From an uncultured Candidatus Saccharibacteria bacterium (GTDB lineage: Bacteria; Patescibacteriota; Saccharimonadia; Saccharimonadales; UBA10212): 64,000 bases of DNA. How positions within the stretch are numbered: position 1 is the first letter of the stretch; every line of letters begins with the position of its first letter. The notes beneath the pieces are model-generated. The model saw only the letters and a list, made by a program, of their open reading frames with translations, was not told the origin of the DNA and ran no database searches. Both the position numbers and the translations under genes were made by a program. This document shows positions 1 through 64,000 of the stretch, piece by piece. Where the stretch lies: the NCBI GenBank assembly GCA_964483315.1, contig CAZAAL010000001.1, forward strand, positions 122,850 through 186,849, in the 5' to 3' direction.

Positions 1-1596
1 ATTTCCATGCCAACTCAAAGTTTTACCATATCTTGGCCCAAAGAACCACCAAAATGCCCGACTTATGACGAGGTCTGTAGGTAGTGGAAAATCAAAGACC
101 CATTCGTAATCAAATATTATTAGATTTTCCTTATCGTCTAATATTATATTGTCGAAGTTTAAATCTATGTTCCCAGGATTAATGTAATTTTTATGATTGG
201 AGGGGTAGTCTTTACCAAATAATAATTTAAAGTCTGCTATGTTTTTGGGGGTTGGTTCTTTGCTATCAGACAATTTGTACATTAGCTTTATATATTTATC
301 AATCAAACCAAATGCTACACCTTCCTCGTTATCAATAATTGATTCGAAGATTAGTCTTTCTAGATCCTTGCCATAAATAAATGGAAAAGATATCGAGTAG
401 TAGCTTGAATGATTTTTTATATTTATAGGTAGCACAAACTTACCTGTATCAAAGTCATGATTGGTAGTCATTTGTTTTGAAAATTCATGTATTCCCTGCA
501 AATGCTTTTTTGAGTATTGAGATGAGTATTTTTCTGCATATAACTTACCTTCTTTTTCAATTATCTTTGTGGTTAGATTATACTTATCTTTTCTGCTTGA
601 GGAAAAAACTGAAAATAAAGGTTGTATTTTAGTATTAGTTTCTTGATAAGTTTCTACAATAAAGGAATTACTAAATTCTCGGAACAAGTTATTTTTTTCA
701 ACTGATAGCATAGCCAACGCCTCTGAAAATAATTCAATTCTATCCCTATCAAAAGTAGGAGTGGGCAACTGACTTAGCGGAAATTCACACACGCCGTCTC
801 CAGGATAGAATCTATCACTATAAATCAGCCTCGGAAACTTATAATCAGGAAATGGGTAGAAAAAATTACTATTCTTGAAACCAGCGTCAAGTAATAGTCT
901 AGTTAGCTCTAATTTGCCAAACGTCTCTATACCTTTACTGTTGGGGTATTTGTTAATTCCGTCAAACAAGCCATTATTATCGTGATCCTCTTTTGCACCG
1001 GTCCAATATTTTAAACCAATCCTATTCTCGATAGCCAATATCAACCTACCATTTGGTGTAAGTAAAGTCCTGAGTAAGCTTAAAAATTTTATGTATGGCA
1101 TGTTCCCTTCAATATAGGTACCAGAATATTCCAAGACACCAACGCATACAATGTAGTCATATACTTCAGTTGTTTGCTTTGCAAAATCTTGTAAATTGCC
1201 TATTACCACTTTAAGATTTTTAGATTTTTTGTTGCGGTGAGCATTTATAAGACATCTTTTTTCCGTGAGCTCTAATGCGGTAACATTAACTTTTTTACTA
1301 ACCAATGACTCTGTTATTGCTCCACATCCTGCGCCAATCTCTAAGACTTTTGATCCAGCCTTAAACTCATACCAGTTAATAACATTTCCTCTATGTTCTG
1401 ATAGATGATAGAAATATGGCCACGATGATTTTAGTAGAGATTCTCTTTTTTCTACACCTAGGTTATTTTTAAATAAATCTAGCAACACATCTTCCGCTTC
1501 ACCATCTGAGTAGTTCACCTTACTGATATTGTAATTATCCGAGCAAGTAAAAATTGGTACATTTCCGATTTTCTTAAACTTTTTTATTGATTCCAT
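1..1596 (-). CDS. class I SAM-dependent methyltransferase, partial (C-terminus beyond window start)
   Basis: Not in the ORF track because it runs off the left edge. Manual minus-strand translation from ATG at 1594-1596 gives MESIKKFKKIGNV... with the SAM-binding motif VLEIGAGCGAITESL. No stop codon before position 1. Overlaps the upstream GT2 stop by 13 nt. Confidence 0.7.
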   Translation of the reverse strand, partial: MESIKKFKKIGNVPIFTCSDNYNISKVNYSDGEAEDVLLDLFKNNLGVEKRESLLKSSWPYFYHLSEHRGNVINWYEFKAGSKVLEIGAGCGAITESLVSKKVNVTALELTEKRCLINAHRNKKSKNLKVVIGNLQDFAKQTTEVYDYIVCVGVLEYSGTYIEGNMPYIKFLSLLRTLLTPNGRLILAIENRIGLKYWTGAKEDHDNNGLFDGINKYPNSKGIETFGKLELTRLLLDAGFKNSNFFYPFPDYKFPRLIYSDRFYPGDGVCEFPLSQLPTPTFDRDRIELFSEALAMLSVEKNNLFREFSNSFIVETYQETNTKIQPLFSVFSSSRKDKYNLTTKIIEKEGKLYAEKYSSQYSKKHLQGIHEFSKQMTTNHDFDTGKFVLPINIKNHSSYYSISFPFIYGKDLERLIFESIIDNEEGVAFGLIDKYIKLMYKLSDSKEPTPKNIADFKLLFGKDYPSNHKNYINPGNIDLNFDNIILDDKENLIIFDYEWVFDFPLPTDLVISRAFWWFFGPRYGKTLSWHGN

Positions 1597-3416
1597 CTAT
1601 TTCCTTTCTTCATTGTGTTCGCGGAGTATATATATTTTCTTGTTTCATGAAGAGCATTTCTTGGGTCGGAAGGTTTTTTAACAAAATGCTTTGTAGCAAT
1701 ACCCAAAGACCTTGGATATTTTATGGCATAATAAGGACTTTTTACTACCGTTTTTACTTTTCTAAATTTATTATTTTTTTCAACATTATTAAAGTATTCA
1801 TTATGAAGTTGGCGCATCGTAAGTTTTAGCTCGTCATGTGATTTTTGGAAAAGTAGATTACGATTAGACCCATCATTATGTTGCCTGTACTTAAATATAG
1901 GTTGTTTATAGTGACCAAATCTAGCCCCAATCTCTGCCAGGGATATATACAGCTCCCAATCTTCAAGCCCCAGACTCATTGCGTCTTTGTAGCCTCCAAC
2001 TTGCTTTACTAAAGTAGTACACATTAGTGCACTATTGTGTATAAAATTACTCTTCACTAATTCATTATCAGTAAAGTCTTTAGAGTAGAACGTTTCGTTA
2101 ATTGAACCAAATAGTAACATATCAGTATAAACAACTTCATAGGACCCTCTGTTTGCAAACCTGACGAGCTTCTCTAAATATCTATAGTCTAATACATCGT
2201 CAGCATCAAGAAAAACCAGCCAATAGGTTGAAACTAAACTTAAACCTATATTTTTTGTTGATATAACTCCTTTATTTTCCTGGTTAACTATAGTTAATAA
2301 AGGGTTATCCTTATATTTCTTAATGACGTTCTTGGTATCATCTTTGGATCCGTCGTTAATCACAATTATATTTAATGGAGTAAGCGTTTGGTTTAATGCC
2401 GATTCTATAGACTCAGTTATGTAATTGCCGTAATTATATGCTGGTATCACGACTGTAACATCTATATTTTTGTGCCTAGAAAGATGTTTGACATAACTTT
2501 TGCCACTGCTTTGAACAGCTTCGCGCTTAGATGATATCAAGCTCGTGTTTTTTTTAACCCATTTAAATGCATCAATTCTGGCTTTTGAGTCAAGGCTTTT
2601 GTTCTTAATGTTTTTTACGACTGCCTTACCGTATTGTTTTTTATAATTTTTCTTAAAAATCTTATAGTATTTGTCATCTAGATTTTTAGCTGCGAAGAGA
2701 TATCTGTTTCTGTGCATTTGATATAAGTAAAAGTAGCTTTCTTGACCACCGCTACTGTGAGCTATTTTGTGCCAAACATAAGCGTTGGGAGTGTAATAAG
2801 CCTTAAACCCGGCTCTAAGCATTCTGGCTATTAAATCGGTTTCTTCATAATATGCGAAGAAATCATCGTCAAAATATCCAACTTTTTCTATAGCTTTTCT
2901 TTTGATAAGCAAGGCGGCTCCTGAAATACTATCAACTTCTTGTGGCACAGCACCACTTAGCATAGTTTTTGCGTAGCCAGTATTTGGGTCAATAACTTGA
3001 TATGAATAGAATTGATTGTTTTTAGAATAAACAGGGTTATCCTTATCCCACCAAAGTGATTTCCCGCCGACAACTGCAATATTATTGTTAGATATAGCCA
3101 AGTTTACAACTTCAATTAACCAATTGGTATCAACGACTAGATCATTATTTAGAATAGCTATAAAATCCCCTGTTGATTTTTTGTATCCTTCTATATGGCC
3201 ACCTGTAAAACCAAAATTTCTATGGAGATTAACAAAAATGATGTCTTTTTGAGAACTTAAGTACTCTTTGGAGCCATCCGTGGAGCCATTATCAACAACT
3301 ATAATTTCAAAATTAGGATAATTTAAATTTCTAATCGACTCAAGGCAATTTTTTGTTTCTTCTAGCCCATTCCAGTTAAGAACAACGATACTTACTTTTG
3401 GAGTTTGTTTTTTCAT
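1584..3416 (-). CDS. two-domain family 2 glycosyltransferase
   Basis: Two GT2 signatures: VSIVVLNWNGLEETKNCLESI...VVDNGSTDGS and VTVVIPAYNYGNYITESIESALNQT...VINDGSKDDT. 610 aa. Confidence 0.85.
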   Translation of the reverse strand: MKKQTPKVSIVVLNWNGLEETKNCLESIRNLNYPNFEIIVVDNGSTDGSKEYLSSQKDIIFVNLHRNFGFTGGHIEGYKKSTGDFIAILNNDLVVDTNWLIEVVNLAISNNNIAVVGGKSLWWDKDNPVYSKNNQFYSYQVIDPNTGYAKTMLSGAVPQEVDSISGAALLIKRKAIEKVGYFDDDFFAYYEETDLIARMLRAGFKAYYTPNAYVWHKIAHSSGGQESYFYLYQMHRNRYLFAAKNLDDKYYKIFKKNYKKQYGKAVVKNIKNKSLDSKARIDAFKWVKKNTSLISSKREAVQSSGKSYVKHLSRHKNIDVTVVIPAYNYGNYITESIESALNQTLTPLNIIVINDGSKDDTKNVIKKYKDNPLLTIVNQENKGVISTKNIGLSLVSTYWLVFLDADDVLDYRYLEKLVRFANRGSYEVVYTDMLLFGSINETFYSKDFTDNELVKSNFIHNSALMCTTLVKQVGGYKDAMSLGLEDWELYISLAEIGARFGHYKQPIFKYRQHNDGSNRNLLFQKSHDELKLTMRQLHNEYFNNVEKNNKFRKVKTVVKSPYYAIKYPRSLGIATKHFVKKPSDPRNALHETRKYIYSANTMKKGNRWNQ

Positions 3417-4723
3417 GTTGAATGAATAATTTTTATAATTTTATTTTTTATTGAAGATACTCTACTATTATTGACTACAGAAATGGTTTGATTATCCGTT
3501 CTCAAGGTATCATTTTTAAAATTTCTATTCTCTCCTGGCTTTACAGAGTCGATAAATTTAACTAGGTCTTCGGTTGTATTATCCCAGGTAAATTTATGTG
3601 CTTCGTTGTGAATATTCTCTCTTATGTTATTTAAAAGGTTAACGTCCATAATTTCTTTTATTGCGTCTGCGAAAGAACGTGATGTACGATCTTTTGTAAC
3701 TATACCCAATTGCCGAGTTTTTATTATTTCTGAGAAAATATCTCCCGGCGGACAAATTGTCGGCAAATCAGTCCATATATGGTCGAGTACCCTTGTTCTA
3801 TGCGAGAATCTTGTTTCGCTTGAGTACTTATCACAATATATAGCTACATCCGCATCAACTAAGTATTCGTCCCTTTTACTGTAGGGTATCCAATCTTCCA
3901 TAAAAAATACTGAACTATTGGTTAGATTAAGTTTATTTGCAATTTTAATTGCTTCTGATGTTGCATTCATTTCGGGGACGTTTTTGTTCGGATGCTTTAT
4001 GCCGAGGAATACTAACTTAACTTTGTTATTGTGTATCTTTGGAATGGCCTCAATAATAGGCACTGCATCAAACCAATCCCAAATGCCTCCCGTCCAAACT
4101 AGTACAAGGTCATCACTTTTAAATCCAAACCTATTCCTTAGTTTACCTTTTTTTACCGGACTTTCTTTGGCAGTGCCCATGGGAACTATACCGAATCTGT
4201 CATATATATCGGACTCAAGTCTTATATTACTTGGTTTTATTATCCCCGAAGATACAGAAAAACCTATCCAAAAGTCCCTCTGTCTTTCATTAGAGCACAC
4301 AAAGTAATTCCCAACTTTTAGGTAGTTTTTATACATCTCAATTATTGCAAAGAATTCCTCGTCTTTGCTGTCAATATTTTTTGTACTAGAAAATTTGAGG
4401 CTCGAAAGGTATTCAATGGGAACTGGTGCGTATAAATCAAAAATAATTATTTTTTTGCCACGAACATACTCTGTCATTTCAGAGCTTAGCCATTGAGCAA
4501 ATATTATGTCACTAGAATCAAACAGCTTTTTATATTCGTCAGTCTTAGGATCTATGTATGAAACTTCGGGTAATCTAGAATTCTTAGGCGTAGGAGCATG
4601 TGTTGCAAGTGTGACGTCAAAATTTCTACCAAGAATTTTTGCTATATAATAATACCTGATTCCTGGGCCTGCCATTTTCTCGCCGATTACATCGTGACAA
4701 AAAACCAAAACTCTTTTATTCAC
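3413..4723 (-). CDS. glycosyltransferase (GT1/GT4-like)
   Basis: 436 aa. Start overlaps the downstream GT2 stop (operon-like). Rossmann-like N-terminus VLVFCHDVIGEKMAGPGIRYYY. Sits inside the polysaccharide locus. Confidence 0.55.
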   Translation of the reverse strand: MNKRVLVFCHDVIGEKMAGPGIRYYYIAKILGRNFDVTLATHAPTPKNSRLPEVSYIDPKTDEYKKLFDSSDIIFAQWLSSEMTEYVRGKKIIIFDLYAPVPIEYLSSLKFSSTKNIDSKDEEFFAIIEMYKNYLKVGNYFVCSNERQRDFWIGFSVSSGIIKPSNIRLESDIYDRFGIVPMGTAKESPVKKGKLRNRFGFKSDDLVLVWTGGIWDWFDAVPIIEAIPKIHNNKVKLVFLGIKHPNKNVPEMNATSEAIKIANKLNLTNSSVFFMEDWIPYSKRDEYLVDADVAIYCDKYSSETRFSHRTRVLDHIWTDLPTICPPGDIFSEIIKTRQLGIVTKDRTSRSFADAIKEIMDVNLLNNIRENIHNEAHKFTWDNTTEDLVKFIDSVKPGENRNFKNDTLRTDNQTISVVNNSRVSSIKNKIIKIIHST

Positions 4724-4745
4724 CAGTACTATTATAGACTATAAA

Positions 4746-6827
4746 TTATAGATTCACCTTAGAAGGAAAGGCTAAACCTATGCTAGGCATAATTAAAGTG
4801 CCATCAATCCCAAAAGTGAAGTACTCCAGGTATGCACCGGTTATTGATGGTGCTCTCCAGTCCATATCAAAAGTTCCGACCTGACCAGGAGGAACAATGG
4901 CTTCTTTCATGCGAACCTGGTTTTTTGTCCCAAGCCAACTGTAGGTTAGCGGAGAAAAAGGGCTATCTTTATATACTGGGTTTGCTACTAGTAGCCTGGT
5001 ATCACCTAATTCAATTTTCCCCCCTGAAACATCTAAAATTTTATGATCAAAATTCCGCCAAATCATATTGCCAGTATTCCTAATTTTAACTTGTCCAGTT
5101 GCAAGCTGATTTGGTTTCATGTTTAAAGGCGGGTTTATTGCGCCCACAAATGAATAAGTTGCAACTGGACTAGGGGTCGATAGTTTTAACTGTATTAAAG
5201 GACCATGCACAAATTTTACTCCATCAAGCACCAAAGAGAAATCATGCACATAGTTACTAGTTGCCTTATATGGAGCAGTAAATACTGCCTGGAAAGTGCC
5301 AATTTGTCCTGGTGCAACAGAGCTCTCAAGCAATCTTATCTGGTTTTTTGTCCCAAGCCATGAGGGATCAGTTCTCGGTTGGGCGTAGGGTGAGTTTTTA
5401 TAGTAAGGAGTTGCTATTCTAACCGGTCTTCTATTAATAGGTAAGGCTGAATCAGAGTACCAAGTTTCTGATCCAGTATTTTTAAGACGGATTTTTATTA
5501 AATACATATCACCTGGTAGTATTCCGACTGGATGATCAGTGGAAATTACAGTATACGCTAAATCAGGGACTGAATTAACTCTAAATTGCAGGCCTAGGTC
5601 ACTATAGACTTGTACTCCGTCTTGTACTAAGACCATGTTTAGTATTTCATTATTTATGCTATATTGAGGTGCTTTTAGTCTAAATTTAAATGTTGCCACC
5701 TCGCCAGGATTAACTTTTTGCTCCAGTAGCCTTATTTGATTTTTTGTTCCAAGCCATGAGGGATCAGAAGTATCTGCGAACGCAGTATTTTGGTAGCCTT
5801 TCATCATTATTCTAAATGGTCGGATTCCATTTGGTAGATTAACATCAGAATACCAAACCATCGATGACCCATTTCTAACCTTAAGCTCAACCTCTGCTAT
5901 GCTTCCATAAGACATGTTTTGTGGCGGATTAACCGCAGATATGAAGCTGTAAAATGGTCCAGTTGTGCTTCCAAACCACTGCTCAAAATTATTAACAAAA
6001 CTAATCCCGCCATTTAAAAACGGAGTATATCTGTAAAGTGCAACAGTAGCTCCATTATCCATGTGGATCGTAGTGCCATTAACGTTTGCATAACCATCGA
6101 AATAGGTTGGAGTTGATTGAGTGTATATTCGTTTGTGCCAACCTTGAGTCATATTTCCGCTGTAATTGGTAGGTGGATCATCTGAGTTATCCCATCCAGG
6201 TTTTTGTACGTTCCAGTTTACATTTCCTTCCGATCTTTCTTGGCTAAATTTGAGCATCCAAGTTGCCTTTATAACCTGCTTACTAAACCCTAGTGAATCG
6301 GTGTCACAATAGTATGGGCAATCATACCCCAATGCAATATAAACACATCCACCTGCATATTGACATGCCGTTACGCAACTAGCATTTGGATTACCATAAA
6401 GTGGTTGAGGGCAGGGAGTTAAAGTGGGGGGTGTACCGTAATAACAACCAGCTCCACCTGTGATTAAGCTTTGCTCTTTTTGTAGTGTTGCTAGGATTAC
6501 CTGAGGATTTAGTCCATAAACCTGTGAAGCACTGGCAATAACCTGACCGGCTGTTACATTAGAGCCAAATAAATATCCTTGACTTGGATTATAGCCAATC
6601 GGGTTGGGCGACGTAAACCCCTTGTTTGGACTGATACAGCTGTTAGGAAACTGATTTAAAAACGCATCAATCTGACCTGCAGACATAGATCCAGAGTTAT
6701 TAAATACAGCAGTGTCAATTAGTTTGTTCTGGTTATATGTAGCATCCACGCTTTGTACTGGCAATAATAAAATTAACCCTAAAGTTAGGGTTGATAAAAT
6801 ATATATTTTTTTTAAAACCTTGTTCAT
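4746..6827 (-). CDS. secreted Cys-rich protein with three ~100-aa repeats (DPSWLGTKNQIRLLE motif)
   Basis: N-terminal signal peptide (MNKVLKKIYILSTLTLGLILLLPVQSVDA). Three internal repeats, each ending ...DPSWLGTKNQIRLLE / YSWLGTKNQVRMKE. Function unknown. Confidence 0.6.
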   Translation of the reverse strand: MNKVLKKIYILSTLTLGLILLLPVQSVDATYNQNKLIDTAVFNNSGSMSAGQIDAFLNQFPNSCISPNKGFTSPNPIGYNPSQGYLFGSNVTAGQVIASASQVYGLNPQVILATLQKEQSLITGGAGCYYGTPPTLTPCPQPLYGNPNASCVTACQYAGGCVYIALGYDCPYYCDTDSLGFSKQVIKATWMLKFSQERSEGNVNWNVQKPGWDNSDDPPTNYSGNMTQGWHKRIYTQSTPTYFDGYANVNGTTIHMDNGATVALYRYTPFLNGGISFVNNFEQWFGSTTGPFYSFISAVNPPQNMSYGSIAEVELKVRNGSSMVWYSDVNLPNGIRPFRIMMKGYQNTAFADTSDPSWLGTKNQIRLLEQKVNPGEVATFKFRLKAPQYSINNEILNMVLVQDGVQVYSDLGLQFRVNSVPDLAYTVISTDHPVGILPGDMYLIKIRLKNTGSETWYSDSALPINRRPVRIATPYYKNSPYAQPRTDPSWLGTKNQIRLLESSVAPGQIGTFQAVFTAPYKATSNYVHDFSLVLDGVKFVHGPLIQLKLSTPSPVATYSFVGAINPPLNMKPNQLATGQVKIRNTGNMIWRNFDHKILDVSGGKIELGDTRLLVANPVYKDSPFSPLTYSWLGTKNQVRMKEAIVPPGQVGTFDMDWRAPSITGAYLEYFTFGIDGTLIMPSIGLAFPSKVNL

Positions 6828-7378
6828 TCAGTAACCTCAAGATTTATCGTATCTTTTGTTGACAAAGTCTTTCCACCCGACGAAGCAGTTGCTGTTATTT
6901 CCCAGGTTCCAACGGATAGCCCAGCATCAACTATATCCCAATCCCATGTGGTTGAGCCATCTGAGCCTACTGTTTGTTCAGCTAAGCTTTTGGTCTGGCC
7001 ATTTTTTTTAAAAGTAATTGAGCACTTAGCACCTGGCGTAGTACTACACACTGATTGCATTTTGCTTAGGCTACTAAGGTTGGGACGATGATTGCTAACA
7101 AAACTACCATAAGGCGAAATTACGTCAACATTTGATTGTGTTGGGGCAGTCTGCTTTTTTTGGTTGCTTTGTGGTTCAGAATTTTTACTATTTGCAGGAG
7201 ATACATCTTTGGCTGGATTATTTTTAGTTTGACTATTCGAGGAAGAAGGAATAACTTCAACTACGCTGTTGTTTTTGCTCTGATAATAGAAAAACGCTAA
7301 GCCAATGAATGCGAAGCAAAGCAAAACCATAAAAACAATTTTACTTTCTTGACTAGTTTTTCTTAATTTTGCTTTCAT
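6824..7378 (-). CDS. membrane-anchored low-complexity (S/T/Q/N-rich) protein
   Basis: TM segment IVFMVLLCFAFIGLAFFYY, followed by a polar low-complexity linker and a small C-terminal domain. Stop overlaps the next gene's start. Confidence 0.5.
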   Translation of the reverse strand: MKAKLRKTSQESKIVFMVLLCFAFIGLAFFYYQSKNNSVVEVIPSSSNSQTKNNPAKDVSPANSKNSEPQSNQKKQTAPTQSNVDVISPYGSFVSNHRPNLSSLSKMQSVCSTTPGAKCSITFKKNGQTKSLAEQTVGSDGSTTWDWDIVDAGLSVGTWEITATASSGGKTLSTKDTINLEVTE

Positions 7379-7429
7379 TTTTGATTTTTTAGTTTATGCA
7401 TATATATTAACATAAAAAGCACAGTTGGG

Positions 7430-8287
7430 TCAGCTTATTGATAATAAATACTGGCCGTAGCCGGATTTTTTTAATGGTTCGGCTAATGCCTGGAGCTGAT
7501 TACGATCAATAAATCCTTCTTTGAAGGCAGTTTCTTCTGGACAGCCAATTTTTCGACCAGTTCGCTTTTCAATAACTTGCACAAACTCGGAAGCATCCAT
7601 CATCGATTCAAATGTTCCCGTATCTAACCAAGCATCGCCTCTATCCATTAACTCAACACGAAGTTTATTTTGCTTAAGGTATTCTTCGTTCACAGTTGTA
7701 ATTTCAAGCTCGCCTCTATCGCTTGGCTTGATTGATTTCGCAATTCTTACAACATCATTGTCGTAGAAGTATAGTCCCACTACGGCAAAATTAGACTTTG
7801 GATTAGCTGGTTTTTCTTCAATCGATGTTGCTCGCATGGCATCATCAAAGGACACTACACCATAACGTTCGGGGTCTGATACTGGATAGGCAAATACGAC
7901 GCCACCTTTAGGGTCTGTATGGTTTTTTAGATTTGCCCCAAAATCTGGACCATAAAATATATTGTCACCTAGAATTAATGCTACCTTATCACCACCGATA
8001 AACTCCTCGCCAATTATAAAAGCTTGTGCAAGTCCGTCTGGTGATGGCTGTACCTCATAATTAAGGTTAATTCCCCATTGAGACCCATCGCCTAACAATC
8101 TTACAAATTGCTCATGATCATCAGGTGTAGTAATAATCAATATGTCTTTTATGCCAGCAAGCATTAATGTGCTAACCGGGTAATAAACCATTGGCTTGTC
8201 ATAAATCGGTACTAATTGTTTACTTATGCCTTTTGTTATTGGGTAGAGTCTTGTGCCTGACCCACCTGCTAGAATAATTCCTTTCAT
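7430..8287 (-). CDS. rfbA: glucose-1-phosphate thymidylyltransferase
   Basis: [46 protein letters not shown]: the classic RmlA N-terminus. Confidence 0.95.
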
Positions 8288-8832
8288 TTATTTCCCCTTG
8301 TTTTTCTTAATTCTGAAAAAAATGGATGGTTGTGATCTTTCTGTGATATAACTGCTTCATCTAGGGGTATAGGCCAATCAATTTTCACCTCAGGGTCAGC
8401 AATATTTAGCATTGTGTAGGTTGCTTCACTCGACCAATGCGAGTCAGTTAGATATGAATATCTAGTATCAGGCTCTAATGTTTGATACGAATTCCCAACA
8501 CCTTTTGGCACAAAAACTACTCTACCTTCGTCGAGGATTGCTGTGTGGATGTTTCCTAGATTGCTACCTTCTCGAAGATCTACCCAAGCACCATATGCGC
8601 TTCCTTTTGCCATTGTAACTAACTTATTCCAGGGTTCAGCATGAATTCCGCGAGTCACTCCAATCTCTAAATTGGCTGAAATATTTTGCTGGACGATTTT
8701 AATTACTTGGGCACCTAAGGTAGTTAATTTTTCCTGATTGTATACTTCACGAAAACTCCCACGTTCATCTTCAAACACATCCAACTCGACTTCATATAAA
8801 CCCGGTATTTCCTTACTATTTGTTATCTTCAT
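8284..8832 (-). CDS. rfbC: dTDP-4-dehydrorhamnose 3,5-epimerase
   Basis: [21 protein letters not shown] is an RmlC cupin motif. 182 aa. Overlaps the rfbA start. Confidence 0.9.
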
Positions 8833-8835
8833 AAT

Positions 8836-11692
<2,857 letters not shown>

Positions 11693-11696
<4 letters not shown>

Positions 11697-12805
11697 ATAA
11701 CCTTTTTGTTAGTAATTTCAGATATGACACAAAGTAAGTTTTTTTTGAAATGACTTGCTGAAAATGTGCTGGTGTACTCACGTATTAATTTACGGTCCCA
11801 GTGGATACTTTCGGTTTTTATGATTGCTTCATTAATTGAAGCTATTGATTGCTCGTTAAAGAGAATCCCCGTTTGTCCGTCAATGACTGTTTCAAGTGCC
11901 CCACCAGATCCATAACAAATAGCGGGCGTACCAGCAGACATGCACTCAACCCAAGATATACCAAAATCCTCTTCGTTTGCAAAAATACAGGCTTTTGCCT
12001 GATTAACTAATTTAGCTAGTTCGCTTTCGCTGACGTATCCTAAAAATTCTATATTTTTATTTGCAATCGATCTTAGGCTATTGTGCTCTGGACCAGTACC
12101 AGCAACCTTAAGTATTAAGCCATTATTGTTAAAAGCCTCAATAATCAAATCGATTTTTTTAAACACTGTATGACGGCCATATGCTAAGTAAAAGTCTAAC
12201 TTGTTTGATTCTGCTAATTTAAACTTTTCTGTATTAACGGGCGGGTATAGAACAGTGCTTTCGCGTTTGTAGTACTGTTTTATTTGTGATTGTATATTCT
12301 TTGAATTAGCCAGTAGAAAATCAGGATTTTGGGCTGACTGATAATCTAGTTTTTTTAAGAGCGGGTTGAGAATTTTTAAAAATATTCTGGCAAGTGGATC
12401 TAAAAAACCAAAACCAGGATTTTTGATGTATTCGTTAAAATAGCGCCAATAATAATGTGGGGGAGTATGTATATATGCAACGTGCATGGCACCTAGTGTA
12501 CGTACGGCTTTATTTTCGGAGCTTGAACTTGTAATTACTAAATCAAAGCCTGAAAGTTTGGTAAATCGCCAAATTAAATATCTTATCGGCGGAAAAAATT
12601 CGTGTTTATATCTAAGTATTGGAATGTGTTGCAGCCAAGAGGTAATAACGATTCTATCTTTTAGTTCGGGAAATTTATTTTTATCATAAACAAGACAGTA
12701 AATTGGTGCTTCAGGGAAGATTTTTGCTAGTTCAAAAAGAACGTTTTCTGACCCACCCCTGACAGTTAGCCAGTTATGAACTAATGCTACTTTTTTTGGT
12801 TTCAA
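11693..12805 (-). CDS. glycosyltransferase family 4
   Basis: 370 aa. GT4-type C-terminal domain (E..E motif region ANEEDFGISWVECMSAGTPAI). Confidence 0.7.
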
Positions 12806-12808
12806 GAC

Positions 12809-14245
12809 CTAATATCCTTTGCCGGTGAACATCACAATTATTGTTCGATAAATTATTTTTAAGTCCATCCAAAAACTCCAATGCTGGACATAAAATAAAT
12901 CAAGACTAACCCTTTCTTCAAATGTCGTGTCGTTGCGACCTGATACCTGCCATAAACCTGTTATGCCAGGCTTTACGCTTAAGAATATAGAGCTAGCTGA
13001 TTTGTATTTTTCTAATTCAACTTTAGTAACCGGCCTTGGGCCGATTAAACTTAATTCGCCTTTTAGTACATTCCAGAGTTGGGGCAGTTCATCTAAACTT
13101 GTTTTGCGTATAAATCGTCCAACAGGCATTATGCGGGGGTCATTCTTGACCTTTCTTGTTTCAGCCCATTCTTTAAGCAAGTCCTCACGACCCATTTCTT
13201 TAAAAATTTGTTCCTCACTTTTTTTACCAACTTGGGAATACTTCCAATACATGCTTCTTAATTTGTAGGCTTCGAACATTGTCCCAAATCTACTTACGCG
13301 TTTGTGTTTGTAAAAAACTGGTCCTTTTGGATCTGTTAACTTGATTATTGCGCCTAATATTAAAAAGATCGGAACACTTATTATAAGTCCCAATATTGCC
13401 CCAAATATGTCGAACATACGTTTTGCTACGCGCCCCCAGCCCACTAATGCAGTTTGATGTACGGCAATCACAGGAAAATTATGGAAAAGATCTATCTCGT
13501 TGTTACCAGTGTAAAGATTTACATTTGTGGGTATAAACTTATATGAGATGTGATTATCGCGAGCTGAATCAATAATTTGCTGGTTAGTATTTTCGTCGTA
13601 TAGTTCAGTTTGAATAATTGTGTGCACATTTTTTAAAGCGCTCAGAGCAGTAGGTAACGAGCTAAAATTGGTTATATTTAGTCGTCTTGGTAGGGTAGAT
13701 TTTTTGCCATAATGCCCCACAATCGAGTAGCCTGTGTTGGCAGTATCAAACAATAAATGAGCCAGTTCTGCTGTTGCTGGTGTGCTTCCAATTAGCATTA
13801 CATTATTTATTCCATAGCCATATGAGAATAAAAGCCTTCGGATACCTCTTAAAAGACTTCTGATTAAGACAACCGACAAAAAGCTGATTACTAGGGCGTA
13901 AACTGGAACGAGACGAGCAGGGAAAATTGGCTCATCATATATAAAATCGAAGGCAATGATTCCCAACATACCGATAACCGTTCCCGAAAAAATCCTGCCA
14001 ACTTCTTGAAAACGCCGCTCATAGATATCTTTTTTGTATAATCCTAAAAGAGCGAACACAACTAAATAAAATGGTATAAGCATGGCAAAAATTGTGATGT
14101 ATGTTTCGCCCGGGACTTGGTCGGCTAGCGGTCGGTCATCTAATCTGACTCGTATTAAATAGGCAGCAGCAAAAGCTGCAAGCAATGCAATAAAATCACC
14201 CACCACCAACAAAAAACCGTAAACTAGGGATGCGTTATTTCTCAT
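12809..14245 (-). CDS. undecaprenyl-phosphate sugar phosphotransferase (WbaP/EpsB-like priming transferase)
   Basis: Multi-TM N-terminus plus a Bac_transf C-terminal domain: KRMFDIFGAILGLII...DELPQLWNVLKGELSLIGPRP. Confidence 0.85.
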   Translation of the reverse strand: MRNNASLVYGFLLVVGDFIALLAAFAAAYLIRVRLDDRPLADQVPGETYITIFAMLIPFYLVVFALLGLYKKDIYERRFQEVGRIFSGTVIGMLGIIAFDFIYDEPIFPARLVPVYALVISFLSVVLIRSLLRGIRRLLFSYGYGINNVMLIGSTPATAELAHLLFDTANTGYSIVGHYGKKSTLPRRLNITNFSSLPTALSALKNVHTIIQTELYDENTNQQIIDSARDNHISYKFIPTNVNLYTGNNEIDLFHNFPVIAVHQTALVGWGRVAKRMFDIFGAILGLIISVPIFLILGAIIKLTDPKGPVFYKHKRVSRFGTMFEAYKLRSMYWKYSQVGKKSEEQIFKEMGREDLLKEWAETRKVKNDPRIMPVGRFIRKTSLDELPQLWNVLKGELSLIGPRPVTKVELEKYKSASSIFLSVKPGITGLWQVSGRNDTTFEERVSLDLFYVQHWSFWMDLKIIYRTIIVMFTGKGY

Positions 14246-14297
14246 TTATTATCTAATCATTATACATCTGTTTATAGACTGTTAAAATAAGTACAAG

Positions 14298-15656
14298 ATG
14301 ATCAGCAACTTACTTGGCGTCTTGAAATCGGTTGATAACCATAAAAAAATGTTATTTACCTTGGCGATCTTACTACCTCTAGAATATATACCTAGTTTTG
14401 AAGTTTACGGCCTTAGGCTGAGACTAAGTTTTTTTGTGGGTGGGCTAATTATAGTATCGGCAATAATTGTTCGCTTTAGCAGGGCAAAAAAATTCAACTT
14501 TTCACTTTCGGAGTGGCTCATTGTTGCGTGGCTTATCTGGCTAATGATTCGCGCTATAGGTGCTGATGATAAAAAGGCAATGCTAAACGTCGTTCTACCT
14601 TTAATGTTTTATGTGCTGTTGGCATTGTCGATAAAAATTATAATAAAAAAAGATTATATAAAGTCTGTACTAAAGGGGCTATTTATTGGCGCTGGTTTAG
14701 CGATTAGCTTTGGATTTTATCAGTTTTTGGCAAATTGGCTTGGTGTTTCACATTGGCTTACGGGCTTAAGGCCTCAATATTCCTGGGAGAGCTTTGGATT
14801 CCCACGGCTTCAAAGCACTGCGCTGGAGCCGCTATACTTTAGTGCCTATTTGCTTTTGCCGTTTGCAATACTGCTTAGCTTTATGGTTCGTTCAAACGAT
14901 TACAGAAAGCCAATCTACCTAGTTTTACTATTTTCGATATTGGTTGCCGATATATTGACACTTTCTAGGGGCGGATTAGTAGCGCTAGTAGTCGAGCTAA
15001 TGGTTATTGGGATTTTTTATATAAGCAGGATAAATGTAAAAAGCCTTATATATATTATTTGTAGTTTTATCGGTGTGGTTATAATTGTTTTTGGTTTAAT
15101 ATCACTAACTGCTAGGCAGGGGCGTGACAGTGATGTCACTTACGGACAAAAAGGTGTAAATACATTGGTATCACACCTTAAAAACTTTAGTTTTTTTGCC
15201 AACAGCAATAATAAAGCCAATGATGACTCTGTCGGACAACGTGATCGGGCAAGAGTCCAGGCTAAAACCACAATAACTGACAATAAAATGGTATTGTTCT
15301 TTGGCGTCGGGCCCGGTCAATATCAAAATTATAACCAAACAAAATATAAGAATCCTGATTTGGGCGAACCAAATAATTTGGTGTTAGAACAAACTGTTCA
15401 GTTTGGTCTAGTTGGAGTGGTATTGTTTTTCATAGCTGGCCTTTCAATGCTTATCGGCTTATTTAATAAGGTAAAAAATAAAAGCTGGCAAATATCAGCG
15501 CTTTGTATAGGGCTGATTGCATATTTTATTGCTTTATTTTTACAGGCACAGACTTTTACCGGCCTGGCATTAACACACTTATGGTTTGCTGTTGGTTTGG
15601 CGTTGTTTTTGGTACAATACCAATCAGAAAAAGCGAACAAAAATGAAAAAACTTAA
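14298..15656 (+). CDS. O-antigen ligase/polymerase (Wzy-like) family membrane protein
   Basis: 452 aa, about 10-12 TM helices with a large periplasmic loop. Divergent from the glycosyl-transfer operon. Confidence 0.5.
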   Translation: MISNLLGVLKSVDNHKKMLFTLAILLPLEYIPSFEVYGLRLRLSFFVGGLIIVSAIIVRFSRAKKFNFSLSEWLIVAWLIWLMIRAIGADDKKAMLNVVLPLMFYVLLALSIKIIIKKDYIKSVLKGLFIGAGLAISFGFYQFLANWLGVSHWLTGLRPQYSWESFGFPRLQSTALEPLYFSAYLLLPFAILLSFMVRSNDYRKPIYLVLLFSILVADILTLSRGGLVALVVELMVIGIFYISRINVKSLIYIICSFIGVVIIVFGLISLTARQGRDSDVTYGQKGVNTLVSHLKNFSFFANSNNKANDDSVGQRDRARVQAKTTITDNKMVLFFGVGPGQYQNYNQTKYKNPDLGEPNNLVLEQTVQFGLVGVVLFFIAGLSMLIGLFNKVKNKSWQISALCIGLIAYFIALFLQAQTFTGLALTHLWFAVGLALFLVQYQSEKANKNEKT

Positions 15657-16092
15657 AAAAGGCCAGAAGCTAGAACTAATCAGAATAATCGAATATATGG
15701 TTAGTGGTGGTGCATATTTTTGGAGCGGGTATCTGTTTTTTGCCTTGGCTGATCAAGTATTTGGCTGGAGCCTTTGGTGGGCAAAATTATCAGCAAATCT
15801 CGTCGGCTGGACAGTTAACTTTATTCTTCAAAGGTACTGGGTATTTAAAAATCCACATCTTAAAGGTCATCTTGGTGATGTAACCACTAGGTATATTATT
15901 CTTACATTATTTAACTTTGTACTCGATTACTTTATTGTATATGGTTTGGTTAAAGTTGGTATTTCGCCATACATTGGCCAATTTATTTCGGCGGGATTCT
16001 TCACAGTTTGGAACTATGTTTGGTACAAGCTGTGGGTCTTTCCGCACCGTTTTCATCCAAAACATAAAGGTAAAATTAGGGCTAGACGATAA
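15643..16092 (+). CDS. GtrA family membrane protein
   Basis: MVSGGAYFWSGYLFFALADQVFGW...LVGWTVNFILQRYWVF. The ORF track starts at 15586, but ATG 15643 (MKKLKKGQ) is the more likely start. Confidence 0.7.
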   Translation: MKKLKKGQKLELIRIIEYMVSGGAYFWSGYLFFALADQVFGWSLWWAKLSANLVGWTVNFILQRYWVFKNPHLKGHLGDVTTRYIILTLFNFVLDYFIVYGLVKVGISPYIGQFISAGFFTVWNYVWYKLWVFPHRFHPKHKGKIRARR

Positions 16093-16578
16093 ATGGATAC
16101 GCAAACTACCATACGACCAACCAAAAAACAGCGGGAGATCCTTACATTCATCGAGGAGTTTATAGCTGAGCACGGATATAGCCCGAGCTATAGAGAGATT
16201 GTGACCGGCACAGATCATAACTCGGTTGCTACAGTCGCTGTCCATATAAATAACTTAATTAAGCGTGGGCATTTAACTAAACGTGATAACTCTGCAAGAT
16301 CACTTGAGGTAACCAGCACAAGTCAGGATGCTGGCTCAAAAGTTTTTGTAAAACAACTAAATGAGACTCAAACAAAATGGTTGGTCGATAAAGTGGATGC
16401 ATTTTTTAAAGAAGCCGAACTAAGTACGCATTTAAGCAATGAGCAAATTGATAAACTATATGTGTTGCTTGGCGCACTGAAGGTCTTAGGATTAGAAGGA
16501 GCAGCTAGCTCATTTATGCCAAGGTTGAGCCAACTAAAGAATAATATGGAAAAATCTAAAGGGGGGTTATATGCCTAA
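16093..16578 (+). CDS. LexA-type winged-helix DNA-binding domain protein lacking the S24 peptidase domain
   Basis: PTKKQREILTFIEEFIAEHGYSPSYREIVTGTDHNSVATVAVHINNLIKRGHLTKRDNSARSLEV aligns with the LexA N-terminal domain. The C-terminal 90 aa is unrelated to S24. Confidence 0.65.
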   Translation: MDTQTTIRPTKKQREILTFIEEFIAEHGYSPSYREIVTGTDHNSVATVAVHINNLIKRGHLTKRDNSARSLEVTSTSQDAGSKVFVKQLNETQTKWLVDKVDAFFKEAELSTHLSNEQIDKLYVLLGALKVLGLEGAASSFMPRLSQLKNNMEKSKGGLYA

Positions 16579-17584
16579 AGTTACCAAATCACAAAAAGGC
16601 ATTGGGTTTATAGGAATCTTTTTGGCTATTGTGGTTTTTGGGCTGTTTGTTGTCACGGGTTACTATGTCTACAACCAGCAAAATCTAAAAGATGAATCTC
16701 AAGATACTACCAGCCAGCTTAAAAAAGCTGAGTTTGCCTTGCTGGTGGTTGGAGATATCGCCTGTGACCCTAATAATCCAAACTTTAATCAAGGTGATGG
16801 TAAAAATGGGGAATGTCGACATAAGGAAGTTGCCGAACTTATGGCTAAGCAAGATTCAGACTACATATTACTACCGGGCGATATTCAGTATAACGACGGC
16901 AGGCTTGAAGCCTTTGAGCAAAGCTTTATACCAACGTATAAACAATTTGGTCCTAAGTTAATTGTTGCAGCCGGTAACCATGACTGGCAAACGGGGAGTA
17001 TAGAAGGCTATAAAAATGCCTTTGAAAAATATATACCTAATGCCAAGGCTGTAGTGGATGGTAAAACCTATTACTCAACTAGTGTTGGGGATTGGAACAT
17101 CTATGTCTTAGACAGCGACTGTGAGTTGGTGGGTGGCTGTAATGTGGGTTCAAAGCAATATGAGTGGTTTAAAGCCGAGCTCGCAAAAGATGAAGCAAAA
17201 TGTTCAATCGCCATGTGGCATCATCCGATATTCACATCTGGTCTTCACAGAGCCGATGATCAGTCAAAGCTACCAGTTGATTTATACGAACTAGCAGATA
17301 CCGGCGGAGTGGACGTTGTGTTAGTTGGACATGATCACAACTATGAAAGATTCGCTAAACAAGATGTGGGGTCAAACGCCTCTGAACAATCGCCACGTTC
17401 GTTTGTGGTTGGAACAGGGGGAGCCAAATTACGTGAGCTTACACAACCATTTGCTAAAGGACATGAGGCGGGATTTTCTGAGCACGGTTTCTTAAAGCTC
17501 AATTTAACTCAGCAGGCTTATAATTGGCAGTTTGTAAATTTGTCGGGTGAATCATTAGACTCAGGTTCTGATAAATGCTACTAA
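16571..17584 (+). CDS. calcineurin-like metallophosphoesterase (purple-acid-phosphatase-like)
   Basis: Motifs GDIACD, GDIQYNDG, GNHDW, GHDHNYER. N-terminal TM anchor. Confidence 0.8.
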   Translation: MPKVTKSQKGIGFIGIFLAIVVFGLFVVTGYYVYNQQNLKDESQDTTSQLKKAEFALLVVGDIACDPNNPNFNQGDGKNGECRHKEVAELMAKQDSDYILLPGDIQYNDGRLEAFEQSFIPTYKQFGPKLIVAAGNHDWQTGSIEGYKNAFEKYIPNAKAVVDGKTYYSTSVGDWNIYVLDSDCELVGGCNVGSKQYEWFKAELAKDEAKCSIAMWHHPIFTSGLHRADDQSKLPVDLYELADTGGVDVVLVGHDHNYERFAKQDVGSNASEQSPRSFVVGTGGAKLRELTQPFAKGHEAGFSEHGFLKLNLTQQAYNWQFVNLSGESLDSGSDKCY

Positions 17585-18531
17585 ACGTAGCCTTTGCTCG
17601 ATATATGCCTAAAAGCTAAATAGCCTGGCAAAATCGGGATCCAGAACGATATAATCCTAAAAAGTAATACCGCCGAAAGCGCTAGCTCGTTATTTACACC
17701 TGAGTTTGTTAAAACAAATGTCATGGCAACTTCTGTTGCGCCTAAGCCATTAGGTGTGGGGCTAATGGCAATGGCGGCCACACCAGCCGTAAAGGCTACA
17801 ATTATTATAGATAATTCTAAATCTAAACCAACGGCTTTGGTGCACAACCCAAAGGCTAGTATGCCGCAAACTGTTATTCCCATACTTGCAAGCATTCCGA
17901 AAAATAACCTATGAGGCTTACTGAGTAATTTGGCCAAGGATTTCCAGGCGTCCTTTAAGGCTTTTTTTAGCTTGTGATGCCTTGATGGCAAAAGTCTAAT
18001 TATTAAGTAAGTTATACTTACACCCATACCGATTGCTAACGAAAAAAGCACAAATCCAGAAAGTGGCGGGGCCGATTCGGAGTTCGACCAACCAACCAAC
18101 AATAGCAACCAAAAAAGAACGTTGTAGCCAATAAATCCAAGTAAATTATTAGCGGTTGCTATTGTTGCTGAGTTAGTTTTACTTAATTTAGCCGTTCGCC
18201 AAAGGTATAGAGTGTTAATCCCTAAATTCCCAAGGCCAGCGGGGGTAATTTTATTAGCAAAGCCACTCGCAATCTGAACCACTATAGTCCTAATTATTTT
18301 TAATCTGCCTGGAACCAAAAATATGTAGACCCAACTGGCAAAAAGATAGGTAAGCATAAAAATTGCTAGCGCTAATCCAAATAATCGCCAATCAACATTC
18401 TTAAAAGAGTAATTACCGGTAAAAAGTCTAATAAGCTGAGGCGTTAGAATAATTAGCGAAATAAAAACAACAGCTAACTGAACCGGCTTACGGTTTAGGC
18501 TAAAAGTTTTTTTATGTGTTTTGGTTTTCAT
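17581..18531 (-). CDS. lysylphosphatidylglycerol-synthase-TM-region-like (UPF0104) membrane protein
   Basis: 316 aa polytopic membrane protein. Family assignment is tentative. Confidence 0.45.
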   Translation of the reverse strand: MKTKTHKKTFSLNRKPVQLAVVFISLIILTPQLIRLFTGNYSFKNVDWRLFGLALAIFMLTYLFASWVYIFLVPGRLKIIRTIVVQIASGFANKITPAGLGNLGINTLYLWRTAKLSKTNSATIATANNLLGFIGYNVLFWLLLLVGWSNSESAPPLSGFVLFSLAIGMGVSITYLIIRLLPSRHHKLKKALKDAWKSLAKLLSKPHRLFFGMLASMGITVCGILAFGLCTKAVGLDLELSIIIVAFTAGVAAIAISPTPNGLGATEVAMTFVLTNSGVNNELALSAVLLFRIISFWIPILPGYLAFRHISSKGYV

Positions 18532-18618
18532 AATTACTTATTTGTCAGTAAAGTATACTTTAAATAGTATCTAAATTTTTGGTTAAATAATATAGGTAAA
18601 ATAAAAAAGCAAATAATA

Positions 18619-18647
18619 TTGACATATATCACCAAGTATTATAAAAT
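18619..18647 (+). promoter_or_regulatory. sigma70-like promoter (TTGACA-17-TATAAAAT) for gene 18672
   Basis: attgacatatatcaccaagtattataaaat sits directly upstream of an SD (taggtgg) and the ATG at 18672. Confidence 0.5.
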
Positions 18648-18671
18648 ATATATTAATTCTTAGGTGGAACT

Positions 18672-19775
18672 ATGAAGCAAGAACAAATCACCAATTTATT
18701 TTCTAGAATGTTGACGCTTAGGCACTTATTTTTTGCGTTGCTTGTAATATCTGCGCTAGTTATATCTTCGATTATTACTTTTAACATAAGACAACAAGAT
18801 GCTAATTCATCGCCTGTAATTTTAACAAGTGAGACTGATTTATTAACAAAAAGTCTGAGTGTTAACACCGATGAATCATACAGCGATGATTGGCGAGGTA
18901 GGCTGTATGCTCCAACTTACGTCAAAAAACTAAACGATAAGTGGTTTATTGTTGACTGTTGGCACAACCGAGTAATTTGGTCAGACGATTTATTTAAGCC
19001 TATTGCACAATGGAACACTTTAGATGGCGATCTGGCTGGACCGCACAGCATTGAATACGCCGAAGGCTATTATGTGGTCGAAGACACAAATCGGCACGCT
19101 GTAAATTTTTATACATTTAATTCAGAGTCAAACAACTTTTCAAAAATCCAAAGCCTAGAGTTAGGTGCAAGACCACATCGGATCCACTATGTCGGCACAA
19201 ACAACAGCTTTTATGTTTTATCATCCGAATCGCAAGATATGCATCGGATACAAATGAAAAACGGACAAGCAACCATTGTTGACGTGCAAAAACTTGGATT
19301 TTTAGAAGGCCAATACACAAGGTCTTTTACGATTGTTGGTAACGAGATGCTCTTTGTATCAGGCCCTAAAAAAGTAATTAAAACTACGTACCTGGGGGAC
19401 AGCTACAATGTTACAGCCAGTTATAATGTCCCAGAAGATTTTAATGGCATGAATGATATTTATTACACTGGTAAAAAGTATATTTTAACCGCTACTTTAC
19501 CCAATGCAATTACAATAGTTGATAGTCTAGAGCAAATACCAAACGCCAAAAACCAAGCCGAAAACCTAGGCTTTAAGGGTCGACCTTACTATGTGTCTAA
19601 AGTTGGTAACGCTCTAATTATTCCAGAGATTGCTGAATTTGCTTCAATTAAATTATTTAGCGTATCTGCAAATGGTGATATTAACCCCTACACAACAATT
19701 CATAAATTTGGCGAAGCTAACGATGCCTCAAAATCAGAAGCTTTCAGGATCCCGCGCGAATCTTACCAAAATTAA
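18672..19775 (+). CDS. hypothetical membrane-anchored/secreted protein
   Basis: N-terminal TM helix. No recognisable motif. Confidence 0.5.
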   Translation: MKQEQITNLFSRMLTLRHLFFALLVISALVISSIITFNIRQQDANSSPVILTSETDLLTKSLSVNTDESYSDDWRGRLYAPTYVKKLNDKWFIVDCWHNRVIWSDDLFKPIAQWNTLDGDLAGPHSIEYAEGYYVVEDTNRHAVNFYTFNSESNNFSKIQSLELGARPHRIHYVGTNNSFYVLSSESQDMHRIQMKNGQATIVDVQKLGFLEGQYTRSFTIVGNEMLFVSGPKKVIKTTYLGDSYNVTASYNVPEDFNGMNDIYYTGKKYILTATLPNAITIVDSLEQIPNAKNQAENLGFKGRPYYVSKVGNALIIPEIAEFASIKLFSVSANGDINPYTTIHKFGEANDASKSEAFRIPRESYQN

Positions 19776-20631
19776 TTTTTCTATCTTTTACCAGCTTAAA
19801 TATATAAATTGTTAGTGCATAGGCAAAAACTGCATAAAATGCACCAAGTATCTCGTCGATGGCATAATGTTCGCCTTGATATACCGTGCCAAAATAAATC
19901 GAAAATGGGTACACCAATGAGACCAATCCCCATCGCCATCTAAACAAAACAAACACCCAAATACTGAACAAAGTAGCAAAACCAGCATGTAAACTCGGTA
20001 CCGCAGCTACTGGGTTAGGTGATATTTTGCTATAAACTGATGGAAAATCTTCGATTCCAAGCGCAAACCATACATCACTGGATATGCGGGTTATAGGTTC
20101 GATTTTACCTAGATCTGATGCCATCCACGGTGGCGCAGCCGGAAAAGCCAGGTAAGTTAAGAATCCTGCGAAGCAAAGTATCAGAAAACTAGTAATATAT
20201 CGCCAATATAATTTTTCACGGTACTTCCAGATTAATAGTGCCAAAGACACTGGCAGAACAAAGTGAAGCACATAAAAACTATATAAGAAAAAATCATACC
20301 ACTGCACCTGCCCGTTCCACAGAGCCTTTTGCAAATTAGTTGTAGGTAAAGTCCCGCCAAACATCCACCTATCAACATCAACCATCCACATAAACTCAAC
20401 TCGGGTATTTAGTTTATCGGCAAATCCTCTAAACATTTCATATACAAGTAATAAACCAACAAACGGAGCAAGTCTTTTAATTAGCTCTAAACCTTTGCCA
20501 AAAATTAAGAATATAAAAAATAAAAATATGAGCAGTTTATCAGGCGTGGGGAAGCTGGGCGAATTTATAAAGATAATAAGACCAGTAAAAGTTCCCAAGA
20601 CGCCAATGATTCGATAGATTTTTATAGGCAT
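19744..20631 (-). CDS. PAP2-superfamily phosphatase-like membrane protein
   Basis: PSLHAGFATLFS and GEHYAIDEILG resemble PAP2 motifs 2 and 3. Polytopic. Confidence 0.5.
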   Translation of the reverse strand: MPIKIYRIIGVLGTFTGLIIFINSPSFPTPDKLLIFLFFIFLIFGKGLELIKRLAPFVGLLLVYEMFRGFADKLNTRVEFMWMVDVDRWMFGGTLPTTNLQKALWNGQVQWYDFFLYSFYVLHFVLPVSLALLIWKYREKLYWRYITSFLILCFAGFLTYLAFPAAPPWMASDLGKIEPITRISSDVWFALGIEDFPSVYSKISPNPVAAVPSLHAGFATLFSIWVFVLFRWRWGLVSLVYPFSIYFGTVYQGEHYAIDEILGAFYAVFAYALTIYIFKLVKDRKINFGKIRAGS

Positions 20632-20717
20632 TACTTAAGCTTAATCCTAACAAATTAAGTGCTATGCATGCAAAAATGATATGATTATTTAGAGCAAAAA
20701 ACTTAAGAGGTAGTTTA

Positions 20718-21917
20718 ATGTTACAAACCGCGCAAGAACTAATTAGGCGGACAGCTATTAAGTCTGGCCTTACAGATAAGCAAATTGACGAACTTATAAA
20801 GGTAGACAAGATTCACGAGTTTGACATCGAGCTTAAAAACGGCAAAAAATACAAAGCTTACAGAGTCCAGCACAACAATAAACTTGGCCCCTACAAAGGT
20901 GGTATCAGGTTTCACCACGATGTAAATCTTGAAGAGACTCGAGCACTTGCAACACTAATGAGCTTAAAAACTTCGGCGGTTGGTTTACCGCTTGGCGGTG
21001 GCAAAGGTGGAGTGGCAGTTAACCCAAAAGATTTATCAGAAGATGAACTCGAAGAGCTAAGCAGAAAGTATTCAAAAGCCTTAAAAGAGCACATCGGTCC
21101 AGACAAGGACGTTCCAGCACCGGATGTAAACACAGATTCTAAAATAATAGACTGGATGGTTGACGAGTTTGAGCACGAGACGGGTGATAAATCAAAAGCT
21201 TCATTTACTGGCAAATCGATAGCTAATGGTGGTAGCTTAGGCAGAGAATCAGCTACTGGCAGAGGAGGAGTCTACGCCTTTGATAAACTATTACAGCTCG
21301 AGGGTAATACTAATAAAAACCTAACATATGCCGTACAAGGCTTTGGCAACGTCGGTTCATTTTTTAGTTTGATTGAGTTCGAACAGAATCCTAGTTGGAA
21401 AATGTTGTCTGCTACTGATTCTAGTGGAGGTATTTACGATGTTGCAGGGTTAAACCCTGCGGAGATTGATAATTATAAGCGTCTGGGTGGTCGATTAGCG
21501 GATTATAAAAATGGTCAAACAATATCTAATGACGAGTTAATCGGATTGGAGGTTGACGTTTTAATACTGGCAGCGCTTGGTGATGCAGTAAACGAATCTA
21601 ATTATAAAAACATTAAAGCAAAGTATATTATCGAACTTGCTAATGGCCCAGTTAGCGAAAAAGCCCATGACGAACTAACTAAAAATGACGTGATAATTTT
21701 ACCCGACATAATTGCTAATTCCGGGGGTGTAATTGTTAGTTATCTAGAGTGGCTCCAAAATAAAAACGACGAAAAGTGGGACGAGACAAAAGTTAATCAC
21801 AAGCTAAAAGAATATATTGATCAGTCAGTTAAGTCGACTTATGATCTTGTTCAAAAAGAAAATTTAAGCCTAAAAGAGGCATCATTTACACTAGCCATTA
21901 AAAGACTAGTAAAATAG
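20718..21917 (+). CDS. gdh: Glu/Leu/Phe/Val dehydrogenase (glutamate dehydrogenase)
   Basis: KGGIRFHHDVNLEETRALATLMSLKTSAVGLPLGGGKGG (catalytic Lys region), followed by a GFGNVG Rossmann fold. Confidence 0.9.
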   Translation: MLQTAQELIRRTAIKSGLTDKQIDELIKVDKIHEFDIELKNGKKYKAYRVQHNNKLGPYKGGIRFHHDVNLEETRALATLMSLKTSAVGLPLGGGKGGVAVNPKDLSEDELEELSRKYSKALKEHIGPDKDVPAPDVNTDSKIIDWMVDEFEHETGDKSKASFTGKSIANGGSLGRESATGRGGVYAFDKLLQLEGNTNKNLTYAVQGFGNVGSFFSLIEFEQNPSWKMLSATDSSGGIYDVAGLNPAEIDNYKRLGGRLADYKNGQTISNDELIGLEVDVLILAALGDAVNESNYKNIKAKYIIELANGPVSEKAHDELTKNDVIILPDIIANSGGVIVSYLEWLQNKNDEKWDETKVNHKLKEYIDQSVKSTYDLVQKENLSLKEASFTLAIKRLVK

Positions 21918-21970
21918 AAGTATGAATCCCGTTATAAGTAAGTATTTTAAATATAAAATCTGCCAATTCT

Positions 21971-22621
21971 TTGGCAGAGAATTGGACTTGTAACGGTATG
22001 AATATTGCAGTCATTGGCGCCAACGGTCGGAGTGGTCAGATCTTTGTACAAACTGCTTTGGATGCTGGACACAATGTTAGAGCAGGTATTAGATTTAACA
22101 GCCCATTTGGCAACCATCCTAATTTATCGGTAATGACCTGTGACTCAACCGTACAACAAGACGTAGAGCGACTAATTCGCGATCAAGATGCGGTCGTAAG
22201 CCTAATTGGTCATGTTAAAGGTTCAGATCCTGATGTTCAAGCAAAATCGACAAAGGTTATTCTAGAGGCCATGGAGGCCGAGCAAGTAAGTCGGTTGGTT
22301 AGTTTAACTGGCACAGGAGTCAGACAGCCAGGCGATAAAATTACATTAATTGATAAAGTTCTTAATTTTGCTGTTAGCTTGGCGGATAAAAATCGGGTAC
22401 AAGATGGCATAGACCATGCAGAACTTATAAAAAATAGTCAGGTTGACTGGACAATCATTAGGGTTTTAAAATTATCAAACTCAAAAGCAAAGCCTTTTAA
22501 ATTAACGAATAACGGCCCGGCTAAAAACAGTACATCTAGGCAAGAGGTTGCCAGAGCGATCTTAGAAGTTTTAGAACAAGGTTCTTTTGTTGGTAACATG
22601 CCAATAATGTCAAAAGCCTAA
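21971..22621 (+). CDS. NAD(P)H-binding (NmrA/SDR-like) protein
   Basis: IAVIGANGRSGQIF glycine-rich loop. 216 aa. Confidence 0.6.
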   Translation: MAENWTCNGMNIAVIGANGRSGQIFVQTALDAGHNVRAGIRFNSPFGNHPNLSVMTCDSTVQQDVERLIRDQDAVVSLIGHVKGSDPDVQAKSTKVILEAMEAEQVSRLVSLTGTGVRQPGDKITLIDKVLNFAVSLADKNRVQDGIDHAELIKNSQVDWTIIRVLKLSNSKAKPFKLTNNGPAKNSTSRQEVARAILEVLEQGSFVGNMPIMSKA

Positions 22622-22689
22622 AATTAGTACTTATCTCTTTTATCAATTTAGCTTATACTAATAAACATTAGATTTAAGGGAGAGGTAAA

Positions 22690-23229
22690 ATGTTATCATT
22701 TTTTGGTCAATATACTTACGAGTATAACGTAGAGACTACTGACACAGGCGGGTTGCTAGCCGTAGGTGGCACATTGTTTGTAGTTTATTTAGTAATTTTG
22801 GTTCTTGCCATTGTTGCTATGTGGAAGCTTTTTGTAAAAGCTGGCGAACCTGGCTGGAAGGCTTTGATCCCGATTTATAACTATTGGACTTTGTGCGAGA
22901 TTGTTGGGCGCCCGGGCTGGTGGTCACTGCTGTTCTTGCCAGCGATGTTATTATTCTTTATACCTTTGATTAATTTCTTGGCGTGGCTGGTCTTGGTTGC
23001 AGTTAGCGTGGTTGTGATGTTAGATCTTGGCCGAGCGTTTAAAAAGACGACTACCTTTTCGGTTGTTGGTCTGATTCTATTTTCGTTAGTTGGTCTTTTA
23101 ATTCTTGGGTTTGGTAAAGACAAATATCATGGTCCAGATCCAGTTAAGCTTGGTAGTCTTGATCCAAAGTACACCTTAAAAGATGGTGGCGCTAAGACAT
23201 CTTCGAGTAAATCATCCAAAGAATCTTAA
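22690..23229 (+). CDS. hypothetical multi-TM membrane protein
   Basis: SD aagggagagg upstream. Four hydrophobic helices. Confidence 0.5.
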   Translation: MLSFFGQYTYEYNVETTDTGGLLAVGGTLFVVYLVILVLAIVAMWKLFVKAGEPGWKALIPIYNYWTLCEIVGRPGWWSLLFLPAMLLFFIPLINFLAWLVLVAVSVVVMLDLGRAFKKTTTFSVVGLILFSLVGLLILGFGKDKYHGPDPVKLGSLDPKYTLKDGGAKTSSSKSSKES

Positions 23230-24488
23230 TTAGAACTGCACAGTAGCTCTAAATAAGCAGTTGAGCCAAATGGTATCTTTTGGGGTAGTTTAGATTTGGT
23301 ATCGTGGGCATTTGCGAATGTAACTGTAAAATTTCCATAACGACCGTTTACATCATCCATCATCTTGGTTAAATCTTCCTCTTTATTCAACTCCTCAAAG
23401 AGGCTGGCTTGACCCCTTATAGATGGCTCGAGCCCATAGCACGTTACGCCCATCTCTTTAACGACTAGTCCAGGACGCTTTTTAAACAGTAAAAGGGCGC
23501 GCCTAAATATATCTTTGTCTGTATATACGCTGGTTTTAAACTTTTTACGAGCGTACCAAAAATCACCGCTACTAAACCGGGCGTAAACATACATGCCCCT
23601 TGCCGATACGTTTTTGTATCTAAGTTTCATGGCTGTTGAGTAGCTTAAATGAGCGAGTCGCTCGTAGATTTGCTCGTCGCTTGGGTTATATATGTCGAGC
23701 ACAAACTGCCTGCCTATTGATCCAAGCTTAGTTGGGTTGCCGTCTACCTCCCATCCACGAAGGCGTTGGTGCCAATCTAGCCCAACAACACTTTTAAAAA
23801 CACTATGCTTTAAAAGATTGGGGTTGGCGTCTAAAAACATCAAAGGAGTATGGATGCCGTAAGCTTTTAGCCTTGCTTCGTAGTGGTCGGCAATCCCGGG
23901 CAAATCGGTTAATTTTAGACTGCCTAAAACGTCTCTTAAATTGCTATGGGTTGTGACATCTAAACCGTCGGGCTTGTGCAGCCCGGCGGATACTTTAGCT
24001 AAAAATCGGTTAGTGGCTATACCTACGTTGCAAGTCACCCAACAGCCAACTTCGTATTTAAGTCGATCTTTTATTTCGTAGCCAATAGTTGTTAAAGTTT
24101 TTTGGTTTACCCAGCCTAGTGTGCCGTTAAAATCAATCACTCCTTCATCTATACTTTTCATGGTTATCTCGGGTGAGTAGCTTTTTAAAATAGCCAAAAG
24201 TTTTTGGTAAACATAGTGGTATTTTGGCGGGTCGGTTTCTAGCATTATAAGATTAGGCGCTAACTCCTTGGCGTCTTGCCAGGCCATTCCGGTTTTTATG
24301 CCTAAAGCTTTTGCCTCGTACGACGCAGCAATAATAATTGAACTTTTAACCAAGCGATTTGTGACTGCAATTGGTTTACCCCTTAGGTGTGGGCGGGCCT
24401 GTTGTTCAACGGTCGCAAAGCACGAATTCAAATCGATATGCATTATATTGGGCTCGGCTTTATTTAGGCTGTAATTAAGGTCGTTCAT
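23226..24488 (-). CDS. Y-family DNA polymerase (UmuC/DinB-like)
   Basis: N-terminal IMHIDLNSCFATVEQQARPHLRGKPIAVTNR (catalytic DxD region of the IMS family). 420 aa. Start ATG overlaps the stop of the upstream small ORF (ATGA). Confidence 0.85.
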   Translation of the reverse strand: MNDLNYSLNKAEPNIMHIDLNSCFATVEQQARPHLRGKPIAVTNRLVKSSIIIAASYEAKALGIKTGMAWQDAKELAPNLIMLETDPPKYHYVYQKLLAILKSYSPEITMKSIDEGVIDFNGTLGWVNQKTLTTIGYEIKDRLKYEVGCWVTCNVGIATNRFLAKVSAGLHKPDGLDVTTHSNLRDVLGSLKLTDLPGIADHYEARLKAYGIHTPLMFLDANPNLLKHSVFKSVVGLDWHQRLRGWEVDGNPTKLGSIGRQFVLDIYNPSDEQIYERLAHLSYSTAMKLRYKNVSARGMYVYARFSSGDFWYARKKFKTSVYTDKDIFRRALLLFKKRPGLVVKEMGVTCYGLEPSIRGQASLFEELNKEEDLTKMMDDVNGRYGNFTVTFANAHDTKSKLPQKIPFGSTAYLELLCSSN

Positions 24489-24772
24489 AGGCTAGCCTCC
24501 GCAATATGAATCAGAGTCCAGGTTAGTCTGGCCGAATCAAACTCTAACCTAAAATCAGCCGAGCCGTCGGACACATCAAAAATATGAACATTGCGTTGAC
24601 CTTTGGTAGTCGGGTGCCTAAGCCCCAGCTCACCAAAAATATAATCACGATTTTTATAGCGCATTTTTAACGGCAAGCAGTAGCGCGCTTCGGCTCCGTT
24701 GTCTTCAAAAATTGCCAAAACTTTTACACGTTTATTTATTTTTATTGGTTGGTTTTCCATACAATCCTCCAA
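24485..24772 (-). CDS. small protein translationally coupled to the Y-family polymerase (YolD-like accessory protein is a hypothesis)
   Basis: 95 aa. Its TGA stop overlaps the polymerase ATG (ATGA at 24485-24488). No recognisable catalytic motif. Confidence 0.5.
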   Translation of the reverse strand: MEDCMENQPIKINKRVKVLAIFEDNGAEARYCLPLKMRYKNRDYIFGELGLRHPTTKGQRNVHIFDVSDGSADFRLEFDSARLTWTLIHIAEASL

Positions 24773-25086
24773 CTAAACAGATTTACTGAATTTGACCAGG
24801 CAGGGATTTATAAGTTGGAGCTAACCGCAACGCCGTTGTTACCGATGCCTATAAACGTTGGCTTTTTAAGCGGGGAGCTATGTGATTGTATGGATGCATG
24901 CTTTTTATGGCAAGCAAAATTTATTAAAGCAACCCAACCAATTTATGAGTAGCTAATAAAAGTATAACCTAAATAATATCTAACTACATAATTGGTACAT
25001 ATGTTAAAAAAATGTAGATGGTTTTAGATATAAAAATAACGCCTATGGGGCGCTTTTTCGAATAATTTAAATTAAAAGTTTGTCTC

Positions 25087-25120
25087 GGGAGGGGTGGTCT
25101 CTTTCGAGACCACCCCTCCC
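25087..25120 (-). terminator. GC-rich hairpin terminator of the foreign gene
   Basis: Perfect 15-bp stem gggaggggtggtctc / gagaccacccctccc with loop tttc, located 10 nt after the minus-strand stop. Confidence 0.6.
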
Positions 25121-25130
25121 TCGCACCGAA

Positions 25131-25838
25131 CTACTCCACCTCGAGGGTGTAGTCGAGCGGGTTCGACCGGACCAGGCCGGCACCGACCGAATCGACGCTC
25201 ACCACCTCTCCACCGTTGCCGGTGGAGACGAACCTACCGGTGGGCTTGCCACCGGCACAGGTCAGGAAATGATTCCCGACCTTGAAGTCCGTCTTCTGGC
25301 TCTTGCTGGCCACTGGCACGCGTGCGCCGGCGTCGAGCTTCTTCTGGGCGACTGCGCGAGAGACGATCTCGATCGAGTTCGGACCCGCGCCGTAGCACAG
25401 GAAGAAGCTTCGATCGCTCATCTGCACGCACTGCCCGCGGGCGACCAGGTAGATCCAGTAGCCTGGATCGAACAGCCCTTCCGGGCTGTCGTATCCCGGC
25501 TCCGGGATGAAGTACAGCACCTTGTCCAGGGGCTGGTAGTAGCCCAGGTAGAGGGTGCTCCTGCTGCCGGGCAGCTGGATCGCGAGCTCGGCGATTCCCT
25601 GCGTCAGGGTCTTCGACCCGTCCTCGTAGTAGATGGTGGTCGGGAGGACTCCTTCCTGCTGGTCGAGGAGCTGGCCGAGCCCGGTGGTTGCCTGGTCGGG
25701 CGTTCCGCCCTTCAGGCAGTACACCGTGTCGGCCGGAGGCATCACGATGTCGTCGCCGCCGTTCGCCAGCGCGGTGCTGGTGAGGACGCTTGCCGTCAGG
25801 ACGAGCCCGACGACGAGTGCGATGAGTCTCTTCAAGAG
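25131..25838 (-). CDS. secreted hypothetical protein encoded in a high-GC (about 65%) foreign island
   Basis: Signal peptide MKRLIALVVGLVLTASVLTSTALA if the TTG start at 25836 is used (GGAGG SD lies 8 nt upstream). The ORF track gives a GTG start at 25844. Codon usage is GC3-rich, unlike the surrounding genes. Confidence 0.65.
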   Translation of the reverse strand, partial: LLKRLIALVVGLVLTASVLTSTALANGGDDIVMPPADTVYCLKGGTPDQATTGLGQLLDQQEGVLPTTIYYEDGSKTLTQGIAELAIQLPGSRSTLYLGYYQPLDKVLYFIPEPGYDSPEGLFDPGYWIYLVARGQCVQMSDRSFFLCYGAGPNSIEIVSRAVAQKKLDAGARVPVASKSQKTDFKVGNHFLTCAGGKPTGRFVSTGNGGEVVSVDSVGAGLVRSNPLDYTLEVE

Positions 25839-25927
25839 ACTCACCTCCTTTCGGTTGTTGAGTTGTATTCGGTGCGCGAGTACATCAAAAAAGCTGTAAA
25901 AGCCCTTTTTGATGTCTCAGAACCAAT

Positions 25928-25956
25928 ACTTTACTAGAAAATTAATAAAATGTCAA
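25928..25956 (-). promoter_or_regulatory. sigma70-like promoter (TTGACA-17-TAAAGT) driving the foreign gene
   Basis: Minus-strand TTGACAttttattaattttctagTAAAGT lies in AT-rich native-like sequence abutting the GC-rich island. Confidence 0.45.
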
Positions 25957-25976
25957 TATATAAACTAATGTTATTA

Positions 25977-26252
25977 TTAAACAACTACGCCGTAAAATCC
26001 TTCAAGCAATTTATAAACTACATAGGCTGGCCACACCAAAGCTTTTAAAAAGCCTGTAACAACGGCGCCAAAACCAACAGCGGCTTGCATCCAATAAACT
26101 AATGCCCCAACAAAGCCAACAAAATAAAGTGCTCCGCTTGTACCATGGTTAGATTTGTTCCCAGGTTTTTTGCTCCACTCTTTCCACTCTTTTGCGCCTT
26201 TTACTCTGGCCTTTATTTCGATTTGTGGGTCTTCTGATTTTTGCTTTGCCAT
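25977..26252 (-). CDS. small membrane protein
   Basis: 91 aa, two hydrophobic helices, K-rich N-terminus. Confidence 0.45.
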   Translation of the reverse strand: MAKQKSEDPQIEIKARVKGAKEWKEWSKKPGNKSNHGTSGALYFVGFVGALVYWMQAAVGFGAVVTGFLKALVWPAYVVYKLLEGFYGVVV

Positions 26253-26303
26253 GATCGCTCCTTTTCGGTTATATTTTTTATTATAGACGAGTATAATTAA
26301 AAT

Positions 26304-26561
26304 ATGAGCGCTAAAAATTTAGAAGGAAAATGTGACAGCTGTTTAATGCCATTTAAAAAAGACCCAAAAGGTGCAGACCGCGAGCATGAAAATTATTGTA
26401 GCTACTGCTACTATGATGGCAAATTGGCTTATGAGGGCGATGATGTAAACGAGTTCAAAAAAGCGATGGTTGATGCCATTACAGCCAGGGGAGAAAGCAA
26501 AACTAAAGCCAAACTATATGCCTGGATGGCTGGTTTTGCCCCACGCTGGAAAAATAAATAA
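26304..26561 (+). CDS. zinc-ribbon-like small protein
   Basis: CDSC...CSYC cysteine pairs. 85 aa. Confidence 0.45.
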   Translation: MSAKNLEGKCDSCLMPFKKDPKGADREHENYCSYCYYDGKLAYEGDDVNEFKKAMVDAITARGESKTKAKLYAWMAGFAPRWKNK

Positions 26562-26574
26562 ATTCTAAAAAGAA

Positions 26575-26805
26575 TTATTCGCCGAGCTCTTGCTCTTTGA
26601 TTTTTTCGACTGCTTTATCGGCTTCGCGATCTTCAGCTGTAACGTTTTTATCTTTTAAGAACAGTACGACTATTAAAGCCAGTAGCCATGATATAACCCA
26701 TGACAACAGTAAAAACAAGATAAAACTGTAGCCTTTTCGTCTTGCAAGCATCGCTGGCCAAAACGCTAACACCACCCAAATAAATATTCCTAAAACCCAA
26801 AGCAT
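26575..26805 (-). CDS. small membrane protein
   Basis: 76 aa, two TM helices. Confidence 0.4.
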   Translation of the reverse strand: MLWVLGIFIWVVLAFWPAMLARRKGYSFILFLLLSWVISWLLALIVVLFLKDKNVTAEDREADKAVEKIKEQELGE

Positions 26806-26894
26806 AAAAACTCCTAATTTAATTTGTATATGTATCTAAGTTAACACAAACTTCAATTAGGCAATAATCACGATCAAACATTTATAATAGTTTT

Positions 26895-27206
26895 ATGAGC
26901 AATAGCAAAGTTACAGGCGGAGTAGTCCATGAAGTTCCGGATGATCTAAAAAAAGCCTTAAAGGCAGATAATTCTGCGCTAGAGCGGTGGGAGGATTTAA
27001 CCCCGCTTGCACGCAATGAATGGATTTGCTGGACTATAACCGTAAAGCAACAAAAAACTCGGGATGAGCACGTTAAACGAGCAGTCAAGGAGCTTAAAGA
27101 AGGTAAACGCCGACCTTGTTGCTGGATTGGTTGTATCCACCGAAAAGACAAGAAGATTAGCCCATCAGTACAATGGGCGCTCGACAAGCAATCAAAATCC
27201 AAATAA
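26895..27206 (+). CDS. YdeI/OmpD-associated family protein
   Basis: LERWEDLTPLARNEWICWTITVKQQKTRDEHVKRAVKEL matches the YdeI family core. It is preferred over the fully overlapping minus-strand ORF. Confidence 0.55.
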   Translation: MSNSKVTGGVVHEVPDDLKKALKADNSALERWEDLTPLARNEWICWTITVKQQKTRDEHVKRAVKELKEGKRRPCCWIGCIHRKDKKISPSVQWALDKQSKSK

Positions 27207-27240
27207 TTATAAATAGCAGACCGCTGATATACTAATCAGC

Positions 27241-27633
27241 ATGAATGAAGACTTAAAAAACTATCACGATAATTTAGTTGATGGCCGGCGAAAAATTTGC
27301 GACCAACTGTTTGAAATCATTAACAAAAATTTATCGTATACCGAAAGCAAAATCTGGCATGGTCATCCTGTATGGTTCATAGCTGGCAACCCGATTGTTG
27401 GCTATAGTTCACTAAAAGCAGGTATTAAATTAATGTTTTGGAGCGGAGCTTCTTTTGAGCAAAGTAATCTGGAACCAGGGACGGGTAAATTTAAAGACGC
27501 CAGCATAACTTACACTGACTTAAAAGATATCAATTCTGTGGATTTAAAGAGGTGGCTACATTTATCAGAGCAGATTCAGTGGGACTATAAGAACATTGTC
27601 AAAAGAAAAGGTAAACTCAAAAGGCTAAAATAA
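27241..27633 (+). CDS. DUF1801 (YdhG-like) domain protein
   Basis: 130 aa with a WHGHPVWFIAGNPIVGYS core. Confidence 0.45.
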   Translation: MNEDLKNYHDNLVDGRRKICDQLFEIINKNLSYTESKIWHGHPVWFIAGNPIVGYSSLKAGIKLMFWSGASFEQSNLEPGTGKFKDASITYTDLKDINSVDLKRWLHLSEQIQWDYKNIVKRKGKLKRLK

Positions 27634-27687
27634 AATTCGAGCATCCTATCTATTTTAGGGGACCATAAAAGAGGCCAAGCTAATTAA

Positions 27688-28416
27688 CTAGCGGTCTTCT
27701 TCTTCGTGGTCTTCGCTGTCTTGTGAGTCGTCACTATCTTCGTTTTCGTGGTCTTCATCTTCGTCTTCATCCTCATTTTCGCTTGAATCTTCAGCTTCAT
27801 CGTCTGAGCTGTCATCCGAATCTTGTTTTGGCTGACCCTTTATCTCGGATTTTAGTATTGATCCGCCTGTCGCGTTAATCTCAATTTTTGATCCGTCTTG
27901 GTATTCGACTTTATAAACGACTTTTTTGTCCTCGACTTCCATTTCGATAGTTTTAATTGGGCTTGAGGATTTTGATGACGCAAGATTATAGGCATCTGCG
28001 AGTGATAGGGTAATTGCAACTCCTGAAGGGATTTTATCGTCATCGCTAATATCAGTAGTTTCGCTAGATATAATACTGCCGTTGTTAGCATCTATGACCA
28101 TTTTTTTGCCGTTACTCAGAACAAGTATGTAAACGTATTTGCCGTCTTTGCTTTCAAGAACAAACTTTACAATTGAAGTGTTAGTGTTTACACCTGCTAT
28201 TTGACCGACCTCATCAATAGTTTTTAGGCTGTTAAGATTTTCTGGCAGTGGTTTGACTTGGTTAGATTGAGAATTATTATCTATATGATTTTGGGTTTTA
28301 TTTGATGATGTTACGCGCCAAGCACTAAATCCTATAACTGATAAGACTGCTACCGCCATAACGATTAAACCCAAGTGCGCCAATCCAGCTTGGTTTTTGT
28401 TGTTTATTTTTTTCAT
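27688..28416 (-). CDS. PepSY-like secreted protein with poly-acidic (D/E/S) C-terminal tail
   Basis: Signal/TM N-terminus. Two PepSY-like beta-rich modules (KYVYILVLSNGKKMVIDANNGSI). C-terminal DSDDSSDDEAEDSSENEDEDEDEDHENEDSDD. Confidence 0.5.
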   Translation of the reverse strand: MKKINNKNQAGLAHLGLIVMAVAVLSVIGFSAWRVTSSNKTQNHIDNNSQSNQVKPLPENLNSLKTIDEVGQIAGVNTNTSIVKFVLESKDGKYVYILVLSNGKKMVIDANNGSIISSETTDISDDDKIPSGVAITLSLADAYNLASSKSSSPIKTIEMEVEDKKVVYKVEYQDGSKIEINATGGSILKSEIKGQPKQDSDDSSDDEAEDSSENEDEDEDEDHENEDSDDSQDSEDHEEEDR

Positions 28417-28619
28417 GACATTTTTGCCTTTGTTTTGTTAATAGATAATTAATTATGATTATGTTTATAAAAATTGTCAAGTTGCAACAGATTGGCTTGG
28501 CATCGGGGACTAAAGGTTTTTGGCGTAACATTTAATATCCGTGTTAGTTGTAAAACCTTTGAAAAAAGTCTATTGCGACAATCGGAATTTTTAAAACATC
28601 TTCATGGTATAGCTTAGTT

Positions 28620-28934
28620 ATGTATACCACAAAAAAAGACAAGCGAACTTATGCCGATAGAAGAGATTATCTAATTAAAGCCGTTAGTAATCGACGCAGG
28701 ATACTTAAGCAAAGATCTATTGAATATAAAGGTGGTAAATGCCAGATTTGTGGCTATAAAAGATTCCAAGGTGCTCTTGATTTACACCATATTGATCCAA
28801 AAACAAAAGAATTTGGCATAAGCTATAAAGGTTATTCAAGATCGTGGGTAAAAATTCAAACTGAACTAGATAAATGTATTCTAGTTTGTGCGAATTGTCA
28901 TAGAGAGATTGAGGGCGGTTTTATCACCATTTGA
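28620..28934 (+). CDS. HNH endonuclease (free-standing)
   Basis: CQICGYKRFQGALDLHHIDP...CANCHREIE is an HNH ββα-metal motif. 104 aa. Ends 13 nt from the 3' end of the intron-containing tRNA. Confidence 0.75.
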   Translation: MYTTKKDKRTYADRRDYLIKAVSNRRRILKQRSIEYKGGKCQICGYKRFQGALDLHHIDPKTKEFGISYKGYSRSWVKIQTELDKCILVCANCHREIEGGFITI

Positions 28935-28946
28935 TTTACATTTCTC

Positions 28947-29245
28947 TGGCTCCGGGGACTGGATTCGAACCAGCGACCTAGTGGTTACACCTTAATCACT
29001 ACTTTCATAATGTGTGGACTATCTTATCATCCGATTACTCGGAGCAGGGCGCTAATGAGAGTTTATTGTTAGGCTCACTCTCTAGTCTCTGAACCTTCCA
29101 AGATCCTTTATCCTAATTTTGGCTTGGCTGCAGATTAGCATATCTTGCGACTTAGCTTTCCCGCAATTCACCCTATTTTCGAGTTTGGTTACCCAAACAA
29201 GCTGCAATTTTACAGCCACCCGCTCTACCGCTGAGCTACCCCGGA
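28947..29245 (-). tRNA. tRNA-Asn(GUU) interrupted by a 224-nt group I intron in the anticodon loop
   Basis: 5' half (minus strand) is TCCGGGG-TA-GCTC-AGCGGTA-GAGC-G-GGTGG-CTGT, at 29212-29245. 3' half is TAA-CCACT-AGGTC-GCTGG-TTCGAAT-CCAGT-CCCCGGA-G-CCA, at 28947-28987. Joined, they give a 75-nt cloverleaf with loop CUGUUAA, U1-A72 and G73, closely matching bacterial tRNA-Asn. Confidence 0.8.
28988..29211 (-). mobile_element. group I self-splicing intron (IC3-like, similar to the cyanobacterial tRNA-Leu intron core)
   Basis: Core motifs GGGAAAGCUAAG, GCAGCCAAGCC and GGUUCAGAGACUAGAGAG are present. The 5' exon ends in U (GCUGU), which can pair with intron GCAGC (P1). The intron ends in G (AAGGUG). 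There is no internal ORF. Confidence 0.7.
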
Positions 29246-29342
29246 ATAAGCCAGAGAAATATAAACCATATTTTTAATGAACAGTTGATTAACAGATGAG
29301 ATTATACGTACGTTATGGTTTAAAATCAACTACGAAAGCAAA

Positions 29343-29372
29343 TCGAGCCTGCTCGCGAACAGGCTCGATAAT
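29343..29372 (-). terminator. hairpin terminator after the fasciclin gene
   Basis: cgagcctg ttcgcgag caggctcg: an 8-bp GC-rich stem downstream of the minus-strand stop at 29391. Confidence 0.45.
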
Positions 29373-29390
29373 GGCTGTGTTTAATTTTAA

Positions 29391-29975
29391 TTAACTAGGT
29401 AACAATACGCCGTTTATGATATGAACTACACCGTTTGATGCATCAACATCGGCTTTTTCAACAGTAACTTTATTACCTTTTGCATCTATCAAGTAGACTT
29501 TTCCGTCGGCTATGTCGACAGTTAATTTACCGCCCTGTACAGTCGTAATCTCTTGCCCGTCTTTAAGATCTTGTGCAAGAACTTGACCTGATACAACATG
29601 GTAAGTCAGGATGGCCTTTAACTGGTCGATGTTCTCAGGCTTTAGTAGTGTATCTAGCGTACCTGCTGGCAACGCTTTAAAGGCATCATCAGTTGGCGCA
29701 AAGACGGTGTATGGTCCCTCGCCTTGCAATGTTTCGACAAGTTGAGCTGCCTTAACTGCGACAACTAAAGTTGAAAGATTGCTAGTTTCGGTTGCAAGAA
29801 CAACAATATTTTTACTTTCTTCTTGCTGATTGGCTGATTCGTTTTGTGATGAATTGGATTCGTTGTTATTTGAATCGTCGCTATCTTTATTTACAAACCA
29901 GAATATTCCGCCGGCTACTAAGATTAGTGCTACAACTACCCCAATTATTTTTCCAGTATTTGATTCGTTTGGCAT
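29391..29975 (-). CDS. fasciclin (FAS1) domain protein, membrane-anchored
   Basis: TVFAPTDDAFKALPAGTLDTLLKPENIDQLKAILTYHVVSG. N-terminal TM plus an N/S/Q-rich linker. Confidence 0.85.
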   Translation of the reverse strand: MPNESNTGKIIGVVVALILVAGGIFWFVNKDSDDSNNNESNSSQNESANQQEESKNIVVLATETSNLSTLVVAVKAAQLVETLQGEGPYTVFAPTDDAFKALPAGTLDTLLKPENIDQLKAILTYHVVSGQVLAQDLKDGQEITTVQGGKLTVDIADGKVYLIDAKGNKVTVEKADVDASNGVVHIINGVLLPS

Positions 29976-30025
29976 TTATTTAACTCCTTGATTTAGTGTT
30001 AATCGATCTAGTTACCCTCATTAAT

Positions 30026-30658
30026 TCATAGGTTACCTCCTGTTGAACTTAGGCTTCTATAAATAAATCGATGGATATAATTAACAATTTTTTTGCGTTC
30101 ATTGCCCGAAGGTGGGTCAGGGTAGTATTCAAGCAAAAACCCGTTTATAGCATGCGTGACCACCTTAGCCTCTGCAACTAAGTTTGAGTTTTTAATTTTG
30201 AATTCACCAGTTTTATTGCCTAGCTCTAAAACCTCAAGAATATGCAGGTAGGCGGTGGCTGGGACATAGCCATCTTTATTGCGAATAAACTCAGGCCTAA
30301 AATGAAGATAAAATTTAAGAATAAAAATTACGTCTTCAATATTTTCGAACTGAAAGTTAATTCTATCTTTAAGCGACTGATTAGCGGTTTTTTGGATGGG
30401 CAATACAGCACGCTTAATGCCCAAATCTTTACTAAGTCTATTAAACAAGTACTCTAACAGCTCATCTTTATCATTGAAGTAGTAATAAATATTGGACAAA
30501 TTGACTCCGCAATCTTTGGCCAGATTACGCATCGATAGACCCTCATAGCCTGAAGTAGCAAAAATTGATTTTGCCGAATCTAAAATTTTTTGTTTTGGAG
30601 ATACTACTAATTTCTGGGGAAGAGCAGATTTTGGTTTGGCCAATTGTTTTTTTGCCAT
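30026..30658 (-). CDS. TetR/AcrR family transcriptional regulator
   Basis: KILDSAKSIFATSGYEGLSMRNLAKDCGVNLSNIYYYF (HTH). Confidence 0.85.
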   Translation of the reverse strand: MAKKQLAKPKSALPQKLVVSPKQKILDSAKSIFATSGYEGLSMRNLAKDCGVNLSNIYYYFNDKDELLEYLFNRLSKDLGIKRAVLPIQKTANQSLKDRINFQFENIEDVIFILKFYLHFRPEFIRNKDGYVPATAYLHILEVLELGNKTGEFKIKNSNLVAEAKVVTHAINGFLLEYYPDPPSGNERKKIVNYIHRFIYRSLSSTGGNL

Positions 30659-30783
30659 TTTAACTTGTCCTTATTCAGTCATATCATTATTTAATTAATC
30701 GAACGCTCGTTCTAATATATATTACAAGCAAGTAGGCTGTCAACAAGTTTTTTAAATCTAGGTATAAGACTTATACTGTTGTT

Positions 30784-31584
30784 ATGGAAGTATTTCAGGC
30801 AATTTTACTAGGAATAATTGAAGGTTTAACCGAGTTTTTGCCCATTAGCAGTACCGGACATTTGATTGTATCTGCCGAGTACATGAGCTTTAAAGACACT
30901 GCCGAGGTGTTTACCGTGGTGATTCAGTTAGGCGCTATGGCTGCGGTTGTCTGGAACTACCGTGAAGATCTATCCAATAAAACCGTCGGACTATTTAAGG
31001 GGAATGACTCATCAAAAAAATTCTGGCTAAACTTACTGATTGCTACTACCCCTGCGGTAGCTTTAGCATTGGCCTTATCTAGTTATCTTGATGAAATAGC
31101 CACGGCTGGCGTAGTCGCGGTTGCTCTAATTCTTGGCGCATTTGTGCTATGGTGGGCGGATTCTATTAAACCTAAAGCTGGTCAAACACCCACCAGGTCA
31201 ATCGCTAAAATTACTTCGAAACAAGCACTAATAATTGGGATAGCCCAATGTCTATCGTTAATTCCTGGAACTTCGCGCTCAGGATCAACTATTGTTGGTG
31301 GCTTAATTGGCGGTCTCGACCGAGTAACAGCGACTGCCTTTTCGTTTTATTTAGGCGTGCCAGTTTTAGCGCTTGCTGGTGCTTATAAACTGATTTTTCA
31401 AGGAGATGAAATAGCGAATGTTAGCGGTGGCTGGCTTAGTATAATTGTTGGTACAATTGTGGCATTTATTACGGCGTTAATTGCTATAAGGTGGCTGTTA
31501 AAATACGTCTCGACTCATAGTTTTGCAATTTTTGTTTGGTACAGACTAATCCTCGGGATTTTGATAATTATATTGCTTGTGTAA
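30784..31584 (+). CDS. uppP: undecaprenyl-diphosphate phosphatase
   Basis: MEVFQAILLGIIEGLTEFLPISSTGHL is the BacA/UppP signature. Confidence 0.9.
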   Translation: MEVFQAILLGIIEGLTEFLPISSTGHLIVSAEYMSFKDTAEVFTVVIQLGAMAAVVWNYREDLSNKTVGLFKGNDSSKKFWLNLLIATTPAVALALALSSYLDEIATAGVVAVALILGAFVLWWADSIKPKAGQTPTRSIAKITSKQALIIGIAQCLSLIPGTSRSGSTIVGGLIGGLDRVTATAFSFYLGVPVLALAGAYKLIFQGDEIANVSGGWLSIIVGTIVAFITALIAIRWLLKYVSTHSFAIFVWYRLILGILIIILLV

Positions 31585-31712
31585 AAACACTTGTCAAACA
31601 GATTAAATTGCTTATACTTAATTATTAGTATCACTGACACACAAATAATTTAACAAAAATTGTGCAGTGGGACTCGCACCCTACTACTGTGAATAAGATA
31701 AAAATAACCTGG

Positions 31713-34700
31713 ATGAGAATATTCATGGTCACTGCTGTTATTGTGGCCTTGTTTTTCGTGGTGAGTTGGGGTGTTTCCAAATTAGTACCGGACAAAGTTA
31801 CTTTTAGGGGTAGCATTAAAACCGAAAAAGGCTCATTGCCCGATGGTTCATATGACGTAAGGGTAAGGTCTTTTAATGCGCTAAACTCATCAGACTTGTT
31901 ATACCAAATGGATTTTAAATCCATCCAGGTTAAAGACGGTCAATATGAGCTTGGCTACAATCTAAACAAAGAGTTTGCTTCTGTGCCTGCAGTAGTGGAG
32001 ATTTGTATAGACTCCGGTGATGGGTTTAAGGATAAGGATGGTAATGTATGTGCCGATGGTAGCTCGGACAGTATTTATGACTATGCACTTTGCCCCTACT
32101 ATATGCGGTCTAGGGCTGATGGATCATTCGCTTGGTTGATTAACCGAAAGGTTTACACCGAGCGCAATATGATTAAATGTCCGAATCTTGAAAAAGGCAC
32201 AACAGCTAGTAGTGAAAGCATAATCGAAAAGGCAAACGAGGCTGGGCTTAACGTATCGCTAATAAGCGCTGGCAATAAAAATCAGGTGGTTAACAACATC
32301 ACGAATATCAACCAAGTTGATGATCCGCAAACTCTAGTTATTGAGGGTAACGTGCTTTATATAAGTGGTGGCAATAGTGTAGTTTTACCAAGCTCTGGCT
32401 ATGGGGATACAGTTGATAATGATACGACTTATAGTGCTGGTAGTGGTTTGGTTTTAAACTCTACGACCTTTAGCCGTGAGTCGGGTTCGACCAATGGTCA
32501 GATTGAGGTCTGGGATGGCTCAAACTGGACTGATTTATCTGCCGGGACTAATGGGCAAGTCCTAACTATCGTGGGCGGTACGCCTGTCTGGCAATCAGGC
32601 GGAGCAGAAACTGATGGTGTAATTGGTAACGAGATAACAAATGTTGATGGAACAACTGGCTTGGCTCGAACTGGTACCGGTACTACTGGTGACCCATTTA
32701 TCGTGGCGCTTACCACAACCGGCGTTAGCGCTGGAACTTACAACAATGTCACAGTTAACGCCTACGGGCGTGTTACGTCTGCAAGCAATATTGCTTATCT
32801 GACATCTGAAACCGATGGGATAGTTGGTAATGAGCTAACTAATCTTACGGCGGGTGATGGTAAAGGCATACTTACCCGTAGCGGTACAGGTACCGGTGGA
32901 GACCCATATACCTTGAGCGTAGCTACTTGTGGCTTAAACCAAATTTTTAAATCTAATGGCAGTAGCTGGGCCTGCTCCTCCGACGTCGACACCGACACAA
33001 CCTACTCAGCTGGTAATGGTCTAAGTTTATCTACCACTACTTTTTCAGTTAACTCACCAACTTGTGCTGGCACCGACAAACTCCAATGGAATGGATCAGC
33101 TTTTGTATGTTCAGCTGATGTAGATACCGATACTGACACCACTGACTTTAATGTTTCAGCTCAAGGTACAGTTGGCTCACAAAACATAGCTGATGGTGGA
33201 ACAGTCTCATTCAGTAACGGCACAGGCACTACCGCCACTCGCTCAGGTTCAGCAGTTACCTATAGCCTAAACGATACAGCTGTAACAACTGGCACATATG
33301 GAACTAGTTCTAGTGTTGCTCAGTTCACAGTCGACCAACAAGGTCGAATCACTGGAGCCAGCTCAGTAGCTATAGACTTTGCCGGTAATGCTGTAACTAG
33401 CGTAACAGCCGGCAGTGGACTAACTAACGGTGGTGGCCCCGGAGCAATCACCATTAATGTTGGAGCTGGTAATGGTATTACAGTAAACGCTAACGACATA
33501 ACCGTAGATACTCTAGACTCAGCCGATGCTTTATCTTCAACCACATCAAATGGTTCTGGCTTAGAAGTCCTAGCTTCTGGTATTGGTCTATTACAAGGCT
33601 GTTCAGATAACCAAATCCTTAAATGGAATGAAGCTGGTGATCTATGGGGATGTGCTAATGACACAGATACCGATACCGACACTACAAACTTCAACATTCG
33701 AGCCAATGCCGGAGCTAGCGCCAATATCTCATCCGGCGGTACAGTTAGCTTTGTAGATGGTACTGGTACCACGGCTTCACGCTCTGGTAATGACATAGCC
33801 TTTAATCTAACTACAACTGGGGTTAGTGCTAATAGCTACGGTTCATCTACTCAAGTACCAGTCTTTACAGTAGATGCCTACGGACGTATATCTAGTGTTA
33901 CTAATACCAGTATTAACTTCCCGGCAGAGGTAGATGGTGTAGTAGGCAATGAAGTTACCAATGCCACATCAAATGCTGGCTTAACTCGTTCTGGTACTGG
34001 CACAGGTGGTGACCCATACACTCTAGGCGTATTACTACCATCTGCTACTGATGCCTTATCTTCAACAACTTCAACAGGCTCTGGTTTAGAACTCACATCA
34101 TCAGGACTTTCATTAATCCAAGGCTGTTCTAATAACCAAATCCTTAAATGGAATGAGACAAGTGATGTTTGGGCCTGCTCCTCCGACGTCGACACCGACA
34201 CAACCTACTCAGCTGGTAATGGTCTAAGTTTATCTACCACTACTTTTTCAGTTAACTCACCAACTTGTGCTGGCACCGACAAACTCCAATGGAATGGATC
34301 AGCTTTTGTATGTTCAGCTGATGTAGATACCGATACTGACACCACTGACTTTAATGTTTCAGCTCAAGGTACAGTTGGCTCACAAAACATAGCTGATGGT
34401 GGAACAGTCTCATTCAGTAACGGCACAGGCACTACCGCCACTCGCTCAGGTTCAGCAGTTACCTATAGCCTAAACGATACAGCTGTAACAACTGGCACAT
34501 ATGGAACTAGTTCTAGTGTTGCTCAGTTCACAGTCGACCAACAAGGTCGAATCACTGGAGCCAGCTCAGTAGCTATAGACTTTGCCGGTAATGCTGTAAC
34601 TAGCGTAACAGCCGGCAGTGGACTAACTAACGGTGGTGGCCCCGGAGCAATCACCATTAATGTTGGAGCTGGTAATGGTATTACAGTAAACGCTAACGAC

Positions 34701-36926
34701 ATAACCGTAGATACTCTAGACTCAGCCGATGCTTTATCTTCAACCACATCAAATGGTTCTGGCTTAGAAGTCCTAGCTTCTGGTATTGGTCTATTACAAG
34801 GCTGTTCAGATAACCAAATCCTTAAATGGAATGAAGCTGGTGATCTATGGGGATGTGCGGCGGATGCAAGCGGTGGCTCAATGACAATTGGCACGATCAA
34901 TTCACAAACAAAAAGCGCTGACGGAGCTGTAATATCATCAGGCGTATTGTATATGCAAACTGCCGACGGCACTAACCCTGGCTTAGTGAGTACTGGTGCA
35001 CAAAGTTTTGCAGGCAATAAAACATTTAGTGATGCATTAATCGCAACTTGTACGAATACTTCTACTAATGTTTTATGTGACGGCGGCAACACTAGGGGCG
35101 CAGGAATCGTCTTAGGATCTAACGATAACTTTGGCCTGACTTTTGAAACAAACAACACTACTGCAATGACAATTGCTAACAATGGTGCAATTACTATTGG
35201 AGCAACAACGATTGATCAGGCTATAACAATTGATAATGGGACAGGTGCGCTTAGCCTAGGTAATAGTAGTGATGCAAAGACAATCAATATTGGTACCGGT
35301 ACTGGTATCGATACTATCAATATTGGTACCGGTGCAACCTCTGCCGATGCAATAACCTTTGGTAATACGGGGGTAGCTACTACCCTAACATTCAACTCTG
35401 GAGTTTCTACTACTACTGCAATGTCATTTAACCTAAATTCATTAACTAGCGGCAACGGACTGGTCTTAAGCGCAACTAGCGTGACATCGGGCGAGGTATT
35501 CGAGATTCTTGGGCCTTCTAGCAGGAGTATTTTAAGAGTCAAAAATGAATCGGCTGACCCACTGGATGATCAACGGGTAATAATTGGTCAGGGTGGTTTG
35601 GCAAGCTCTAAACCGGATGAGCTTGCTCGGGATCAGCTCTATGTGTTTGGTCGAATTAACTATAGCTGGAACATGTTTAGCCAAGATTTTTTGGGTGGAG
35701 CTACGAATCTAACAGCGGATGGCACGGCATTTAACGCATACTATGACGAAGTGGCAGGTTCTGGTGGTACTGCACCATCTGGAGTTATGAACCAACAAAG
35801 TCTTGCATCTGGCTCTGGTGCTGGTCGGTTAACATTTAGTGGTACCCTTGGTACAGGACCTTGGGCTAGCTTGTATGGCACGAACGTTAACGTTACAGAA
35901 CGCTCGCTCAACCCGGTCTTTGAGGCTCGCATACAGGCAAGCTCAAACACAGACCAAAGGGCAATCGCTGGCTTTACAGATATTGCACTTAACACGGCCA
36001 TTGCAGCCGATACAAACAATTCAGCTAACGAGGTATTCTTTAGAAAAACAGCTGCTGGCACAAACTGGGAGGCAGTCACCCGAAACGCAAGCGGAGCAGA
36101 AAATGTCACGGGATTAGGAACCGCTTGTGCTGGAGGTACAGCGTGTACAACTGCTGCAATGCGGACAATGAGGATCGAGCTAGAAAACGTTGGCGCAAAC
36201 GGAACCGCTAGGTTTTATATTGATGGTACATTGGTAGCGACTCATACTACCGCAGCTGTGCCGGCTAACACTACAAGACTTGGCTGGAAGATTGGCACAA
36301 CACCAACCACAACAACCTACACTGGTCGGGTAGTTGATATAGATTACGTTAGAGTTTGGAGTGACGACCCTCCAACTGATGTGTTGGGCCAGGCATTAAG
36401 TACTACAATTATTGATAATTCTAACCAAGAGCAAGTTGATCAGATTGAGCTAACGACATTTGATTTAGTTGGTAACCAAGAAGAGCTAGCTAACTTAATC
36501 GATGGCCTAAGAGATGATGTTAATTGGCTAAAAGGTCAGGGTGTAGCCGATGCAGCTCTGAATGGGGGTTTGGTATCCGGCAATACAACTTTTGCTGATT
36601 TTGTGACATTTAATAGCGGGGTCACGTTTGACTCTACAGTAGATTTTGGAGGGGATGTTAAATTTATTGGTCAGGCTGAATTTGATGGGCACGTAATTTT
36701 TGGAACCGATGGTGCTGGTACGCTCGAGCTTGAAGCGGGTCAAACATCAACTAGATTTGCATTTGCAAAACCTTATCAAAAGCCTCCTGTTGTTACTGTA
36801 ACACCACTTGATTATGATGCCGGTTTTAGGCTCACAAACGTAGACGAAACAGGCTTTACGATTACTATTTCGACTAGTCAGAATACTCAAACTAGGTTTA
36901 ACTGGATTGTTGTTGGGCGTCAATAG
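31713..36926 (+). CDS. giant repeat-containing cell-surface protein with C-terminal H-type-lectin-like domain (candidate adhesin)
   Basis: The ORF track gives a GTG start at 31662. ATG 31713 (MRIFMVTAVIVALFFVVSWG, a TM/signal anchor) is more plausible. The body has ~200-aa G/T/S-rich repeats with the recurring motif GTYG..S.V..FTVD..GRI(T/S). The C-terminus FAFAKPYQKPPVVTVTPLDYDAGFRLTNVDETGFTITISTSQNTQTRFNWIVVG fits the H-type lectin fold pattern. Confidence 0.75.
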   Translation: MRIFMVTAVIVALFFVVSWGVSKLVPDKVTFRGSIKTEKGSLPDGSYDVRVRSFNALNSSDLLYQMDFKSIQVKDGQYELGYNLNKEFASVPAVVEICIDSGDGFKDKDGNVCADGSSDSIYDYALCPYYMRSRADGSFAWLINRKVYTERNMIKCPNLEKGTTASSESIIEKANEAGLNVSLISAGNKNQVVNNITNINQVDDPQTLVIEGNVLYISGGNSVVLPSSGYGDTVDNDTTYSAGSGLVLNSTTFSRESGSTNGQIEVWDGSNWTDLSAGTNGQVLTIVGGTPVWQSGGAETDGVIGNEITNVDGTTGLARTGTGTTGDPFIVALTTTGVSAGTYNNVTVNAYGRVTSASNIAYLTSETDGIVGNELTNLTAGDGKGILTRSGTGTGGDPYTLSVATCGLNQIFKSNGSSWACSSDVDTDTTYSAGNGLSLSTTTFSVNSPTCAGTDKLQWNGSAFVCSADVDTDTDTTDFNVSAQGTVGSQNIADGGTVSFSNGTGTTATRSGSAVTYSLNDTAVTTGTYGTSSSVAQFTVDQQGRITGASSVAIDFAGNAVTSVTAGSGLTNGGGPGAITINVGAGNGITVNANDITVDTLDSADALSSTTSNGSGLEVLASGIGLLQGCSDNQILKWNEAGDLWGCANDTDTDTDTTNFNIRANAGASANISSGGTVSFVDGTGTTASRSGNDIAFNLTTTGVSANSYGSSTQVPVFTVDAYGRISSVTNTSINFPAEVDGVVGNEVTNATSNAGLTRSGTGTGGDPYTLGVLLPSATDALSSTTSTGSGLELTSSGLSLIQGCSNNQILKWNETSDVWACSSDVDTDTTYSAGNGLSLSTTTFSVNSPTCAGTDKLQWNGSAFVCSADVDTDTDTTDFNVSAQGTVGSQNIADGGTVSFSNGTGTTATRSGSAVTYSLNDTAVTTGTYGTSSSVAQFTVDQQGRITGASSVAIDFAGNAVTSVTAGSGLTNGGGPGAITINVGAGNGITVNANDITVDTLDSADALSSTTSNGSGLEVLASGIGLLQGCSDNQILKWNEAGDLWGCAADASGGSMTIGTINSQTKSADGAVISSGVLYMQTADGTNPGLVSTGAQSFAGNKTFSDALIATCTNTSTNVLCDGGNTRGAGIVLGSNDNFGLTFETNNTTAMTIANNGAITIGATTIDQAITIDNGTGALSLGNSSDAKTINIGTGTGIDTINIGTGATSADAITFGNTGVATTLTFNSGVSTTTAMSFNLNSLTSGNGLVLSATSVTSGEVFEILGPSSRSILRVKNESADPLDDQRVIIGQGGLASSKPDELARDQLYVFGRINYSWNMFSQDFLGGATNLTADGTAFNAYYDEVAGSGGTAPSGVMNQQSLASGSGAGRLTFSGTLGTGPWASLYGTNVNVTERSLNPVFEARIQASSNTDQRAIAGFTDIALNTAIAADTNNSANEVFFRKTAAGTNWEAVTRNASGAENVTGLGTACAGGTACTTAAMRTMRIELENVGANGTARFYIDGTLVATHTTAAVPANTTRLGWKIGTTPTTTTYTGRVVDIDYVRVWSDDPPTDVLGQALSTTIIDNSNQEQVDQIELTTFDLVGNQEELANLIDGLRDDVNWLKGQGVADAALNGGLVSGNTTFADFVTFNSGVTFDSTVDFGGDVKFIGQAEFDGHVIFGTDGAGTLELEAGQTSTRFAFAKPYQKPPVVTVTPLDYDAGFRLTNVDETGFTITISTSQNTQTRFNWIVVGRQ
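32967..33655 (+). repeat. 689-bp direct repeat, copy 1 (inside the giant gene)
   Basis: Identical to 34170-34858 (offset 1203 bp). Encodes an identical 229-aa block. Confidence 0.85.
34170..34858 (+). repeat. 689-bp direct repeat, copy 2 (inside the giant gene)
   Basis: By eye it is a perfect copy of 32967-33655. The 514-bp segment between the copies is a diverged relative of the same unit. Confidence 0.85.
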
Positions 36927-36970
36927 ATTTGACTCAGTAGCCATAGGGTCTGTAAAATCATAAGGAGTAT

Positions 36971-37672
36971 ATGGAAGAGGGCAAACCAAAAAAGCGTGTT
37001 CCAGGTGTTTCTGTAAACAAAGATTCACTAAAACGTAATAAAATTACGATAGCTTTAATAGCCGTAATTGTATTACTAGCTGGTTTTGGGGGGTACTATT
37101 ACATGCAGTACCAAGATCAAAAACAAAACCCCGAACAAGCCCTAAAAGAACAGCAAGAAGCCGAACTTAATGAAGTGGTAGCTAAAGTTGGTGCATTATA
37201 TGCTTTACCCAATGAAGAGAAACCCAGCTTAGCAACAGTCCAAGACATAAATAAACTAAAAGATCAGCCATTTTTTTCTAACGCTCAAAATGGCGATAAA
37301 CTATTAATATATTCAGCGGCCAAACAGGCAATAATTTTTAGACCAAGCACAAATAAGATAATTAATGTCGGGCCAATAGCAATCACTCAATCACCGGATA
37401 AAGCTAGTATCAGAATAACTGGCGCTCAGGCTGACCGAGATTCTGCCGAAAAGTTGATGCAGGCGTTTGTGGCCGAAGCAATTGTTAGTGGTAAGGGCGA
37501 TGCCAAAGACGCCTACAAAAACACTTACGTAATAGATTTAACAGGAAAAAACCCAACTTTGGCTAGCCAAATTGCCTCAAAGTTTAAAAACGGCAGTGTA
37601 ACTACGCTACCAGCAAACGAGACCAAACCTGAAGGTGTAGATATCCTAGTTATCGCTGGTTCAGCTCGTTAG
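36971..37672 (+). CDS. hypothetical membrane-anchored protein
   Basis: K-rich N-terminus, one TM helix (ITIALIAVIVLLAGFGGYYY). 233 aa. Confidence 0.5.
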   Translation: MEEGKPKKRVPGVSVNKDSLKRNKITIALIAVIVLLAGFGGYYYMQYQDQKQNPEQALKEQQEAELNEVVAKVGALYALPNEEKPSLATVQDINKLKDQPFFSNAQNGDKLLIYSAAKQAIIFRPSTNKIINVGPIAITQSPDKASIRITGAQADRDSAEKLMQAFVAEAIVSGKGDAKDAYKNTYVIDLTGKNPTLASQIASKFKNGSVTTLPANETKPEGVDILVIAGSAR

Positions 37673-38650
37673 GCTTCGTGGGTCGTCGTACCTTACTCTT
37701 GCACCATTACCCACTAATTGTTCGTACTTGTAACTCATACTAATCATCAAATTATGGATGGTATCAGGAGTTTGAATTTTTGTTAGGTTGCCAACTGCAA
37801 AACTCATCTGCTTATCCTTACCTTGGAACATTGTAATTGGTAAAGCAGAATCAAATTTTCCGTAAAGAATTTTTTCGGCTAAGGCTTGATTAACTGGCTG
37901 CATTGTTACATCACCAGTATCTGGATCAACAATATCAAGACTCCCTGAAGCAGCCACAACAAGTACCTTTCCTCGACCATCGCCTATTGCTTTTGGGTGG
38001 TAGGTTCGTATAATCTTGAATCCACTTTGTTTGTTGAATTCTTGGGCAAAACCGTTTAGATGGAATTTTTCAGCGCTGGCTGTTTGAGGTACAGTTGTGT
38101 ATATATTGCAAAATTGTCTTAACAGCTCTATTGCGCCCATAGTTTGCTCGGGTTTGCCATCAGTATTTTTTTTAGTAACAATATCTAACCAACCTAGCGT
38201 GTTGCTAATTATGATTCCAGATTCTTTAGCAAAACCTTGCCTATCCACAGCGTTATATAGCCCAGCTTGTAATACAGCAATATTCATTAACCACGGGTGA
38301 TTTGTTAATATGGCAATATTTTTACCTTGGCTCTGTAAATCTTCAATTTGCGCAAGTAAATCTTGTTTTTGTCTTATTGCTTCAACAAATTTCTTAAATC
38401 CATCTCCACTTATAACACGCTCACCAATTTTATCAGCAGTAAATTTTACAAATTCGTGTCCTTCTACAGTATCGCCTATTTCAGAGGCTAGATAAGGCTG
38501 GGCATCAACTCTTGTATACTCGTCATTTTTACTTAACACAAAATCGCCGTTTGAACGGCTAACAAGATTTTCGCCCCATGCTTTAAATTTTTCAGTAGTA
38601 CTGAGTTTAGGAATATCAAACTCAGCAACGTGTAAACTTTCAGGATTCAT
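37661..38650 (-). CDS. hypothetical protein
   Basis: 329 aa with no confident motif. Has a long (about 350 nt) structured upstream region. Confidence 0.5.
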   Translation of the reverse strand: MNPESLHVAEFDIPKLSTTEKFKAWGENLVSRSNGDFVLSKNDEYTRVDAQPYLASEIGDTVEGHEFVKFTADKIGERVISGDGFKKFVEAIRQKQDLLAQIEDLQSQGKNIAILTNHPWLMNIAVLQAGLYNAVDRQGFAKESGIIISNTLGWLDIVTKKNTDGKPEQTMGAIELLRQFCNIYTTVPQTASAEKFHLNGFAQEFNKQSGFKIIRTYHPKAIGDGRGKVLVVAASGSLDIVDPDTGDVTMQPVNQALAEKILYGKFDSALPITMFQGKDKQMSFAVGNLTKIQTPDTIHNLMISMSYKYEQLVGNGARVRYDDPRSLTS

Positions 38651-38754
38651 TATTTTATATTATAGAATAAAACAAAACATTAATCAATAACTAATAAATT
38701 ACTACAGACATACTATATTATTCATGTTAGCATTAATTTACTTAACAAATAATT

Positions 38755-38905
38755 TGCTGGAAGCCGGTGTAAATCCGGCACTGTGCCGCAACGGTTACTA
38801 TGAGACACCCTTAAAAGGGTTTCTCATCGCGCGGGGCCATGGAATGAATCCATCGCTCCGGCTGCTCTTGCCAGAATAGGAAAAGAGCAGGAGCGGTCCG
38901 CAATA
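38755..38905 (+). promoter_or_regulatory. cobalamin (B12) riboswitch-like element
   Basis: cuGGAAGCCGGUGUAAAUCCGGCACUGUGCCGCAACGGUUAcu matches the conserved cobalamin-riboswitch core (GGAAnCCGGUGnnAAUCCGGnGCnGnnCCGCnACnGUnA). A B12-box-like GGCCAUGG follows. Recalled from memory, not searched. Confidence 0.45.
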
Positions 38906-38964
38906 ATTTGCGGATTCGAATTTATTTCGAAAGCTCCGATGAGAAAAACCTGGGTTTTTCTCAT
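38879..38964 (-). repeat. structured repeat element, copy 1 (hairpin A ATGAGAAAAACC/GGTTTTTCTCAT + two-hairpin domain + UGCUCUUUUCC)
   Basis: Shares its ends and overall architecture with 54352-54438 in inverted orientation, with compensatory changes in the enclosing stem. Confidence 0.6.
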
Positions 38965-39062
38965 AGAAAGTCCGATACAGCTTAAATTCTCTCGAGCAAG
39001 AGTAATACTTAACGTGTTAAGTATATATTTAACCCTTGCTTTAGTGGAGTAGGGGTATTTTT

Positions 39063-40382
39063 GTGTCAGTTCTAGAATTCGAACCTGTCGTAAAATCTAG
39101 TATAGAGCCAAATCTTGAGTCTTTAAGGGCAAAAAGAGTTGCTAGTTCGGTTATGGCATTTAGACGTGCCGAGCAAGAACCTGATCCATATATTCGTAAA
39201 GCTATATATGAACACGTTTATGATCAAGAAACCACTCATATTTGTGAGATTTTAAATGGCAAAGTCGAAACAGAGATTCCATTTGAGGTTCGTAAAGGCC
39301 GACTTACGGCGATTTGCGAAGATGGGCCAGTTGACTGGCAAGAATTTAGCAAAAACAACTTTTTGTATGCTGATTTGTTAGCTAAAAGCGACTCATCACT
39401 AAAACCGTATTTAAGGATTGCCGAGGTTGAGGTGGAAGAAGCATTAGAACAGCTCGAGATAGTTAAAGCCGGCGAACCAAAAACTACTGTAAGACTATCG
39501 CTTTGTGGCGATGACATCTTTTCGTCCAATGCACTTAAAAAAATTGGAAGATTGCCTGAAAAACAAAGAGCTATGCTAAGAGTTAGTGTTTTTGATGGCC
39601 AAAACTTAAGGCTGTATACTCGATCAATTGATGGAATGAGCTTAGAATCTGGAAAAAAATTTTTAAAAGAAAATTTTGGCATCGAGCTACCTGATAGGGC
39701 TGATTCAGTAGACGTTCTAAAGGCACGACCAACTTTAGATGGCGCTCATCATGAGCTAGCCGATAACTTAACACCTTCACAAACGGGGATAGATACTTAT
39801 AAATTTGTTATAAATCGCCCAGACTTATTAAAAGTATATTTAAAATCATTAGAAGATCTAGCGCGCTCTGATTATGATTTTGAAACAATTGTTTTGCATG
39901 CAAATGAACTACGAAACGATATTATGGCCAGTTTTAGTGAAGCGTTTGAGGGAAAGGCAATTTTAGCTACAGCTGAGTCTATTGCTGGTGCAGGTGAGCG
40001 GGCACGTCAAGAAGGCAAGGAGTTTTTTGGGTGCGATATGGTAGTAACGAGCATGCACGAAAAAACTGGTCTTGGCATTAGGCAGGGCGAAGTCGATGTA
40101 GACTGCGTAAAATGTCCAAAATGCTCACACCTTGGTATGGATAAAGGATCATTTAGACAAGGATTTTGGCATTGTAGGGGCTGTGGGGTAAAAAAGGCAT
40201 TTAATAAAAATGGCCAAAAAGTTTTGAATCAAAAACAAAAAAAGGATAATCTTAACCAAGAAGGATTATATGAATGGTGGACACTAGTAAAACAACAAGA
40301 CAAAATGAAGCGTCAGCAAAAAATGATGCAAGAAAAATCTCGGCAGCAAATCGAAAAAGAGAAGCTAGCGCATGCAGCTTAG
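39063..40382 (+). CDS. hypothetical protein with C-terminal zinc ribbon and K/Q-rich tail
   Basis: GTG start with an AGGGG SD upstream. CVKCPKC...CRGC near the C-terminus. 439 aa. Confidence 0.5.
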   Translation: MSVLEFEPVVKSSIEPNLESLRAKRVASSVMAFRRAEQEPDPYIRKAIYEHVYDQETTHICEILNGKVETEIPFEVRKGRLTAICEDGPVDWQEFSKNNFLYADLLAKSDSSLKPYLRIAEVEVEEALEQLEIVKAGEPKTTVRLSLCGDDIFSSNALKKIGRLPEKQRAMLRVSVFDGQNLRLYTRSIDGMSLESGKKFLKENFGIELPDRADSVDVLKARPTLDGAHHELADNLTPSQTGIDTYKFVINRPDLLKVYLKSLEDLARSDYDFETIVLHANELRNDIMASFSEAFEGKAILATAESIAGAGERARQEGKEFFGCDMVVTSMHEKTGLGIRQGEVDVDCVKCPKCSHLGMDKGSFRQGFWHCRGCGVKKAFNKNGQKVLNQKQKKDNLNQEGLYEWWTLVKQQDKMKRQQKMMQEKSRQQIEKEKLAHAA

Positions 40383-40491
40383 AGTACTTTTGTGAGATGT
40401 GTGATTATTATCCACTCATTCCCGTACACGGCCACTACGAATGCCCGCAGTGTAAATACAAAACCAAATGTTGCGAGGGCGCACCACAAGA

Positions 40492-42264
40492 CTAGCTCTT
40501 GGTGGGTGAATCTCGGGTTGTAACTCCAATGTTTTCTAATATTGTATGGCCGATATGTTTGTGGTGAGACTTCTCTTCTTCTGTTTGACGTCGATGTTCC
40601 TGTAGGTATACTAGGTGTTTTTCGCGGAATTTTTTAAATTCAGCCTTGCTTAAGCCATTGCGTTTTATAAATGCGCTAATTTTTTCGCTACCGATATAAT
40701 GTGGAATCATAACGTAGCTGGCACCTAAGTCATATAAGGCATGGGCTTGTTCGGCGCTATCGGCATGGCAAATTACTACTGCTTTTGGATTGTGCTGATT
40801 CATAAATGTTAGCAAAAACTGAGTCGCATCGTGGTCTGTAATTGTAGCAACAACAAGTTTGGCATTTTTTATTCCAATTTCGTCCAGCATCTCAATGTCA
40901 GTTACATCGCCATATTGGTAATTTATATCTTTACGATCAAGCATGTCGACTACATCCGGATCATAGTCAACTACAATATAGCTTTTCTTTAACTGCTTAA
41001 ACACTTTAATAAATTCATGACCGCCTCTTTGGTAACCAATTAAAACAAAATCATAAGTAGCTTTCTTTTCGTGATTGTTTTTAGTATTTTTTCGCTCGAA
41101 TAATCCAAGATATGGTTCAAACTTAGCAAAAACTTTGTCACTGTAAATTATTAAGTACGTTGAAATTGCGATAGTAATAATTGCTATCACAGTTAAGGCA
41201 CCTACCATTTTATCGCCTACTAAGCCCTTTTGTTGGCCTAAAACAACCATAATTAGCGAGAATTCGCTTATTTGGGTCATGGCCGTAGCTGTTTTAAAGC
41301 TTGTTTGTTTGGTATAGCCTAACAGCCCAATTGCGCCTAATATTGCAAATGGCTTTAGTAACAGTACTAATGCTGTACCAGCAAGGATAATTGGGATTGC
41401 ATCAATTACAACGTCAAATATTAATCCACTACCTAATGATATAAAGAAGACGATAATGAAAAAATCTCTAAGTGGCCGCAGTCTGGCTGCAACCTCTTGG
41501 GCATAAGGGAGAGTTGACCAACAAATACCGGCAAACAATGCTCCAACCTCTAGCGAGAACCCAACGGCTTCAAATAATGTGGCGCTTCCAAAACCCCAAG
41601 CCATCGCAAACAAGAACAAAAACTCTTGACTACCAGCAACCATATTTTGGAGTTTAGGCAGTAACCTGGTGCTTATGTAATACATTGGCACGCCAACCAG
41701 GGCGCCTTTTAGAGCGAGTAAAAGCAGTGGTCCAATTTCCCAATCGCCTTGACTGCCACGACTAGCGATAATCAACAAGGCAACTGTTACTGTTACGTCT
41801 TCGACCAAAGACATACCGATTGCTATCTTGCCGTATAGCCTGGATTGGTCCCGTTTATCGCTTAAGAGTTTAAGAATAATAATAGTACTAGATATAGCTA
41901 AACCAAATCCAAAAAAGACTGCCTCGGTGTCGTTTAACCCAATCAACCGACCAACAAAAAAACCACCAATAGTGGTAATAACCACTTGTCCAAGTCCAGC
42001 AAAGATCGACACACTGCCGACCTCCTTAACGACTTTAGGGTTAAGACCAAGACCAATGATAAACAATAAAAGTGCAATACCGATACTGGCAAAAGTTTCA
42101 AAGGTTTCAGGGGATTTAGTAAATCCAAATACCAATGGTCCGACAATAACACCGGTAATGATATAGCCAATTACCAATGGCTGTTTTACCAGACGCATGA
42201 TAAAAGAGACTATCGCAGCAACGGCAAGAACTAAACTTAATTCTGTAAATACACTGGCATGCAT
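40492..42264 (-). CDS. cation:proton antiporter (CPA2/Kef-type) with C-terminal RCK/TrkA-N domain
   Basis: 12-13 TM helices, then a VLIGYQRGGHEFIKVF Rossmann (TrkA-N) domain. Confidence 0.8.
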   Translation of the reverse strand: MHASVFTELSLVLAVAAIVSFIMRLVKQPLVIGYIITGVIVGPLVFGFTKSPETFETFASIGIALLLFIIGLGLNPKVVKEVGSVSIFAGLGQVVITTIGGFFVGRLIGLNDTEAVFFGFGLAISSTIIILKLLSDKRDQSRLYGKIAIGMSLVEDVTVTVALLIIASRGSQGDWEIGPLLLLALKGALVGVPMYYISTRLLPKLQNMVAGSQEFLFLFAMAWGFGSATLFEAVGFSLEVGALFAGICWSTLPYAQEVAARLRPLRDFFIIVFFISLGSGLIFDVVIDAIPIILAGTALVLLLKPFAILGAIGLLGYTKQTSFKTATAMTQISEFSLIMVVLGQQKGLVGDKMVGALTVIAIITIAISTYLIIYSDKVFAKFEPYLGLFERKNTKNNHEKKATYDFVLIGYQRGGHEFIKVFKQLKKSYIVVDYDPDVVDMLDRKDINYQYGDVTDIEMLDEIGIKNAKLVVATITDHDATQFLLTFMNQHNPKAVVICHADSAEQAHALYDLGASYVMIPHYIGSEKISAFIKRNGLSKAEFKKFREKHLVYLQEHRRQTEEEKSHHKHIGHTILENIGVTTRDSPTKS

Positions 42265-42303
42265 GGTAAATCTATAACTAGTATTGTAACAGCTAAAGCT
42301 TAT

Positions 42304-43725
42304 CTAAAATAATGAGTAAATGGCGCCAAGGCCCGCGATTGCCATAATCGCGGTGACCCCCCAGCCAAAGGCAGTGGTGAATGGTTTGTTAACCCAATCG
42401 CCCATAATCTTTTTGTTCGAACTAAGCAGTACTATTAACGCTAAGATAACTGGGGCTACCAAGCCGTTAAATACAGCCGAATATATTAGGGCCTTAATTG
42501 GGTCAATCCCAAGAAAGTTAATGCCCAGACCAATTAAAATTGATATGATAATTACCCCATAAAAGGCATGGGCTTGTTTTAGAGTTTTATTTAAGCCTGA
42601 TTTGCGCCATCGCATACTCTCGCTAACAGCGTAACTACTACTGCCAGCTAAAACTGGGATAGCCAGTAGCCCGGTGCCAATTATGCCGATCGAAAATAAT
42701 AGCTTGCTTGATTCACCGGCAAAAGGTTCGAGTGCTGCTGCGGCTTCGCCTGCGGTTTTAATATCAGTAATACCTTGGCTAAACAAAACTGCTCCACAAG
42801 CTGCAATTATAAAAAACATCACAAGGTTAGATAAAAACATTCCGGTCCAAACATCAGCCCGCATTTTCTTTACTTCTTCGCCAGTTGCACCACTGCGTGA
42901 AGCTATATTGGTTTTGCCTTCTACTATTTGCTCTTCCACCTCTTGCGAAGTTTGCCAAAAGAACAAATATGGCGAAATGGTGGTACCAAGGATAGCACAA
43001 ACCAGTAGTAGTAAATCTTTGTTCCACTCAAGTTGTGGTGAAAAAACTGCCTTCCATACTTCGCCCCAGTTGATATCCGCAAGCATCGCAGCAAAGATAT
43101 AGGTAAACAAAACTAGGGCAAGCCATTTTAAGTATTTCGCATACTGCGCATAAGGTGTAAATATTTGCATGGCAATACTAAAAAGTGCAAATAAAATAAC
43201 CAACATGTTAAAACTAAGCCCAGGGTTTAAAAGGCGTGTGGCTTCGGCCATTGCTCCCAGATCAGCACCAATGTTTACGGCATTGGCTACAAAAAGTAGC
43301 AAAGTGCACATATATAGAATTTTCTTTGAAAAATGTAGACGAATGTTTCCAGCCAGACCACGCCCTGTCACTAAGCCAATACGGGCGCACATTTCTTGAA
43401 CAGCCGCCATCATTGGGAACGTCACAAAGGATAACCAAAGTAACTGGAACCCATATTTAGCACCGGCTTGAGAATAAGTTGCAATACCCGAAGGATCATC
43501 ATCACTAGCACCCGTAGTTAAGCCAGGTCCTAGTGTGTGCCAGAATTCTTTAGTTTTTTGGGTTGATTTCTTTATTCCGTCTTTGCTTTTTTGGATAGTT
43601 TCTTTGCCCATCTCAAGGGTCTCTTTGCCATGCAGGGTTTTGGCTACTTTTCCGGTTTGGGTAACGGTTTTATCAAGAGCTTCAGCGGGTGCTTCTGCAA
43701 TTTTTTCAATAATATCTTTAGCCAT
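42304..43725 (-). CDS. mntH: NRAMP family divalent metal (Mn2+/Fe2+) transporter
   Basis: GPGLTTGASDDDPSGIATYSQAGAKYGFQLLWLSFVTFPMMAAVQEMCARIGLVTG is the NRAMP consensus. Has an extra ~60-aa K/E/T-rich N-terminal extension. Confidence 0.8.
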   Translation of the reverse strand: MAKDIIEKIAEAPAEALDKTVTQTGKVAKTLHGKETLEMGKETIQKSKDGIKKSTQKTKEFWHTLGPGLTTGASDDDPSGIATYSQAGAKYGFQLLWLSFVTFPMMAAVQEMCARIGLVTGRGLAGNIRLHFSKKILYMCTLLLFVANAVNIGADLGAMAEATRLLNPGLSFNMLVILFALFSIAMQIFTPYAQYAKYLKWLALVLFTYIFAAMLADINWGEVWKAVFSPQLEWNKDLLLLVCAILGTTISPYLFFWQTSQEVEEQIVEGKTNIASRSGATGEEVKKMRADVWTGMFLSNLVMFFIIAACGAVLFSQGITDIKTAGEAAAALEPFAGESSKLLFSIGIIGTGLLAIPVLAGSSSYAVSESMRWRKSGLNKTLKQAHAFYGVIIISILIGLGINFLGIDPIKALIYSAVFNGLVAPVILALIVLLSSNKKIMGDWVNKPFTTAFGWGVTAIMAIAGLGAIYSLF

Positions 43726-43765
43726 GGTTATTGCTTATGTTAAACCGACAATCCAATTTATACAA

Positions 43766-43795
43766 CTATCATTACGTTTAAGCTTATGCTACAAT
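43766..43795 (+). promoter_or_regulatory. promoter-like motif ATTACG..TTATGCTACAAT (extended -10)
   Basis: Near-identical to the motif at 54470-54488. Would drive plus-strand transcription across the small SD-ORF at 43941-44033. Confidence 0.35.
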
Positions 43796-44057
43796 ATCTG
43801 CATTGCTGTAACTTTAAGAATAACTAAACTCTCGCAATTGTAGTTATCAAGCAAAAAGTTACACCAAAGATAAAAACTTAGGGTAAAAATCGTTGTGAGA
43901 GCGACTACCCAAACAAAAATAATAAAATCGGAGGCTGGGAATGCCAGTTAAAATTACCATTGTGCCCTCACGGCCACGCAAGGTATCGGTGCGTGTTTTA
44001 CGCGCTCCATGGCAACAATTTATTGCATATTAAGTACTAGGTGGAGTAACTAGTATT

Positions 44058-44738
44058 TTACTGGTTTTGGCCAGAGTTTGACTGTTTAGCAATAGCTTCG
44101 TCGATTAGCTTGTAAAAGCTTTCGATGTCGCGTGGAGTAGATTCTACTTTAACCCCATTTATGAAAAAGGTTGGCGTAGACGAGACCCCATTGTCTTTAC
44201 CTTTGCTTATATCGGCATTAATAATGCCATTTGTTTCAGAACTGGCTACATCTGCTCGGAACTGGTCCATATTTAAGCTAAGTTGAGTTGCATAGTCTTC
44301 AAAAATTCCTTTTGGATCAGACACAGACTCCCAAGCCTGTTGGTTTTCGTACAATTTGTCGTGCATTTCCCAGAACTTGTTTTGTTTGGCTGCCGCTTCG
44401 GCGGCTCTGTGGGCAGCTCGGGCATTTTGGTGGATGCTATCAAGTGGGAAATTAATAAACTGAAAGGTAATGTCTTCTTTGTACTTTTCTTTAACTTGTT
44501 TGATGATTGGGAAGTAGGCAGCACATGCCGGGCACTGAAAGTCAGCATATTCTGCCAAAGTGACGTTTTTTTTGCCCTCTCCATACGTATGGTTAGAGGT
44601 TTGAGCTTGAGCTGAGCTGTTGCCACCATTGTCGCTGGAGTCTTTTTTGTTAAATGCCAAAAATCCACCAAATACCACCGCAAGTAAAACTAAAATTAGT
44701 ATAAATCGTCGTTCCATCAGTCCCTCACTTTTATTCAA
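44058..44738 (-). CDS. DsbA-like thioredoxin-fold thiol:disulfide oxidoreductase, membrane-anchored
   Basis: CPACAAY (CxxC) active site. N-terminal TM helix. Confidence 0.8.
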   Translation of the reverse strand: MNKSEGLMERRFILILVLLAVVFGGFLAFNKKDSSDNGGNSSAQAQTSNHTYGEGKKNVTLAEYADFQCPACAAYFPIIKQVKEKYKEDITFQFINFPLDSIHQNARAAHRAAEAAAKQNKFWEMHDKLYENQQAWESVSDPKGIFEDYATQLSLNMDQFRADVASSETNGIINADISKGKDNGVSSTPTFFINGVKVESTPRDIESFYKLIDEAIAKQSNSGQNQ

Positions 44739-44800
44739 TATTACTATTTTATAATAACAGGCTCTGGCATAAACAGGGCTATAAGCTGTAAGATTATGTC

Positions 44801-45874
44801 ATGGGTGTGCTATTTATCTACATTTTACTGTTGGTACTTGTTATTGCGTCAATCTCCACACTAAAGGCCTATAAATCGGTTCCGCTAAAAGAACTAAGGC
44901 GTCGTGCGCGTAAGGGTAACAAAGCTGAATCATCATATTATAAAGTCGCGAATTATGGCAGAAGCGCTGATATATTACTATGGGTATTGATTAGCTTAGG
45001 CTCGGCCGGGTTGGTTATACGGCTTTCGGGCGATTTGAACACTTGGTTAGCTTTTGGTCTTGTCTTCATATTTGTTGTGACATTTTTTTGGCTTGCACCT
45101 TCAAGGCAGGTTTCGGTTATAAATCAAAAAATGGCAATATTATTCTCACCGATTTTTGCAAAGCTTTTATCTATTTTAATGCCCATATTAAAGTGGCTAG
45201 AACTTAAGCTTGATAAATTTGTCCCAATAAATTTTCATAATGGTGTATACGAAAAAGAAGATCTTATTGAACTGCTTGAATCACAGAAAACGCAACCAGG
45301 CAACCGACTAACCGAACAAGAGCTAACAATTGCGATTAATTCACTTAGTTTTTCTGACAAAATAGTTCGTGATGTCATGACACCAAAACGAGTAATGAAA
45401 AGTTTAATGGCCTCCGATCAAATAAGTCCACATATTTTAGATGAGATTCATTCGTCTGGTTTTAGTCGAATCCCCGTCTACGAAAAAGACGAAGAAGGCC
45501 GGGAAAAAGTTGTCGGAATTTTATATACAAAAGATTTAATTGATGCTGTGCATGCCGGCTCTGTTGGTGGCGTTATGGATAAAAAAGTTTACTATGTTCA
45601 AGAAGAGCTTGATCTTGGTCACGTTTTGAGCGCATTTTTAAAAACAAAACATCATCTTTATGTAGTTGTTAATAATTTTGAGGAAGTTGTTGGCGTGATA
45701 AGTATCGAAGACGTTCTAGAACAAGTAATTGGTGTAAAAATCGTAGATGAATTTGATAGTTTTGACGATTTAAGAGCAGTTGCTGGGCTCGAAGCTAAAA
45801 AAGATAAAAAATCAAACAATCATGCGGTCGAGCCCGCAAAACCTGAACAAACAGATGAAATAGTGGTAGAATAA
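44801..45874 (+). CDS. CNNM/CorC-type (DUF21 + CBS pair) Mg/Co transporter-like protein
   Basis: TM DUF21 region followed by a tandem CBS domain (DVMTPKRVMKSL...; VISIEDVLEQVIG). Confidence 0.7.
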   Translation: MGVLFIYILLLVLVIASISTLKAYKSVPLKELRRRARKGNKAESSYYKVANYGRSADILLWVLISLGSAGLVIRLSGDLNTWLAFGLVFIFVVTFFWLAPSRQVSVINQKMAILFSPIFAKLLSILMPILKWLELKLDKFVPINFHNGVYEKEDLIELLESQKTQPGNRLTEQELTIAINSLSFSDKIVRDVMTPKRVMKSLMASDQISPHILDEIHSSGFSRIPVYEKDEEGREKVVGILYTKDLIDAVHAGSVGGVMDKKVYYVQEELDLGHVLSAFLKTKHHLYVVVNNFEEVVGVISIEDVLEQVIGVKIVDEFDSFDDLRAVAGLEAKKDKKSNNHAVEPAKPEQTDEIVVE

Positions 45875-45881
45875 TACCGAT

Positions 45882-47195
45882 ATGAAAAGAGTTTTAACCA
45901 GTGATGTGTCTGCTCACATTGGCAAAGAGGTTTTTTTGCAGGGTTGGCTACACAAAAAACGACTTTTAGGTGGGCTAACTTTTATTAACTTGCGAGACAG
46001 GCGTGGGATTGTTCAGATTTTAATTGAAGATAAAGACGAGGTTGAAAAACTTCGTGGTCTTCAAATTGGTACGGTTTTAGAAGTTACCGGTAAAGTTTAT
46101 GAGGAGCCACGTGCGCCAGGTGGGGCCGAAGTCCATGAGCCAAAGCTAAACGTTATCATGCCGGTTACTGACGAGCCACCAATTGAGATTGATAAGCCGT
46201 TAAGTCATAAACCAGATCATCTAGATACGCTATTGGATAACCGCGTCATTGGGCTACGTAATCTACAAGAAACTAAGATTTTTAAAATTCGTAGTTCTTT
46301 AGTCCGTTATATCCGCGAATTTTTATATGAGCAAGATTTTACCGAAATCCAAACTCCTAAATTACTTGCTGGTGCTACTGAGGGTGGTGCCGAGGTTTTT
46401 AAAACCGATTATTTTGGCAAAGAGGCTACACTAGCCCAAAGCCCACAATTTTATAAGCAAATGATGGTAGGTGTTTTTGAGCGCGTGTTTGAAATTGGCC
46501 CAACCTTTAGAGCTGAGCCCAGTGCAACAACCCGCCACGTGTCAGAGGTAACCATGCTCGATATCGAGATGGGTTTTATAAAAGGCCATTCAGATGTTTT
46601 GGATATGGTCCAAAACCTTACATATAGTGTTTTAACAAGAGCATACAAAGACCATGCAGACGACCTAAAAAGCCTAAATGCACCGGAGCTAGTTTTAAAG
46701 CCCGAGTTTCCACGCTTTACGGTTGATGAGGTTCACGAGATGTACACCAAAGCAACCGGCACAAAAACTGTAGGCGAAAAGGATCTACGCCCAGACGAAG
46801 AAAAATGGATATGCGAACACGCGCGTAAAGAACTTGGATGCGAGGCAGTTTTTGTTAGCGAATTTCCAGTTGAGGCTATGAAGTTTTATCACAAAATTAG
46901 CCCAGAAAATCCCAAAAAAGTTTTGTGGGCCGACTTATTGTTTAGGGGCTTAGAGATTGCAACTTGCCCAATGCGTGAAAACGACCACAAAAAACTTATT
47001 GAGCAAATGAAGTCGGCTGGTGTCGACCCTGAGCACCCAGGCTTTAAGTACTTTTTACAGGCCTTTAAATATGGCTTACCACCACACGGTGGCTGTGGTT
47101 ACGGAATCGATCGACTAGTCGAAAAAACAATTGGGCTAAACAACGTCAAAGAGGCAATCTTATTCCCCCGCGACATCAACCGCCTAACCCCATAG
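45882..47195 (+). CDS. aspS: aspartate--tRNA ligase, archaeal/type-2 form
   Basis: Class II motifs FRAEPSATTRHVSEVTMLDIEMGF and GLPPHGGCGYGIDRLV. C-terminal ...ILFPRDINRLTP is typical of short archaeal-type AspRS, not AsnRS. Confidence 0.75.
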   Translation: MKRVLTSDVSAHIGKEVFLQGWLHKKRLLGGLTFINLRDRRGIVQILIEDKDEVEKLRGLQIGTVLEVTGKVYEEPRAPGGAEVHEPKLNVIMPVTDEPPIEIDKPLSHKPDHLDTLLDNRVIGLRNLQETKIFKIRSSLVRYIREFLYEQDFTEIQTPKLLAGATEGGAEVFKTDYFGKEATLAQSPQFYKQMMVGVFERVFEIGPTFRAEPSATTRHVSEVTMLDIEMGFIKGHSDVLDMVQNLTYSVLTRAYKDHADDLKSLNAPELVLKPEFPRFTVDEVHEMYTKATGTKTVGEKDLRPDEEKWICEHARKELGCEAVFVSEFPVEAMKFYHKISPENPKKVLWADLLFRGLEIATCPMRENDHKKLIEQMKSAGVDPEHPGFKYFLQAFKYGLPPHGGCGYGIDRLVEKTIGLNNVKEAILFPRDINRLTP

Positions 47196-47212
47196 GTAGT
47201 AAAGGAGTAATA

Positions 47213-47596
47213 ATGATAACTATTTTAGTAGATGCGATTGACGGCCTAATAAATGATGACGGAACGGTTTTTGAGGAAATGCATTCACTGCTCGAGACAT
47301 ATCCTAACAATAAAATTGTTTTAACCGGTGCGAACGATGAGCAGTTTAAGCAATTTAAGTTAGATAAGTGCCCGTATCCAGTTTTTACGCTTAAACATAA
47401 TCCTGAAAAAACAGACCCACAATATTACAAAATTCTTCTTAAAAACTACAATTTGAAAGCCAATGAAGTTATATATTTTGAGCATAATGAAGATGCTGTA
47501 AAAAGTGCCAAGTCGGTTGGAATAAATTCCTACTTTTATGACCATACAAAAAAAGATTTAGCCAGTTTAAAGAAATTTATCGACATTAACCTATAA
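47213..47596 (+). CDS. hypothetical protein
   Basis: 127 aa with a good SD (aaaggag). No motif recognised. Confidence 0.45.
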   Translation: MITILVDAIDGLINDDGTVFEEMHSLLETYPNNKIVLTGANDEQFKQFKLDKCPYPVFTLKHNPEKTDPQYYKILLKNYNLKANEVIYFEHNEDAVKSAKSVGINSYFYDHTKKDLASLKKFIDINL

Positions 47597-47605
47597 AAAG
47601 CGAAT

Positions 47606-47639
47606 GCCCCGCACCCAGTCCGAAGACCAAGTGCGGGGC
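47606..47639 (-). terminator. GC-rich hairpin terminator of the second foreign operon (possibly bidirectional)
   Basis: gccccgcac ...16 nt... gtgcggggc, followed on the minus strand by auucgcuuuuu. Confidence 0.6.
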
Positions 47640-47650
47640 AGGTTGTGGGT

Positions 47651-47743
47651 TTACTTGTTTCTCTTACTCCTGCGCCACCTGATGACCGAGAGCAGAACTC
47701 CCGTGACAGCGAGAAGCAGGATGATGGTGATAACACCGTTCAT
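47651..47743 (-). CDS. 30-aa hydrophobic peptide (MNGVITIILLLAVTGVLLSVIRWRRSKRNK), translationally coupled
   Basis: Its ATG overlaps the TGA of the upstream 130-aa ORF (cgATGAac). GC-rich codons. The ORF track's longer 47651-47860 frame is rejected upstream of this ATG. Confidence 0.45.
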   Translation of the reverse strand: MNGVITIILLLAVTGVLLSVIRWRRSKRNK

Positions 47744-48132
47744 CGACAGTACCTCCCGATTTTGGGATCGGATGGACTGTAGGCGATTGGCACGATCTGC
47801 GGAGCAAAGGGCACAGGTACTATCTTGATCCTGATGCACTTGCCGTCTGCCAGAGCCCACGCTGCTCTTGCTGCGACCAGCGACAAGCCGGCCGAAACAA
47901 TCACGTTCGCAGGCGGAGGCAGTGCAGCTGCCAACGCCGAACCAGCTCCCGTTCCGATTCCGAACTTTTCAGTGCCACGCTTGGACAGGTAAACGTCACC
48001 TGTCACCCGGTGCCACTTAAAGACGTAGTCGGGCGGTTGCCGTTTGGGCTTATCGCCAGCCAGCGCCGGTGTTGCCACCAACGCTGACAGGCTTAGCCCA
48101 ATGAACAGTGTCACAATCTTGAGCTTCATCAC
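47740..48132 (-). CDS. secreted hypothetical protein in the second high-GC foreign island
   Basis: Signal peptide MMKLKIVTLFIGLSLSALVATPALA. SD GGAG 8 nt upstream. GC about 58-60% against about 38% background. Confidence 0.6.
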   Translation of the reverse strand: MMKLKIVTLFIGLSLSALVATPALAGDKPKRQPPDYVFKWHRVTGDVYLSKRGTEKFGIGTGAGSALAAALPPPANVIVSAGLSLVAARAAWALADGKCIRIKIVPVPFAPQIVPIAYSPSDPKIGRYCR

Positions 48133-48223
48133 TGAAGCTCCTTTCGATTAGGGGTCAGTTTACCCAACCCCCCCATTCGAAAGTGATACATCACGGAGAG
48201 TCCCACCTCACCGCAATCACGCT

Positions 48224-48252
48224 ATTTTACCATAACCATAATAAAAAGTCAA
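48224..48252 (-). promoter_or_regulatory. sigma70-like promoter (TTGACT-17-TAAAAT) for the second foreign operon
   Basis: Minus-strand ATATATTGACTTTTTATTA... is nearly identical to the -35 region upstream of the first island (ATATATTGACATTTTATTA). Confidence 0.45.
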
Positions 48253-48333
48253 TATATTACTAACTAAAGTCCACTTTACTAGATTTAATTTTATTGGTGG
48301 TTTATATTCTGTTTAGCTAAGGAGTTAAAGCTT

Positions 48334-49035
48334 ATGGCTTACGAGGCAAAAATTCACAACGCTCAGACCAGCATTTTGCGGGAGCTATTATTTAGGCCAT
48401 CTGCTGGGTATGCCGAACTCCAAAAACCGACCAAGCTAACGAGTGATCACTTTAACTTTCATATTAGCCGATTAGTTGAAATTGGCTACGTTGAAAAGGT
48501 ATCACGCGGAAAGTACAAGCTAACTCCGCGCGGAAAAGAATATGCCAACAAACTTGATACCGATAGAAACATCATAGAGCCACAACCAAAAAGTGCCGTT
48601 ATTTTAGCAATTAGGCGAGGTGATGAGTTTTTGTTTCAGGAACGCTTAAAGCATCCATACTATGGATTTTGGGGATTCCCTTCAGGCAAAATTCGATGGG
48701 GTGAAAGAATCCTAGAGACCGCCGAGCGAGAACTTATGGAAGAAACCGGACTAACAGCCGAAGACTTTAACCATAAAGGTATATATCATGAGCAGGTTTT
48801 TCAGGCCGAAAATGGCGAACAGCTTGAGGACAAAATTTTCCATATAATTCTGTGCACCAATACCCAAGGCAAACTGATTGAAAAGTTTGAGGGTGGGCGC
48901 AACGCATGGATGAATCTAGAACAAATATCTAAAGAAAAAAAGATATTCGAAAGCTATAAGTTTGAGGCAGATATTGCACTTGGCAAATTAGAATTTATCG
49001 AACGAAAAGTTCAGTACAAAAAAACCCAATTCTAA
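48334..49035 (+). CDS. winged-helix + NUDIX hydrolase domain protein
   Basis: N-terminal wHTH (ILRELLFRPSAGYAELQKPTKLTSDHFNFHISRLVEIGYV). Nudix box GKIRWGERILETAERELMEETGL. Confidence 0.7.
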   Translation: MAYEAKIHNAQTSILRELLFRPSAGYAELQKPTKLTSDHFNFHISRLVEIGYVEKVSRGKYKLTPRGKEYANKLDTDRNIIEPQPKSAVILAIRRGDEFLFQERLKHPYYGFWGFPSGKIRWGERILETAERELMEETGLTAEDFNHKGIYHEQVFQAENGEQLEDKIFHIILCTNTQGKLIEKFEGGRNAWMNLEQISKEKKIFESYKFEADIALGKLEFIERKVQYKKTQF

Positions 49036-49083
49036 AAGCAAAATGATAACTTAAATGATAAACTTAAGCTAATTAGCTTAAAG

Positions 49084-49674
49084 GTGCTGGTGGTGCAAAA
49101 ACTCAAACAACCAATTCTAGTTATAATGGCGCTGTTATTACTTTTTTGCTCGGTCGGAGCATTTATATATTTAAATGACCAGCAAAATAAAAAAGTTAGA
49201 GAACAACAAGAAAAAGATGCGAACATAGAATACAATACGATTATTGTTCATGCTTGTGATATATACCAACTTGCTGATGCCCAAAAACTTCTAGGTGACC
49301 AAGTTAAATATGAGGATACGACCGTCGGTGCTGAAAGTTCTGGCGACATTGATGTATCAGCTTGCTCTTACTCTACACCATTTAAAACCGTGACCGAGCT
49401 AAACTCTGCAAAAACATCAAGTCTTTTAGTAAGAACCCCCAAAACTGCCAAGGGGGCACTTGCCAATAGGGATAACTTTAATAATGAAAAGCCAGCTGAT
49501 GCGCAAGACATTTTAGGCTATGGTAATCAAGCATATTGGGTGCCATCAAAAGCCCAACTAAAAGTATATAAAGATGGTAATTTGATTATAATGAGCGCCG
49601 GTAATTTAAGAGTTGAAAAACGGACACTAGAAGAAACTAAAAAATTAGCCGACATTATTATGCCAAAAATTTAG
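49084..49674 (+). CDS. hypothetical secreted/membrane-anchored protein
   Basis: N-terminal TM (ILVIMALLLLFCSVGAFIYL). 196 aa. Confidence 0.45.
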   Translation: MLVVQKLKQPILVIMALLLLFCSVGAFIYLNDQQNKKVREQQEKDANIEYNTIIVHACDIYQLADAQKLLGDQVKYEDTTVGAESSGDIDVSACSYSTPFKTVTELNSAKTSSLLVRTPKTAKGALANRDNFNNEKPADAQDILGYGNQAYWVPSKAQLKVYKDGNLIIMSAGNLRVEKRTLEETKKLADIIMPKI

Positions 49675-49724
49675 CTTGGCAAAATAAAACAAAAGCATAT
49701 AATTCAAACTAATAAATAGGGTAG

Positions 49725-51569
49725 GTGACAATGGGTAATAAAAAAGAGGATAAAGCGTCCGAGGATATTAATCCAGCAACCGAAAGTAATGAAGTGGTTT
49801 TAGAGGGTGTATCGAGTGAGGCACAAGCAAGCAAACCTGGCATTAAGGCAAAACTCCACAATTTTAAAAACTGGTACTTAACTCATAAAAAAATAGCGAT
49901 TCCTCTTACAGTTGTGGCGTTACTTTTATTATTAATGCTTGTTCCGTATACTCGATACAAAATCTTAGGACTGTTCATCCAAAAAGACGTAACTGTTTTT
50001 GTAACCGACAGTAAATCAGATTCGGTTGTTAGTGACGCTGACGTTAGTATTGGCTCAGTTAGTTCCAAGACCAACGGTAAAGGGTTGGCTGAGCTAAAGA
50101 ATGTTCCTGTTGGACAATATACACTAAAAGTTACAAAAAAATATTATAATGATAGCCAACAAAATATTACTGTAACAACAGCCGAGAATCAGGCTTTCAA
50201 AGTAAAATTAGAGGCAACAGGTAGGCAGGTTAGTGTAAAGGTAAGCAATAGCATTAGCCAAAAAAGTGTTGAGGGGATTAGTATAAAAGCGGGTGAAGCT
50301 GAGGCTAAGACCGACGATAAGGGGGAGGCTGTATTAGTTTTGCCGGTAGGTACAACTAAAGTGAATGCTGAACTTTCTGGTGAAGGATATGTTGCTAAAA
50401 AAATTGAAATCGAAGCGAGTGATACTGAGATAAAACAAAATGATGAAACGGTTACTCCGGCAGGCAAGATCTACTTTTTATCCAAGGCGAGTGGCAAAAT
50501 CGATGTCGTAAAAACTAACCTAGACGGAACTGACAGAAAGGTAGTGTTAGCCGGGACGGGCAAGGAAGAGGAGTATGGCACAGTATTACTTGCTAGCCGT
50601 GACTGGAAATATTTAGCCTTGCATTCAAAACGGGACGACAAACCGGCCAAACTATACTTAATCGAGACTAATGGCGATAAGTTAACCACAATGGACGAAG
50701 GCGATGCTAGCTTTGATTTAGTTGGTTGGAGCAACGATAAATTTGTCTACAAGGTTACCCGAAATGCTCCAAAGCAGTGGGAGTCAAAAAAGTATGCCCT
50801 TAAAAGCTACGATGCACCTGCTAAAAAAATAAACTTGATTGATGAGTCTCAGGCAATAAAAAAAGATTATACCTATACTGATCCCGAAACAAACACAACT
50901 TTTGTATCTGGCTCAAGTTATGCATGGCAGATTTTTGGGAGTGTTTATATCATCGACTCAAAGCTTATTTATGAAAAAGACTGGTCGCCTGACAGTTTTT
51001 ATTCAGATGTTATAAACGATAAAAAAGACGAAGTTCTGCAAGTATCGGATACTGGTGGTGGTAAAAAACTATTAAAGGATTTCCAAAACATAAGTGGTCA
51101 AGTTAGTTACTTGCAATCATTTTTATATGAGCCTCGTGAAATCTATTACAAAGCTAGCTATAGCGGTGCCGAAAAATACTATGAATATACATCGGATGGT
51201 CAGTTTAAGGAGGACTCTGGTATAAAGAATGATTTTGAAAAATACTATGGCCCGACTGGTTACTACAAGACATACTTGTTATCGCCTTCTGCTAAACAGA
51301 CTTTCTGGTCCGAAGATCGGGATGGCAAACGTGTTTTGTTTACAGGCAATCAAGATGCTGAGGGCGAAAAACAGGTGGCAGTTGTATCGGATGGCCAAAC
51401 CTACGGCTGGTTTACAGATGATTATTTACTAGTTAGTAAAAAGTCTAGCGAACTTTATATTATGCCTCAAACAGGTATATCCAACGAATCCCAACTTGTT
51501 AAAATAAGTGATTATCACAGACCAGCATATCAGTACTATGGCTATGGTGGTGGCTACGGCGGACTTTAA
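49725..51569 (+). CDS. membrane-anchored protein with CarboxypepD_reg-like domains and TolB-like beta-propeller region (paralog A)
   Basis: TM at aa ~55-75. Ig-like segments (VFVTDSKSDSVVSDADVSIG..GQYTLKV). Paralogous to 52374-54341. Confidence 0.5.
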   Translation: MTMGNKKEDKASEDINPATESNEVVLEGVSSEAQASKPGIKAKLHNFKNWYLTHKKIAIPLTVVALLLLLMLVPYTRYKILGLFIQKDVTVFVTDSKSDSVVSDADVSIGSVSSKTNGKGLAELKNVPVGQYTLKVTKKYYNDSQQNITVTTAENQAFKVKLEATGRQVSVKVSNSISQKSVEGISIKAGEAEAKTDDKGEAVLVLPVGTTKVNAELSGEGYVAKKIEIEASDTEIKQNDETVTPAGKIYFLSKASGKIDVVKTNLDGTDRKVVLAGTGKEEEYGTVLLASRDWKYLALHSKRDDKPAKLYLIETNGDKLTTMDEGDASFDLVGWSNDKFVYKVTRNAPKQWESKKYALKSYDAPAKKINLIDESQAIKKDYTYTDPETNTTFVSGSSYAWQIFGSVYIIDSKLIYEKDWSPDSFYSDVINDKKDEVLQVSDTGGGKKLLKDFQNISGQVSYLQSFLYEPREIYYKASYSGAEKYYEYTSDGQFKEDSGIKNDFEKYYGPTGYYKTYLLSPSAKQTFWSEDRDGKRVLFTGNQDAEGEKQVAVVSDGQTYGWFTDDYLLVSKKSSELYIMPQTGISNESQLVKISDYHRPAYQYYGYGGGYGGL

Positions 51570-51679
51570 TACTAACCACATAAATTAACTCAGACAGCTA
51601 TCTACATAATTACACCATATGGTGTAATTATGTAGATGATTTAAGGAGTTATTTTTAGTTAATTTATAAAAAAGTCAAA

Positions 51680-52300
51680 TTATTTGTTAGCTAGGGATTT
51701 CCAGATGTACCAGCTGGCTACCGATTCGTATGGCGACCAACCATTCTTTTTAGCGATTTTTTGCATAACTAAAGCATCTGGTAAAGCTTTTAAGTTGTAT
51801 AAGTGCATAATACCTTTTTTAATTCCCAAATCGCCTACCGGTAAAATGTCGAGCCTACCAACACTAAAAATCATAAACATATCAGCACTCCATTGACCAA
51901 TGCCTTTAACTGAGGTTAGCTGTTGGCTAAGCTCAGAGTTAGGTAAAGTGGCTATATGAGCCATATCCAGACGGCCATCAATGATGTGTTGAGCCAGGTC
52001 TTTCATATAATTTATTTTTTGATAACTAACCCCGCAAGCCCTTATTTTATCGTTGTCAGCAATAAGTAGTTGCTGAGGCGATGGAACTTGGCCATTAAAC
52101 AAATCAATCACTCGTTGCCAAATGGTTGAGGCAGCTTTTGTTGATAACTGTTGGCTTACGATACTACTTACAAGCTCACCGTAATAATCTTTGTGTGGCT
52201 TAATCGTACAGTCGCCATATTTTTTTATGACTGATCCGAGGATTGGATCATTTTTTTCAAGATGATTTTGTGCAATTTTAATTTTAGCTTTAAAGTTCAC
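51680..52300 (-). CDS. HhH-GPD family DNA glycosylase (3-methyladenine DNA glycosylase II/AlkA-like)
   Basis: LTSVKGIGQWSADMFMIFSVGRLDILPVGDLGIKKG carries the helix-hairpin-helix and catalytic Asp. Confidence 0.8.
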   Translation of the reverse strand: MNFKAKIKIAQNHLEKNDPILGSVIKKYGDCTIKPHKDYYGELVSSIVSQQLSTKAASTIWQRVIDLFNGQVPSPQQLLIADNDKIRACGVSYQKINYMKDLAQHIIDGRLDMAHIATLPNSELSQQLTSVKGIGQWSADMFMIFSVGRLDILPVGDLGIKKGIMHLYNLKALPDALVMQKIAKKNGWSPYESVASWYIWKSLANK

Positions 52301-52373
52301 AAGTTCAGTATAACTGCCAATCTGTTAATCCAAAATGTTTATGCTATGATTAAGCAAAGAATACTCAGTAAAA

Positions 52374-54341
52374 ATGGCAAAGATTATTGTAAAAAACCAT
52401 GATGATGAAGAAACCGACAAACTCAGTGTCGAAGAATTAAATGCGCGCCTGAAAGATTCTATAAAAACTGAACCAGATGAAATAACAGAAGAAGAAATTG
52501 AAGATGAGCTAAAACAAAACCTAGAAGACCCTGCTGATGATGAGCAGTGGCTAAACGAGTTTGGCGATGAGCCAGATGAGAAAGATGCTCCCAGCGAACC
52601 TGACAATCCAGAAGATACAAAAGTTGATGAGCAAGAGCTTGATGACGCCGAGCTAAGTCAGGCAGTTGAGGACATAGAAAAAACCGATAGTAACGAACTG
52701 CTGCAAAAACAAGACGAAGAAATTGCAGGGCAAGAGGCAGTATCAACACCAAAAGGGTTAAGGGCTAAAATCAGCCACTATTTTAAAAGCTGGTGGAATA
52801 ACAAACGTCTGCGTAATCTAACCTTTTTAGGTATTGGGATTTTTGTTTTGGCGATAATGCTAATACCTACTACTCGTTACTTTATCTTGAATGCATTTGG
52901 AGTAAGAGCAACATCATCACTTACAGTACTAGACTTAACTACCAGTCAGCCATTAAAAAACGTAACAGTTGAGCTCGCTGGACAATCTGCTCAAACAGGC
53001 AGTGATGGAAAAGCTTATCTGAGCAACTTAAAACTTGGCCCAACCCAACTTTATATTCATAAAACTGCCTTTGCTGATGTTACCCAGGACATGACGATTG
53101 GTTTGGGCTCTAACCCTTTAGGAGAATTTAAACTTAAAGCAACAGGGGCTCAGTATAGCTTTGTTGTAACTGATTGGCTTAGCGGGCAACCCATCGAAAA
53201 GGTTGAAGCAAGCTCCGGTGATGCTAGTGCGGTATCTGATAAGGACGGAAAAGTTGTATTGACTGTACCTAACCCAGAATCCGAAACAGTCGAAGTCCAA
53301 ATATCTTACAATAACTACCGAACCGAAAAAGTAAAAATCAACGCGGATGATAAATCTGTCCAAAAAATATCGATTGTGCCTGCCAGAAAACACATATTTG
53401 TGAGCAATAGAACAGGTAAATTTGATGTATATAAAATTGATGTTGATGGTAAGAACGAACAAGTTTTGTTGGCTGGAACAGGCAGCGAGCGCGATGACAT
53501 GGTTTTAATGCCACAATACGATGGTGGGGTAGTCGCACTTGTATCTACACGAGAAAATATTCGCAACAAAGATGGGTATCTGATGAGTGGACTTTACATG
53601 GTAGATGTAAAAACTGGCACAACCAAAAAAGTAGTTAGTTCAGAACGTATTCAGCCGATTCAGTGGATAGGCAAGCGTTTAATCTATGTAACAATCGCCG
53701 AAGGCGCAAGTGCCGAAAACCCAAAACGTCACAGACTGATGACCTATAATCTAGACGAAAATACCAACAAAGAGATATCAGCAACAAATTACTTTAATGA
53801 TGTTATGGTAGCGGCTGGTAGGGTTTACTATGCACCAAGCAACGCATACAATATCAATCCAGCCAACGCTCGATTATTTGTGGTTAATGCTGATGGTGGC
53901 AATAAGCAGACCATCTTAGGGCAAGAAGTTTGGAATATATTTAGATCAAGCTATGAAAAATTATCACTTGCCACGTCTACTGATTGGTATAGCTATAAAC
54001 TAGGTGATTCAACTGCTGTAAAACTAGGCGGTCCACCATCTAATCAAACTAGCCGACTTTATGTTGATAATAATGATTTTACAAAGTCAGTATGGAGCGA
54101 AGAACGTGACGGAAAAGGCACTTTGCTAGAGTATGATATTAAATCAACCAAGGATAAATTACTAAAATCTCAAGCGGGCATTAAAGCCCCATATTATTGG
54201 TTAAGTCCGAGCTATATTGTTTATAGACTCAATAGTGACACCGAAACAGCTGATTATGTAATTAGTACGCAGGGTGGTGAAGCTAAAAAAATTAAAGATG
54301 TGTCTAATATCGGTGGCATAGATCGTTGGTACTACTATTAA
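52374..54341 (+). CDS. membrane-anchored protein with CarboxypepD_reg-like domains and TolB-like beta-propeller region (paralog B)
   Basis: Acidic N-terminal 130 aa, a TM helix, then the same domain order as 49725-51569 (e.g. KFDVYKIDVDGKNEQVLLAGTGSERDD versus KIDVVKTNLDGTDRKVVLAGTGKEEEYG). Confidence 0.5.
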   Translation: MAKIIVKNHDDEETDKLSVEELNARLKDSIKTEPDEITEEEIEDELKQNLEDPADDEQWLNEFGDEPDEKDAPSEPDNPEDTKVDEQELDDAELSQAVEDIEKTDSNELLQKQDEEIAGQEAVSTPKGLRAKISHYFKSWWNNKRLRNLTFLGIGIFVLAIMLIPTTRYFILNAFGVRATSSLTVLDLTTSQPLKNVTVELAGQSAQTGSDGKAYLSNLKLGPTQLYIHKTAFADVTQDMTIGLGSNPLGEFKLKATGAQYSFVVTDWLSGQPIEKVEASSGDASAVSDKDGKVVLTVPNPESETVEVQISYNNYRTEKVKINADDKSVQKISIVPARKHIFVSNRTGKFDVYKIDVDGKNEQVLLAGTGSERDDMVLMPQYDGGVVALVSTRENIRNKDGYLMSGLYMVDVKTGTTKKVVSSERIQPIQWIGKRLIYVTIAEGASAENPKRHRLMTYNLDENTNKEISATNYFNDVMVAAGRVYYAPSNAYNINPANARLFVVNADGGNKQTILGQEVWNIFRSSYEKLSLATSTDWYSYKLGDSTAVKLGGPPSNQTSRLYVDNNDFTKSVWSEERDGKGTLLEYDIKSTKDKLLKSQAGIKAPYYWLSPSYIVYRLNSDTETADYVISTQGGEAKKIKDVSNIGGIDRWYYY

Positions 54342-54351
54342 CGCTTTGCTT

Positions 54352-54438
54352 ATGAGAAAAACCTAGGTTTTTCTCATCGGACCTGACGTAATAAATCCGT
54401 CTTTCAGCCTTTGGCTGAAACCGGTCCTGCTCTTTTCC
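54352..54438 (+). repeat. structured repeat element, copy 2
   Basis: Hairpin A ATGAGAAAAACC ta GGTTTTTCTCAT, then the outer stem CGGACC/GGTCCG enclosing hairpins GACG..CGTC and TTTCAGCC..GGCTGAAA, then UGCUCUUUUCC. Begins 10 nt after the stop of 52374-54341. Confidence 0.6.
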
Positions 54439-54458
54439 TAAAAATTACTTAAGCTGAG

Positions 54459-54488
54459 GTTTATTTGAGATTACGCTTATGCTACAAT
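54459..54488 (+). promoter_or_regulatory. promoter-like motif (GTTTAT-18-TACAAT with TGc extended -10) for gene 54523
   Basis: ATTACGCTTATGCTACAAT is shared with 43771-43795. An SD (aaagagggga) follows. Confidence 0.4.
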
Positions 54489-54522
54489 TCTCTAGTAGAA
54501 AATCAATCAAAAGAGGGGAAGC

Positions 54523-55167
54523 ATGTTAATTAAATCTTTACTCGCAATTGCTATATTTGCACTAAGCTTTAATGCTGTTGGTGTTATAGCCCTTGCTCAA
54601 ACTGGTGGTAATACAACCACTCAACCAACTACTACAGATGTTAAATCAACCGATAAAAATTTGTCACAAAGGATTGCTGAGCGCAAAGCAGCTTTAAAAA
54701 CGACTTTAGACGCAGCTGCACAAACTAGAATCAAGGCAAAGTGCGCAGCCGCTCAAAAATTAGTTACAGCGTCAAAAACTAGATCCGATAAAGCCATCCA
54801 AAATCGTCAAAAAGCCTATGAATCAATCAGCGCTAGAATGGCGAATCTGCTAACCGTTTTAGAAAAAAATAATGTAGACACTACCACCATTAAAGACCTA
54901 CAAGCACAGGTTAAAACAGCAGTTGAGAAGCTAAAAACCGACGTCAATACCTATAACCAGACTTTAACAGACTTGTCAGCGATGGACTGCACAGCTGATC
55001 CAACTGGCTTTAAGGCTTTACTTGATACAGCACGGACACAACGACAGCAAGTTGCTAAAGATGCTGCAGCCCTTAGAACACTAACAGGCAAAATTACTGC
55101 AGAGTTGGCTAAGATTAAAGGTCAAAATGCTACTACAAATACAAATTCAACAGGTGGAGGTAACTAA
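54523..55167 (+). CDS. secreted coiled-coil hypothetical protein
   Basis: Signal peptide MLIKSLLAIAIFALSFNAVGVIALA. A/K/T-rich helical repeats. Confidence 0.5.
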   Translation: MLIKSLLAIAIFALSFNAVGVIALAQTGGNTTTQPTTTDVKSTDKNLSQRIAERKAALKTTLDAAAQTRIKAKCAAAQKLVTASKTRSDKAIQNRQKAYESISARMANLLTVLEKNNVDTTTIKDLQAQVKTAVEKLKTDVNTYNQTLTDLSAMDCTADPTGFKALLDTARTQRQQVAKDAAALRTLTGKITAELAKIKGQNATTNTNSTGGGN

Positions 55168-55169
55168 AA

Positions 55170-55742
55170 ATGGATATATTGGGTAGGCATCCACATCAAA
55201 ACAACAATAGTACAGATGGAGTTTCACCTCCGCCAAGGCCACAAGGATATAGCGATCCGTCAAGCCGAGCAAATATGGATGGGTTTACGCCTGCTCCTCA
55301 GCCAGCGCCTCAGCCAGTTCAGCCAACTCAACCTCAACCTGCGCCTGTGCCCCAAAACCATAGTGGTCATCAGCAAGGTTCGACTGATTTTCAGCAACCG
55401 AGCCAACCGTTAAACGAAGCTCCACAGCCTCAACCTCAAGTCTTAGAGCCAACGCATGAACATCATCGTTCATCAAAACCTGTTATTCTTGCGATAATTA
55501 CTTTATTAATTGCTTCAGGCTTAGCAGTCGCGGTGTTCTTTGCCTTTAGGCCAGAGACCGAAATAAAATCCAACAAGGTTAATGTGCCAACCAGTTCAAA
55601 AACCAATACCAGCAGTTCGACCACCAATACTGCCGATGAAGTAGATTCGGCAACTAGCGACATCAACAAACAAGTCGAGGGACTAAATGATGCTCAGGAC
55701 TTTGCAGATACCGAACTAAGCGATCAATCGCTCGGACTGTAA
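55170..55742 (+). CDS. Pro/Gln-rich membrane-anchored hypothetical protein
   Basis: P/Q low-complexity N-terminal half. TM helix VILAIITLLIASGLAVAVFFAF. Confidence 0.45.
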   Translation: MDILGRHPHQNNNSTDGVSPPPRPQGYSDPSSRANMDGFTPAPQPAPQPVQPTQPQPAPVPQNHSGHQQGSTDFQQPSQPLNEAPQPQPQVLEPTHEHHRSSKPVILAIITLLIASGLAVAVFFAFRPETEIKSNKVNVPTSSKTNTSSSTTNTADEVDSATSDINKQVEGLNDAQDFADTELSDQSLGL

Positions 55743-55745
55743 TTC

Positions 55746-56600
55746 TTACATTTTAATCTTTGCTTTATCAAAATCTTTTTTAAGTTGAGTTAAAAACTCG
55801 CTCTTAATTTGTTTTTGGCTACTAATTGAGACTTTTCCAAGAATTTTTACGGTTATACCGTCACTACCGATTGCCGAAACACGTTCAAAGGCTGGTGGCT
55901 CAGAAATTTTATGAGCAAATTCAGGGATGTCTGCAACTTTTTTGCCTGCTGCGTTGATGACTTGTTCAAGTAATTTAATATCTGTATCAGCCTTTACTTT
56001 AATTTCTTCGTGGATTCTGCCATAGTCCATAGTTCGATTGGTAGTCAAGGTAATGCTACCATTTGGGATATGGTGGACATAGCCGTTCAAATCTCTGAGC
56101 ACAGTCGTTCTTATGGTGATGTTTTCGACCTTTCCGCTTACGTTGTTAATTGTAACGATATCACCTACGCGGTATTGATTTTCAAAAATAATGAACATCC
56201 CATTTGTAAAATCCTTTATTAAGCTTTGTGCGCCAAAGGCTAAACCAAACCCAATGATGCCAGCGCTAGCAAATAAAGTAGCTGCATAGCTTGGCTTAAG
56301 TTCGCTAATTATAAGGATAATAGCAATCGTCCACGTGCCGACCGTAAATACTGCACGTATGATGCTTGAAAGAGTCTTTAGGCGTTTTTTTCTGTCTGTC
56401 TCGGTAGGATAAAGATCTGCTCGCACAGTGCCCTTAATTACTTTCATCACGAACGGTGGGCCCATTTTTCGTACAACCCAAGCTATAAATAGTATGAGCG
56501 CTATGTTGATTAGATGAGCTTCTAGCCAGACGGTTAAATTGTCATAATAATTGCGATATAGTGGCTCAGTTTCGGCTTGGGCAAATAAAAACATAACCAT
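55746..56600 (-). CDS. small-conductance mechanosensitive channel (MscS family)
   Basis: TM3-like ASAGIIGFGLAFGAQSLIKDFTNGMFIIFENQYRVGDIV is the MscS signature. Confidence 0.85.
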   Translation of the reverse strand: MVMFLFAQAETEPLYRNYYDNLTVWLEAHLINIALILFIAWVVRKMGPPFVMKVIKGTVRADLYPTETDRKKRLKTLSSIIRAVFTVGTWTIAIILIISELKPSYAATLFASAGIIGFGLAFGAQSLIKDFTNGMFIIFENQYRVGDIVTINNVSGKVENITIRTTVLRDLNGYVHHIPNGSITLTTNRTMDYGRIHEEIKVKADTDIKLLEQVINAAGKKVADIPEFAHKISEPPAFERVSAIGSDGITVKILGKVSISSQKQIKSEFLTQLKKDFDKAKIKM

Positions 56601-56623
56601 TTAAGTATAACCTAAAAACTTCT

Positions 56624-57931
56624 CTATTGTTTATGGCTGAACTTGGATCTAACCCATTCGTCTAAGCTGTCGCCACCACCCCCGCTTAAACAAACCACCA
56701 GATCATTATTAGCTAAGTGTTTGGCGATATTATTTTGGAGTTGATCATCCAAACTAGCTGGCTCAGCAATTAATTTTAACTTAGGATTAAGTTCGTCAAT
56801 CAACTCGCTTGGGCTAAGAATTTTTTGATTTGGATCTTCACGAGCTAGATGACTTGGGACCCAGTATATTTTATTGGCTCCTTCAAATACATCCTTATGC
56901 AGATGTTTCATGTAATGCATTCGTCGGTTGGTCAAAGGCTCATAAACTATTACAAGTTTTTGGTTAGGTAATAGCGATTCTTTTGCGACGCTCATAACAC
57001 CCTGAATTTTTTCAGGAGTGTGAGCATAGTCGCTGTATAGATTTTGTGTAATTTTTTCGAACCTTCTAGACAATCCAGGAAAGTTACTTAACACGTTAAC
57101 TAATTTATCAATTGGTATGTCTAAAATATTACTCATTGAAGTCGCCACCAAAAACGCATCTCGCCTGTTAAACCGACCCTTTAGATTAATTAAGTTAATT
57201 CTAGGATCAGATGGATCAAGGACGATAGATTTATCATCAGGATCAAAATTTAAATATTGCTTATCTTCTTGCCAGACAACTTTAAAATGGCTTTGATCTA
57301 AAAATTGTAAAAAAGCTTGATTATAATTATCTTTGGTTGGGAATATTTCATGATGGTCCCAGCTGACCCCAGTTATCATTGATACATATGGTGTAAATGC
57401 TAAAAAGTTTCTATCAAACTCATCACACTCATAAACAAAGTACTGACTTTTTGGATCAAAGTGTCCCATATCTCCAAAACCTAGCTTTGCACCTACGGAA
57501 TAGCTGATTGACAGGTTAAGTTTTTTAAACGCCCATATAGCCATGGCTGTTGTTGTGGTTTTACCATGAGTGCCCGCAATGGCAAGCATTTTTAAGTTTT
57601 TTTCTTCAAGAATTTGATTTAATAACTCATCACGTTTAGACATTTTAATGTTATTTTGTCGGCAAAAAACTAGTTCGGGATGGTTAGGGTTTTCTTTTTC
57701 AACTGCTGAACTATACACATACCAATCAATTGATTTTTGTTGGTGATAATTTTTAATAAACTCATCTGTTGTTCCGATCCCAATATTTTCGATGCCAGCC
57801 TTACGGAGTAAGTTCAAATATGGGCTACTGTCTTTTTTATCGGTGCCACTTACGTCGTATCCAGCTTGTTTGGCGATTAGCGCTAAGGGGCTGATTCCGC
57901 CACCGCCAATGTATGAAAAGAAAATATGCAT
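56624..57931 (-). CDS. Mur ligase family protein (MurC/Mpl-like UDP-N-acetylmuramate--L-alanine ligase)
   Basis: N-terminal HIFFSYIGGGGISPLALIA (compare MurC HIHFIGIGGxGMS). ATP-binding AIAGTHGKTTTTAM. Confidence 0.7.
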   Translation of the reverse strand: MHIFFSYIGGGGISPLALIAKQAGYDVSGTDKKDSSPYLNLLRKAGIENIGIGTTDEFIKNYHQQKSIDWYVYSSAVEKENPNHPELVFCRQNNIKMSKRDELLNQILEEKNLKMLAIAGTHGKTTTTAMAIWAFKKLNLSISYSVGAKLGFGDMGHFDPKSQYFVYECDEFDRNFLAFTPYVSMITGVSWDHHEIFPTKDNYNQAFLQFLDQSHFKVVWQEDKQYLNFDPDDKSIVLDPSDPRINLINLKGRFNRRDAFLVATSMSNILDIPIDKLVNVLSNFPGLSRRFEKITQNLYSDYAHTPEKIQGVMSVAKESLLPNQKLVIVYEPLTNRRMHYMKHLHKDVFEGANKIYWVPSHLAREDPNQKILSPSELIDELNPKLKLIAEPASLDDQLQNNIAKHLANNDLVVCLSGGGGDSLDEWVRSKFSHKQ

Positions 57932-57999
57932 ACAAATAGTTTAACTGATTTTCGAGTAAAAGATGGTCAATAAACTGCTAAAGCTTTATAGTTTTATAT

Positions 58000-58611
58000 A
58001 TGCATAAACGCAGATTGCATCACTACTGGCATATGCTTCGAGGATCTAACTATTGGGTATTTTTCGTAATTTTTGTAATAAGCGGTCTGATATCGATTTA
58101 CGCACTCAGACAAAATAACCTAACAATGCTTAGGCTAAGAGAAGCTGTTTATGTTGCAGATAAAAATAACGGGGATACTGAATCTGCACTTAAGGATCTA
58201 CGCGTATACATTTACTCTCATATGAATACCAGCCCATCTAGTGGCGGTATTGCCATAAAGCCTCCTATTCAACTCAAATATACATATGAACGGCTTGTGT
58301 TGGCCGAAAAGGCTCGTGTAGCTGCTGCCAACACTAAAATTTATAGTAATGCCCAAAGTTATTGCGAATCACAAATAGATTCTTTTAGTGGTCGGAGCAG
58401 GGTGCCGTGTATCGAAGATTATGTGGCCAAAAACGGTGTAAATGAAAAACCAATTGAGGATAGCCTATACAAATTCGATTTTGTTAGCCCAAAATGGTCA
58501 GCAGATGTAGCCGGTATTAGCTTATTGGTCTCAATAGTAAGTTTGGTAGTATTTGCAGTATTATTTTTGTTAGATAAATGGGCTAGGTGGGAGTTAAGTC
58601 GTCATCAATAA
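58000..58611 (+). CDS. hypothetical two-TM membrane protein
   Basis: 203 aa with N- and C-terminal TM helices. Confidence 0.45.
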   Translation: MHKRRLHHYWHMLRGSNYWVFFVIFVISGLISIYALRQNNLTMLRLREAVYVADKNNGDTESALKDLRVYIYSHMNTSPSSGGIAIKPPIQLKYTYERLVLAEKARVAAANTKIYSNAQSYCESQIDSFSGRSRVPCIEDYVAKNGVNEKPIEDSLYKFDFVSPKWSADVAGISLLVSIVSLVVFAVLFLLDKWARWELSRHQ

Positions 58612-58642
58612 AAAACCACCCACACGAGGGTGGGTGGTTTAA
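58611..58642. terminator. bidirectional rho-independent terminator between convergent genes
   Basis: aaaaaCCACCCACacgagGGTGGGTGGttt: a perfect 8-bp GC-rich stem flanked by A and T runs on both strands. Confidence 0.7.
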
Positions 58643-58658
58643 CTAGTTTAAGCTTAAA

Positions 58659-59282
58659 CTAGTTTCCTGAATTATTGTTCTTGTTGGTGTTGGTATTCGT
58701 ATTGGTGTTAGTGTTGTTTGATTCGGTTGATTGGTTCGCTGCATCTGGATTTTCGTTGTATTTGTTGATAGCTTCAACGACTTTACCGTCGTTCTTAATG
58801 TTCTCCCAGAAAGTAACTTGTGAAGTGTTGATTACCATAGTGTCGTCTGGACTATGCAACTCGCCTTTGCCAAGTTTTTGTAGTACCAAGTTGTTATTGT
58901 TGTTGCTAGATTGACCAGGTTGTACATTACTTGTTTGATTTACCTGAAGGTAAAAAACATCATCCAAAAGCATGTAATCATTGTTCAATTTTGTAATTTT
59001 ACCAAAATATACCTGGTTGTTATTTAAGAACACGGCTTGATAACGGCTTTCATCTACATATTTAGCTTGACCTGTATTCCGGCCATTGCCAGTAAAGAGT
59101 GAAACTATTAGTAACACTAAAATTATACCGACTCCGCCAACTAGAACTAAAAACAAATAGCGAGATAAGCTAGATTCGCCACGTTTCTTACCACGATGTC
59201 CACCTGTGTCGCCATTTAATGTTGTGCCTGATGCTGTTTGTGGTGCGGGGGTTTGACCTCGTCCGCGAGACATAAATTCCAT
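58659..59282 (-). CDS. membrane-anchored hypothetical protein with N/T-repeat tail
   Basis: TM helix LFLVLVGGVGIILVLLIV. C-terminal NTNTNTNTNTNKNNNSGN, encoded by imperfect GTTGGT/ATTGGT repeats. Confidence 0.45.
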   Translation of the reverse strand: MEFMSRGRGQTPAPQTASGTTLNGDTGGHRGKKRGESSLSRYLFLVLVGGVGIILVLLIVSLFTGNGRNTGQAKYVDESRYQAVFLNNNQVYFGKITKLNNDYMLLDDVFYLQVNQTSNVQPGQSSNNNNNLVLQKLGKGELHSPDDTMVINTSQVTFWENIKNDGKVVEAINKYNENPDAANQSTESNNTNTNTNTNTNKNNNSGN

Positions 59283-59450
59283 ATAGTGTTTCCACCCTCT
59301 CCTTATCTTTATATACCATGTATATTACGACATAAGCGTTTTGGCTTCAAGCACATTTTAAGGTTAAAAAATTAAAAAGGTGTTGACAATCGAATTCTCA
59401 AAGGAGTATGTTAGGAGTACTATTAATAACCTAACAGAGAGGGACAAGGG

Positions 59451-59651
59451 ATGGCTTACAAGCACACTAATAGTAAAGGCGTAACTTACTACTTAAATTC
59501 AAAAGAGGTAACTCTACGCGGTGGTAAAAAGCAAACTATTTATTACTTTTCTAAAGACGATCGACCAGAAACTGGTTGCGAATTGCCAGCAGGCATGAGT
59601 GTTAACGAAAATCCACGAAACGGATTTTTAACTGTAAAGCGCGACAAATAG
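59451..59651 (+). CDS. small hypothetical protein (66 aa)
   Basis: TTGACA-17-TATGTT promoter-like sequence and SD gagaggga upstream. A strong terminator follows. Confidence 0.4.
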   Translation: MAYKHTNSKGVTYYLNSKEVTLRGGKKQTIYYFSKDDRPETGCELPAGMSVNENPRNGFLTVKRDK

Positions 59652-59668
59652 TTTTACTTTCGTTAATA

Positions 59669-59701
59669 AAAATACCCACAAAGTCTTTGTGGGTATTTTT
59701 T
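59669..59701 (+). terminator. rho-independent terminator
   Basis: aaaaTACCCACAAAGtcTTTGTGGGTAtttttt. Confidence 0.75.
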
Positions 59702-59749
59702 AATTTTGGCTTATTAATATCAGCATCTGTCCTCTATAATAAATAGCAG

Positions 59750-61330
59750 ATGAATCGGCTATTAAACCGTGCCAATCGGCGAATTTCTTTAACAAGCGCC
59801 GCTACTTTACTAGTGGTGGCTACTTTATTTGGCCAATTACTCGGATTTATAAGAACCCAGTTAGTAAATGCTAACTTTGATGTTTACGGTCCAAATAGCA
59901 CCGATGCTTACTTTGCGGCCTTTAAAATTCCAGATTTTTTCTTTTTTGCAATTGCAGCCGGTGCGCTTGGTGTGGCGTTTATGCCATATATCTCAGATAA
60001 GCTTCAGAAAGGTGATAAAAAGGCCGTTTGGGAGCTAACATCAAGTCTGCTTAATCTGATGGGTATTATCATGATTGGCGTAGGTATAGTAATTTTAGTA
60101 TTCGCCGACGAGCTAATTAAACTTTTAATGGGTTCAGATGCTAATCCACAACAACTACACAATGCGGCTACAATTATGCGCCTTGTGGCGTTAAATCCTT
60201 TGCTCTTTACTATATCGGGCATACTAACCAGTGTTCAACAAACATATGGACGATTTTTCTTTTTTGCAATTAGCCCCATTATTTACAACTTATCAATTAT
60301 CGCTAGCGTTTATGTTTTTAAAGATTTAACTGGCTTGGGTGTCGGTGCGTTAATTGGCGCTGTATTGCAATTGGTTGTCGTCTGTCTGGGGCTATATGGG
60401 CTAGGTTTTAAATACTACCCATACATCAAATGGAAGAGCAACGACTTCAAGGGCATTTTAAGAGCCATCCCGCCACGAGCAGTAGATCAAGGGATTGATT
60501 CAATTAACACGATTGTTGAGACAAACCGAGCTGCTAATCTGGGCGTAGGTAACGTAACGCATTACGAAAACGCCTATATTCTACATACGGCACCGATTTA
60601 TCTGGTTGGTAACTCAATATCTACGGCTGCTTTTCCACGCTTAATGGCCAGGCTTAGTCAGGGCAGACCAGACTTGTTCAGGAAAGATTTTACACAAATA
60701 TTAAGGGCAATGGTTTGGATAATTATCCCGATTGTTGTTATTGGTTATTTTGCTAGAGCTTATCTTGCACGCATGATTTTTAAAAATTCAGCCCCTGAAA
60801 TTGCATTAGTTTTTGGTTTTTTTGCAGGAGCTATATTTTTTAGGACAATTTATACACTTGTATCTCGGTATTTTTACGCGAATAAAGATACACGAACTCC
60901 GCTTTATGTGTCGCTGTTTGCAATTGCTCTAAACATCTTTTTGGCTTTTAGTTTGTCCAGACCTGATGTCTATAAAGTAGAAGGATTGGCCATGGCGCAG
61001 TCGATAGTTGCAGCAGCTGAAGTATTTTTACTAATGATAATTATTGCTTGGCGTGATCCGAAGGTGTTTGATAGAACATTTTGGGGTGGCATACTCAAGA
61101 TGCTCTCGGTAACTGGATTTACTATTTTGACGGCGTTGGTTATGGTAACAATCGTGCCTCTTTCTAATTTTGATAAGGGCTTTACGACACTTGGCACAAA
61201 GTTTTTCTTTATTGCAGTACCCGTATTACTTGTTCATCTAGCGGTGTCGTCAATCTTTGGCCTTGAAGAGGCTCGACCAGTTATTAATAAAATCAGACGG
61301 ATAATTCTTAAGCCGATTAAAATACAGTAA
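59750..61330 (+). CDS. murJ: lipid II flippase MurJ (MviN)
   Basis: 14-TM protein. N-terminus LLVVATLFGQLLGFIRTQLVNANFDVYGPNSTDAYFAAFKIPDFFF is typical of MurJ. Confidence 0.8.
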   Translation: MNRLLNRANRRISLTSAATLLVVATLFGQLLGFIRTQLVNANFDVYGPNSTDAYFAAFKIPDFFFFAIAAGALGVAFMPYISDKLQKGDKKAVWELTSSLLNLMGIIMIGVGIVILVFADELIKLLMGSDANPQQLHNAATIMRLVALNPLLFTISGILTSVQQTYGRFFFFAISPIIYNLSIIASVYVFKDLTGLGVGALIGAVLQLVVVCLGLYGLGFKYYPYIKWKSNDFKGILRAIPPRAVDQGIDSINTIVETNRAANLGVGNVTHYENAYILHTAPIYLVGNSISTAAFPRLMARLSQGRPDLFRKDFTQILRAMVWIIIPIVVIGYFARAYLARMIFKNSAPEIALVFGFFAGAIFFRTIYTLVSRYFYANKDTRTPLYVSLFAIALNIFLAFSLSRPDVYKVEGLAMAQSIVAAAEVFLLMIIIAWRDPKVFDRTFWGGILKMLSVTGFTILTALVMVTIVPLSNFDKGFTTLGTKFFFIAVPVLLVHLAVSSIFGLEEARPVINKIRRIILKPIKIQ

Positions 61331-61333
61331 ATT

Positions 61334-63115
61334 ATGAATCAAAGCCATATACGGAATTTTTGCATAATTGCTCATATCGATCATGGAAAGTCGACTCTAG
61401 CAGATAGATTGCTCGAAAATACCGGCACAGTCGATAAGAGGAACATGAAAAGCCAACTGTTAGATAAAATGGACCTTGAGCAAGAGCGTGGCATAACTAT
61501 CAAGTTAGCTCCTGTTCGGATGCAATATCAAGGTTATGAATTAAATCTAATCGATACACCAGGTCATGTTGATTTTAGTTATGAAGTGTCACGTTCATTG
61601 CAAGCTTGCGAAGGAGCCATACTGGTGGTAGATGCTAGCCAGGGGATTCAGGCGCAGACTCTTGCCAATGTATATCTGGCAATAGAGGCTAATCTTACAA
61701 TTATCCCAGTGCTCAATAAGATTGACTTACCCGCCGCTAATGTCGAAAAGGTCAGCCAAGAAATAATTAATTTGCTTGGTTGTAAAAGCGAGGATATTTT
61801 AAAAATAAGCGCGAAAACGGGCGAAGGCATAAACGAGGTTTTAAAAAACATTATCCAAAAAGTTCCACCTCCGCAAGGTCAAGATAATCAAAGCACTAGA
61901 GCATTAATTTTTGATAGTTATTACGACGATTACCGGGGTGTAATCCTCTATTTAAGAGTTATAGATGGCGAAATCCACAAATCGGATCAAATAAAAATGA
62001 TAGCCACATCGGCTGAAGGAATCGCTCTTGAGGTAGGTTTTTTAAATCCTGAAATGTCACCTTTAAAAACATTAAATACGGGTGAAATCGGCTATGTAGT
62101 GACTAACCTAAAAAGCACGCGCCAAGCCAAGGTAGGTGACACCGTAACCCTATTAAAAAATCCAGCCTTAAATGCCCTACCAGGGTATCGCGAAATACAT
62201 CCCTTTGTTTACGCAGGATTTTATCCAGATAGTAACGAAAACTACCAGCTTTTAAAAGATGCAGTTGAAAAACTATCTTTAAGTGATTCCGCCTTGCAAT
62301 ACGAACTTGAAAATTCTCCAGTACTTGGTTTTGGGGTTCGAATCGGCTTTTTAGGGTTGTTGCATATGGATATTGTTAAAGAGCGACTTGAACGTGAGTA
62401 TAATCTGGAACTAGTTGTAACTAATCCATCAACCGATTACGAGGTTAAGTTAGTAAGTGGCGAGGACGTTTCTATTAAATCAGCATCTGATTTGCCAGAT
62501 GTTGCAAAAGTAGCAGAAATCCGTGAGCCATGGATAAACGGTGAGATCGTTTGCCCATCTGACTACGTTGGTTCGGTTTTGCAACTGATTACTAACCTTC
62601 GTGGTAGGCAAAAAAATCTAAGTTATATGGACCAAACATTAGCTGTAATAACTTTTGAAGCACCTTTGGCAAACATGCTTACTGATTTTTATGATCGGTT
62701 AAAAAGTCTAACAAGTGGATACGGCTCATTTAACTACGAATTAGCTGACTACCGAGCAGACGATTTAGTAAAGCTAGATTTTTATGTGGCTGGCGACAGA
62801 GTTGATGCACTGAGTCTGATGGTCCATCGTTCAGAAGCCCAAAGTTTAGCGCAAACAACAGTCAAAAAGTTGAAAGAGATTATTCCAAGGCAAAACTTTC
62901 AAGTAAGCCTACAAGGGGCAATTGGCGGAAAGTTTATTGCTCGCGAGGACATATCGGCTTACCGAAAAGACGTTACAAGTGGTTTGTACGGTGGTGATGT
63001 TTCTCGAAAAAAGAAGGTGCTTGCTAAGCAAAAAAAAGGCAAAGAACGTCTGAAAAGATTTGGTAAAGTAGATATCCCAGCGGAAGCATTTACTGTTCTT
63101 CTAAAACGTGACTAA
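61334..63115 (+). CDS. lepA: elongation factor 4 (LepA)
   Basis: IRNFCIIAHIDHGKSTLADRLLE G-domain and a LepA-specific C-terminal domain. 593 aa. Confidence 0.95.
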   Translation: MNQSHIRNFCIIAHIDHGKSTLADRLLENTGTVDKRNMKSQLLDKMDLEQERGITIKLAPVRMQYQGYELNLIDTPGHVDFSYEVSRSLQACEGAILVVDASQGIQAQTLANVYLAIEANLTIIPVLNKIDLPAANVEKVSQEIINLLGCKSEDILKISAKTGEGINEVLKNIIQKVPPPQGQDNQSTRALIFDSYYDDYRGVILYLRVIDGEIHKSDQIKMIATSAEGIALEVGFLNPEMSPLKTLNTGEIGYVVTNLKSTRQAKVGDTVTLLKNPALNALPGYREIHPFVYAGFYPDSNENYQLLKDAVEKLSLSDSALQYELENSPVLGFGVRIGFLGLLHMDIVKERLEREYNLELVVTNPSTDYEVKLVSGEDVSIKSASDLPDVAKVAEIREPWINGEIVCPSDYVGSVLQLITNLRGRQKNLSYMDQTLAVITFEAPLANMLTDFYDRLKSLTSGYGSFNYELADYRADDLVKLDFYVAGDRVDALSLMVHRSEAQSLAQTTVKKLKEIIPRQNFQVSLQGAIGGKFIAREDISAYRKDVTSGLYGGDVSRKKKVLAKQKKGKERLKRFGKVDIPAEAFTVLLKRD

Positions 63116-63163
63116 GCATTAATCTAAATTTACGATAAATCTTATTTTGCTTATACTTTTATC

Positions 63164-63874
63164 ATGAGCGATTTGATTAGGCATAAGCTATCATCGGCAA
63201 TTAGGGATTATCATATGTCTGAAAAAGCCAAGAATCTTATTGAAGCATCAAACCCGCTGCTTATATGTGGCGTATCGGCAGCAGGCAAAAGTACGGTCAT
63301 TAACAAGTTGCTGACTCATGCTAAATTTGCGCAGGTTATCTCTCATACCACTAGACAGCCAAGACACAACGATGGTCATCTTGAGCAAAATGGCGAGCAT
63401 TTTTGGTTTGTAACAGAGGCTGAAATGTACGAAATGGTCCAAAGGCAGGAGTTTTTGGAAGTTAAAGACGTACATTCTGGTTGGTTTTACGGCAAAAGCA
63501 TCTTTGAGCTTGATAAGGTTGTATCACATGGTAAACGAGCAATTTTTGATATCGATGTCAGGGGGGCTTTGGATTTTATTAAAGTATCATCAAATATCAG
63601 CCCAATATTCTTGTTGCCGCCAAGTTACGAAATTTGGATGCAACGACTTAGCTCAAGAGGCAATATGAGCGATATCGAAAAATCTAAACGACTCAGAAGC
63701 GCCAAAAATGAAATCCAAACAGCAGTCAATAATCGCCATTTTATTTTAGTAATAAACCATGAGGCCGAAGAAACAGTTAGTGATGTTTTAAGAGGTACAT
63801 ATAAAAATCCACAACATCAACACACGGCCTATCATTTAGCGCTTGACTACCTACAATTTCTAAAAGACTATTAA
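63164..63874 (+). CDS. guanylate kinase-like P-loop kinase
   Basis: P-loop GVSAAGKST and SHTTRQPRHNDGHLEQNGEHFWFVTEAEMYEMVQRQEFLEVKDVHSGWFYGKS, resembling Gmk. Has an N-terminal ~25-aa extension. Confidence 0.6.
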   Translation: MSDLIRHKLSSAIRDYHMSEKAKNLIEASNPLLICGVSAAGKSTVINKLLTHAKFAQVISHTTRQPRHNDGHLEQNGEHFWFVTEAEMYEMVQRQEFLEVKDVHSGWFYGKSIFELDKVVSHGKRAIFDIDVRGALDFIKVSSNISPIFLLPPSYEIWMQRLSSRGNMSDIEKSKRLRSAKNEIQTAVNNRHFILVINHEAEETVSDVLRGTYKNPQHQHTAYHLALDYLQFLKDY

Positions 63875-64000
63875 CTGGACTTTTTCACTCACATTTTCGG
63901 TACGTATATTATAAAAATGAGGATCGTTATAAAATATGTTGGCACTCTTGACATGCGACTGCCAATTTTAGTACACTAGCAGTAAGCACACGTGAGTGCT

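Follow-up and report, generated by a model that had tools for sequence, protein, structure and literature searches.

Positions 25087 to ~25878 of the 64-kb stretch of DNA analysed here (the window) most probably represent a single gene transferred into a recipient with a GC content of ~39% from high-GC Actinomycetota, the donor belonging to the Gaiellales or to related lineages from soil. An actinobacterial donor of high GC is well supported, because the native carriers of the gene family are Actinomycetota and because its copies in low-GC genomes are both GC-rich and non-monophyletic. The block has 63-68% GC, compared with 39% for the chromosome and 0.394 for the window as a whole; in 200-nt steps, GC is 0.63-0.675 across 25100-25800 and 0.30-0.47 to either side. 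Relative to 48 native ORFs (GC 0.391 ± 0.026, GC3 0.333 ± 0.035), the secreted-protein gene on the minus strand has strongly elevated GC (0.650, z = 10) and GC3 (0.877, z = 15.5), its codons for Leu, Val and Thr end in C or G in nearly every case, and positions 25001-25800 form the top tetranucleotide outlier within the window (z = 6.4). The deviating composition of a horizontally acquired islet is thus apparent in GC, GC3 and tetranucleotides. These analyses, which had been proposed in an earlier note on this DNA, mark the block as foreign and bear out the note's description of a ~65% GC block with C/G-rich codon usage in ~38% GC DNA. The block that the note had placed at 25087-25860 is real, but its right edge lies ~20 nt farther, at ~25878.

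The abrupt GC steps, and the fact that public gene callers assign the strand differently, might be taken to indicate a chimeric join or a contaminating actinobacterial fragment. Such an assembly artefact is, however, vanishingly improbable and is excluded because contigs from other sequencing runs span the junctions. Six contigs, 99.3-100% identical to the window, cover one or both island junctions. Five of these, which are independent and come from no fewer than three accession series, cross both junctions at 99.8-100% identity (L001 from SRR35430755; L002, L019 and L021 from SRR12262941/46/42; L020 from SRR14271336), whereas the sixth (L022 from SRR12262944; 99.3% identity) spans the right junction. 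The second GC island of the window was confirmed likewise, which also argues against an artefact. The protein encoded by that second island is an orphan.

The gene comprises 234 codons plus a TAG stop (25131..25835, minus strand), and homologues were found in this frame only. A 285-aa ORF on the plus strand (25080..25937), for which there are no homologues, was rejected as an antisense by-product of high GC; its GC3 is 0.605 and its GC1 0.82, compared with a GC3 of 0.877 for the minus frame, and the public assemblies L019-L022 miscall it as the gene. The predicted signal peptide (residues 1-24; 25764-25835, minus strand) consists of MKR, 18 hydrophobic residues and an AxA cleavage site (A22-L-A24, with N25 next), in which both alanines, A22 and A24, are conserved without exception across 19 sequences. 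By sequence criteria it is of type I and the product is a Sec-exported soluble protein: the sequence has no lipobox Cys, sortase motif or further TM segment, the hydropathy maximum past residue 40 is 1.09 and the C-terminus reads ...NPLDYTLEVE. The mature protein (~22 kDa, pI ~4.7) is hypervariable in its N-terminal half and conserved in its C-terminal domain (~residues 141-234), with AlphaFold pLDDT values of 88-97 at residues 141-234 and <50 for most of residues 1-140; cysteines 40, 136, 147 and 193 are invariant. Searches of Pfam, NCBIfam, PHROGs and the PDB and a fold search returned no match for the protein, and nothing relevant was found for 31 family members in Pfam, PHROGs and NCBIfam. 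The 230-240-aa protein with a signal peptide and no recognisable domain that had been anticipated is thus what is present, at 234 aa with an AxA site and no family match; its proposed role as an effector or surface factor is not supported, the secretion signals being all that speaks for it. The idea that the protein is a type IV pilin or pseudopilin, which arises from the pilus operon adjoining the L007 and L024 copies, was also rejected: the signal peptide is of type I with an AxA site, there is no N_methyl match, and pseudopilin folds matched at a probability of only 0.04-0.05.

The family is small (41 clusters among 1.84 billion). Among GTDB species representatives, nine of the ten carriers with names are Actinomycetota (three Gaiella sp. 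and six 'uncultured Actinomycetes'), and all ten GTDB matches are high-GC; a distant family member, P0069, is named [Gaiellaceae bacterium], and the actinobacterial carriers include soil MAGs. In the actinobacterial copies, gene GC (0.63-0.69) is close to genome GC (0.65-0.74) and GC3 is 0.87-0.93, compared with 0.877 for the window copy. In actinobacterial group 2, synteny is kept in five loci, where the gene lies between adenosine deaminase on its upstream side and Abhydrolase_2 on its downstream side. The homologue search suggested in the earlier note has therefore yielded named carriers that are predominantly Actinomycetota, with genome-matched GC and conserved neighbours, and the high-GC, actinobacterial-type donor that it had postulated is upheld on the same grounds.

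Three other low-GC genomes (L003, L007 from ERZ27251427 k141_2203591, and L024 from Ga0683566_0003422; 45-47% GC) carry GC-rich copies, which with a GC3 of 0.74-0.77 are partly ameliorated, and in every low-GC genome that carries the family the gene stands out by 14-27 GC points. In these three genomes the gene occupies a common locus, XerC - gene - type IV pilus operon, the pilus proteins of which have diverged (25-85% identity). The window locus is unrelated to it, with the cassette being the sole gene in common with L007. The closest homologue of the window protein is the L003 copy (52% identity), which is itself a GC-rich island in a low-GC genome; in the tree these two copies group at 86% bootstrap, the L007 copy falls with actinobacterial group 1 (100% bootstrap), and bootstrap support for a monophyletic low-GC group is 0%. 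The window protein has a long N-terminal insert, and over its last 34 residues, at the C-terminus, it shows 91% identity to actinobacterial group 1 but only 68% to L003. Phylogeny and distribution thus conflict with vertical descent, with homologues that are native in Actinomycetota, as is characteristic of an acquired islet. Because the low-GC copies are polyphyletic, import appears to have been recurrent; the earlier picture of a single acquisition holds as regards import, but not as a one-off event, the nearest homologue being another low-GC island. A recent date, as had been proposed, is supported by a GC3 at donor level and by the finding of no SNP within the island across the six near-identical contigs.

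Other histories have to be weighed against direct import from an actinobacterial donor. It is unlikely, but deserves consideration, that the source was another low-GC bacterium already carrying the gene, promoter and leader included. Such a transfer would account for the nearest relative being the low-GC L003 copy, for the promoter layout (TTGAC[AT]-17-TAARRT) and leader motifs (AACCGAAAGGAGGTGA) common to all low-GC copies, and for an inverted repeat between leader and 3' end that is present in low-GC, but not high-GC, copies. However, the window GC3 is at the actinobacterial level and well above that of L003, L007 and L024 (0.74-0.77), although amelioration would be expected to have gone at least as far in a gene that had diverged to 52% identity while resident in low-GC genomes; the closer match of the last 34 residues to actinobacterial group 1 than to L003 also argues against it, as does the fact that the high-GC locus L025 has the RBS and leader motif too.

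We regard as distinctly improbable an old resident gene, acquired once in the common ancestor of the low-GC carriers and kept GC-rich by selection on mRNA or protein or by biased repair. L003, L024 and L007 do share a locus despite the divergence of their pilus proteins, and the start hairpin and leader/3' pairing described below could constrain some positions, but a synonymous GC3 of 0.88 against a native 0.33 is beyond what local RNA structures would hold. Moreover, the absence of monophyly, the placement of L007 within actinobacterial group 1, the unrelated locus in the window and the absence of the gene from all 32 loci related to the p95-DinB region of the window are difficult to reconcile with a single ancestral acquisition. 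The midpoint-rooted tree, in which low-GC copies are basal to actinobacterial group 1, would fit a family born in low-GC bacteria and exported to Actinomycetota; this direction has very little probability, given that the gene is at compositional equilibrium in high-GC genomes only, that synteny is conserved in actinobacterial group 2 and that the GTDB matches are without exception high-GC.

With respect to expression, a promoter scan located a candidate sigma-70-type promoter abutting the block (25928..25956, minus strand; TTGACA 25956-25951, 17 nt, TAAAGT 25933-25928), with a 10/12 match to consensus and in AT-rich, recipient-type DNA, in agreement with the host-like promoter described earlier. 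Part of it lies in a 19-nt box, ATATATTGACATTTTATTA (25943-25961), which occurs only twice in the 64 kb, both times upstream of one of the two GC islands; the promoters of the remaining low-GC copies are analogous. The transcript would be predicted to begin at about 25921. The predicted leader folds into two hairpins (z = -5.4), with no match to a known RNA in Rfam. The hairpin at its 5' end (ACATCAAAAA...TTTTTGATGT; 25882..25915, minus strand; inverted repeat I16) is AT-rich, recipient-type sequence, whereas the translation initiation region (25820..25851, minus strand) is of donor type, with an SD, AAAGGAGG (25844-25851), and an 11-bp hairpin (I14). This hairpin, GGTGAGTCTCT-TGA-AGAGACTCATC, is predicted to fold at -16.2 kcal/mol and to bury the TTG at 25833-25835 together with part of the SD. 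The actual start is most likely this TTG (25835), 8 nt past AAAGGAGG, in agreement with the public gene call P0001 (234 aa), rather than the GTG at 25844, which had been taken as the start. The start hairpin has the same form in L003, L007, L004 and L009 and a shorter one in L005, L010 and L016. Over eight sequences its pairing holds in 80.6% of cells, compared with 37-56% when slid, and three pairs are changed on both sides; covariation and shuffle support is modest. Hairpins that sequester the SD or start codon are known as translational operators and as RNA thermometers of the fourU/ROSE type. The cassette hairpin (-16 kcal/mol, predicted) resembles these in covering the start codon and part of the SD and in being conserved in the family, but differs in that the leader matches no Rfam family and the covariation support for the hairpin is modest.

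A 9-nt perfect inverted repeat (I20) brackets leader and CDS, with its 5' arm, CGCACCGAA (25868..25876, minus strand), marking the right edge of the block and its 3' arm, TTCGGTGCG (25122..25130, minus strand), beginning right after the stop codon; its length was reached in 0 of 500 shuffles. Co-varying leader/3'-end complements of 8-12 nt are present in each of the four low-GC copies but in no high-GC copy (0 of 11). Pairing of 5'UTR and 3'UTR within one mRNA is known from icaR of Staphylococcus aureus and hbs of Bacillus subtilis; as there, a predicted perfect complement would join the leader to the first bases past the stop, although in the cassette family it is confined to low-GC copies. 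Alternatively, the two arms may represent a terminal inverted repeat or a scar of integration.

Downstream of the gene lies a perfect 15-bp stem with a 4-nt loop (GGGAGGGGTGGTCTC GAAA GAGACCACCCCTCCC; 25087..25120, minus strand; inverted repeat I3), in a 3' region with a fold z of -6.1. The stem is 12/15 G+C and is followed directly by GAGACAAAC, without the immediate U-run of an intrinsic terminator, and for this reason it is missing from the terminator-scan list; it is probably a donor-type terminator or 3' stabiliser. Similar hairpins are present beyond the stop codon in L004, L009, L012 and L015, as are GGGGGTGG...CCACCCCC-type hairpins in actinobacterial copies. The gene's own terminator claimed in the earlier note thus stands as a hairpin, and as a family trait, but it is not 'GC-only'. 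Hairpin terminators without a U-tract have been reported from high-GC Actinobacteria, and the cassette hairpin is like these in its long, perfect, GC-rich stem right after the stop, common to the actinobacterial homologues, but unlike them in having a canonical host terminator 33 nt downstream. The latter, a bidirectional, recipient-type intrinsic terminator with a hairpin between an A-run and a T-run (25038..25054; identified by scanning of both strands and by folding), likely acts as a back-stop.

In exact look-ups with both flanking proteins, all contigs with a flanking gene that reach the insertion site carry the island; the contig of L023, a 92%-identical relative from ERZ27258550, ends at the -10 box (25933). 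A metagenome scan with DinB gave the 32 more distant p95-DinB loci mentioned above, in which synteny beyond p95-DinB is lost. There is no integrase among the island's neighbours and no tRNA within 3.8 kb, the sole tRNA being a tRNA-Asn that a group I intron interrupts (28947-29245). Direct repeats at the borders are at chance level, with no IS element or tRNA target, and a transposon or integron cassette was rejected, there being no transposase, attC-like site or target duplication. The family is absent from 50,697 phage records, 72,556 plasmids and IMG/VR contigs; the 64-kb window is not itself phage-like and holds no rRNA or ribosomal proteins. At the 90% level, the clusters of LepA, AtpD and others each consist of a single member. 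In the amelioration framework of Lawrence and Ochman, acquired single-gene islets carry a donor signature that decays with residence time. The cassette is like such islets in its sharp GC, GC3 and codon discontinuity and its patchy distribution, with a GC3 of 0.88 in the window versus 0.74-0.77 in older copies, but unlike them in that its borders lack an integrase, tRNA target, direct repeat or IS and in that it is a complete donor unit minus its promoter.

Taken together, the results suggest that a whole expression unit, without its promoter, entered the recipient as one block comprising a ~45-nt leader with SD, a hairpin sequestering the start codon, an ORF of 234 codons and a GC-rich hairpin that lacks a U-tract. 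Transcription would most likely start at the recipient-type AT-rich sigma-70-type promoter directly upstream, with its end probably at either the GC hairpin or the host terminator that lies 33 nt beyond it. The product would be exported by Sec, with cleavage following A22-L-A24 and with two disulfides conferring stability, giving a soluble extracellular protein of ~22 kDa in which the C-terminal alpha/beta domain may be the functional core and the fast-evolving N-terminal half a specificity module. This rare family would have been introduced into low-GC genomes on two or more occasions, and one lineage has it beside a type IV pilus operon.

Episymbiotic bacteria attach to their hosts by pilus machinery, and gene exchange between Nanoarchaeum and Ignicoccus provides an episymbiont parallel. 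Small-genome, pilus-bearing Patescibacteria/Saccharibacteria acquire genes of community members (PMC12455944; PMC7427843), although Actinomycetota were rare donors, with one event, in an aquifer survey; in the literature on such gene flow we found no description of repeated import of one secreted-protein family. A type IV pilus cluster without a secretin is reported for Saccharibacteria (PMC9894109, PMC11623550), and the clusters of L007 and L024 are likewise secretin-less. It is possible, though we put this forward tentatively, that the recipients deploy the protein extracellularly on actinobacterial neighbours or hosts, binding or mimicking an envelope component. More speculatively, and with considerable doubt, the low-GC carriers may be pilus-bearing, Saccharibacteria-like episymbionts of soil Actinomycetota that repeatedly capture host DNA, probably by competence, and keep one host secreted protein under their own promoter, in one lineage beside the type IV pilus operon, as a host-recognition or mimicry factor; the N-terminal half would then track the host, with fresh imports replacing alleles at the same locus.

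The overall results describe a clean, recent single-gene transfer over a 25-point GC gap, an event of a type already known, but with a noteworthy cargo, namely a secreted protein from a family that is very rare and lacks annotation. Its translation control and 3' hairpin move together with the gene, and in recipients a local promoter and a leader/3'-end complement are added. Because the low-GC copies do not descend from a single shared import, the gene, which in one lineage adjoins pilus machinery, may matter for life beside Actinobacteria. If the recipients are epibionts of Actinomycetota, the family would be a testable candidate for a host-derived interaction factor, as well as a marker with which to pair uncultured epibionts with their hosts.

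The GC-rich block carrying the secreted-protein gene is a real compositional anomaly in low-GC DNA, as the earlier note had claimed. In a sliding-window check of the kind it proposed (200-nt windows), GC steps sharply from 0.30 at 24900-25099 to 0.63-0.675 between 25100 and 25800, and back to 0.38 by 25800-25999, the overall GC of the window being 0.394. Relative to 48 native ORFs (GC 0.391+/-0.026, GC3 0.333+/-0.035), the island gene has a GC of 0.650 (z=10) and a GC3 of 0.877 (z=15.5), and 25001-25800 is the strongest tetranucleotide outlier in the window (z=6.4). The proposed donor-like codon usage is likewise borne out, with Leu, Val, Thr and Pro codons nearly all C/G-ending, whereas the native genes favour A/T-ending ones. 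As to the proposed limits of the block, 25087-25860, the left one holds, but the right one does not, GC-rich DNA reaching ~25878. A 285-aa plus-strand ORF (25080-25937) was rejected as a gene; it is an antisense by-product (GC3 0.605, GC1 0.82), with homologues found for the minus frame only. Public gene calls in four near-identical contigs (L019-L022) annotate this antisense ORF and miss the true 234-aa gene; such miscalls in several public assemblies hide the family from protein-level surveys.

Chimeric assembly, which the earlier note wished to see excluded, can be set aside on the basis of Logan contigs from other sequencing runs aligned to the window. Five of these cross both junctions, i.e. 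L001 (SRR35430755; 100% identity across 1,733 bp), L002 (SRR12262941; 99.8% across 1,719 bp), and L019 (SRR12262946), L020 (SRR14271336) and L021 (SRR12262942), at 99.96-100%, and a sixth, L022 (SRR12262944; 99.3%), crosses the right one; the few differences among them all lie outside the island. A more divergent relative, L023 (ENA ERZ27258550), is 92.4% identical over 25933-26943; its contig stops precisely at the -10 box next to the island, perhaps by chance or because strains differ at the insertion point.

The unit lies on the minus strand and begins with the TTGACA-17-TAAAGT sequence reported earlier, a putative promoter present at 25956-25928, followed by an AT-rich hairpin (25915-25882), the 5' arm of an inverted repeat, CGCACCGAA (25876-25868), a leader stretch of ~16 nt and the Shine-Dalgarno (SD) sequence AAAGGAGG (25851-25844). 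After the latter comes an 11-bp hairpin (-16.2 kcal/mol), the loop of which contains most of the TTG start codon. The CDS runs from TTG 25835 to a TAG stop at 25133-25131, and is followed by the complementary arm TTCGGTGCG (25130-25122) and a perfect 15-bp inverted-repeat hairpin (25120-25087); a canonical, bidirectional host terminator (25054-25038) lies 33 nt beyond the latter. The ORF finder start, GTG 25844, overlaps the SD sequence; starting at TTG 25835, 8 nt past AAAGGAGG, makes the product 234 aa long, as in the public gene call P0001 and within the 230-240 aa anticipated for a protein with a signal-peptide-like N-terminus. The 15-bp stem previously described as a GC-only terminator is indeed perfect, but 12 of its 15 pairs are G+C and it departs from the canonical intrinsic terminator in being followed by GAGACAAAC in place of a U-run. 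The leader fold beats 200/200 shuffles (z=-5.4) and the 3' region fold all shuffles (z=-6.1); neither the leader nor the unit has an Rfam match.

The predicted N-terminus, MKRLIALVVGLVLTASVLTSTALA|NG, has the n/h/c organization of a signal peptide with an AxA site, of which A22 and A24 are invariant over 19 homologues; the protein sequence contains no lipobox cysteine, sortase motif or second hydrophobic segment. The mature protein is calculated to be ~22 kDa and acidic (pI about 4.7). Four cysteines (C40, C136, C147 and C193) are invariant, and the C-terminal third is strongly conserved (...HYLTC..PTGxxVSTGNGGE..GAGL..NPLDYTxEVS), the first 120 residues showing <45% identity even in the closest pairs. 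AlphaFold2 models made with 19, then 32, sequences are confident only for residues 141-234 (pLDDT 88-97), which are predicted to form a small alpha/beta domain.

A word-indexed search gave 19 relatives, and a full HMM scan 41 members at E<=1e-3; the family is thus very rare, given that the scan covered 1.84 billion cluster representatives. A survey of one genome per GTDB species located 10 loci, all of 0.65-0.73 GC, in three Gaiella sp., six 'uncultured Actinomycetes' soil MAGs and one 'Chloroflexia' MAG, with no low-GC copy among the species representatives; a more distant member is listed at NCBI as Gaiellaceae bacterium. In the high-GC genomes the gene has a GC of 0.63-0.69 and a GC3 of 0.87-0.93, a little under its surroundings, and in five loci it has the same neighbours, an adenosine deaminase gene upstream and an Abhydrolase_2 gene downstream. 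These native-GC copies and kept neighbours reveal high-GC Actinomycetota as the native home of the family, in which it is transmitted vertically. The sole carrier without an Actinomycetota label, the 'Chloroflexia' MAG (L017, 72.5% GC), has a frameshifted, partial copy, a possible pseudogene or product of misbinning. With nine of 10 GTDB carriers being Actinomycetota, and the gene near native GC there, the suggestion of a high-GC donor of actinobacterial type is upheld, and import from such a donor is well supported and, in our view, likely.

The block appears to have moved as a unit, as judged by the presence of both the start hairpin and the post-stop hairpin in actinobacterial copies. The SD/start-codon hairpin is present in L004 (GGTTCTCC-GTG-AGGAGAATC, -15.0 kcal/mol) and L009 (-15.1 kcal/mol), and in shorter forms in L005, L010 and L016 (-9 to -12 kcal/mol); among the low-GC copies, L003 and L007 have it as well, and in L011, L012, L015 and L025 it is weak or missing. 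Over eight sequences 80.6% of cells are paired, versus 37-56% with the partner slid, and both sides have changed in three of nine pairs; since 22-75 of 500 shuffles reach the observed values, this covariation is suggestive, not conclusive. L004, L009, L012 and L015 likewise have a post-stop hairpin of the GGGGGTGG...CCACCCCC type seen in the window. The actinobacterial copies have their own putative TTGAC[AT] promoter in GC-rich DNA (in L016 its -35 box lies ~85 nt upstream of the start codon). Promoter capture by the island is a reasonable reading, because the AT-rich promoter and 5' hairpin in the window resemble recipient DNA.

Three other low-GC genomes, represented by four contigs, also have GC-rich copies: L003 and L024 come from JGI sample 3300086378, and L007/L008 are one genome in two assemblies (ENA ERZ27251427 and SRR5256987). 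In these the gene has a GC of 0.60-0.61 and a GC3 of 0.74-0.77, with flanks of 0.45-0.47; the window copy, being the least ameliorated, is thus the most recent. The three genomes are related, as evidenced by identities of 80% for XerC (L003 versus L007), and of 84.5% and 71% for the T2SSE and T2SSF proteins (L007 versus L024). They carry the gene at one locus, with XerC (plus a PaaX_M-like gene in L007) on one side and a type IV pilus operon (PilB-like and PilT-like ATPases, PilC, prepilin peptidase and pilins) on the other. No secretin-like Pfam match was found in the pilus clusters of L007 and L024, which fits, and is not diagnostic of, the secretin-less cluster described for Saccharibacteria (PMC9894109, PMC11623550).

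Descent of all low-GC copies from a single import is difficult to reconcile with a neighbour-joining tree (32 sequences, 201 columns, 300 bootstraps), in which monophyly of the four copies has 0% bootstrap support. The window copy does pair with that of L003 (86%); the L007 copy groups with actinobacterial group 1 (100%), to which it is 56-59% identical, compared with about 40% to L003 and L024. Segment-wise identities show mosaicism in the window protein: its last 34 residues are 91% identical to actinobacterial group 1 and 68% to L003, with the reverse pattern in residues 121-160 (67% to L003, 40% to group 1). The simplest reading is therefore of at least two imports, possibly alongside allele replacement at an occupied locus. 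The latter is suggested by the grouping of the L007 allele with actinobacterial sequences; the alleles at the one locus in L003, L024 and L007/L008 (45-47% GC) are divergent and GC-rich, that of L007 standing apart from the other two. The actual donors are unsampled.

All four low-GC copies have a perfect 8-12-nt complement between the leader and the first bases past the stop codon (CGCACCGAA/TTCGGTGCG in the window, GAACCGGATTTA/TAAATCCGGTTC in L003, TCGAACCGGT/ACCGGTTCGA in L007 and GAACCGGA/TCCGGTTC in L024), the length of which is matched by 0, 0, 1 and 14 of 500 shuffled leaders, respectively. No significant exact complement was found within 150 nt in any of 11 high-GC copies; when duplex energies were scanned over 300 nt, weak signals came from L009 and L010 only among these, and the L024 complement fell below significance. 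By inspection, the window and L003 arms (ACCGAA/TTCGGT versus ACCGGA/TCCGGT) have matched changes that preserve pairing, and the repeat co-varies in sequence among the low-GC copies. The complement may close the mRNA through 5'-3' pairing, represent terminal inverted repeats of a mobilisable cassette, or be a scar of the integration process.

The window is, by gene content, ordinary chromosomal DNA, encoding rhamnose and glycosyltransferase genes, GlmS, glutamate dehydrogenase, UppP, a TetR regulator, Nramp, an archaeal-type non-discriminating AspRS, a LexA-like protein, MurJ, a Mur ligase, MscS, LepA and Gmk, along with a conserved p95-DinB pair (23226-24772, minus strand) and a 1,754-aa surface protein. 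Metagenome contigs of 0.43-0.58 GC, 32 in number, carry relatives of DinB (55-67% identity). The small ORF p95 (91-95 aa, no Pfam match) overlaps the DinB start, the pair is kept in 30 of these 32 loci (L026-L057), and p95 is probably a DinB accessory gene. The 1,754-aa ORF (31662-36926), with a C-terminal H-type lectin match, is somewhat elevated in GC (0.44-0.49) and ranks second among the tetranucleotide outlier regions (z about 3-3.6). A tRNA-Asn(GUU) gene (28947-29245, minus strand), missed by the default tRNA scan and located by intron-aware ARAGORN, has its anticodon loop interrupted by a 224-nt group I intron (Rfam RF00028, 72.5 bits), and is directly adjoined by a free-standing HNH endonuclease ORF (28620-28934, plus strand; Pfam HNH E=4.7e-6).

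A second GC island (47600-48215; 0.55-0.66 GC, gene GC3 0.63, z=8.3) has a layout like the first, also on the minus strand, with a putative AT-rich promoter, a 130-aa ORF (47740-48132) whose product has a signal peptide, a 30-codon membrane-peptide ORF that overlaps it (~47651-47743) and a GC hairpin (~47603-47640). Both junctions are confirmed by an independent contig, L058, and its protein is an orphan, with no relatives beyond itself in 5.8 billion clusters. A 19-nt box, ATATATTGAC[A/T]TTTTATTA, covering the -35 region, occurs at exactly two sites in the 64 kb (25943-25961 and 48239-48257, both minus strand), each upstream of a GC island, 0.22 being expected even with three mismatches; other TTGACW-N17-TAxxxT sites in the window have unrelated flanks. 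The box may mark a regulon common to both islands, a promoter module that was copied, or a site preferred for insertion.

The island lacks an integrase, a tRNA target and any significant direct repeat at its flanks, and searches of phage, plasmid and viral-contig collections gave no member of the family. We infer that entry would have been by uptake of free DNA, then illegitimate or homology-assisted recombination. The recipient is plausibly a Saccharibacteria-like epibiont, but may instead be a low-GC actinobacterium or belong to some other phylum; transfer of the gene to an epibiont from its host is possible, if rather improbable. Transfer into Patescibacteria, including Saccharibacteria, is documented, with an aquifer survey reporting mostly within-phylum events and Actinomycetota as a rare donor (one event; PMC12455944), and oral Saccharibacteria have genes of mixed origin (PMC7427843). 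The island is a further case of this known kind, to which it contributes an unusually clear donor signature, together with an uncharacterised secreted cargo, and the evidence against single-import descent of the low-GC copies.

Follow-up and report, generated by a model that had tools for sequence, protein, structure and literature searches.

[quoted passage not shown]

The interrupted tRNA gene and its surroundings

The window, that is, the whole stretch of 64,000 nucleotides that was analyzed, contains a tRNA-Asn(GUU) gene whose two exons enclose a 224-nt group I intron, and a small endonuclease gene converges on it from the opposite strand (Table 1). The 5' exon comprises the 5' strand of the acceptor stem, the D arm, the 5' strand of the anticodon stem, and C32, U33, G34, and U35. 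The 3' exon continues with U36, A37, and A38, the 3' strand of the anticodon stem, the variable loop, and the T arm, and ends in the 3' strand of the acceptor stem, G73, and an encoded CCA. The two acceptor halves (TCCGGGG at 29245-29239 and CCCCGGA-G-CCA at 28957-28947) span 299 nt of the minus strand, as a previous sequence-only reading of this DNA had observed. Removal of 29211-28988, also proposed there, leaves a 75-nt cloverleaf with the anticodon loop CUGUUAA that ARAGORN calls tRNA-Asn(gtt). When the unspliced DNA is submitted in intron mode, the same program returns the same gene, with a 224-nt intron after position 35 and the same boundaries. In default mode, ARAGORN reports no tRNA anywhere in the 64-kb window, and the locus adds to the cases that explain why CPR genomes seem to lack tRNA-Asn when searched with standard tRNA finders.

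The exons match, base for base, those of a published Saccharimonadia tRNA-Asn (GCA_016700375.1), which in turn has 100% identity with an intron-less tRNA-Asn from another genome; this agrees with the earlier guess of a CPR host. The spliced tRNA was also described as almost identical to E. coli tRNA-Asn, which overstates an identity of 80%, and the best full-length E. coli matches, among the matches listed, are annotated as tRNA-Asn. A promoter-like site, identified as a consensus match only, precedes the tRNA 5' end by about 56 nt and comes after the fasciclin gene's terminator hairpin (29369-29342). The whole locus is 98.9-100% identical among contigs from seven different sequencing runs and is thus stably kept.

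An inverted repeat, in which 20 of 23 bases are complementary, exactly brackets the tRNA-plus-intron cassette. Its first arm spans the last codon and stop of the endonuclease gene, a 12-nt spacer, and the 3'-terminal AGCCA of the tRNA, and its second arm begins 3 nt upstream of the tRNA 5' end. The resulting complementarity of leader and trailer is the strongest among 71 tRNA-Asn loci.

Table 1 Coordinates of the features at the tRNA-Asn locus (positions in the window)
Feature	Position	Strand	Basis
Free-standing HNH endonuclease gene, 104 aa	28620..28934	+	PF01844, phrog_2255, intron-encoded homologues
tRNA-Asn(GUU) gene	29245-28947	-	Two exons around a 224-nt group I intron
tRNA-Asn 5' exon, 34 nt	29212..29245	-	ARAGORN intron mode; sequence; exon identity to GCA_016700375.1
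tRNA-Asn 3' exon, 41 nt	28947..28987	-	Sequence, ARAGORN; exon identity to GCA_016700375.1
Promoter-like site TTGATT-17 nt-TATAAT	29301..29329	-	Consensus scan, 10/12 matches
Group I intron, 224 nt, without ORF	28988..29211	-	Rfam RF00028; helices placed by hand on alignment A2
P1	29215-29211 with 29206-29202	-	Hand placement, A2
P2, GUAA loop	29198-29183	-	Hand placement, A2
P3	29175-29169 with 29051-29045	-	Hand placement, A2
P4	29165-29160 with 29134-29129	-	Hand placement, A2
P5, plus distal GCAA hairpin	29156-29155 with 29139-29138	-	Hand placement, A2
P6	29128-29126 with 29095-29093	-	Hand placement, A2
P6a	29122-29116 with 29104-29098	-	Hand placement, A2
P7	29089-29083 with 29021-29016	-	Hand placement, A2
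P7.1-like hairpin	29082-29057	-	Hand placement, A2
P8, GUAA loop	29043-29030	-	Hand placement; per-sequence folding
P9, GAAA loop	29012-28997	-	Hand placement; per-sequence folding
Terminal G of the intron	28988	-	Sequence
Inverted repeat arm 1, 23 nt	28929..28951		Repeat search
Inverted repeat arm 2	29249..29271		Repeat search

Structure, probable subgroup, and predicted splicing of the intron

The intron lies between anticodon bases 35 and 36. The Rfam model Intron_gpI (RF00028) matches 29221-28996 of the minus strand at 72.5 bits, above its gathering score of 50 (E=1.9e-16). The match covers the whole model (positions 1-253 of 253), is the sole Rfam match in the window, and is far beyond chance. 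Together with the intron mode of ARAGORN, this covariance-model check, which the sequence-only reading had itself suggested, supports its central proposal of a tRNA-Asn(GUU) gene split by a group I intron, and the core motifs that it quoted (GGGAAAGCUAAG, GCAGCCAAGCC, and GGUUCAGAGACUAGA) are all present.

Helices were placed by hand on an alignment of 17 homologues (A2); counts of pairs and folding of each sequence served as checks. They are paired in 87.7% of cells, compared with 36-45% for slid controls. Compensatory changes across the 17 homologues occur in 38 of 59 pairs, and none of 500 shuffles reached the observed values. By A2 counts, such changes are seen in P2, P3, P4, P5, and P6a; P7 is invariant and paired in 100% of cells, and the P8 and P9 hairpins form in all 17 homologues when each sequence is folded. 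In P1, CUGU (29215-29212) pairs with GCAG (29205-29202), which places U29212 opposite G29205. This U is U35, the last base of the 5' exon, and the U.G wobble is invariant (17/17 homologues), with a next inner pair that covaries (CG 9, AU 4, GC 2, GU 1, UG 1). The earlier placement of the splice boundaries (U35, intron, U36), with the P1 wobble and a terminal G, was correct, and ARAGORN arrives at it independently. P6a contains one A.C mismatch (A 29118 opposite C 29102), P10 is weak at 2-3 pairs, and the whole precursor reaches a minimum-free-energy z-score of only -2.0. RNAalifold on A2 recovered P1-P6 and missed P7, P7.1, P8, and P9 owing to the pseudoknot and to MAFFT register errors.

The best explanation, in which we have high confidence, is a Saccharimonadia-type (Patescibacteria/CPR) tRNA-Asn(GUU) that is split at 35/36 by an ORF-less, IA-like group I ribozyme. 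The gene would be transcribed from its own promoter-like site, and the proposed splicing steps follow the established group I pathway. The intron is predicted to fold into P1-P9 with a P3/P7 pseudoknot and the extra P7.1-like hairpin, and its internal guide GCAG would pair with CUGU of the 5' exon, holding U35 in the wobble. An external guanosine would attack after U35, the terminal G (28988) would then occupy the G-binding site of P7, and ligation of the exons would yield a normal 75-nt tRNA with the anticodon loop CUGUUAA. Splicing at the present locus is expected by analogy; the in vitro proof comes from a 79%-identical homologue. For that intron (GCA_016700035.1), precise self-splicing at 35/36 was demonstrated in vitro, and a terminal G-to-C mutation blocked exon ligation (PMC13011429).

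A tRNA pseudogene with a relic intron that no longer splices is improbable. The P6a mismatch and the weak P10 would fit such decay, and the search for a second tRNA-Asn covered the 64-kb window; however, all core helices, the U.G wobble, the terminal G, and the invariant bases of P7 and J8/7 are intact, and the differences from homologues are mostly compensatory. The exons, moreover, match a published tRNA-Asn that occurs elsewhere without an intron, and the intron-bearing copy is usually the sole tRNA-Asn in published complete genomes (PMC13011429).

The intron carries a 29-nt insertion relative to the Rfam consensus between P7 and P3', which forms a hairpin of 6 bp (29082-29057), five of whose six pairs show compensatory changes. 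Because of this hairpin between P7 and P3', we label the subgroup IA-like, an assignment suggested by one P7.1-like hairpin here and by homologues typed as IA in PMC13011429. Kinship with the cyanobacterial tRNA-Leu(UAA) lineage, that is, an IC3 intron, is very improbable. The similarly small size would agree with it, as would P4 GGGAA, P6 AGCCAAG, and P7 CAGAGACU, but these are universal core motifs common to both. In global alignment, the Nostoc intron is 61% identical to the present one, against about 57% for shuffles and 79-80% for Saccharimonadia tRNA-Asn introns, and it runs directly into P3' where the present intron has the 26-nt hairpin. The close resemblance to the Anabaena tRNA-Leu IC3 intron asserted by the sequence-only reading does not hold up against these figures. 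In the covariance-model typing of PMC13011429, 25 of the 28 introns at 35/36 fell in IA, and no tRNA intron of Patescibacteria fell in IC. Among phage sequences, the intron comes closest to introns that interrupt phage genes, for example that for DNA polymerase.

The least credible alternative is a tRNA-Thr(UGU) with the intron at 33/34: boundaries shifted by two bases (U33 at 29214; G 28990) likewise give U(-1), a terminal G, and 224 nt, and ARAGORN calls Thr(tgt) 33/34 at many homologous loci, as does tFind, but U33 pairs with A in P1 (Watson-Crick) whereas U35 pairs with G as the splice-site wobble, the tRNA body is of the Asn type by ARAGORN and by the annotated E. coli matches, an intron-less tRNA-Asn with identical exons is published, and the sequenced in vitro product of the homologue corresponds to 35/36 excision (PMC13011429).

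The free-standing HNH gene and its possible role in intron mobility

The ORF at 28620-28934 of the plus strand is absent from the sequence-only reading and is the most interesting part of the locus. Its stop codon TGA (28932-28934) is separated by 12 nt from the 3' end of the convergent tRNA gene. The product matches Pfam PF01844 (E=4.7e-6) and PHROG phrog_2255, 'HNH endonuclease' (E=5e-29), and over its full length it is 48-63% identical to four published ORFs encoded in tRNA-Asn introns at 35/36 (BLASTP 6e-47). In an alignment with these four homologues (A1), the motif CxxC...HH...N...CxxCH is invariant. The last metal-ligand position is Glu in the window protein. This Glu98, which stands where CANCHREIH has its last His, was considered as a mark of degeneracy or of the free-standing state and rejected, since Glu is also present in 41 of the 59 intron-encoded relatives. 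There was no NCBIfam match, a profile of A1 found no solved structure related by sequence, and a consensus scan of the plus strand detected no promoter-like site for the gene.

Genomic loci were surveyed for the best 80 of 395 HNH relatives. About 59 of these lie inside tRNA-Asn introns, and 12 of the 80 are free-standing and immediately precede a tRNA-Asn that carries an ORF-less intron, with one further case downstream. Adjacency of an HNH gene to a tRNA-Asn with an ORF-less intron is thus found here and at 13 other genomic loci, and here and at roughly one-sixth of the related loci that were examined, the endonuclease gene lies just outside the intron. The convergent orientation was seen in none of about 100 other loci, and no 5'-exon remnant was found upstream of the free-standing HNH genes, except at one locus (L066). 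In one CPR genome (locus L019), a family member lies beside an uninterrupted tRNA-Asn.

Viral HNH relatives number more than 590. On viral contigs, 33 of 57 dereplicated HNH relatives lie immediately beside an intron-less tRNA-Asn (P=3e-11). All HNH-adjacent tRNA-Asn genes of phages are uninterrupted, and the group I core motif is absent from every phage locus examined. The annotation of Bacillus phage Bastille gives the order tRNA-Asn, HNH, tRNA-Asn. Comparison of the two tRNA-Asn genes flanking phage HNH yielded no target-site signature, and little is common to them beyond the anticodon loop. Among metagenome contigs having both flanks, at least seven ORF-less tRNA-Asn introns have no HNH gene nearby; this sample is small because the core-motif scan returned mostly non-tRNA introns (about 60 of 80).

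We give about even chances that the free-standing HNH protein belongs to a tRNA-Asn-specialized family and serves, or until recently served, as the partner that mobilizes the intron, as the distribution of its relatives suggests. Such collaborative homing is an established model (PMC3984707). The HNH protein would cleave tRNA-Asn alleles that lack the intron, at the insertion site or close to it. By splitting the target site, the intron would shield its own genome, and repair would copy the intron and the endonuclease gene into the cut allele. Since family members coexist with uninterrupted tRNA-Asn genes in phages and at L019, the protein is not obviously killing intron-less alleles in its own genome.

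A serious possibility, although we rate it below even, is that the HNH gene has no present mobility role and is decaying or independently selfish, with the intron passed on vertically as an immobile passenger. Of the ORF-less tRNA-Asn introns sampled from metagenomes, most lack a nearby HNH gene, and the family occurs beside intron-less tRNA-Asn genes in phages and at L019. Synteny in related genomes, where the sequence-only reading had suggested looking for an intron-less allele, showed none at this locus. The neighboring fasciclin gene has no relatives between 99% and 72% identity, and a relative of about 70% identity (GCA_964573095.1) keeps the TetR-fasciclin...DUF1801 region with neither tRNA nor HNH gene in it, which also favors this reading. 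Against decay, the ORF is full length with all Cys, His, and Asn residues of the motif present, the Glu at its last ligand position is the family norm rather than a defect, and the sequence covering the gene is 99-100% identical across contigs from independent samples. In addition, one HNH family is found in three states around one target gene, as the collaborative-homing pathway predicts (PMC3984707).

A wider history can be tentatively drawn, which we regard as possible but rather doubtful. One HNH family would have tracked tRNA-Asn through three states, namely free-standing beside an intron-less gene in phages, free-standing beside an ORF-less intron in CPR genomes, and inside the P1 loop in most CPR cases, and the pair described here would have been rearranged further. 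The tRNA-plus-intron cassette may have been flipped relative to the HNH gene, possibly via recombination between the inverted repeats. Seven short-read assemblies show the cassette in one orientation, which would fit a scar or an RNA stem. If this were true, nature would offer, in cells, a case of collaborative homing as a source of mobile group I introns, and CPR tRNA introns that count as 'endonuclease-less' would have greater mobility than has been published. The published survey judged tRNA introns to be largely immobile because few encode endonucleases (PMC13011429). The flanking HNH gene is a more useful lead than the intron itself. If its product cuts intron-less tRNA-Asn, it would provide a testable system for the merging of free-standing endonucleases with ORF-less introns, as well as a way for introns to spread among CPR bacteria.

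Comparison with known systems

Nakagawa et al. (bioRxiv 2025, mSystems 2026, PMC13011429) deal chiefly with introns at the unusual site 35/36 of tRNA-Asn in Patescibacteria. Introns at this site were first mapped by Williams 2020 (bioRxiv 10.1101/2020.01.27.920355), under the label Asn.4Ug according to PMC13011429. The intron type and insertion site are therefore already published, the site is not new as the sequence-only reading had considered possible, and in vitro splicing is known for the family; as a tRNA-Asn intron the locus adds little. Host gene, insertion site, and ribozyme architecture are the same here, in a different genome and with a slightly smaller length of 224 nt versus 227-256 nt in the Saccharimonadia examples. 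The intron is 79-80% identical in global alignment to those of GCA_016700035.1, GCA_000503915.1, and GCA_016700315.1, and at the aligned positions of A2 it shares 64-79% identity with Saccharimonadia members. The HNH gene here lies outside the intron on the opposite strand, whereas PMC13011429 describes endonuclease genes only inside introns of more than 500 bp and makes no mention of free-standing ones. The arrangement of a free-standing helper endonuclease next to a tRNA-Asn intron is possibly undescribed.

The tRNA-Leu(UAA) intron of Anabaena/Nostoc PCC 7120 is likewise small, ORF-less, and self-splicing, interrupts a tRNA anticodon loop, and shares the P3-P9 core and the chemistry. It differs in its insertion at 34/35, its IC3 subgroup, and the lack of a hairpin between P7 and P3', and its identity to the present intron is barely over the shuffled background. 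SegB of phage T4 is also encoded by a free-standing endonuclease gene among tRNA genes, but it belongs to another nuclease family (GIY-YIG; PMC2330249). Homologues of the window HNH protein in phage tRNA arrays are 49-63% identical to it, and their genes typically abut tRNA-Asn.

The collaborative homing system described in 2014 (PMC3984707) resembles this locus in its ORF-less intron and, next to the interrupted gene, a free-standing gene for an HNH-family endonuclease that has relatives inside the same intron in other genomes. A related case is the trans-homing of the I-TevIII intron by T4 mobE (PMC2790892). The present locus differs from the 2014 system in its unusual convergent orientation and in its setting, a tRNA gene on a CPR chromosome rather than a protein gene of a phage.

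The interrupted tRNA-Asn gene

The minus strand at 29245-28947 reads TCCGGGGTAGCTCAGCGGTAGAGCGGGTGGCTGT, 224 nt of insert, and TAACCACTAGGTCGCTGGTTCGAATCCAGTCCCCGGAGCCA. In its default mode, ARAGORN found no tRNA gene in the whole 64-kb window. With introns allowed, it returned a single gene at c[28947,29245], a tRNA-Asn(gtt) whose anticodon is interrupted after base 35 by a 224-nt intron; the spliced 75-mer folds as a regular cloverleaf with the loop CUGUUAA. Against E. coli, the best full-length matches among those listed are annotated as tRNA-Asn (80% identity). Saccharimonadia genome GCA_016700375.1 has a tRNA-Asn with identical exons, and the spliced form of that tRNA is 100% identical to the intron-less tRNA-Asn of another genome.

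A two-base shift of the intron to 33/34 would formally give a tRNA-Thr(UGU). This reading was rejected, as in P1 U35 pairs with G and U33 with A, the tRNA body is of the Asn type by both the ARAGORN call and the listed E. coli matches, and the exons match those of GCA_016700375.1, which in spliced form equal an intron-less tRNA-Asn of a different genome. ARAGORN and tFind are known to make the erroneous Thr call at 33/34 in this intron family (PMC13011429), and ARAGORN produced it at many homologous loci in the present analysis too.

The insert is a real group I intron. The Rfam family Intron_gpI matched 29221-28996 (minus strand) over the whole model with 72.5 bits (gathering score 50, E=1.9e-16), and was the sole Rfam family at or above threshold within the window. 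A group I intron in tRNA-Asn, as proposed in the sequence-only reading, is thereby upheld; the coordinates, boundaries, and motifs quoted there agree with the sequence, ARAGORN in intron mode, and Rfam, and its guess of a CPR origin was right.

The ribozyme was examined in an alignment of the window intron, extended by 9 and 8 bases of exon, with 16 tRNA-Asn introns that lack an ORF. Table S3 of Nakagawa et al. supplied six of these, and fetched loci the other ten. RNAalifold recovered P1, P2, P3, P4, P5, and P6 with many compensatory pairs. A manual structure of P1-P9 was then built on the window sequence; it treats P7 as a pseudoknot and includes one more hairpin, placed between P7 and P3'. 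On the alignment these helices pair in 87.7% of cells, versus 36-45% in controls with the 3' strands shifted by 1-3 columns; compensatory changes occur in 38 of 59 pairs, and none of 500 shuffles matched the observed pairing values. No variation was seen in the U.G wobble of the 5' splice site or in any of the six P7 pairs. Covariation extends to all six pairs of P2 and to four or five pairs in each of P3, P4, P6a, and the P7.1-like hairpin. P8 and P9 were misregistered by MAFFT, and both hairpins form in every homologue when the sequences are folded singly, the P9 loop usually being GAAA. The sole blemish of the window intron is one A.C mismatch in P6a. The stability of the whole precursor relative to shuffled sequences is modest (z = -2.0), which is not unusual in a pseudoknotted ribozyme.

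The insertion site, first thought to be possibly new, has already been published. Intron-bearing bacterial tRNAs have been extended from four classical cases to 21 settings (Williams 2020, bioRxiv 10.1101/2020.01.27.920355), one of which is Asn.4Ug, the label for tRNA-Asn introns at 35/36, as stated by Nakagawa et al. (PMC13011429). The latter authors reported group I introns at 35/36 in 15 tRNA-Asn and 3 tRNA-Asp genes of 95 complete Patescibacteria genomes (bioRxiv 2025; mSystems 2026, PMC13011429). The tRNA-Asn intron of GCA_016700035.1 (Saccharimonadia) showed precise GTP-dependent self-splicing in vitro, and a terminal G-to-C mutation blocked exon ligation (PMC13011429). The window intron is a further member of this family; its identity is 79% to the intron spliced in vitro and 80% to two further published Saccharimonadia introns.

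The proposed likeness to the Anabaena IC3 intron fails. Identity to the Nostoc tRNA-Leu IC3 intron is 61%, versus ~57% for shuffled sequences, and the Nostoc intron runs from P7 straight into P3', whereas the window intron has a 26-nt hairpin between them (29082-29057), whose loop GAGCCUAACAAUAA is conserved among Saccharimonadia introns. Peripheral elements of the P7.1 and P7.2 type are among the class-defining features of group I introns (PMC3984707). In the published typing, 25 of 28 introns at 35/36 belong to subgroup IA, and none of the Patescibacteria tRNA introns to IC (PMC13011429).

In most cases the core motif GAAGGTTCAGAGACTAGNNNNNGAG does not lie within a tRNA gene. No surrounding tRNA is present at about 60 of 80 loci on metagenome contigs (L085-L164), which indicates that close relatives of the ribozyme core interrupt other genes. 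Phage matches include DNA polymerase genes.

Genomic setting and the convergent HNH gene

The neighbours are ordinary chromosomal genes, including those for a DinB-like polymerase, DUF1801, PepSY, fasciclin, TetR, and UppP/BacA near the tRNA, and GlmS, glycosyltransferases, LepA, and a 1754-aa surface-type protein further away. The last, probably a large surface protein, is encoded at 31662-36926 (plus strand, G+C raised to 45%); its only match was a weak one to an H-type lectin at the C-terminus. Long ORFs of opposite strands overlap in a local G+C peak at 24000-26000 (48%, with ~38% in the surrounding DNA), and the 285-aa ORF among them had no match in Pfam, NCBIfam, or PHROG.

Features of the window around the tRNA-Asn gene and in the G+C peak
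Feature	Position	Strand	Remark
ORF in G+C peak	25080-25937	plus	overlaps the next
ORF in G+C peak	25131-25844	minus	overlaps the previous
HNH ORF, 104 aa	28620-28934	plus	Pfam HNH match
Inverted repeat, first arm	28929-28951		last HNH codon and stop, spacer, terminal AGCCA of tRNA
Inverted repeat, second arm	29249-29271		3 nt upstream of tRNA 5' end
Promoter-like TTGATT-17 nt-TATAAT	29329-29301	minus	precedes tRNA
Terminator-like hairpin	29369-29342	minus	at end of fasciclin gene

The HNH gene, absent from the sequence-only reading, converges on the tRNA-Asn gene, with 12 nt between the ORF end and the tRNA 3' end. Published tRNA-Asn introns above 500 bp encode HNH proteins (PMC13011429). Four of these, translated from Table S3 of Nakagawa et al., are 48-63% identical to the window protein from end to end, with 37 invariant columns and a BLASTP E=6e-47. 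Phage HNH families also match, such as phrog_2255 (E=5e-29). No match was obtained in NCBIfam, and a profile search with the HNH alignment gave no sequence-related solved structure.

The tRNA/HNH locus is 98.9-100% identical in contigs from seven different sequencing runs. In GCA_964573095.1 (~70% protein identity), examined together with Logan contigs (L211-L214), the TetR-fasciclin...DUF1801 region is kept and contains neither tRNA-Asn nor the HNH gene; the tRNA/HNH module thus has no fixed chromosomal position. A heliorhodopsin gene lies near this region in the same genome.

Relatives of the HNH gene in cells and phages

A scan of one genome per species gave 395 HNH relatives. The best 80, 60-72% identical and almost all from Patescibacteria MAGs, were classified by ARAGORN in intron mode and by exon patterns. 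In ~59 of these the gene lies in the P1 loop of a tRNA-Asn intron of ~490-625 nt, on the same strand. In 12 loci a free-standing copy immediately precedes a tRNA-Asn whose intron, of 174-397 nt, has no ORF, and in one (L028) a free-standing copy follows the tRNA, again on the same strand. One Saccharibacteria MAG (L019:2295-2694) has it directly upstream of an uninterrupted tRNA-Asn, and seven contigs were too short for assignment. An opposite-strand HNH gene occurs in the window alone, and in none of ~100 other related loci.

In the upstream class, most loci have 0-90 nt between the HNH stop codon and the start of the tRNA. In two (L012, 4300-4312; L024, 4327-4336) the stop codon falls inside the tRNA 5' end, so the protein and tRNA genes overlap and are probably co-transcribed; L012 reads ...AAT CCG GGG TAG. 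The distance is 296 nt in L066 (4001-5069), where the HNH gene is followed immediately by a remnant of a tRNA-Asn 5' end, then by a GIY-YIG-like ORF (translation judged by eye) and a complete tRNA-Asn with a 397-nt intron, an arrangement reminiscent of nested endonuclease insertions. In L027, L031, L033, L035, and L051, a promoter-like sequence, TTGACGGTTACAC...GGTGCTATACCAT, is conserved ~35 nt upstream of the HNH start. It ends ~10 nt before the ATG in Saccharimonadia loci with an upstream free-standing gene, which suggests a very short or absent 5' leader at these five loci. The window has TGGTATAGC at a similar position.

On a neighbour-joining tree without support values, free-standing copies occupy at least four separate places, suggesting that the gene moved in or out of the intron repeatedly. 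A metagenome sample of the ribozyme core contained three ORF-less tRNA-Asn introns with an upstream HNH gene and at least seven, with both flanks present, that had none. Free-standing or flanking endonuclease genes are not mentioned in PMC13011429.

More than 590 relatives were found in viral contigs (IMG/VR), the best 49-63% identical, sited in phage tRNA arrays. The group I core motif was found at none of the 80 viral loci examined (L215-L294). At 48 of 79 loci an intron-less tRNA-Asn(GTT) is the immediate tRNA neighbour; most often it follows the HNH gene directly and in the same orientation, -15 to +11 nt from the stop codon. After dereplication at 90% identity, this neighbour is kept in 33 of 57 loci, and Asn accounts for 19 of 38 downstream neighbours versus a background of 8.5% (binomial P = 3e-11). 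Some phage loci have tRNA-Asn on both sides. Among cultured phages, 441 records carry a relative: the annotation reads tRNA-Asn / HNH endonuclease / tRNA-Asn in Bacillus phage Bastille (L296) and tRNA-Asn / HNH in Klebsiella phage Muenster (L297), and the gene of Bacteroides phage DAC15 lies in a tRNA array without adjoining Asn. A literature search found no paper tying an HNH family to tRNA-Asn.

The inverted repeat and possible collaborative homing

The cassette of tRNA and intron is framed precisely by a 23-nt inverted repeat whose arms are complementary at 20 of 23 bases. Of 71 tRNA-Asn loci, this one has the strongest leader/trailer complementarity, with a score of 14 versus a median of 6 and 10 for the best shuffle. 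The repeat could be the footprint or substrate of an inversion, which would have flipped the cassette out of the usual layout with HNH gene and tRNA codirectional. Flipping it back places the tRNA 5' end 20 nt past the HNH stop codon, within the range of the upstream class; the orientation is the same in all seven independent assemblies. The repeat could also be a leader-trailer stem of the precursor RNA.

Collaborative homing starts from an intron without an ORF and a separate, free-standing endonuclease that come to share one site; recombination later puts the endonuclease gene within the intron (PMC3984707). The three states of the HNH gene, beside an intron-less tRNA-Asn, beside an ORF-less intron, and inside the intron, may represent the series expected from this process. 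For the window HNH protein, we consider the chances about even that it is a present or recent mobility partner of the intron, acting at a presumed target site. A simple idea is that the resident tRNA-Asn depends on the intron for protection. However, members of the HNH family coexist with an uninterrupted tRNA-Asn in L019 and in phages, so the intron cannot be the sole source of immunity. Two side results of this analysis, the convergent endonuclease gene on the flank of the tRNA and the connection to phages, deserve specialist follow-up. Cases for comparison are T4 mobE (PMC2790892) and T4 SegB, which is sited in a tRNA cluster (PMC2330249).

Follow-up and report, generated by a model that had tools for sequence, protein, structure and literature searches.

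Structured elements at the two loci

Within the window (the whole 64,000-nucleotide stretch of DNA that was analyzed), three copies of a small folded element are present: copy 2 at 54352-54438 on the plus strand, copy 1 at 38879-38964 on the minus strand, and a third copy at 38800-38872 on the plus strand. Copy 2 starts 10 nt past the stop codon of a 655-aa gene (52374-54341), just where the initial annotation of this DNA had placed it. The third copy and copy 1 stand in a tail-to-tail arrangement in a riboswitch leader, and a 439-aa ORF (39063-40382) with a GUG start directly follows the expression-platform hairpin and its U run. Each copy consists of a first hairpin (hairpin A), a second hairpin (hp2), and a tail, as follows.

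38752-38799, plus strand: 5′ half of the cobalamin-clan aptamer core (AAUUUGCUGGAAGCCGGUGUAAAUCCGGCACUGUGCCGCAACGGUUACU), host sequence outside the repeat (RF00174)
38800-38872, plus strand, sense to the riboswitch leader: third copy (“A2” type), whole (covariance model, 71 bits, this copy being one of the model's 12 training sequences)
38800-38827, plus strand: hairpin A of the third copy, AUGAGACACCC-UUAAAA-GGGUUUCUCAU
38828-38862, plus strand: hp2 of the third copy, followed by the linker UG
38865-38872, plus strand: tail of the third copy, CUCUUGCC
38873-38878, no strand: spacer AGAAUA (6 nt) between the two tails of the inverted pair
38879-38964, minus strand, antisense to the riboswitch leader: copy 1, whole (covariance model, 50 bits)
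38879-38890, minus strand: tail of copy 1, read on this strand as CUGCUCUUUUCC
38891-38938, minus strand: hp2 of copy 1, with two inner hairpins
38939-38964, minus strand: hairpin A of copy 1
38965-38989, plus strand: 3′ half of the aptamer core (AGAAAGUCCGAUACAGCUUAAAUUC; B12-box-like), read in the sequence
39032-39062, plus strand: terminator-like hairpin and U run, the riboswitch expression platform (terminator scan)
54352-54377, plus strand: hairpin A of copy 2, AUGAGAAAAACC-UA-GGUUUUUCUCAU (pattern match, fold, covariance model)
54378-54429, plus strand: hp2 of copy 2, with the enclosing stem GGACC/GGUCC and two inner hairpins, then the linker CUG (alignment, fold)
54430-54438, plus strand: pyrimidine tail of copy 2, CUCUUUUCC (mirror of the hairpin A 3′ arm)

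Hairpin A in the form ATGAGAAAAACC-NN-GGTTTTTCTCAT has exactly two exact matches in the window, those of copies 1 and 2, while the number expected from 100 shuffles is 0. The two loci form a 49-nt inverted repeat with 88% complementarity. Read in the same sense, the copies have in common hairpin A, CGGA, the AATAAAT loop, and the closing stem, as well as the tail CTGCTCTTTTCC. The enclosing stem carries a paired substitution between them (GGAGC/GCUCC in copy 1 versus GGACC/GGUCC in copy 2), and the two inner hairpins differ in sequence and have the same topology. The fold of copy 2 reaches −33.9 kcal/mol (z = −3.99 versus shuffles). These results bear out the initial annotation, which had described the copies as a repeat in opposite orientation, with compensatory changes in the enclosing stem and unlike inner hairpins of like topology. 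A covariance model gives exactly three matches in the window, with the third copy scoring best, and copy 2 at 51 bits. Copy 1 had been assigned the span 38801-38964; an element does lie at this locus, although its true extent is 38879-38964 on the minus strand, and the supposed degenerate palindrome at 38801-38827 is actually hairpin A of the complete third copy.

The inverted pair in the riboswitch leader

How is the inverted pair accommodated in its host? The riboswitch probably belongs to the cobalamin clan (Rfam clan CL00101). It matches RF00174 with 28.2 bits (E 2.4e-5), below the gathering score of 31.5, and the model skips the inserted pair; the insertion-free orthologue L113 (loci are designated by L numbers) matches RF01482 with 36 bits (E 2.6e-5), below the gathering score of 50. 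The core GGAA-CCGGUG-AAAUCCGG-CUG-CCGCAACGGU, the B12-box-like AGUCCGAUAC, the closing helix, and the expression platform before the gene are all present, and the core is also conserved in L110, L113, L111, and L190. In the 3′ half of the aptamer, CAGC..AAAUU closes on AAUUUGCUG. Rather than merely overlapping the 3′ side of the putative B12 riboswitch, as proposed initially for copy 1, the pair lies within the aptamer itself, flanked by GCAACGGUUACU and AGAAAGUCCGAUACAGC, where the third copy and copy 1 take the place of the short P6 hairpin. The two tails of the pair are mutually pairable (CUGCUCUU/AAGAGCAG). The tail-to-tail pair would form one long composite hairpin in place of P6, which the riboswitch may tolerate because P6 stays closed.

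Among the orthologous riboswitch leaders, the pair is present in L110 and absent in L113 and L111. Comparison of the filled sites (window, L110) with the empty sites (L113, L111) reveals no target-site duplication, the sign of mobility that the initial annotation had suggested looking for, and the single units lack ordinary terminal inverted repeats. The suggestion of a mobile repeat stands insofar as the element is gained and lost between genomes, as seen in leaders with and without the pair and in copies within 23S rRNA, while a classical MITE is not supported. Even as a mere mobile repeat, the element would demonstrate that a cobalamin riboswitch and 23S rRNA can both accommodate the same composite hairpin.

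Family members and shared architecture

An exact-pattern scan of species genomes recovered the same architecture at 17 loci, nearly all labeled Candidatus Saccharibacteria, the ultra-small bacteria of the Candidate Phyla Radiation (CPR). The proposed search for further copies was carried out with the covariance model, built from 12 copies, at candidate loci from pattern scans that fixed part of hairpin A and part of the tail. It yielded 91 copies (the window, one orthologous locus, and 75 scan loci), carried by Saccharibacteria MAGs and unlabeled metagenome contigs. Simpler relatives of the element are present in other CPR lineages.

The element is 55-110 nt long, and its unit starts with (GUA)AUGAG. 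On the strand carrying the structural features, which we call the el strand, the 5′ arm of hairpin A is rich in purines (AUGAGAnAAACC) and its 3′ arm is made of pyrimidines; one unpaired C comes after the hairpin. Next comes hp2, variable in sequence and constant in structure, with a conserved bulged G and a conserved G·U pair at its base. A UG linker and a pyrimidine tail of 9-10 nt complete the 3′ end. The center of hairpin A is between 2 and about 9 nt long, an insertion of ~35 nt is present in one arm of three copies, and the commonest form has a conserved C·U mismatch.

Across the 91 copies, 22 of the 24 modeled pairs in both hairpins show compensatory (double) changes, 92.6% of the cells pair, and the covariation score is 0.407, as compared to 0.107 when shuffled and at most 0.08 in slid controls. 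The hairpin A arms also co-vary, from AAA/UUU to CCC/GGG. The el strand carries 40 G·U pairs, versus 6 on its complement, and is the more stable strand in 38 of 43 cases (p = 8e-7). The structural features are confined to this strand, in the antisense copies as well. The element is not a chance repeat, and the selected secondary structure claimed at the outset is confirmed as that of a single strand. The other early proposal, an operator for a dimeric regulator, is not supported, in view of the variable center, the arm insertions, the co-varying arms, and the C·U mismatch that breaks the dyad.

The elements apparently constitute a large, so far undescribed family in Saccharibacteria. At the gathering thresholds, Rfam 15 has no match to the element at either window locus, and at E values up to 10 the copy 1 locus gives just spurious matches (L10_leader, 21 bits; mir-8512, 14 bits). 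Likewise, no Rfam family covers the element at L190 (permissive E values) or at 20 related loci (gathering thresholds). A full-text literature search returned nothing on a triple helix or a repeat in Saccharibacteria, and the sole entry for this phylum in Weinberg et al. 2017 is the lysM-TM7 motif. Two scans of a viral collection of 2.9 million contigs gave one chance match and 0 family members, and we accordingly rejected a phage origin.

Correspondence between the tail and hairpin A

The tail tracks the purine arm of hairpin A. In the parallel register, C stands opposite each G and U opposite each A, with arm position 7 skipped. At register 0, 356 of the 372 purine positions (96%) are compatible with C+·G-C or U·A-U triples, the first three triples of the metagenome set being fixed by the design of the scan pattern. 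The compatibility falls to 35-43% upon a slide of ±1 and is 54% in the antiparallel direction; on these grounds, we rejected a tail paired with hairpin A in antiparallel Watson-Crick fashion. When the tails are shuffled among the 60 unique types, the count is 320.6 ± 4.5 (maximum 335), and 0 of 5000 shuffles reach the observed value, although the copies are phylogenetically related and these statistics overstate their independence; roughly ten independent switches were counted. In copy 2, 7 of 7 purine positions are triple-compatible.

The correspondence extends to the variants. For arm lengths of 3, 4, 5, and 6, the U run in the tail is one shorter than the middle arm segment. Rare arms are accompanied by their own matching tails: GAGAGGAGG by CUCUCCACC (L157), GAG(C)GGGGG by CUC(A)CCCC (L125), and GAGAGG(C)AAACC by CUCUCC-UUUCC (L114 partner). 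This tail-to-hairpin-A covariation, the third copy, and the pair architecture were absent from the initial annotation.

Because the tail co-varies with the first hairpin as a three-stranded helix requires, the pattern fits an intramolecular pyrimidine-motif (Hoogsteen, major-groove) triple helix, in the order purine-loop-pyrimidine-[hp2]-pyrimidine. The parallel third strand and the three-strand covariation that characterize such a helix are both found in the element sequences. The C+·G-C triples require cytosine protonation. At the top of hairpin A, there is an apparent C-for-C correspondence without a canonical triple, which limits the evidence for the triplex. The sequence by itself would be compatible with either RNA or single-stranded DNA as the triplex strand.

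Similar strand arrangements are known from other systems. Designed intramolecular DNA triplexes (purine-loop-pyrimidine-loop-pyrimidine), whose third strand, of pyrimidines, is parallel to the purine strand, have the same strand order and polarity; they are synthetic oligonucleotides, whereas the element is natural and its second “loop” is a whole co-varying hairpin. In the ENE/MALAT1-type triple helices (KSHV PAN RNA, MALAT1, and the transposable-element ENEs), U·A-U and C+·G-C major-groove triples bury the 3′ tract of the transcript, and in MALAT1 the run of triples is broken by a one-position “reset,” which the one-position skip of the element resembles. The roles of the strands differ, however. 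An ENE uses a U-rich internal loop to clamp an A-rich 3′ tail; the element has neither, and here it is the pyrimidine 3′ tail that would be the Hoogsteen strand on a purine-pyrimidine hairpin (R-loop-Y-linker-Y). Moreover, the Saccharibacteria element is bacterial, multi-copy, and found in both orientations.

Genomic positions and orientation

Where do the copies lie relative to genes? Sense copies begin 1-14 nt past stop codons or tRNA 3′ ends, and about half of all copies are antisense to their neighbors (approximate tally: 14 sense, 20 antisense, 9 divergent, and 2 convergent). The antisense copies place hairpin A 3-14 nt upstream of 22 tRNA genes, and also occur in 23S and 5S rRNA leaders and in the 5′ UTRs of ribosomal-protein genes; in all of these leaders they retain the el-strand features. 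Many copies sit between a conserved TATAAT promoter and a tRNA gene. Within 23S rRNA, there is a homologous pair in L114, and single copies are found in L130 (two) and L164, the last at helix 45, a classic intervening-sequence site. All four 23S-internal copies are antisense. In L190, a sense copy lies inside another riboswitch aptamer, in a different loop.

The window, L110, and L114 each contain a tail-to-tail pair that joins a CGCGC-type unit to a CGGAGC-type unit with two inner hairpins, and L004 has a tail-to-tail pair of two CGCGC-junction units. The flanks of the L114 pair show only an ambiguous CAG/ACAGTA repeat. The element sites are kept across deep divergence: protein identity at the two loci of the window is 48-55%, and several genomes carry the element at the same tRNA species. 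The site of copy 2 is conserved in L157, where the protein is 48% identical over the last 178 aa and the 214-aa neighbor is conserved; the L157 hairpin A differs from that of copy 2, and the L157 tail matches its own hairpin A. Copies of the same genome do not have near-identical hp2 sequences (3 copies in the window, 4 in L130).

We rejected several simple accounts of these positions. A link with the replication strand fails, since the GC skew of the el strand is positive at 35 loci and negative at 36. An antisense element as the terminator of a convergent gene, with the tRNA nested in its 3′ UTR, would need a convergent far-side neighbor, which is found in only 10 of 21 cases. A sigma-70 promoter at the apex of hairpin A (TAGGTT or TACGGT) would suit many of the A1-type copies that precede tRNAs, but fails for the A2-type copies and several loop variants and cannot account for the covariation. 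Finally, hairpin A opens with AUG, and a small ORF (MRKT*) would be possible; however, the hp2 lengths are not multiples of three and stops come early.

Like REP/BIME sequences, the element is a short structured intergenic repeat, inserted in either orientation and gained or lost between genomes; BIMEs are often inverted pairs of two sub-types, as are the pairs in the window, L110, and L114, and have been proposed to stabilize mRNA 3′ ends. The passage of PMC3733652 that defines REPs describes imperfect palindromes of 20-40 nt with a GTAG or CGTC tag at one end. By comparison, the element spans 55-110 nt with two domains and a tail, lacks a GTAG or CGTC tag, occurs at 3 copies in 64 kb, is conserved over a class-level lineage rather than being species-specific, and is oriented independently of GC skew. 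The 23S rRNA intervening sequences offer another parallel, in that related copies and a homologous pair lie within 23S as extended hairpins with the host fold intact, just as the window pair lies in riboswitch P6. Intervening sequences are nevertheless rRNA-specific and are not known to have a conserved unit, whereas the element is also found after ORFs, before tRNAs, and in riboswitches.

Function and alternative explanations

The best joint explanation, whose chances of being right or wrong as a whole seem to us evenly balanced, is a family of structured elements with a triple-helix pattern that function as a 3′-end cap or weak terminator and spread as a gained-and-lost module. Judging from their sequence and position, the sense copies are probably such caps or weak terminators. 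In a sense copy, e.g., copy 2 past its stop codon, hp2 and the tail look like a weak intrinsic terminator. The tail would fold back into hairpin A and bury the 3′ end of the transcript, yielding a 3′-end-forming, exonuclease-resistant cap, and the module as such could be gained, lost, and inserted in either orientation.

The terminator module considered in the initial annotation is at best part of this story. As in intrinsic terminators, a G+C-rich hairpin base is followed by a pyrimidine/U-rich tract of ~9 nt, which is as long as the RNA-DNA hybrid of an elongation complex, and sense copies lie right past stop codons. In contrast to intrinsic terminators, the tract (CUCUUUUCC or CUCUUCCC) is not itself a U run, its part adjoining hp2 (UGCUC) is not U-rich, an extra conserved upstream hairpin is mirrored by the tail, and many copies are placed or oriented where termination would be impossible or harmful. 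A simple terminator scan flags the last inner hairpin and tail of copy 2 only marginally (5-bp stem, tail CTGCTCTTTT) and does not flag the A2-type tail of the third copy. Copy 2 does end a transcription unit in the sense orientation, but the family does not share this position, as the antisense copies outnumber the sense copies between co-oriented genes. Furthermore, sense copies are followed by a canonical terminator in L117, L121, L017, and L173 and by only a ribosome-binding site in L178, L198, L203, and L215, and the sense copy of L190 lies within an aptamer, all of which argues against a terminator role. More broadly, the antisense half of the copies, with their el-strand features intact, counts against a general sense-strand RNA function.

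One alternative is a selfish, non-autonomous element mobilized in the form of single-stranded DNA, comparable to REP/BIME with RAYT or to a hairpin-ended IS200/IS605 derivative. A host or element enzyme would recognize hairpin A and the triplex on the el strand, RNA effects would be secondary, and orientation would be filtered only by harm to genes. We regard this as possible, though rather unlikely. It would account for the persistence of el-strand features in antisense copies, the presence or absence of the pair among orthologous riboswitches, the pair and single copies within 23S (L114, L130, L164), the copy in a different loop of the L190 riboswitch, the use of both orientations, and the BIME-like pairs of two sub-types; the antisense direction of all four 23S-internal copies is expected from a filter against a sense-strand terminator. 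Its weak points are the absence of near-identical hp2 sequences in the window and L130, which gives no sign of recent bursts, the conservation of sites across deep divergence, and the independence of orientation from GC skew, as single-strand transposons and REPs follow the replication strand. In addition, the riboswitch insertion has no target-site duplication, no transposase or RAYT gene was noticed (this was not searched for systematically), no copy occurs in the viral contigs, and the one-position skip resembles an A-form RNA “reset,” which a DNA triplex would not need. A purely DNA-level role is quite improbable, with hairpin A as a palindromic operator for a dimeric protein, or with the mirror repeat adopting an H-DNA or cruciform structure where DNA is supercoiled close to strong promoters. 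In its favor, some hairpin A copies are perfect palindromes with 12-bp arms and a 2-nt center, an awkward shape for an RNA hairpin, and the two strands of hairpin A read almost alike; the 3′ arm together with the tail makes up a homopyrimidine mirror repeat of the kind classically associated with H-DNA; and many copies adjoin TATAAT promoters. The variable center, the arm insertions, and the C·U mismatch tell against it here as well, the arm covariation is needless for duplex recognition, and the G·U asymmetry favors one strand while a cruciform needs both. Furthermore, the U count of the tail tracks the A count of the 5′ arm and not the T count of the 3′ arm, the reverse of what H-DNA on a duplex predicts.

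By analogy with HK022 put RNA and rrn boxB-boxA, the element could instead be a cis-acting RNA that alters RNA polymerase or recruits Nus factors, as a processive antitermination or pause element, which we consider improbable. HK022 put RNA is ~70 nt long and V-shaped, has two stem-loops, the first stem of which forms a triplex, and binds the β′ zinc-binding domain (PMC9378689). The element is similar in size (~71 nt) and layout, with two stem-loops, a minimal linker of one unpaired base, and the first stem in a putative triplex. The put triplex is in the minor groove within stem I, however, and put RNA is phage-specific, lies in sense downstream of promoters, and has no sequence similarity to the element. 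Several sense copies do lie just upstream of canonical terminators, and the tail holds GCUCUUU, which resembles the boxA core (E. coli rrn UGCUCUUUAACAA), with the L063 tail UGUUCUUUU resembling the Gram-positive form. The rare tails CUCUCCACC and CUCACCCC lack the boxA core and still match hairpin A. Moreover, antitermination would be expected in the operons of rRNA, tRNA, and ribosomal proteins, yet there the element nearly always runs antisense, as it does to 23S or 5S rRNA in L130, L179, and L220, and no sense boxA (GCUCUUUA core) occurs in the ~850 nt upstream of 23S in L130. Finally, two ordinary Rho-independent terminators sharing a stem sequence by chance are extremely improbable. Hairpins of the kind GAGAAAAACC..GGTTTTTCTC with flanking A and T runs are generic terminators in many phyla; still, 0 chance matches are expected in the window, the 91 homologous copies have common junctions, the bulged G, the G·U pair, and the tail, one copy is antisense inside a riboswitch, and the covariation reaches into the tail.

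If the triple-helix reading of the cap or weak terminator is right, this conserved triplex of hairpin and tail, in multiple copies, would define a novel structural class, present throughout Saccharibacteria and in simpler forms in other CPR lineages, and a first handle on RNA 3′-end biology and transcription-unit boundaries in the CPR, a field in which, to our knowledge, almost nothing is known. RNA triple helices cap transcript ends in a few viral and vertebrate RNAs and in transposon RNAs of plants and fungi, while the only bacterial triplexes we know of are within riboswitch pseudoknots or put RNA. The triplex would be easy to test, as synthetic RNAs of 70 nt are enough.

A wider and more doubtful extension of this explanation is that the hairpin with its mirrored tail is an RNA triple-helix device in general use at transcript ends among CPR bacteria, and possibly DPANN archaea. 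Antisense copies in the leaders of tRNAs, rRNAs, and ribosomal-protein genes would then not be passengers; the transcripts of these leaders, which bear a single-stranded purine tract (GGAAAAGAGCAG) with complementarity to all tails of the cell, might open the mRNA triple helices in trans, so that mRNA stability would depend on how active the translation-apparatus promoters are. Such a device would be the bacterial counterpart of the eukaryotic and viral ENE triple helix. The element would also be useful as an annotation marker in Saccharibacteria genomes, e.g., for tRNA promoter-leader cassettes.

Copies of the element in the window

The element consists, in the 5′-to-3′ direction, of hairpin A (a purine 5′ arm and a pyrimidine 3′ arm), a second hairpin or domain (hp2), a linker, and a pyrimidine tail. 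The window contains three copies:

38879-38964 (-): copy 1
54352-54438 (+): copy 2
38800-38872 (+): third copy, AUGAGACACCC-UUAAAA-GGGUUUCUCAU / CGCGCGGGGCCAUGGAAUGAAUCCAUCGCUCCGGC / UG / CUCUUGCC

Hairpin A ATGAGAAAAACC-NN-GGTTTTTCTCAT occurs in the window only at 38939-38964 and 54352-54377, with up to three mismatches allowed, and has no match in 100 dinucleotide-preserving shuffles of the window. The copy 1 and copy 2 loci were detected by a repeat finder as a 49-nt inverted repeat (88% complementary). When copy 1 is reverse-complemented, the two share hairpin A, the CGGA junction, the closing stem, and CUGCUCUUUUCC, and their same-sense alignment reveals a common AAUAAAU loop in the first inner hairpin. 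The enclosing stem carries a paired change (GGAGC/GCUCC versus GGACC/GGUCC), the first inner hairpin differs by two double changes, and the second has the same shape with unrelated sequences. Copy 2 folds with an energy of -33.9 kcal/mol (z = -3.99). The initial annotation therefore described this repeat correctly, as the shared parts, the paired change in the enclosing stem, and the inner hairpins of the same topology can all be read in the sequence. In contrast, its “degenerate palindrome” at 38801-38827 is really hairpin A of the complete third unit. The finding is real rather than due to chance, and is more interesting than first thought.

In the covariance model search, the third copy—one of the 12 training sequences of the model—scores 71 bits, followed by copy 2 with 51 bits and copy 1 with 50 bits. 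No other score in the 64-kb window exceeds 14 bits, except for re-reads of the palindromes of the three copies. The third copy and copy 1 lie tail-to-tail with 6-nt spacing, and thus 38800-38964 forms a single composite, imperfect long palindrome.

A Saccharibacteria-wide family

A scan of one genome per species with the pattern GAGAAAAACC-N2-6-GGTTTTTCTC yielded 108 loci, the majority of which are unrelated terminators. The family members (17 of the 108, nearly all labelled Candidatus Saccharibacteria) have hairpin A followed by CGCGCsGG, a hairpin, and CysGGCUGCUCUUUUCC. A metagenome scan anchored on the junctions only (CTCATCGCGCNGG...GGCTGCTC) yielded at least 120 loci, with 53 clear members among the matches listed. 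Searching the window, the related locus L110, and 75 scan loci with the covariance model produced 91 copies, several of them outside every pattern selection. In the 91-copy alignment, 92.6% of the cells are paired, and both partners have changed in 22 of the 24 pairs. The alignment has a covariation score of 0.407, as compared to 0.107 ± 0.007 for shuffled alignments and at most 0.08 with slid partners.

Several irregularities are conserved: a C.U mismatch at hairpin A arm position 7 in the commonest form (AUGAGACAAACC/GGUUUUUCUCAU), a single unpaired C between hairpin A and hp2, an hp2 base with a bulged G and a G.U pair, and the UG linker preceding the tail. The hp2 domain consists of one hairpin, two hairpins (window copies 1 and 2), or a very short one (L017). 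Beyond the model, many loci have either GUA or a small hairpin, GGCG-GCUU-CGCC, with UU after it, just 5′ of hairpin A, and a subset has a YURAGCURCAAG motif on the 3′ side; the unit seems to extend past the model on both sides. Rfam 15 gave no relevant match for the element, in the window at gathering thresholds or at the copy 1 locus also at permissive E-values, and a full-text literature search found nothing on this Saccharibacteria element.

The tail as a predicted third strand

The tail CUCUUUUCC mirrors the hairpin A 3′ arm (GGUUUUUCUC). When both are read 5′ to 3′, it presents C for each G and U for each A of the purine 5′ arm. This correspondence is meaningless for Watson-Crick pairing, and exactly fits a putative parallel Hoogsteen third strand (C+.G-C, U.A-U). 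Classical intramolecular triplex oligonucleotides have the same strand order: purine arm, loop, pyrimidine arm, linker, and pyrimidine tail. Changes in hairpin A are accompanied by changes in the tail.

Hairpin A arm types and their tails (arm; tail; occurrence)
GAGA(C)AAACC; CUCU-UUUCC; commonest form
GAGA(C)ACCC; CUCU-UCCC; A2 type, the hairpin A subtype of the third copy
GAGA(G)AACC; CUCU-UUCC; L121
ACGAGA(C)AACC; CUCU-UUCC; L137
GAGA(C)AAAAC; CUCU-UUUUC; L130, L164, L224
GAGAGGAGG; CUCUCCACC; L157
GAG(C)GGGGG; CUC(A)CCCC; L125
GAGAGG(C)AAACC; CUCUCC-UUUCC; L114 partner

Among the 60 unique types, the tails are triple-compatible with 356 of the 372 purine positions in register 0 with arm position 7 skipped, as compared to 35% at register +1, 43% at -1, 54% in the antiparallel direction, and 82% without the skip. 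Tails shuffled among the types give 320.6 ± 4.5 compatible positions (maximum 335). The number of U residues in the tail equals the length of the arm middle segment minus one in 48 of the 60 types, over four different lengths. Since CTCAT and GCTGCTC were fixed by the scan patterns, the signal comes from the positions beyond them. The copies are related by descent, and we counted roughly ten independent arm/tail switches. At the top of the hairpin A stem, the correspondence is C for C, without a canonical triple. This skipping of a single position is reminiscent of the MALAT1 triple helix and its reset. An extra hairpin of about 35 nt (UUACCCC...GGGGACCCC) in the hairpin A 3′ arm, at L110 3843-3903, L152 1402-1470, and L177 1125-1190, sits opposite this skipped position 7.

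Which strand adopts the fold? The hp2 stems contain 40 G.U pairs on the element strand versus 6 on its complement, an asymmetry mostly due to one conserved G.U pair, and of 43 unique sequences, 38 fold more stably on the element strand (p = 8e-7). The 23 copies antisense to their neighbouring genes have the same asymmetry (22 versus 2 G.U pairs), and antisense copies also keep the triple-helix correspondence. Taken together, the comparisons show a Saccharibacteria-wide family of elements structured as single strands, with two co-varying hairpins and a tail whose covariation with hairpin A is that expected of a major-groove triple helix.

An insertion or expansion in a putative cobalamin riboswitch

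The third copy, sense to the leader transcript, and copy 1, antisense to it, lie within a riboswitch leader, bracketed on the plus strand by GCUGGAAGCCGGUGUAAAUCCGGCACUGUGCCGCAACGGUUACU and AGAAAGUCCGAUACAGCUUAAAUUC.

39032-39062 (+): terminator-like hairpin and U run, 3′ of the pair and before the GUG start of the 439-aa ORF
39063-40382 (+): ORF of the riboswitch-controlled 439-aa protein

The Rfam cobalamin model matches the leader with 28.2 bits (E 2.4e-5), just short of its threshold of 31.5, and passes over the insert. Starting from proteins homologous to the 439-aa product, we retrieved three orthologous leaders. In L110 (55% protein identity), the pair is present at the unchanged position with compensatory differences, and one arm holds an extra nested 35-nt hairpin. 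The pair is absent from L113 (54%), which has a minimal hairpin GGCAGUAAAACUGC between GCAACGGUAA and AAGUCCGAUAC, and from L111 (41%), which has just CCCACGAGGG at that position. L113 matches the AdoCbl model RF01482 with 36 bits (E 2.6e-5; gathering score 50), and its minimal hairpin corresponds to P6. In one lineage, then, P6 gave way to the pair, by insertion or by expansion.

A second cobalamin-type riboswitch of the same kind (L190 3595-3935, +), no longer recognised by Rfam, holds a single sense copy inside a GGUGnAAAUCC hairpin, in another loop than the window pair, and also has an A+T-rich P6 extension of about 170 nt. The 439-aa protein has no Pfam domain and, besides itself, 5 homologues among 5.8 billion clusters; its gene has conserved synteny with an Na+/H+ exchanger-TrkA_N gene. 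It is a candidate novel B12-related protein of Saccharibacteria.

Genomic placement and conservation

Sense copies begin 1-14 nt past stop codons (window copy 2, at 10 nt; L063, L117, L121, L125, L136, L157, and L229) or about 5 nt past tRNA 3′ ends (L010 and L119). They are followed by a canonical terminator in L117, L121, L017, and L173, by just a ribosome-binding site in L178, L198, L203, and L215, and in some cases by a promoter, such as TGCTACAAT 50 nt beyond window copy 2.

Antisense copies place hairpin A 3-14 nt 5′ of 22 tRNA genes of ten specificities, and are typically preceded, in the sense of the tRNA, by a conserved TATAAT-CACCTCTGTTATT promoter. Others lie upstream of 5S rRNA (L179) and 23S rRNA (L130, twice; L220), in the 5′ UTRs of rplJ, rplK, rplW, and rpsN, and inside 23S rRNA (L114, where the pair is homologous to that of the window; two copies in L130; and L164, in helix 45). 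The family has been gained, lost, and inserted into other structured RNAs. By crude ORF calls, about 14 sense and 20 antisense copies lie between co-oriented genes, 9 copies between divergent genes, and 2 between convergent ones. The orientation of the copies does not follow GC skew (35 versus 36), and scans of the viral collection found no copy.

The sites are conserved over long evolutionary distances. At L157, the element lies between orthologues of the 655-aa gene (48% identical in the C-terminal 178 aa) and its 214-aa neighbour—the copy 2 site—but has the hairpin GAGAGGAGG with the matching tail CUCUCCACC. The riboswitch pair is common to the window and L110 at 55% protein identity, and at the genes for Lys, His, Pro, Met, Gly, and Ala tRNAs, the antisense copy recurs in several genomes. 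The hp2 sequences are not shared among the copies of one genome (three in the window; four in L130).

Several arrangements accompany these copies. A conserved promoter-leader cassette, common to Saccharibacteria tRNA genes, reads TATAAT-CACCTCTGTT(A)TT, about 20 nt, antisense element, 3-14 nt, and tRNA; examples are L145, L161, L039, L209, L182, L087, and L025 (25-45 nt past the tail). The L130 rRNA operon (69-5008, -) runs 16S, two tRNAs, and 23S, with four antisense copies, two within 23S; its tRNA region has near-duplicate segments and a possible intron. In L203 (5100-5290, -) and L149 (395-590, -), the first 15 msrA codons, through the active-site GCFWG, flank the element on both sides, and an ORF continues from the msrA fragment through the element. 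In each of the two species, the two versions differ mainly synonymously, as though selection still acted on the peptide of the upstream fragment.

Proposed mechanism and alternatives

The structural claim is well supported by the covariation; the mechanism is one that we infer by reasoning. In sense copies, hp2 and the tail would act in the RNA as a weak terminator-like module, and the tail would fold back into hairpin A to yield a protected transcript 3′ end. As the tail of about 9 nt has the length of the RNA-DNA hybrid, triplex capture could even aid transcript release. The riboswitch pair would form a long P6 and be tolerated there.

Both the insertions and the two orientations would also be accounted for by a mobile element moving as single-strand DNA, in the manner of REP/BIME or IS200/IS605, but the lack of recent copies, the independence of orientation from GC skew, and the deep conservation of the sites would be left unexplained. 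A put- or boxA-like polymerase-modifying RNA would account for the layout and the GCUCUUU core, but would leave the antisense placement in rRNA operons unexplained. Readings at the DNA level are disfavoured by the variable centre of hairpin A, by the strand asymmetry, and by the fact that the tail tracks the 5′ arm and not the 3′ arm. We place the element with structured intergenic repeats, with terminator-like elements, and with RNA triple helices, and experiments have a fair chance of moving it to a new class.

Hairpins with mirrored tails in other lineages

Outside Saccharibacteria, 31 of the 178 strand instances of genome-scan hairpins have a mirrored tail within 8 nt (at most one mismatch), as compared to 3.6 (maximum 9) when the downstream sequence is shuffled and 7 with the reversed pattern. 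Independent cases are Peribacteria L062 (GAGAGAAAAA with CUCUCUUUUCCC), Peregrinibacteria L098, another Patescibacterium (L036), Aenigmarchaeota L064 and L043, and a multi-copy repeat in Clostridia MAGs. Accordingly, the core motif seems to be the hairpin and its mirrored tail; the Saccharibacteria hp2 seems to be an inserted linker hairpin.

The multi-copy repeat, found in Oscillospiraceae, Ruminiclostridium, and other Bacillota MAGs and often at contig ends, consists of the hairpin UUGGAGAAAAACC...GGUUUUUCUCCAA, the mirrored tail GCCUCUUUUCCCUCC, and further hairpins (L005, L006, L012, L014, L015, L026, L031, L044, L045, L060, L061, L070, L077-L079, L089, L095, L106, and L108). This repeat may represent the end of a mobile element.

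Other features of the window

28996-29221 (-): Group I intron (Rfam RF00028, 72.5 bits, E 1.9e-16)
31662-36926 (+): 1754-aa ORF
51582-51655: imperfect palindrome with 39-nt arms (79%)

Flanked by two genes that converge on it (49725-51569, +, and 51680-52300, -), the palindrome probably serves as a bidirectional terminator; it scores 11.5 bits with the covariance model and does not belong to the element family. ARAGORN called no tRNA in the whole 64 kb; tRNA-like 5′ halves adjoining the element in L023 and L025 are likewise uncalled, which suggests intron-containing tRNA genes. The cumulative GC skew reaches its minimum at about 12000-14300, and the long ORFs are all on the minus strand over 1584-14245 and then mostly on the plus strand from 14298; this region looks like a replication origin. 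The 1754-aa ORF contains an exact 300-nt internal duplication (32967-33266 / 34170-34469), besides 152-nt repeats detected by the repeat finder.
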